A stretch of DNA of 17,031 bases from Nitrospinota bacterium (GCA_030754595.1 JASLZZ010000018.1:1-17031), one strand, 5' to 3'. Shown: positions 1 through 17,031, counted from the first letter of the stretch. Numbers and translations: made by a program. The notes: generated from the letters alone by a model not told the origin.

Positions 1-22
1 CCTTCTTCTCGGCAACGGTCAT
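1..22 (-). CDS. 5' end of a gene running off the window (MTVAEKK...), product unknown
   Basis: ATG at 22 preceded by GGGGAGGAAG Shine-Dalgarno-like sequence; only 7 codons visible. Confidence 0.45.
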
Positions 23-142
23 ACTCGCTTCCTCCCCGCGGGCGGGGGCCGGGGGAACTGCGCTCAGGCTGCGCCCTCGCTCCGTTCCCACGGATACATT
101 CCCACCCTACTGATTGTTAGGGAAGAAGACTAGCTGTACAAT

Positions 143-433
143 TTAGGCCTCCTTGAACAGCGGAGCCGCCTCGCCCAGGACCTCGCGAGAGAGATAACAT
201 CTGCCGTCCCGGGAGTGACCCGGCCGGGCGATTACGACCTCGAAATCCCATCCCTCTCCTTCCGCCCCGGCCTCGCCGTCCGCGCCGGCCGCCTTGCGGA
301 GAAGCCCTCCCCGCAAGCGGAGTTGAATGGGCCCAGCCATCGGCTCGGCGCCGCCAATAGGCTCATGCCCGGGCGCGGCTCCAACCGCCCGGCCGCTTCG
401 TCCCGCCCGCCACCTCGTCAACAGGTTCCTCAC
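143..433 (-). pseudogene. Truncated phage head maturation protease/scaffold-like protein (N-terminal fragment)
   Basis: GTG start with strong RBS AAAGGAGG. WDFEVVIARPGHSRDGRCYLSREVLGEAAPLF resembles the N-terminal 'W.V.II..G.S.NG.YY..EVL..AAPLF' pattern of phage prohead protease-like proteins. The frame stops right after this motif, where the sequence turns AT-rich. Confidence 0.55.
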
Positions 434-510
434 TCGCTGTCCTCCTTTCGCGCCCGGACCGTTTCAAAACCCTCCCGCGCGGGGCGGGCGCCCGCCGCGC
501 GACGAGAGGG

Positions 511-564
511 AATGTAGATCGAAAGGGGAAAAGACCCGATTCAGGAAATGCGGGGTATTTCGCG
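511..564 (-). promoter_or_regulatory. Shared promoter-like motif, copy 1 (-10-like TACATT plus upstream GAAATRC-N3-GYATTTC dyad)
   Basis: + strand AATGTAG (511-517) and GGAAAT (544-549), offset 33 nt; same offset at 5022/5055 and 12009/12042. Confidence 0.6.
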
Positions 565-685
565 GAACGCGGAAAAAAACGAGGATCACAGGGATATCAC
601 AGGTCATGGCCCGCTTGTCAGGCGCGGGACTCATGGGCGACGATGGCTGGAGAACAACCGAAATCAATCCGGGGGGCGGAGCGTC

Positions 686-1945
686 ATGGGGTCGGTCATC
701 GATTGGCTGGGCGAGATTCCCTGGAACCACCTGATCGATATTTCCGTCATGTGGTTCATCAGCTACCAGGTCTACATGCGCTTTCGCGGGACGCAGGCGA
801 TGCGCCTGCTGGTCCGCGTGTTCATCGTCTGGCTCGCCTATCTGACGGCCCAGGTCGCGGGCCTGACGCTCACCTCGTTTCTTCTATGGGCGCTCTGGAT
901 CGCGGTGCTCATCTTTTTTCTCATCACCTTCCAGGCGGAGATTCAACGAATTCTGATGCGCATCAACCCGATGCGCCCGCTGGGCGCGATCCTGCGCCAG
1001 GCGCGCAGCGTCCGCCTCCCCGACGAGACGCTCTCCGCCGTTTCCGAAACCGCCTTTTCGCTCGCCTCGAAAAACACCGGGGCCATCATCATCTGGGAGC
1101 GTCGCGACCCGATCGAGCCGCTGATGAGAAGCGCCGGCGAAGTGATCGACGCCGAGGTGCGGCCGGCGCTGCTTGAAACGCTTTTCGTTGTGGGCGCCCC
1201 CTACCACGACGGCGCGCTCTATATTAAGGAGGAGAAAATCTACCGTGCGGGTTGCGTCCTGCCACTCTCAGAGAATCCCGAGCTCGCCGCCCACTACGGT
1301 ACGCGCCACCGCGCCGCGGCCGGGCTCACCGAGCGCTCCGACGCGCTGGCCCTGGTCGTCTCCGAGGAGCGGGGGGAGGTGTCCACCTCAGAGCACGGCG
1401 AGATCGCGGACACCGAGTCTCCCGAGGCGTTGACCGCCTGGCTGACCGAGCGGCTGCGCGGCGCGGAGGACTCGCCCCAAACTTCCCCCCAGCTCGCGCA
1501 GGAAGTTGTCCGCCATAACTGGCGGATCAAGCTGGCCGCGCTGGCCGGGGTGATTCTCCTCTGGGCGGTCGCCATCAAGCAAAAGGAGAGCCCCCGGAAC
1601 ATCTTCGCCACCCTCGGGCCGGGGGTGGAGCAGGGCTTCACGGTGCCCGTCGATTACTACAACCTGCCCAAGGGGCTCCAGCTTGCCCCCGAGCGGACGA
1701 AACGGGTGCACATCCGGATAAAGGGAGAAGCCGACCTGATGAATTTCATCGACGCCGGGAGGCTCCGGATCAGGATCAATCTTCGCGGCGCCGGGGCCGG
1801 CCCCGCCGAGCACACCATCTCCACCCGCGACATCGACCTTCCCTCGCGGATTCACCTCGTGGGCGCCGAACCCTCGGGGATCCGCCTGCGCCTGGAAAAA
1901 ACGGCGAAGACAGCCGACGCGAACCCCCCTGGCGGGAAGCCCTGA
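686..1945 (+). CDS. cdaA: Diadenylate cyclase (CdaA/DacA, DAC domain) fused to a C-terminal TM segment and YbbR/CdaR-like domain
   Basis: Three N-terminal TM helices, FQAEIQR, catalytic HDGA and GTRHRAA motifs, VVSEERGEVS; then 'NWRIKLAALAGVILLW' and a YbbR-like 'VPVDYYNLPKGLQL...' region. Start placed at ATG 686 after GGAG. Confidence 0.92.
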   Translation: MGSVIDWLGEIPWNHLIDISVMWFISYQVYMRFRGTQAMRLLVRVFIVWLAYLTAQVAGLTLTSFLLWALWIAVLIFFLITFQAEIQRILMRINPMRPLGAILRQARSVRLPDETLSAVSETAFSLASKNTGAIIIWERRDPIEPLMRSAGEVIDAEVRPALLETLFVVGAPYHDGALYIKEEKIYRAGCVLPLSENPELAAHYGTRHRAAAGLTERSDALALVVSEERGEVSTSEHGEIADTESPEALTAWLTERLRGAEDSPQTSPQLAQEVVRHNWRIKLAALAGVILLWAVAIKQKESPRNIFATLGPGVEQGFTVPVDYYNLPKGLQLAPERTKRVHIRIKGEADLMNFIDAGRLRIRINLRGAGAGPAEHTISTRDIDLPSRIHLVGAEPSGIRLRLEKTAKTADANPPGGKP

Positions 1946-2189
1946 AAATATTTTCCGAAAAAAGATTTAAAGATGTGAAATGTCCATTAAAGATTTCGCG
2001 GCTGCTAATTATTATCGGGCGATTTCTATTGAAACATCGGAGAGCGGGACCTATTTTTTTTTTATGGAGGGATAAACGAGCCCTGAATTTTCATGGCCGG
2101 CAAGGCCGGCCGGCACCCGGCACTGGCCGGGGGGTGGAGCGCAGGGGCAGTTGCTCCAAGGGCGATCGTTACTTCATCTTGGAGGGCTT

Positions 2190-2391
2190 TTATGGATCGA
2201 CAAAGAAATCGAGTACTTCAAGTGCAGTGGCATCGCTTCCCGATCACGTGCGTCAGCTGATCGGGGAGACACCTGAACCGCTGACGCAACGATGCGGACG
2301 GCTATCCGCCCACTACGGCCAACGGGGAAATTCTCCCCGGCCGCAAAGAGAAAAGAGCAAATCGAGCGGGGTGCGATGCCCCGCTCTTTTT
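2190..2391 (+). ncRNA. Candidate structured RNA unit 1 (pseudoknot, CUAU hairpin, terminator)
   Basis: 11-bp stem 2236-2246/2258-2268 whose loop (2249-2257) is complementary to 2280-2288; 3' half similar to 2783-2892. Confidence 0.4.
2364..2391 (+). terminator. Rho-independent terminator
   Basis: GAGCGGGG-loop-CCCCGCTC followed by TTTTT. Confidence 0.75.
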
Positions 2392-2547
2392 ATGCGCGCG
2401 CATTCAAACACTTCCGGTGAATATCGCGGGGCCGCCCCAAAAAACCATTGCCGGATCCCGGCCGGGGACACATATTTTTCTCGTGGCCGGTAATAAGGGG
2501 TTAGGAGCGGCCCCGGCCAACGCGCTCCGGTCTATTTCACTCCAATC

Positions 2548-2892
2548 GGAAGGAGCCGATGAGAGAGCCCAAATAGATGAGCTCTCGGGCGAGGTCCAGC
2601 GCCGCCTCACCGGAGAGCAACGACCGCGGGCAGGCGCACTGATGTAGCGGGCAAAAAAATCCGCCCGTTATCTGGAAGGAGCCGATGCATTCAGGCAAGA
2701 CTTCGAAGTTCCCCGGAGCAGTTAGCGCCGATCTTCCGGGGGACAAACACCAGCTATTCGGCGCACTGATACACCAATAAAACGAGCGGCTATCCGCTCG
2801 GCGCGGCCCTCCCGAAAAGGTTCCCAAACGGAGCCAGGCGGCCGAAAGACGAAGAGAGCATAAAGGCGGGGTGTGATGCCCCGCCTTTTTTT
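2548..2892 (+). ncRNA. Candidate structured RNA units 2 and 3 (tandem ~96-nt repeats plus hairpins and terminator)
   Basis: GGAAGGAGCCGATG...AGCGCCG...GGCGCACTGAT repeated at 2548-2643 and 2674-2770, with different but base-pairing stems at equivalent positions. Confidence 0.4.
2862..2892 (+). terminator. Rho-independent terminator, paralogous to 2364-2391
   Basis: AGGCGGGG-loop-CCCCGCCT followed by a T-run. Confidence 0.78.
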
Positions 2893-2975
2893 GAGCGCGG
2901 AAGAAAGCTACCATCCGAAAGAATCCATAAATCACATCAAGCCGGACCGCCCCAGACTCCCATAAAGGCGCGCGA

Positions 2976-3974
2976 ATGAAACAAGGTCTCGTACTCACCC
3001 CGCCCGATCCGGCGACCCTCGCCGAATGGGCCCGCCTCGCCGAGACCCACGGCTTTGGCGCCATCTGGGTGACCGATTCGCAATCCCTCTACCGGGAAGT
3101 GTTCGCTTCGCTCGGTGTCTGCCTCGGGCAAACGAGCCGGATCGTCTGCGGCCCCTGCGTGATCAACCCCCTGACACGCCACCCGGCGGTGGCCGCGAGC
3201 GCGATCGCCACCCTCTCGGAGGCGCACGGCGGGCGCGTGGTCCTGGGCGTGGGGAGCGGGGACAGCGCGGTCCTCAACCTGGGGCTCGGGCCCGCGAAAG
3301 TGGCCGAAGTGCGCGAGTACATACTCGCCCTTCGCGGGCTCCTTGAGGAAGGGGAAGCCGAGTGGCGGGGGCGCCGCTGCATCCTGACCTGGTTCCGGCG
3401 CCGCGTTCCGCTCTACCTCGCCGCCGAGGGGCCCCGCATGCTCCGCCTCGCCGGGGAGGTCGCCGACGGCGTCATCGTCGGATCGGGGCTCGTCCCAGAG
3501 ATGGTCCGCGATTCAAGACGGCTGATCGAGGAAGGCGCCCGCGCGGCGGGCCGCGACCCCGGCGAGATCGATCTGTGGTGGATGGTCAAGGTCCATGTTC
3601 ACCCGGACGGCGAGCGGGCCCGCGAGGAGATCCGCGCCGGCATCGCCGGGAGCGCCCACCACGTCTTCAACTTCACGCTGGCGGGAAAGCACGTCCCGGC
3701 CGGGATGGAGGAACCGATCCTCAAGCTTCGCCGACGCTATGTGTTCAGCGAACACGCGATGGCGCAAAAGGAGACGAACGCCGCGCTCGTCGACGAACTC
3801 GGGCTGCGCGATTTCCTGCTCGACCGTTTCGCCGTCGCGGGGACGCCCGAGGAGTGCCGGGCGCGGCTCGGCGAGCTCGAGGCGATGGGAATCAAAAATA
3901 TCCGCCTCACGGCGCACGTTCCCGACCGGCCCGCCTTCATCCGCCTCTGGAGCGAGAAGGTCATGGGCGGCTAG
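2976..3974 (+). CDS. LLM-class (luciferase-like) flavin/F420-dependent oxidoreductase, Mer-like
   Basis: AETHGFGAIWVTDSQ, VINPLTRHPAVAASAIATL, GRVVLGVGSGD, LYLAAEGPRMLRLAGEVADGVI, AGTPEEC. Confidence 0.9.
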   Translation: MKQGLVLTPPDPATLAEWARLAETHGFGAIWVTDSQSLYREVFASLGVCLGQTSRIVCGPCVINPLTRHPAVAASAIATLSEAHGGRVVLGVGSGDSAVLNLGLGPAKVAEVREYILALRGLLEEGEAEWRGRRCILTWFRRRVPLYLAAEGPRMLRLAGEVADGVIVGSGLVPEMVRDSRRLIEEGARAAGRDPGEIDLWWMVKVHVHPDGERAREEIRAGIAGSAHHVFNFTLAGKHVPAGMEEPILKLRRRYVFSEHAMAQKETNAALVDELGLRDFLLDRFAVAGTPEECRARLGELEAMGIKNIRLTAHVPDRPAFIRLWSEKVMGG

Positions 3975-4163
3975 CCGCACACCTCCGCCAGCCGATCTCC
4001 GCCCTTAATAGCGCGGCGGGGACACCCTCTGACGGACTCGCCTTATATGTTGTCCTTATGTAAGGAAAACATCCTACCAGACACTCCGGATGTTATTCTT
4101 TTTCCCGGAATCCCATTAAAATAAAACCCACCGCCCCTAGCGCCATCAACCACCGAGGACCGA

Positions 4164-4634
4164 ATGAGAATTCGCCCAAGGGCCGCCGCACTGGCCGCAG
4201 CGCTTATCCTGGCTTCGCTCCCGGCTTCCGCGGCCGCCGCGCCGGGAAAGGACGGGGCGCGGATGGTCCTCGTTCCCGAGAGCGCGTTTCACATGGGCAC
4301 CTCCGGGGCCGACATCAAGCGCCTCCAGCGCACCTGCCCCTCCTGCCGGGCGGATCGCTTCGACACCGAGACCCCCCACCGCCTCGTCCAGCCCCACGCC
4401 TTTTATATCGACAAGTACCCGGTCACTGTCCGGCTGTTTCGCCGCTTCGCCGAGGAGACCGGGTGGCGCACGCTGGCCGAAAAAGAGGGCTGGGGGTGGG
4501 TTCTCTCGGGCGGAAAGGCCGAGAACCTCGGGTTCCGGATGGCCGTCCGGATGCGGGTGTCCCCGAAGCGGTTGGCGAAATCCTGGTCGGGCAAAAAATA
4601 CCCCACGTTCAGGCGGCGAATCCGGACGCAGTAA
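4164..4634 (+). pseudogene. Truncated formylglycine-generating enzyme (FGE-sulfatase/SUMF1) family protein with signal peptide
   Basis: MVLVPESAFHMGT...ETPHRLV...FYIDKYPVTV..FRRFAEETGWRTLAE is the FGE N-terminal pattern. Similarity ends near 4520; the remaining codons are antisense terminase sequence. Confidence 0.75.
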
Positions 4635-4945
4635 AGGGCGAGACCGATGGCCACCGTCGTCATGCCGATCTGCGTCCCCTTGAGGACGCTCACCGTCCGC
4701 TCGGGAAGGCTCAGCCGGAGAATTTCGCTCAGATGACCCACCACCTCGCGAAGAGCCTCCCGGCTCGTGAATCTGTACCGGCCGCCCTCCACCCCGATAT
4801 CGCTCTCGAGGAACACACTCAACTGAGGCGCGACCCGGGAGCGGACCCTTCGCCCACCCGATATGACCTCCTGGTGGTGCCGCTCGGCCCGCAGCCCGAC
4901 TATTCTCCCTCTCCACCCCGGAGCAGACGTCCCCATCTCCCGCAT
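4520..4945 (-). pseudogene. Phage terminase large subunit (lambda GpA-type), N-terminal ATPase fragment
   Basis: VSVLKGTQIGMTT (GpA-type Walker A, K.x.Q.G.T) and VGYFLPDQDFANRFGDTRIRTAI; GAGGAG RBS. The open frame continues to 4403 only as antisense of the FGE fragment. Confidence 0.75.
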
Positions 4946-4948
4946 CTC

Positions 4949-5009
4949 CTCATTTCACCGGACGCCCGCCGCAGGCGCCTCATTTCGGCCGGACGCCCGC
5001 CGCGGGCGC
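4949..5009. repeat. Imperfect tandem duplication (~30 bp) in the terminase leader
   Basis: CTCATTTCACCGGACGCCCGCCGCAGGCGC followed by CTCATTTCGGCCGGACGCCCGCCGCGGGCGC. Confidence 0.8.
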
Positions 5010-5021
5010 TCCGGGAGGGAA

Positions 5022-5072
5022 AATATAGAGCCTCGGGAGCGATTTCAGGCGTCAGGAAATTCAAGGATTAAG
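5022..5072 (-). promoter_or_regulatory. Shared promoter-like motif, copy 2 (-10-like TATATT)
   Basis: + strand AATATAG (5022-5028) and CAGGAAAT (GGAAAT 5055-5060), offset 33 nt. Confidence 0.55.
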
Positions 5073-5141
5073 GAAGTTTTTGTCGGAATTCACTCTATTC
5101 CCCGGGGACGTAACCTGCTCGAAATATTTACGTGCTAATGA

Positions 5142-5579
<438 letters not shown>

Positions 5580-5637
5580 ATCGCCATACCGAAATTCAAC
5601 TTTTCCGGCCACCAACACCCTTGAGGAGGGGGGAAAC

Positions 5638-6942
5638 GTGGAAAATAAAATTCGCAGGACCGTATGGACCGCCCTGTTATTGTTAACGGCCGTCTCTTTT
5701 TGGCCCTCGCTCGCCGCGGCGGCCGAGGCGAAGCTGAACGGAGGCAACACGGCCTGGCTCCTGACCTCGACCGCTCTCGTGCTGTTCATGACGATACCGG
5801 GGCTGGCCCTTTTCTACGGCGGCCTCGTCCGGTCGAAGAACGTCCTCTCGGTTTTGATGCAGTGCTTCTCGATCACCTGCCTCGTCTCCATCCTTTGGCT
5901 CGTCTACGCCTACAGCCTCGCCTTCTCCGACGGCAACGCCTTCGTCGGGGGCCTCGGGAAGGCCTTCTTTAGAGGCGTGAGCTTCGGCTCGATGACCGGG
6001 AATATCCCCGAGACGGTCTTCGCCATGTTCCAGCTCACCTTCGCCATCATCACCCCCGCGCTCATCGTCGGCGCCTTCGCCGAGCGCATGAAGTTTTCGG
6101 CCGTGTTCCTCTTCACGGGCCTGTGGGTGACTATCGTTTACGCCCCCGTCGCCCACTGGGTATGGGGCGGCGGCTGGCTCGGCGCGATAGGCGCCCTCGA
6201 CTTCGCGGGCGGCACCGTCGTCCACATCAACTCGGGCGTCAGCGCCCTCGTCTGCGCCGTCATTCTCGGCAAGCGGCACGGCTTCCCCGAACAGCCGCCC
6301 TCGCCGCATAACCTCACCATGACCGTCACCGGCGCCTCGATGCTCTGGGTCGGCTGGTTCGGCTTCAACGCGGGCTCGGCCCTCGCCGCCGACGGCGCCG
6401 CCGGCATGGCCATGCTCGTCACCCACATGTCCTCGGCCGCCGCCGCGCTCACCTGGATGTTCATCGAGTGGAGCAAGTTCGGCAAACCCAGCGCCCTGGG
6501 GATCGCGACCGGCGCCGTCGCCGGCCTCGTCGGCATCACCCCGGCCTCGGGCTTCGTCGGCCCGATCGGCGGCCTCGTCATCGGGGTCGCGACCGGCTTC
6601 CTCTGCTTCAACGCCGTGGGCATCATCAAGCAAAAGCTCAAGATCGACGACTCGCTCGACGTCTTTCCGGTCCACGGGATCGGCGGAATGGTGGGCGCCC
6701 TCCTGACGGGCGTCTTCGTCTCCTCGGGCCTTGGCGGCGCCGGCCTCGCCGATGGCGTCAGCATGGGCTCGCAGGTGGGGATCCAGTTCGTCAGCATCAT
6801 CGCCACCACGGTCTACGCCGGCGCCGGCTCGTTCGTCATCCTCAAGGTGGTGGACGCCCTCGTCGGCCTCCGGGCCAGCGCCGAGGACGAGCAGGTCGGC
6901 CTCGACCCCAGCCAGCACAACGAAACCGGCTACGAGATCTGA
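5638..6942 (+). CDS. amtB: Ammonium transporter AmtB
   Basis: GLALFYGGLVRSKN, FQLTFAIIT, DFAGGTVVHINSG, WFGFNAGS, DDSLDVFPVHG; N-terminal signal peptide. Confidence 0.97.
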   Translation: MENKIRRTVWTALLLLTAVSFWPSLAAAAEAKLNGGNTAWLLTSTALVLFMTIPGLALFYGGLVRSKNVLSVLMQCFSITCLVSILWLVYAYSLAFSDGNAFVGGLGKAFFRGVSFGSMTGNIPETVFAMFQLTFAIITPALIVGAFAERMKFSAVFLFTGLWVTIVYAPVAHWVWGGGWLGAIGALDFAGGTVVHINSGVSALVCAVILGKRHGFPEQPPSPHNLTMTVTGASMLWVGWFGFNAGSALAADGAAGMAMLVTHMSSAAAALTWMFIEWSKFGKPSALGIATGAVAGLVGITPASGFVGPIGGLVIGVATGFLCFNAVGIIKQKLKIDDSLDVFPVHGIGGMVGALLTGVFVSSGLGGAGLADGVSMGSQVGIQFVSIIATTVYAGAGSFVILKVVDALVGLRASAEDEQVGLDPSQHNETGYEI

Positions 6943-6959
6943 TCCCAAGACCTCACCCG

Positions 6960-6999
6960 AAAAGCGCCGGCCCCCAACGCGGGGGCCGGCGCTTTTTTT
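6960..6999 (+). terminator. Rho-independent terminator after amtB
   Basis: AAAAGCGCCGGCCCCC-loop-GGGGGCCGGCGCTTTTTTT. Confidence 0.9.
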
Positions 7000-7084
7000 G
7001 TGGCTTTCCACCCGGCCCCGCTCCCAATATAATCATTCTCGAATTCCATGAAAATTTTCAGACTTCCCAAAGGAAAACCGCGCC

Positions 7085-8008
7085 ATGAGAAAAGAGGTCG
7101 AGTTCCGCAGCAAGGGGGAAACCTGCCGGGGTTGGCTCTATACGCCCGACGGGAAGGAGGGGCCCTTTCCGCTGGTCGTCATGGCCGGGGGGTGGTGCTA
7201 CGTCCGGGAGCTCGTCATGCCCCACTACGCGGAATTCTTCACCCGGGCGGGGATGGCGGCGCTGCTTTTCGACTACCGCTGCCTCGGGGTGAGCGACGGG
7301 GAGCCGAGACAGCATCTGGACCCGAACGCCCAGATCGAGGACTACCGGAACGCCATCAGCTTCGCCGAGGGATTGTCCGTGGTGGACCCGGACCGGATCG
7401 GCGCCTGGGGGATATCCTACAGCGGCGGGCACGTCCTTATCCTCGCGGCAACGGACCCGCGCGTGAAGTGCATCGTCTCGACCATTCCCGTCGTCGAGGG
7501 TTATCGGAACATGCGGCGGGTGCACGGGACGATGGGGTTCCGCAGGCTCATGGACGCCGTTTTAGAGGACCGGAAGGCGCGCTACCGGGACGAGGGCGCC
7601 CGGGGCTATATCCCCCACGCCGCGCCCGACCCGGAGCGGACCCTCTCGAGCTGGCCCTTCCCCGAGACCTACGAAACCTTCATCCAGCTCAAGGAGACCG
7701 AAGCGCCCCTTTATCAGAATTCGAGCACGATCGAATCCGTCGAGCTTTTGATGAACTACAGCGTCCACCCGTTCCTGCCCCGTATTCTCGACACCCCATC
7801 GCTCGTCCTCGTGGCCGAGGGGGACGACCTCACCCTCTGGGACCTCGAGATCGACGCCTACAACCGGATTCCGTCGGCGAAGAAAAAACTCTTCATCATC
7901 CCCCAAACTTCCCACATGACGCTCTATAGCGATCGCTCTAAACTCGAGATCGCTGCCGGGCAGGCGACGAAGTGGCTGGCCGATCACCTGGTCAAGCCTT
8001 CCGGATGA
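7085..8008 (+). CDS. Alpha/beta hydrolase (peptidase S15/CocE-like fold)
   Basis: FDYRCLGVSDGEPRQ, VDPDRIGAWGISYSGG nucleophile elbow, candidate Asp (EGDDLT) and His (TSHM). Confidence 0.9.
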   Translation: MRKEVEFRSKGETCRGWLYTPDGKEGPFPLVVMAGGWCYVRELVMPHYAEFFTRAGMAALLFDYRCLGVSDGEPRQHLDPNAQIEDYRNAISFAEGLSVVDPDRIGAWGISYSGGHVLILAATDPRVKCIVSTIPVVEGYRNMRRVHGTMGFRRLMDAVLEDRKARYRDEGARGYIPHAAPDPERTLSSWPFPETYETFIQLKETEAPLYQNSSTIESVELLMNYSVHPFLPRILDTPSLVLVAEGDDLTLWDLEIDAYNRIPSAKKKLFIIPQTSHMTLYSDRSKLEIAAGQATKWLADHLVKPSG

Positions 8009-8128
8009 TTCGAGTCCGGCGATTTTTCCTCCCGCCGTTGTGAAACCGGCCCGCCTCCATTTAGAATAAGAGCCACTTTCACCCGGATAATTCCACCAAC
8101 CGGCGCGGCTCTTGTGCGCCGTATATGA

Positions 8129-8338
8129 GGAGACCGCCGCGGCTTCAACACCGCCATCGGCGTCGGCTCCAGCGTTAGCGGGGGAGAGGGCAACACCACC
8201 AGCGGCAGCGGCTCCAGCGTGAGCGGGGGGCAGTACAACACCGCCAGCGGCTTCATCTCCAGCGTGAGCGAGGGAAAGAACAGAACCACAACAAGCGATC
8301 ATGACTGGGCCGCCGGAGCCCTATGGGAAGACTATTAG
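8129..8338 (+). pseudogene. C-terminal remnant of an NTASG..SSVSGG repeat (YadA-head-like beta-roll) surface protein
   Basis: Frame reads FNTAIGVGSSVSGGEG-NTTSGSGSSVSGGQY-NTASGFISSVSEGKN...DHDWAAGALWEDY*; 45-bp/15-aa period; in-frame TGA at 8126-8128 upstream; apparent start of the gene missing. Confidence 0.7.
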
Positions 8339-8367
8339 CCATGACTATCTTTACTCGCTAGACCGCA

Positions 8368-8407
8368 CCGCCCTCCGGTTTCCGCAAGAGACCGGGGGGC
8401 GGTTTTT
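8368..8407 (+). terminator. Rho-independent terminator
   Basis: CCGCCCTCCGGTTT-loop-AGACCGGGGGGCGG followed by TTTTT. Confidence 0.8.
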
Positions 8408-8637
8408 GTCTTGGGGGCTGGGTAGACGCCCCAACCAGCAAAACCCTTCGTTCCTATCGGAACGACCTCCCAAGTTGGCGATTCTCCCCGACCGCCGTAC
8501 AATGACCTTCATCATTTCCCACCGGAGCTATCGCTCCCAGCGGACGGCTTTTTAAGCGCGCGGCGCGGCATGGTCGCCGTGGAGATCGAAATGCCGTCTG
8601 GCAGGATCGGTTATCTGTCTGACAGGAGAGATTAAGC

Positions 8638-9213
8638 GTGAAAATCCTCGTCGCCGGAGCCAACGGGAACACGGGTTTTCGGCTGGTGCGGCTGTTGTCC
8701 GGGGCGAGCAAGGACACGCGCGCCATGATCAGGGACCCGGCCCAGGCCGGGCGGATGGAGGGAGCCGGGGCCGAGGTGATCACAGCCGACCTCGAGGGCG
8801 ATGCCGGGAACAACATCGCCCGGGCCGTCGAGGGCTGCGGAGCGGTCATGTTCGCGGCGGGCGGGGGCCGGGGGAGCGGCCCCGAAAAAAAGGAGAGCGT
8901 CGATCACATGGGCGCGGTCAGGCTCATCGAGGCGGCCGAGGCGGCGGGCGCCCGGCGGTTCGTCCTCCTCAGCTCGATCCGGGTCGATTATCCGGCGAAC
9001 TGGCCCGAACACTTGAGGGCCTACCTCGTCGCCAAGGAAAAATCCGACCGCCGGCTCCTCGCCAGCGATCTCGACTACACCATCGTGCGGCCCGGCCGCT
9101 TGACGGACGATCCCGGCGGTGGACACGTCGCCGCGGCGCGGAGCGATGCCGCGGGGCGGAGCCATGAAGGCCGGGGCGGCGAGATCGCCCGCGACGACGT
9201 GGCGGCGATATGA
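8638..9213 (+). CDS. Atypical SDR, NAD(P)H-binding (NAD_binding_10/YhfK-like), probably C-terminally truncated
   Basis: ILVAGANGNTG Rossmann motif, FAAGGG, YLVAK, DYTIVRPGRLTD; ends right after GEIARDDVAAI, where family members normally continue. Confidence 0.85.
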   Translation: MKILVAGANGNTGFRLVRLLSGASKDTRAMIRDPAQAGRMEGAGAEVITADLEGDAGNNIARAVEGCGAVMFAAGGGRGSGPEKKESVDHMGAVRLIEAAEAAGARRFVLLSSIRVDYPANWPEHLRAYLVAKEKSDRRLLASDLDYTIVRPGRLTDDPGGGHVAAARSDAAGRSHEGRGGEIARDDVAAI

Positions 9214-9635
9214 AAAAGAGCGCGGCGGCATTCATGGGCCAGATACTTCTGGTGTGGCTCGCCGCCGCGAGCTTCGCGGCGGCCTTGATCGCGCAGGCCC
9301 CCTTCGCCCCCTCCACCGGGGCGCAACCCTCCAGCGGACAGCAAACCACCTCTTCCCCCGCCGGAGAGAGCGGCGGGCAGAAACCGCCCGCCCCTGAAGG
9401 GCCCGGGCCGGAAGGCCGCTGGGTGCCCGGCCATCACTTCAGCATCAGCCAGGGCTGCCTCAAGAAATGGATATGCGACTGTTCAATGGTCGAGCCCCCG
9501 CGCGGCGCGCGGATCGAGCGGACCCCCTCAGAGTCGATCGCGGGCATCTGCCGGCCCGGCGCGCGCGGTTCGTGCACCGTGTGCACCGCCGGGGAGCCCG
9601 AAAAAAAATGCGCGTGTAAAACGAAAACCCGGTAG
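9210..9635 (+). CDS. Secreted hypothetical protein with Pro/Ser linker and 8-Cys C-terminal domain
   Basis: Signal-peptide-like N-terminus, ATGA overlap with the upstream stop, 8 Cys in the last ~60 aa. Confidence 0.6.
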   Translation: MKKSAAAFMGQILLVWLAAASFAAALIAQAPFAPSTGAQPSSGQQTTSSPAGESGGQKPPAPEGPGPEGRWVPGHHFSISQGCLKKWICDCSMVEPPRGARIERTPSESIAGICRPGARGSCTVCTAGEPEKKCACKTKTR

Positions 9636-9639
9636 GCCT

Positions 9640-10536
9640 CTACTCCGGTGCCTCGGCCGCGCCGAGAAGTACGCTCACCGCCGCCATGTCGAGGCCGCCG
9701 AGTCCGTCCCGCGACGCCATCCGGAATATCTGGTTCGCCGCCGCCCCGGTGGGGCACGGCAGCCCGAGCGCCATCAGCGAGGAGACGGCGAGCGACAAGT
9801 CCTTGAGCATCAGGTCAACCGTGAAACCCGCCTCGAAGCCCCGGTCCGCCGGGGAGCCCTCGACCAGCCCCGGGCAGGGCGGGTCCTTTTCCACCACCCA
9901 GCCGCCGCCGCTGCTCGTGCGGATGACCTCGTGGAGGATCTTCGGGTCCACCCCCGAAGCCTTGCCCATCGCGAAGGCCTCGGCCGCCGCCACCATCGTC
10001 ACCCCGACGATCAGGTTGTTGCAGAGCTTGGCCACCTGGCCCGCGCCGTGGTCCCCGACGCGGATGATGTTTTTCCCGATCTTCTCGAGGATGGGCCGCG
10101 CCCGCTCGAAGGCCTCCTCCGGCGCGCCCACCATGATCGTCAGGCTCGCCGCCTCGGCGCCCGACACCCCGCCCGAGACCGGTGCGTCGATCGCCACCGC
10201 TCCTCGGGCAGCCGCCGCCTCGGCCACCCGCCGGCTCGTCTCGGGCGCCACCGTCGAAAGGTCGATGAAAAGCTGCCCTTCGCTCGAGGCGTCGATGAGG
10301 CCGCCCTCGCCGAGATAGACCTCCTCCACCTCCGCGCCCGCCGGCAGCGAGGTCAGCACCGCCTCCGATGTCGCCGCCAGCTCGGCGGGCCCAGCCGCCC
10401 CGGCCGCCCCCGCCTCCACCGCGCGCGCCACCGCCCCGGCGCTCTTGTCCACCACTGAGACCTCGTGGCCCGCCCTCACCAGATGGGGCGCCATCCGGCC
10501 GCCCATCGCCCCCACGCCCACGAAACCGAGACGCAT
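9640..10536 (-). CDS. NAD-dependent beta-hydroxyacid dehydrogenase (3-hydroxyisobutyrate dehydrogenase/MmsB-like)
   Basis: GFVGVGAMG, DLSTV, DAPVSGG, GAGQVAKLCNN, FTVDLMLKDL; GGGAGG RBS. Confidence 0.93.
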   Translation of the reverse strand: MRLGFVGVGAMGGRMAPHLVRAGHEVSVVDKSAGAVARAVEAGAAGAAGPAELAATSEAVLTSLPAGAEVEEVYLGEGGLIDASSEGQLFIDLSTVAPETSRRVAEAAAARGAVAIDAPVSGGVSGAEAASLTIMVGAPEEAFERARPILEKIGKNIIRVGDHGAGQVAKLCNNLIVGVTMVAAAEAFAMGKASGVDPKILHEVIRTSSGGGWVVEKDPPCPGLVEGSPADRGFEAGFTVDLMLKDLSLAVSSLMALGLPCPTGAAANQIFRMASRDGLGGLDMAAVSVLLGAAEAPE

Positions 10537-10862
10537 TGCACCACCCTCCCATTAAAGTGGAAAAAAAATTCGTACCAAACCCGCAGGTGACGCGGACCGC
10601 AGGATTCGCGGGCCTGCGGAGGGCATACCCCTGCGGGGGGCATGCGGCCACGCCCACAGGGTTCACGCTCGTTCTGCAAGAGTTCATGCCGCCCTGCAAG
10701 GGCCGCCAGCGGCACACGCTTCCACCGCAGGTGGCGGCGGCGCGCCTCCCCGGGCGGGAAAGAGAAACACCAAAAATTCAGTGATTGTTTAAGGAGGTAT
10801 TTTGCCACAGGAAGGATGGGGTTGGGGGGTGGATTAGGAACCCGCCTCCTTCTTGAAAACCG

Positions 10863-10975
10863 TTATTTACAACCCTCCGGCCGATTATTGACAACCTTTC
10901 CGGCCCCTTTGGCCCGTTATTTACAACCTATCGTCGGTTTATTTACAACCTTTGGGGTGGTTCAGGTTGTAAATA
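10863..10975. repeat. Iteron-like cluster: four direct TTATT(T/G)ACAACC repeats plus one inverted copy
   Basis: Copies start at 10863, 10885, 10917 and 10939; inverted AGGTTGTAAATA at 10964-10975; AT-rich tract follows. Confidence 0.85.
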
Positions 10976-11418
10976 GAAGTATTTTCGATATATATTCGTT
11001 TTTTAGTGAGGTTTTGGGAGGATTTGGAAGGTAACAACTAGCCTCCGCCTGGTCTTTTTGCCACAACCTTGCACATCATGATTTCAATTAGGATACACAA
11101 ATATGTTGCCTGACTTTCCAATACTAAAAACCGGAATTATGCGGCAACGCTCTCCTTTTCGCAAAATACGGCCTTATTTTCCCTGTCGGCGGTACTTCCC
11201 GCCGAGAAGTCCAAAAAGTCCACAAAAAGATACCCTCTTGGGCACCTCTTCCATCCAGATCCACCGTAAATAAAGGGTTTTATCCGTTTTGGGGCGCAAT
11301 GCTCCTTTCTCCTCCTGACTCAACAACGCTTGCACACCCCGTATCAGCCATAGCCGGGCACAGCCCGGTAGTAATGGGCCAGAGGGAAGGCCGTGAATGA
11401 CGGATGTACGGCTTCGCG

Positions 11419-11805
11419 CTACTCCTCGGCGCTCCCGCCGCGCAGGGCGGCGATGCCCTCGTTGGCGCGGCGAAGCTCTGAAAAGACCTCGGCGAATGAC
11501 TTGCGGATGGCCTCGAGCTCTCGGGTGATGTCGTCCCGCCGGGCGTAGCGCAGATGAATCTCGTCGATGCGCCCCACGGCGCGGACGACGCGGCCCCTGA
11601 GCTCGGCCTCGGTGGCTTCGAACTGCCGCCGGAGGGTGGCGCCGACCTGCTCGACCCGGCCCCGGAGCTCGTTGTAGATGATCCGGCCCAGCACCCCGGC
11701 GAGGGTGAGGGCCAGGGCGAGTGCGCCCCAGGAGGCAACGCCCCAAGCGGCGGCGCCCACCCAGGGGGCGGCGCCCTCAAAATCAGGTGTCCAGCCGGAA
11801 AGCAT
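11419..11805 (-). CDS. Phage-like small membrane-anchored coiled-coil protein
   Basis: GGGAG RBS before ATG 11805; one TM helix, then coiled coil with a 'YARRDDI' motif reminiscent of small phage late-region proteins. Confidence 0.6.
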   Translation of the reverse strand: MLSGWTPDFEGAAPWVGAAAWGVASWGALALALTLAGVLGRIIYNELRGRVEQVGATLRRQFEATEAELRGRVVRAVGRIDEIHLRYARRDDITRELEAIRKSFAEVFSELRRANEGIAALRGGSAEE

Positions 11806-11924
11806 TTTTTCTCCCGGTTCGGCCTTGCAGGCCAGCGAGGGCATGACATGCCGGGGCGCGGCCCCAAAAATCATCCCTCAAAAAATCGCCCTTCGAATTT
11901 ACTGGGAAGAGAGGCGCCTTCCCC

Positions 11925-11996
11925 GGAGGGTGGGCTTCCGAATGGGGTGGGCTCATCCCTGGAGGGTGGACTCCCGAATGGGGAGCACTTATCCCT
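11925..11996. repeat. Tandem 36-bp imperfect repeat (30/36 identical), each unit self-complementary
   Basis: GGAGGGTGGGCTTCCGAATGGGGTGGGCTCATCCCT followed by GGAGGGTGGACTCCCGAATGGGGAGCACTTATCCCT. Confidence 0.85.
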
Positions 11997-12008
11997 CCAC
12001 CGCACGAG

Positions 12009-12062
12009 AATGTAGGCGATTCGGGCGGAATCGCCCCCACCGGAAATGCCGGGAACTTCGCG
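12009..12062 (-). promoter_or_regulatory. Shared promoter-like motif, copy 3
   Basis: AATGTAG (12009-12015) and GGAAATGCCGGGAACTTCGCG (12042-12062), 18/21 identical to 544-564. Confidence 0.6.
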
Positions 12063-12222
12063 CTGGCTCCGCCAGCCGTGGTGGGCTCCCAAGCGGGAGC
12101 CTCCGGCCGGTTGGTGGGCTCCCGGCCCGGTGAGTCCCCCGGCGGGGGACTCTCTGGTATCGTGTCCGGAGAATTTTGGAGTGAAGGATTTTGAGAGAAA
12201 ATGGCTGAAAGGCGCGCGGGGC

Positions 12223-12681
12223 ATGACTAAAAAGACGGCGGCGGGTTTTCTGATGGCGGGCGGAGCTGCGCTGCTCGGAGCGGTCCTCCTCTGGACAACG
12301 GCGGCGGCGCACGGCTCGGGCGAGATCGAGATTTTCGCCTACCTGCTCGAGGAGCCGGGCTTTCTCAGGCTGACGGCGGGAATCCTGGGCGCGCTGATTT
12401 TCCTGCTGGGCGCTTTCATCGTCTGGCAGAGCGATCTGGTGTGGGGGGAGATGTCGGCGGCGGAGAAATCAGAAGAGGGGGGGGCGAAAGTCTCGCGGGC
12501 CCGGATGATGGCCCCCGGCGCGGCGTTCGCCCTCACCGGCGCGGCGATCATCCTCGCGGCGATATTCATCCTGCCCGACCGGGTGACTTCCAATGACCAC
12601 CCCGGCGGCGGCCATCAAAGCGGCGGGCCATCACGCGGAGCAAAAGCAAAAAGCGCCCTGACCCCGGAGGCGGGCCGCTAA
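12223..12681 (+). CDS. Hypothetical membrane protein (signal/TM segment plus two TM helices)
   Basis: Three hydrophobic segments and GC3-biased codons; start at ATG 12223 is inferred. Confidence 0.65.
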   Translation: MTKKTAAGFLMAGGAALLGAVLLWTTAAAHGSGEIEIFAYLLEEPGFLRLTAGILGALIFLLGAFIVWQSDLVWGEMSAAEKSEEGGAKVSRARMMAPGAAFALTGAAIILAAIFILPDRVTSNDHPGGGHQSGGPSRGAKAKSALTPEAGR

Positions 12682-13529
12682 TCGCCGTGGATGGCGATCT
12701 CGCGAAGCCCGAAATGACCGCCCGAGTTTTCGAGCAAAAACCCGTTGAAAACGCCGCGCTGCCCCAGGTCCGATGCGCGCAGGAGTTCCTGGCCGTCGAG
12801 CAGGACGCTCATCTCGCCGTTTCGCTCGCGAATCCATTCGATGACGTAGCTTCGCCCTTCCCGCGCCTCCACCGGCTTCTTGTAGGCCGCGATGAGCTTC
12901 TCGCCCCGCCGGGTGGCACTGCGGATCGCCAGGCCGTTCCCCTCTCCCGGCGAGAAGGCCAGGCGGTAGCCGCGATCGCGGCGCCTACCGTCGTAGGACC
13001 CGAAAACGAGGCGGCCCTTCGGCCCCCGGAAGGCGATTTCCATCCTGATGGTGAAGGCGTTCGATATTTTTCGGGGCAGGAAGATCTCGGCCCGATCGGA
13101 AGCGCCCGGGAGGGCGCCCCGGCCCTTTCCGCGAAGGGAGCGCTCCAGAAGCTCTCCGAGGAGGGCGGAGGCGAAATCTCCCTCGGCCTGCTACTCGGCG
13201 GGTGGTGATTCGCCCCGCACTTCCACTATGGAGGTGAGTCCCATCCGCCGGGTGACGTCGAATCGGCCCGAGGCGACCTGCCAGCCCGGAGAGCGGGTGT
13301 AGTCGCCGTCCCGAAAATCGTCGCGGGCGACCTCCCTGCCCGGAGCCCTCCGGTAGCGGCGGAGAATGGCGCGAAGTTCGTCAAGGAACCAGCGATCCGC
13401 GGCGCGGCGGCGCTCGCCCTCTCGAATCAGGGCCCGAAGGCGCCCGGTGAGATCGGCCTCGGCGGCGCGGGCCGGACCGTGGGCGGCCAGTAGGGTGATC
13501 GTTATCAAGACGGCGGCGGTAATGCGCAT
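12678..13529 (-). pseudogene. Secreted hypothetical protein interrupted by one in-frame TAG (13191-13193)
   Basis: ORFs 13191-13535 and 12678-13043 are in the same frame, and the 49 codons between them are open (QAEGDFASALLGELLER...ISNAFTIR). Confidence 0.75.
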
Positions 13530-13622
13530 CGGCACCTCGCTGCGGCGGGTTGTCCAGAAGCGAACCGGCCCTTATAACCCTCTCGCCTCAACTCCCCGGA
13601 GGGAAAACAGGCGCATCCGCTT

Positions 13623-14939
13623 CTAGTACTCGAACACGGTGGGGCCTTCCACCGCCTCGGCCAGCGCGCTGGCGGCGGCGCGGGCGGCGCCGAGGCGCCA
13701 TTCGCGCTCGGCCTCGGGCTCCCGCGAGGGGTCGCCGAAGGGGTGATGGAAGTGGCCGTCCCGGGTGTTGACGATGCGGTTCGCGCCGATGTCGCGCGCG
13801 ACGTTCGGCAGGCAGGTCACCACGACGGTGGGAATTCCCTCCCGCTCGAGAGCTCTGGCCAGCGCAGCCCCGCTGCGCGTGCCCGTCCCTCACGTGGCGG
13901 GGAGAACGGCCCCCGTGACGCCGGCGGCCTTGAGTTCCCCGGCCCAGGCGCGGCCGATCTCGTCCATCGTCTCGAAGGCGCCGCCGTTTCCGCAGGTGCT
14001 CAGAAAATCGTCGTGGAGCGCGGCGATCTCGCCCTCGCTCGCAAGGCGGCGGAAGGCGTCGACGGCGAGCATGCGGTCGGGCTCCTCGTTGACGAAAAGG
14101 GTGTTGAAGCCGCCGTGGATCGAGATGAAGCTGCCGCCCGGCAGGTCGTCTTTTCCGGCGAAGGAGTATTTGGCCCAGGCCCCGTTGCGCGATCCGGCGA
14201 AGCGGTCGGGGTTGTCGGGGGGGACCATGCCGCCCTCGGAGACGACGGCGATGACCGCGCTCTTGAGGTCGGCGACGGGCGCGGGAGGGGATATCTTCTC
14301 CAGCGCGGGGACCTCGAGCTCGGTCTCGTAGGGCTCGCCCTTGATCTTCTTGAGGACGAGATCGACGGCGCGCTGGGAGGTCGGAACCTCGGAAATTTCG
14401 TTGTAGCGGATCCCGCGCGGGAGATAGCCCTCCTCGGCGGCGGCCCCGACGGCCTCGCCCCGGGCGAGCTTGAGGCCGAGGCGGAGGGCGGCCTCGAAGG
14501 CTTCCTCCATCCCCGCGGCGGTTTCGGCGGCGGGGACGGTGTAGACGGTCCGCCCGGCGGCGGCGACGCCCGGATTCTCGGGATGCATCGCGGTGACGGC
14601 GGGAATCCCCGCTTCGGCGGCGGCCCGGCAGAGGGCGGCGCAGGCGAGCCCGTAGCGCCCGGCGTTGAAGGCGGGGCCCGCGACGATCAGGCCGGGGGCG
14701 AAGGCCTTGATCCGCTCCATCGCCTCGGCGGCGCAGCGCTCCTCGTTTTCGGCGAAAAGGCCGTCGCCGCAGTAGACCGTCCCCGCGACCTCGCCCTCCC
14801 CGCCCAGGATTTTATCGATGAGCAGACCGGGGCCCATGGGACCCTCCTTGGAGGAGAGGGGGTGATCGCTCTTCTCCTCGCCGCCGACGCCGGCGAAAAA
14901 CTGGTTGATGTAGTGCACGACCCTGATGTTTCCGCTCAT
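13623..14939 (-). CDS. grdB: Glycine/sarcosine/betaine reductase selenoprotein B (GrdB family), Sec at codon 350
   Basis: VVHYINQFFAGVGGEEK, AGPAFNAGRYG, HGGF. In-frame TGA at 13890-13892 is followed by GTGTRSGAALARALEREGIP...GANRIV...HPFGDP, matching the GrdB C-terminus. Confidence 0.93.
13862..13878 (-). promoter_or_regulatory. SECIS-like hairpin of grdB
   Basis: GCGCAGC-GGG-GCTGCGC beginning 11 nt after the UGA. Confidence 0.65.
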
Positions 14940-15100
14940 GACGCTTCCTCCGCTATTTGCTTTCCGGTTTCCGTGGCCGGGGCCTGAAGCCCCGCCAAAA
15001 CCGGTTGAGTATGATTACAAATCACCTGGAGCCGCCGCGAATCCGATCGAGCCCGGCCCGCCCGAACCAGTCCGAACGAACCAGTCCGAGCTTCCGCGGC

Positions 15101-16378
15101 CTAGTAGGCCTTTCCGATCATGCGGTTCAACTCCATCGCCCATTCGTTGGCATAGTAATCGCTGTCGGCCATCGTTAAGACCTCCTTGGCGTCCGTTTCC
15201 CTGCCGCCGTAGAGATTGACGACCCGCGAGCCGATCACCCGGTCGACGGCCGGGGCCTCGATCCGGTCGCCCTGCATGCCCTTGCTCACGATCGCGTCGG
15301 CCTCGGGGACATGGAAGACGAGCGGGAACTCGCCGGTCCCGGGCCGGCCGACCTCGTAGATGATGGGAACGGCCTTGACGCCCATCTGCTCGAGCGCCTG
15401 GACGGTGAGCCAGTAGTCCACCGTCGAGTTTCCTCCGCCCTCGAAGGAGAGAACGGCGCCGTCGGCGTCGAGGAGCCTGGCGATCTTGGCAACGTAGTGG
15501 GCCGAGCGCTCCTTTAAGGCCTGGTTGTCCCGGTGGCCGCGCGTGATGATCGTCCCCGCGAAGTTCAGATCGACGCCGTGGCGGCGGTAGAGCTCGTAGG
15601 CGAGCGGCATGTTGCAGTGAAGATAGGTGGGCACCTTCTGCTGGGTCTTGTAGTTGGCCCCCACGACGGCGCCGTCGAACATTTCGTTCGGGTGGATGGG
15701 CGTGGGAAGCGAGTCGTCCAGATCCTTGCCGTAGAGGAAGGTCTGGACCATCGACGCCTGGTGCATGACCTGATCGACGAAGACGAGGCGCGGAAGGGCG
15801 GGGTCCACCTCGCCCAGATCGAATACCTCGAGCCGGACGGGCTCGAGCCGCGCCGTGGACTCTGCCAACCTGGAAGCCAGCCGGAGGGTGGCGAGGCGCA
15901 CCGCATCGTCGTGCGCCTCGTTCGAGGCGCCTTCGAGCGGCTCGAACCGCGCGACGAGGTTCACCGTCTCGGAATTCGTGCAATACCTTCTGCCGGGGCC
16001 GATCATGTCGATGATCCCCTCGCGGTAGGTCATGATTCCCGTCATGGGCCCCAGGAACCAGGTCGAGCTGATCACGCACATCCCGGACAGCTTGTGGGTC
16101 CTCCCCTCGCCCGCGGTCTTCGCCGGGCCGAGGAAGCCCGGAAACGCGCACGAGCGCCCGCTGACCTTGTAGAGGGGCTCAACGGCGTCGAGGACATTCG
16201 TGATGCGCACCGAGTCGCCCGGCATGGCGGCGTGGAAGCTAACGTCCTTCACATCGCCTCCCGCCATCGCCACCCGGCGGAGGTCGGCGGCGTCCACCGT
16301 GAGAACCTCGTCCCGGTAGGCGAACCGGTCCCCCAGCACTACCTCCGAGACCGGAAAAATCCCCATTTCCAGGCGCAT
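15101..16378 (-). CDS. grdE: Glycine/sarcosine/betaine reductase component B proprotein (GrdE/GrdG/GrdI family)
   Basis: MRLEMG, PGDSVRI, FPGFLG...GEGRTH.L.G, EGIIDM.GPG, PTPIHPNEMFDGAVV, EGGGN; lies between grdA and grdB. Confidence 0.9.
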   Translation of the reverse strand: MRLEMGIFPVSEVVLGDRFAYRDEVLTVDAADLRRVAMAGGDVKDVSFHAAMPGDSVRITNVLDAVEPLYKVSGRSCAFPGFLGPAKTAGEGRTHKLSGMCVISSTWFLGPMTGIMTYREGIIDMIGPGRRYCTNSETVNLVARFEPLEGASNEAHDDAVRLATLRLASRLAESTARLEPVRLEVFDLGEVDPALPRLVFVDQVMHQASMVQTFLYGKDLDDSLPTPIHPNEMFDGAVVGANYKTQQKVPTYLHCNMPLAYELYRRHGVDLNFAGTIITRGHRDNQALKERSAHYVAKIARLLDADGAVLSFEGGGNSTVDYWLTVQALEQMGVKAVPIIYEVGRPGTGEFPLVFHVPEADAIVSKGMQGDRIEAPAVDRVIGSRVVNLYGGRETDAKEVLTMADSDYYANEWAMELNRMIGKAY

Positions 16379-16398
16379 CCGCTCCGCTCCTCCCTTCC

Positions 16399-16851
16399 TC
16401 AGCTCGCCGCGCGCAACTCGGCCAGATCGCTTTCGATCCGCGGCAGGTCGAGCACCATCTCCATCATCTGGAGCTTTTCGGCGTAAATGTCCTCGGGAAC
16501 ATGGTTCCGCACCCTCTCCTCGAGGATGTGGTACACGGGGAGTCCCAACGAGACTCCCGCCAAGGGCCCGGCCCAGCTGGGGTCCCCGGTCGTCAGCGTT
16601 TCGGCGGCGAGCCGAAGGCCTTCGCCGGGCATCCCAAGAACCACCACCAGATTATCCGCACCGACCTCATCAGCGATTTTCTTGATGGCGGCCTGGTTTT
16701 CCAGGTCCATGGCGCCTGCGGAGGTTCAGACAAAACACTCCGTCTTCTGGAAAACGACCTCCGCTCCCGCCGCCTCCATGCATTCGGCGATGGCCGGGCC
16801 CGGAACACCGTCCCGCTCGCCCAGCGCGATCACCTTTTTCCCTTTAAACAT
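16399..16851 (-). CDS. grdA: Reductase complex selenoprotein A (GrdA), Sec at codon 42
   Basis: [21 protein letters not shown]...[17 protein letters not shown]...[23 protein letters not shown] at 16726-16728; GGAGG RBS. Confidence 0.96.
16685..16710 (-). promoter_or_regulatory. SECIS-like hairpin of grdA
   Basis: ATGGA-CCTGG-AAAA-CCAGG-CCGCCAT, starting 15 nt after the UGA. Confidence 0.6.
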
Positions 16852-17031
16852 CAAAACCCTCCCGAACAATTTCGAATGAAAACAGACTATAGGGAACCTC
16901 TAAAAACCGCTTAACTTCCCCCGATTTTGTGTTATCGCAGCATTTTAGCCACAATTCATACCCATTTTCCATCTTATCCTCGGCCATCGGAACTCCGAAG
17001 AGCCTCCCGATGGCCAATTTTCCTCATGCGC

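Follow-up and report, generated by a model that had tools for sequence, protein, structure and literature searches.

Why should three phage-type genes, scattered among ordinary host genes, each carry the same sequence upstream? We addressed this question in a 17,031-nt stretch of DNA (the window) from a Nitrospinota bacterium (genome G000, genus g1) and in its relatives, a family of marine bacteria whose MAGs are labelled Nitrospinota, Nitrospinaceae or Candidatus Tectomicrobia. We examined 41 genomes (relatives coded G001 onwards; G015 and G035 belong to genus g8). The original prediction had proposed a domesticated phage-derived regulon resembling a gene transfer agent (GTA), and comparison across the family makes it probable that the motif is the lineage promoter of a domesticated GTA-like gene set that is defunct in G000 itself.

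Three minus-strand sites and the genes that they head

The motif ATTTCC[TG]G-N24-CTAYATT (minus strand) has three exact matches in the window (511–549, 5022–5060 and 12009–12047), whereas none of 200 dinucleotide-preserving shuffles of the window contained any match to ATTTCCKG-N24-CTAYATT, bearing out the claim of one shared motif upstream of three minus-strand genes. The offset within the motif is constant across the three sites, as had been stated, although its value is not 33 nt: a recount places the block starts 31 nt apart. For the first two sites, the ORF starts 78 nt (511 to 433) and 77 nt (5022 to 4945) from the −10-like box, as first given.

Copy 1 (511–549, minus strand; −10 hexamer TACATT at 511–516 in minus-strand reading; repeat unit GCATTTCCTG at 542–551; conserved flanks at 496–584) heads a capsid remnant (143–433, minus strand), and orthologous sites lie upstream of the capsid gene in G001 and G002 (L020 and L015). 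The remnant, originally described as a protease-like fragment, is the N-terminal 96 aa of a prohead protease/scaffold/major-capsid fusion, with 60% identity to the start of the 534-aa protease/major-capsid fusion of G001 (phrog_29592, E = 2e-65; Phage_capsid_4, E = 1e-15) and homology ending at position ~146. The ORF had no family match of its own, and the HK97-type capsid domain is absent from these first 96 residues. The gene is truncated at a multi-copy repeat (1–140, no strand assigned; three further G000 copies with 99–100% identity) that abuts the truncation point. Contigs from other runs have loose ends at window position 140.

Copy 2 (5022–5060, minus strand; −10 TATATT; unit GAATTTCCTG) heads a remnant of the terminase large-subunit ATPase (4517–4945, minus strand; residues 1–146 of a ~365-aa ORF), the left end of which is a deletion junction; orthologous sites head terL in G001, G002, G005, G009 and G035. 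The corresponding ORF (4403–4945, minus strand) matched phrog_675 (E = 2.6e-11, profile positions 23–112 of 576), in agreement with the predicted GpA terminase fragment, and its match to Pfam GpA_ATPase (PF05876; E = 7e-4, 19.8 bits) fell under the 25.6-bit cut-off. It lacks full ATPase and nuclease domains; the G001 ortholog is full-length.

Copy 3 (12009–12047, minus strand; −10 TACATT; unit GCATTTCCGG), with orthologous sites in G001 and G010, heads the coil gene (11419–11874, minus strand; likely start 11805), which is intact in G000 and encodes the anticipated single-TM and coiled-coil protein. This ORF showed weak family matches only, but is 67–69% identical to its G010 counterpart, which also has the motif upstream. 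Its nearest sequence clusters are viral (a lead only), and the gene is phage-type and possibly lysis-related. Single-protein queries of four g8 genomes recovered neither the coil protein nor a 485-aa protein of G010. A MITE-like repeat (11125–11393, no strand assigned; at least 12 copies in G000) occupies the place of the next coil-operon gene in G001 and G010.

Genes for cdaA, an LLM oxidoreductase, amt, a hydrolase and HIBADH intervene between the three ORFs, which are isolated among host genes as originally described. No tRNA or tmRNA genes were found in the window. Contigs from two metatranscriptomes did not usefully cover the ORFs or their promoters and are silent on expression, and a single RNA-library contig (151 nt, depth 2, at 11606–11756) has no bearing on it.

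Putative promoter architecture and its reach across the family

Conservation extends beyond the motif as first defined, to a GRGAG sequence downstream of the −10 box and to a second 10-bp repeat unit upstream of ATTTCC. Across the family, two or three 10-bp direct repeats are placed 25–26 nt upstream of a sigma-70-type −10 hexamer (TAnnnT), and are centred near −42, −52 and sometimes −62, as counted from the −10 box and not from a mapped start. The repeat unit differs by lineage (CGCATTTCC in the genus of the window, CGAATTTCC in G010 and CGCATTTGC in genus g8). The left box of G010 varies (TAGATT, TACATT, TAGGCT and TAGACT) with T1, A2 and T6 constant, which is the signature of a −10 element, and in 30 sites of G015 the spacers are unrelated and an nAnnnT hexamer is constantly 25–26 nt from the repeats. 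A plain sigma-70 scan misses all three window sites because they have no −35 hexamer. The motif reads as a minus-strand, lineage-specific promoter without a −35 box, having the TAnnnT hexamer, the upstream operator at fixed spacing and the downstream gene of activator-dependent sigma-70 promoters. Given this geometry, an activator would bind at the direct repeats beside RNA polymerase; an UP-like element is less likely.

The whole G000 genome contains five full sites, namely the three in the window and one each on contigs C21 and C126, and all five head phage-type or small unknown ORFs 60–135 nt downstream. The profile scan that had been proposed returned matches in 24 of the 41 family genomes, covering eight of nine genera. 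Among 19 exact sites in relatives, 14 precede phage-derived genes (capsid, 4; terL, 5; coil, 3; tail module, 2) and five are unassigned. Of 28 capsid loci, 21 carry the two-unit motif with its −10 box upstream of the gene (reversed controls, 0), and in both G035 and G015 the motif lies upstream of terL, capsid and the far-off tail operon.

The repeat array could also serve a host regulator of broad range (or act as an UP-like polymerase contact), or be a protein-binding array spread by a mobile repeat, with phage-derived genes a few among many targets. Genus g8 favours this explanation: the repeat core occurs 54–79 times per genome (0 in controls), mostly in a multi-copy element, and the factor is therefore not phage-dedicated in g8. 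Only four of the 30 perfect G015 sites head phage-derived units, with 14 heading a ~600-nt multi-copy element that ends in inverted copies of similar units, four a second repeat class and eight other genes (for example, SDR and HbpS-like). G004, from the genus of the window, has 34 profile matches. The repeat units could thus be binding sites of a mobile-element protein and, given the multi-copy targets in g8, the regulator may be a broader host or mobile-element factor and not a dedicated GTA activator. Against this, G000 has only five sites, none of which precedes a recognizable housekeeping gene, and 10–11 of 17 matches in G010 lie within a 40-kb phage-derived region, all in gene orientation. 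We consider a broad-regulator or mobile-array origin unlikely; it is nonetheless compatible with the domesticated GTA-like set, because known GTAs are wired into host regulators.

A phage-derived gene set kept by relatives and lost in G000

Relatives of G000 carry the packaging, head and tail genes expected of a GTA (split terminase, portal, protease-capsid, neck, tube and tape measure), arranged in motif-headed units: split terminase with portal; protease-capsid with neck proteins and tail tube; a tail/tape-measure module; the membrane/coiled-coil gene; and, in G010, also a peptidase M15-like gene. ORFs outside the window were called crudely from GC3 (a codon-position GC score). Portal was found in 31 and terL in 33 of the 41 genomes, with one locus per genome, which is broken into two or three pieces in G004, G008, G009, G010 and G029. 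Capsid homologs were found in 29 species genomes and are uninterrupted in 25 of them; capsid is followed by tail tube in 24 of the 29 loci, beside cupin and cofE. The order LLM–portal/terL–motif–amt in G035 gives this locus the same neighbours as in the window. Overlapping terminase ORFs in G001 were considered as a frameshift and rejected, as they are the normal split ATPase and nuclease genes of the family, with an ATGA or GTGA overlap. Antisense ORFs in the capsid–tube interval of G010 were spurious calls (dN/dS of one, 1.08).

These genes evolve like their host neighbours. At similar pS, the dN/dS ratios of capsid (0.175) and tail tube (0.162) compare with 0.103 and 0.144 for the neighbours cupin and cofE, and the distance matrices of capsid and cofE are correlated (r = 0.91; Mantel test, 0 of 2,000 permutations as high). 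Full-length, vertically inherited orthologs under purifying selection, which the original prediction would expect in relatives, are therefore present at conserved positions; vertical inheritance with purifying selection at fixed loci, by which GTAs are recognized, holds at the level of the family. Dispersal was also confirmed: the tail operon lies 0.28–2.4 Mb away from the head loci in four complete genomes, with the motif at each unit. The pattern of interleaved host genes changes from genus to genus, and each phage-derived unit retains a promoter copy. Just 35 of 5.8 billion clusters belong to the capsid family, every one of them from MAGs of this clade, and the best matches among known phages are ≤32% identical. 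A peptide-pattern scan of IMG/VR, a weak search limited by its patterns, did not find capsid relatives. The conserved units of G010 and G035 contain no integrase or replication gene, and many small ORFs are unassigned; non-conserved integrase genes are located near the loci in G001 and G035.

Single copies, conserved neighbours, purifying selection, host-paced divergence and dispersed motif-bearing loci fit a domesticated GTA-like regulon. The same promoter architecture heads each transcription unit of the set across the family, the units being candidates for co-regulation, and the most likely function would be a host-controlled, phage-derived particle system of the GTA type. The predicted domesticated regulon is thereby supported at the family level, with 'GTA' being a functional claim that goes beyond what sequence establishes.

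In G000, the packaging, head and tail set is no longer present. G001 has 3,407 bp extra at window position 4517, containing the full FGE, portal and terminase genes; the corresponding deletion in G000 took the portal gene, the nuclease ORF and most of the terminase, and joined the terminase stump to that of the neighbouring FGE gene (FGE-sulfatase-type remnant, 4164–4517, plus strand; residues 1–118 of ~300, ending at the junction). The junction is clean and is spanned by contigs of two other studies. No capsid, portal, tail tube or tail-module homologs were found in G000 outside the window, and the phage-derived genes left are the capsid and terminase stumps, the coil gene and a tail-chaperone-like gene. 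Judging from this gene content, the system is defunct in G000, and the window is a set of three surviving putative promoters, two before gene stumps and one before an intact small gene; the partial decay suggested originally was an understatement, given that capsid, portal, most of the terminase, tube and tail module were not found anywhere in the genome. Within genus g1, G003 alone retains undamaged copies of the genes searched (capsid, portal, terminase ATPase and tail tube), and G000, G001, G002 and G004 all show damage. The terminase ATPase ORF of G010 is split over two frames. Selection is therefore not universal.

Such losses bear on a second explanation, in which an ordinary prophage is decaying, the motif is its late promoter and the ORFs are strain-level debris without host function anywhere. 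The fragmentary copies in the window, the integrases near the loci in G001 and G035, the IS and MITE pieces surrounding the loci and the repeated loss within genus g1 would all be expected of debris. Debris would not, however, account for intact single-copy orthologs that occupy matching chromosomal positions in several genera, a dN/dS of ~0.17 with synonymous divergence like that of host neighbours, capsid distances that follow those of cofE, host genes interleaved differently per genus with a promoter on every unit, or a tail operon megabases away; the IMG/VR pattern scan also found no relatives on viral contigs. We regard prophage debris as improbable.

Very unlikely is an action of the motif on the plus strand, as promoter, leader or operator of cdaA, amt and a membrane-protein ORF (12046–12681). 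In its favour, each of the three sites lies between divergently oriented genes, the final letters of CAGGAAATG are ATG at sites 1 and 3, and in G035, too, the terL promoter has amt on its plus side. Across genera, however, the plus-side genes of orthologous sites differ while the minus-side gene families are constant, the variable TAnnnT box is legible on the minus strand only, and the cdaA family match begins ~60 residues past that ATG; a plus-strand element (leaderless ATG or structured RNA) was accordingly rejected on comparison of the relatives' sites. We give almost no weight to an assembly artefact or a structured RNA element: some copies of the variable 24-nt spacer can fold as a hairpin, but spacers are unrelated and pairing is inconsistent, an Rfam scan of the window (E up to 1) gave four chance-level matches and none at the motif, and sister genomes, as well as contigs from independent studies, show the same arrangement, including the junction.

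Significance and comparison with known systems

To our knowledge, GTAs have few known independent origins, and each has revealed how hosts tame and wire in a virus. A literature search (titles and the starts of abstracts) found no work linking GTAs to the Nitrospinota/Tectomicrobia clade, and the family may own a previously undescribed GTA-like particle system. If so, this would be a candidate new GTA in an uncultured marine clade found via a promoter motif alone, with a defined operator marking the whole regulon, an unusually fragmented layout and losses that form a natural series inside a single genus. The motif would help to identify the activator and to trace the regulon through any related MAG, and would let metatranscriptomes and virus-size-fraction metagenomes probe particle-borne DNA exchange among these abundant seawater bacteria. 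More tentatively, we can envisage an independently domesticated GTA with scattered head, packaging, tail and lysis units under one activator acting on 10-bp CGCATTT(C/G)C repeats 25–26 nt upstream of the −10 box, which would also drive the ~600-nt multi-copy element; the window would then capture the system being lost.

Class II activator-dependent sigma-70 promoters, such as those of the pho-box type, have direct repeats in place of the −35 box. The motif resembles them in its good −10 box, missing −35 box and helically periodic direct repeats abutting the −35 position, although the positions of its centres (−42 and −52) are reckoned from the −10 box.

Like the GTA of Rhodobacter capsulatus (RcGTA), the family set consists of host-kept, phage-derived head–tail genes that are vertically inherited under purifying selection; in RcGTA, separate structural, accessory and lysis loci are switched on together. 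GafA, in the account given by PMC6363796, binds the promoter of the RcGTA structural cluster, its own promoter and the lysis promoter. The family set differs from RcGTA in belonging to another phylum, in having a capsid and terminase with no apparent relation to those of RcGTA (best phage matches, ≤32% identity), in the splitting of even head genes into separate units among host genes and in its candidate operator of 10-bp direct repeats fixed 25–26 nt from the −10 box.

Caulobacter CcGTA (GafYZ) and Bartonella BaGTA are described as multi-locus domesticated phage sets under one regulatory device (PMC11150451; 10.1101/2024.11.20.624540). They share with the family set the spread of domesticated phage genes over several loci. 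Their long operons are controlled by anti-termination, whereas in the family set each short unit bears its own copy of the putative promoter. PBSX of Bacillus subtilis forms a single uninterrupted cluster that encodes its own repressor and a sigma-like factor. Defective prophages of this type and phage-like bacteriocins are, like the family set, chromosomally fixed genes for phage-derived particles without self-propagation; unlike PBSX, the family set is dispersed and interleaved with host genes.

Motif-headed genes of the window

The minus-strand motif ATTTCCKG-N24-CTAYATT (AATRTAG-N24-CMGGAAAT on the plus strand) matches the window at exactly three sites (511–549, 5022–5060 and 12009–12047). 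None of 200 dinucleotide-preserving shuffles of the window contained any match, which confirms the original prediction of one motif at three phage-type genes. The window is a complete contig (C18) of a metagenome-assembled genome (G000; 138 contigs, 3.55 Mb), in which the exact motif is found at the same three sites only. A profile built from aligned sites located two further full copies in this genome (C21:11131–11201 and C126:21871–21933), and a strict 'unit plus −10' expression gave six matches versus one in reversed sequence. Conservation extends beyond the motif as first described, to a second 10-bp unit upstream of ATTTCC and to GRGAG just downstream of the CTAYATT box (minus strand).

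The three ORFs behind these sites all lie on the minus strand. ORF 4403–4945 encodes the N-terminal part of a terminase large subunit (phrog_675, E 2.6e-11, profile positions 23–112 of 576; Pfam GpA_ATPase at E 7e-4, under the Pfam cut-off). ORF 143–433 had no family match in family searches, and is a capsid-protein stump sharing 60% identity with the beginning of a 534-aa protein from G001, a genome of the same genus; this G001 protein has matches to phrog_29592 (E 2e-65), to head-maturation protease and major-head families, and to Phage_capsid_4. Sequence features of the third product (11419–11874) indicate a coiled-coil protein with one transmembrane (TM) segment; the language-model clusters nearest to it are viral, with a score of 0.90 for a Mu-like 'releasin' family, and we take such a viral or 'releasin'-type identity as a lead only. 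Host genes (cdaA–ybbR, LLM oxidoreductase, amt, alpha/beta hydrolase, NAD-binding protein and HIBADH) lie amid the three ORFs, and glycine-reductase genes lie to their right. The glycine/sarcosine/betaine reductase genes grdB, grdE and grdA occupy 13588–16710 (−), with grdB and grdA each split across two ORFs, the pattern that in-frame UGA codons for selenocysteine would give.

The interval separating cdaA from the LLM gene contains a candidate abundant non-coding RNA of ~350–400 nt (2496–2893, +). RNA-library contigs from two studies cover 2497–2842 (depth 140.7) and 2496–2807 (depth 20.4), well in excess of the depth elsewhere in the window. Its 3′ end is an intrinsic terminator; the stem-loop and T-run differ by only 1–2 base changes across 5/5 genus genomes; GGAAGGAGCCGATG is present twice, 10 predicted pairs show compensatory changes and the plus-strand fold has a z of −2.7. 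The candidate is single-copy in G000 and had no Rfam match at E up to 1. A similar terminator (2364–2386) and a promoter-like site (2029–2057) suggest a tandem paralog, a possible second copy at ~2065–2392 (+). Elsewhere, four iteron-like direct repeats of TTATTTACAACC with 22–32-nt spacing (10860–10953) occupy the low-GC spacer from HIBADH to the coiled-coil gene, and three 45-nt tandem repeats (8146–8289) have many similar copies in the right-hand part of G001 contig C153.

Orientation and proposed promoter architecture of the motif

Because all three window sites are intergenic between divergent genes, their direction is undecidable from the window alone, whereas comparison with relatives does settle it. 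Among 61 related genomes, the exact motif occurs in ten, all from one family (41 genomes, 9 genera), and the reversed motif gave a single match, in an unrelated genome; the motif profile has matches in 24/41 family genomes and 8/9 genera. Genus g4 lacks the motif (0/4 genomes). We surveyed the ORFs downstream, in the minus-strand sense, of 19 exact sites (L002–L020), after dropping one locus (L001 of G031) that lacks flanking conservation. Phage-derived genes follow 14 of the 19 (capsid 4, terminase 5, coiled-coil 3, first tail-module gene 2), in line with the original prediction; at the remaining five the downstream ORF has no assignment. Genes on the opposite side of the motif vary between genera.

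The complete genome of another genus (G010) carries eleven motif copies within 40 kb, all facing the same way and immediately preceding capsid, portal, terminase, a homolog of the coiled-coil gene, a peptidase M15-like gene and a number of small ORFs. Small paralogous ORFs (60–130 aa, some starting MDIETR with a TM segment) form a family, several of them behind their own motif copy (G010 L025:12289–15925 (−); G000 C126 (L024:5213–6360) and C21:11983–12156). The left box varies in G010 (TAGATT, TACATT, TAGGCT and TAGACT) with only T1, A2 and T6 constant, a pattern of constancy typical of sigma-70 −10 hexamers. The repeat units also differ (CGAATTTCC in G010, CGCATTTGC in genus g8), and the hexamer is always 25–26 nt away. 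A plain −35/−10 scan did not pick up the three window sites. Given the hexamer-like box, the fixed 25–26-nt placement of the repeats and the lack of a plain −35/−10 match, we read the element as a putative −35-less promoter at which polymerase would be recruited by a protein occupying the repeats, whose positions, as estimated from the −10 box, are about −42 and −52.

Conservation and decay of the gene set

A further 28 species genomes encode relatives (59–78% identity) of the 784-aa G010 protease-capsid protein, giving 29 capsid loci with that of G010; their record titles are Nitrospinota, Nitrospinaceae, Candidatus Tectomicrobia or plain 'bacterium'. The capsid match is a single uninterrupted reading frame in 25/29 loci and is followed by a tail-tube gene in 24/29; a cupin gene comes next in 19 and the F420 gene cofE in 17, several loci ending earlier. 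The two-unit motif and hexamer lie upstream of the capsid gene in 21/28 loci (reversed controls, none), and four of the seven loci without them contain ≤250 nt of upstream sequence. In G035 (genus g8), the order is cofD-cofC-cofE-cupin, then 140 aa, tube, 177 aa, neck (phrog_5), 271 aa and capsid; after ~10 kb of host genes (HIBADH and LLM included) come portal, terminase nuclease, terminase ATPase, the motif and amt. The LLM and amt neighbours of this portal–terminase locus are those found in the window. Portal is present in 31/41 family genomes and the terminase ATPase ORF in 33/41, at one locus each; in five genomes the locus is in two or three broken pieces. A third operon, comprising a phrog_8610-like gene, a tape-measure-like gene and four others, has the same promoter; in four complete g8 genomes, 0.28–2.4 Mb separate it from the head loci. 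Family-wide, the terminase large subunit consists of two adjacent ORFs, an ATPase (~352–374 aa; an open frame of ~365 aa in most genomes) and a nuclease (~215 aa), with a stop–start overlap of ATGA in G035 (L058:10130–11832, −) and GTGA in G001 (L021:8833–10700, −). In G010 the ATPase ORF is split between two frames, either genuinely or through a long-read error.

Capsid gave a median Nei–Gojobori dN/dS of 0.175 (25 sequences) and tube one of 0.162 (22), the host genes cupin and cofE giving 0.103 and 0.144, with similar pS for all four (0.36–0.42). Capsid and cofE protein distances correlated across 16 genomes (r 0.91; 0/2000 Mantel permutations as high). Among 5.8 billion protein clusters, only 35 capsid relatives reached E ≤ 1e-20; every one that carries a source name is labelled as belonging to this clade, and many are located on long chromosomal contigs. 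The best isolated phage reached 32% identity, and a pattern-based scan of IMG/VR found no capsid relative. Together, synteny, copy number, selection, co-divergence, promoter conservation and clade restriction show, at the level of genome sequence, an old, chromosomally fixed, selected and dispersed phage-derived gene set with a predicted common promoter. The dispersed, putatively co-regulated system originally proposed is supported at the family level, the distant tail operon included, and gene transfer agent (GTA) function is a well-motivated hypothesis.

G000 itself has only a wreck of this set. G001 contig C153 aligns to window 147–4517 and 4517–7002 at 92–93% identity and carries an extra 3,407 bp at position 4517, comprising the remainder of an FGE-sulfatase gene, a portal gene (phrog_10963) and the remainder of the terminase; in the window, one G001 flank runs directly into the other, with one base shared. 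This deletion is real, since contigs from two other studies span the junction (X2, 4364–5645; X7, 3141–6359) and the window's words recur in other runs (≥0.9 of sampled words in 12/24 listed runs, all marine/seawater DNA, 7 studies). The capsid stump is homologous to G001 as far as ~146, where a 140-nt repeat with three more copies in G000 (99–100% identity) starts. Downstream of the coiled-coil gene, a MITE-like repeat (11125–11393; at least 12 copies in G000) takes the position of a further gene in G001 and G010. Window segments 1–140, 11125–11393 and 16890–17031 are pieces of three different repeats (4, ≥12 and ≥17 genome copies) with DNA word depth up to 10× higher in other runs, and both contig ends fall within repeats (1–140 and 16890–17031). 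Searches of G000 (tblastn and whole-genome; completeness 96.9%) found no capsid body, portal, terminase nuclease, tail tube or tail-module gene elsewhere, in line with the predicted partial decay in this strain, which retains capsid and terminase stumps. Within g1, the window's genus, capsid, portal and tube are intact in G003 only: in G001 the capsid is truncated and portal is interrupted by stops, deletions have affected G000 and G002 (the G002 truncation resembling, yet not identical to, that of G000), and no capsid was found in G004.

Further motif sites and comparison with known systems

In genus g8, the 19-nt repeat core (≤2 mismatches) occurs 54–79 times per genome (backwards control, 0). 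Among 33 perfect sites in G015 we examined 30, of which 14 precede a ~600-nt multi-copy element with no conserved Pfam domain, four a second repeat class, four phage-derived units (capsid, terminase, tail operon and tape-measure-like) and eight other genes. The ~600-nt element (loci L064–L092, for example L082:1440–2130), located in front of diverse host genes, opens with the same repeat-plus-hexamer promoter and closes with inverted copies of similar 10–11-bp units, then another motif copy. With 14, 4 and 8 of the 30 sites outside phage-derived units, the putative binding factor would thus serve more than phage-derived genes in g8, and could be of mobile-element origin.

The listings returned by a literature search contained no report tying GTAs to this clade. 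As described in one study (PMC6363796), GafA in the Rhodobacter capsulatus GTA (RcGTA) binds promoters of the structural cluster, its own gene and the lysis genes, and genes for the head spike, tail fibre, lysis and maturation are up-regulated alongside the core cluster. RcGTA is the nearest analogue of the present set. Unlike RcGTA, this set belongs to a different phylum, its putative operator consists of direct repeats at fixed spacing, its terminase is split into ATPase and nuclease ORFs predicted to be translationally coupled, and its head genes are themselves divided into separate units among host genes.
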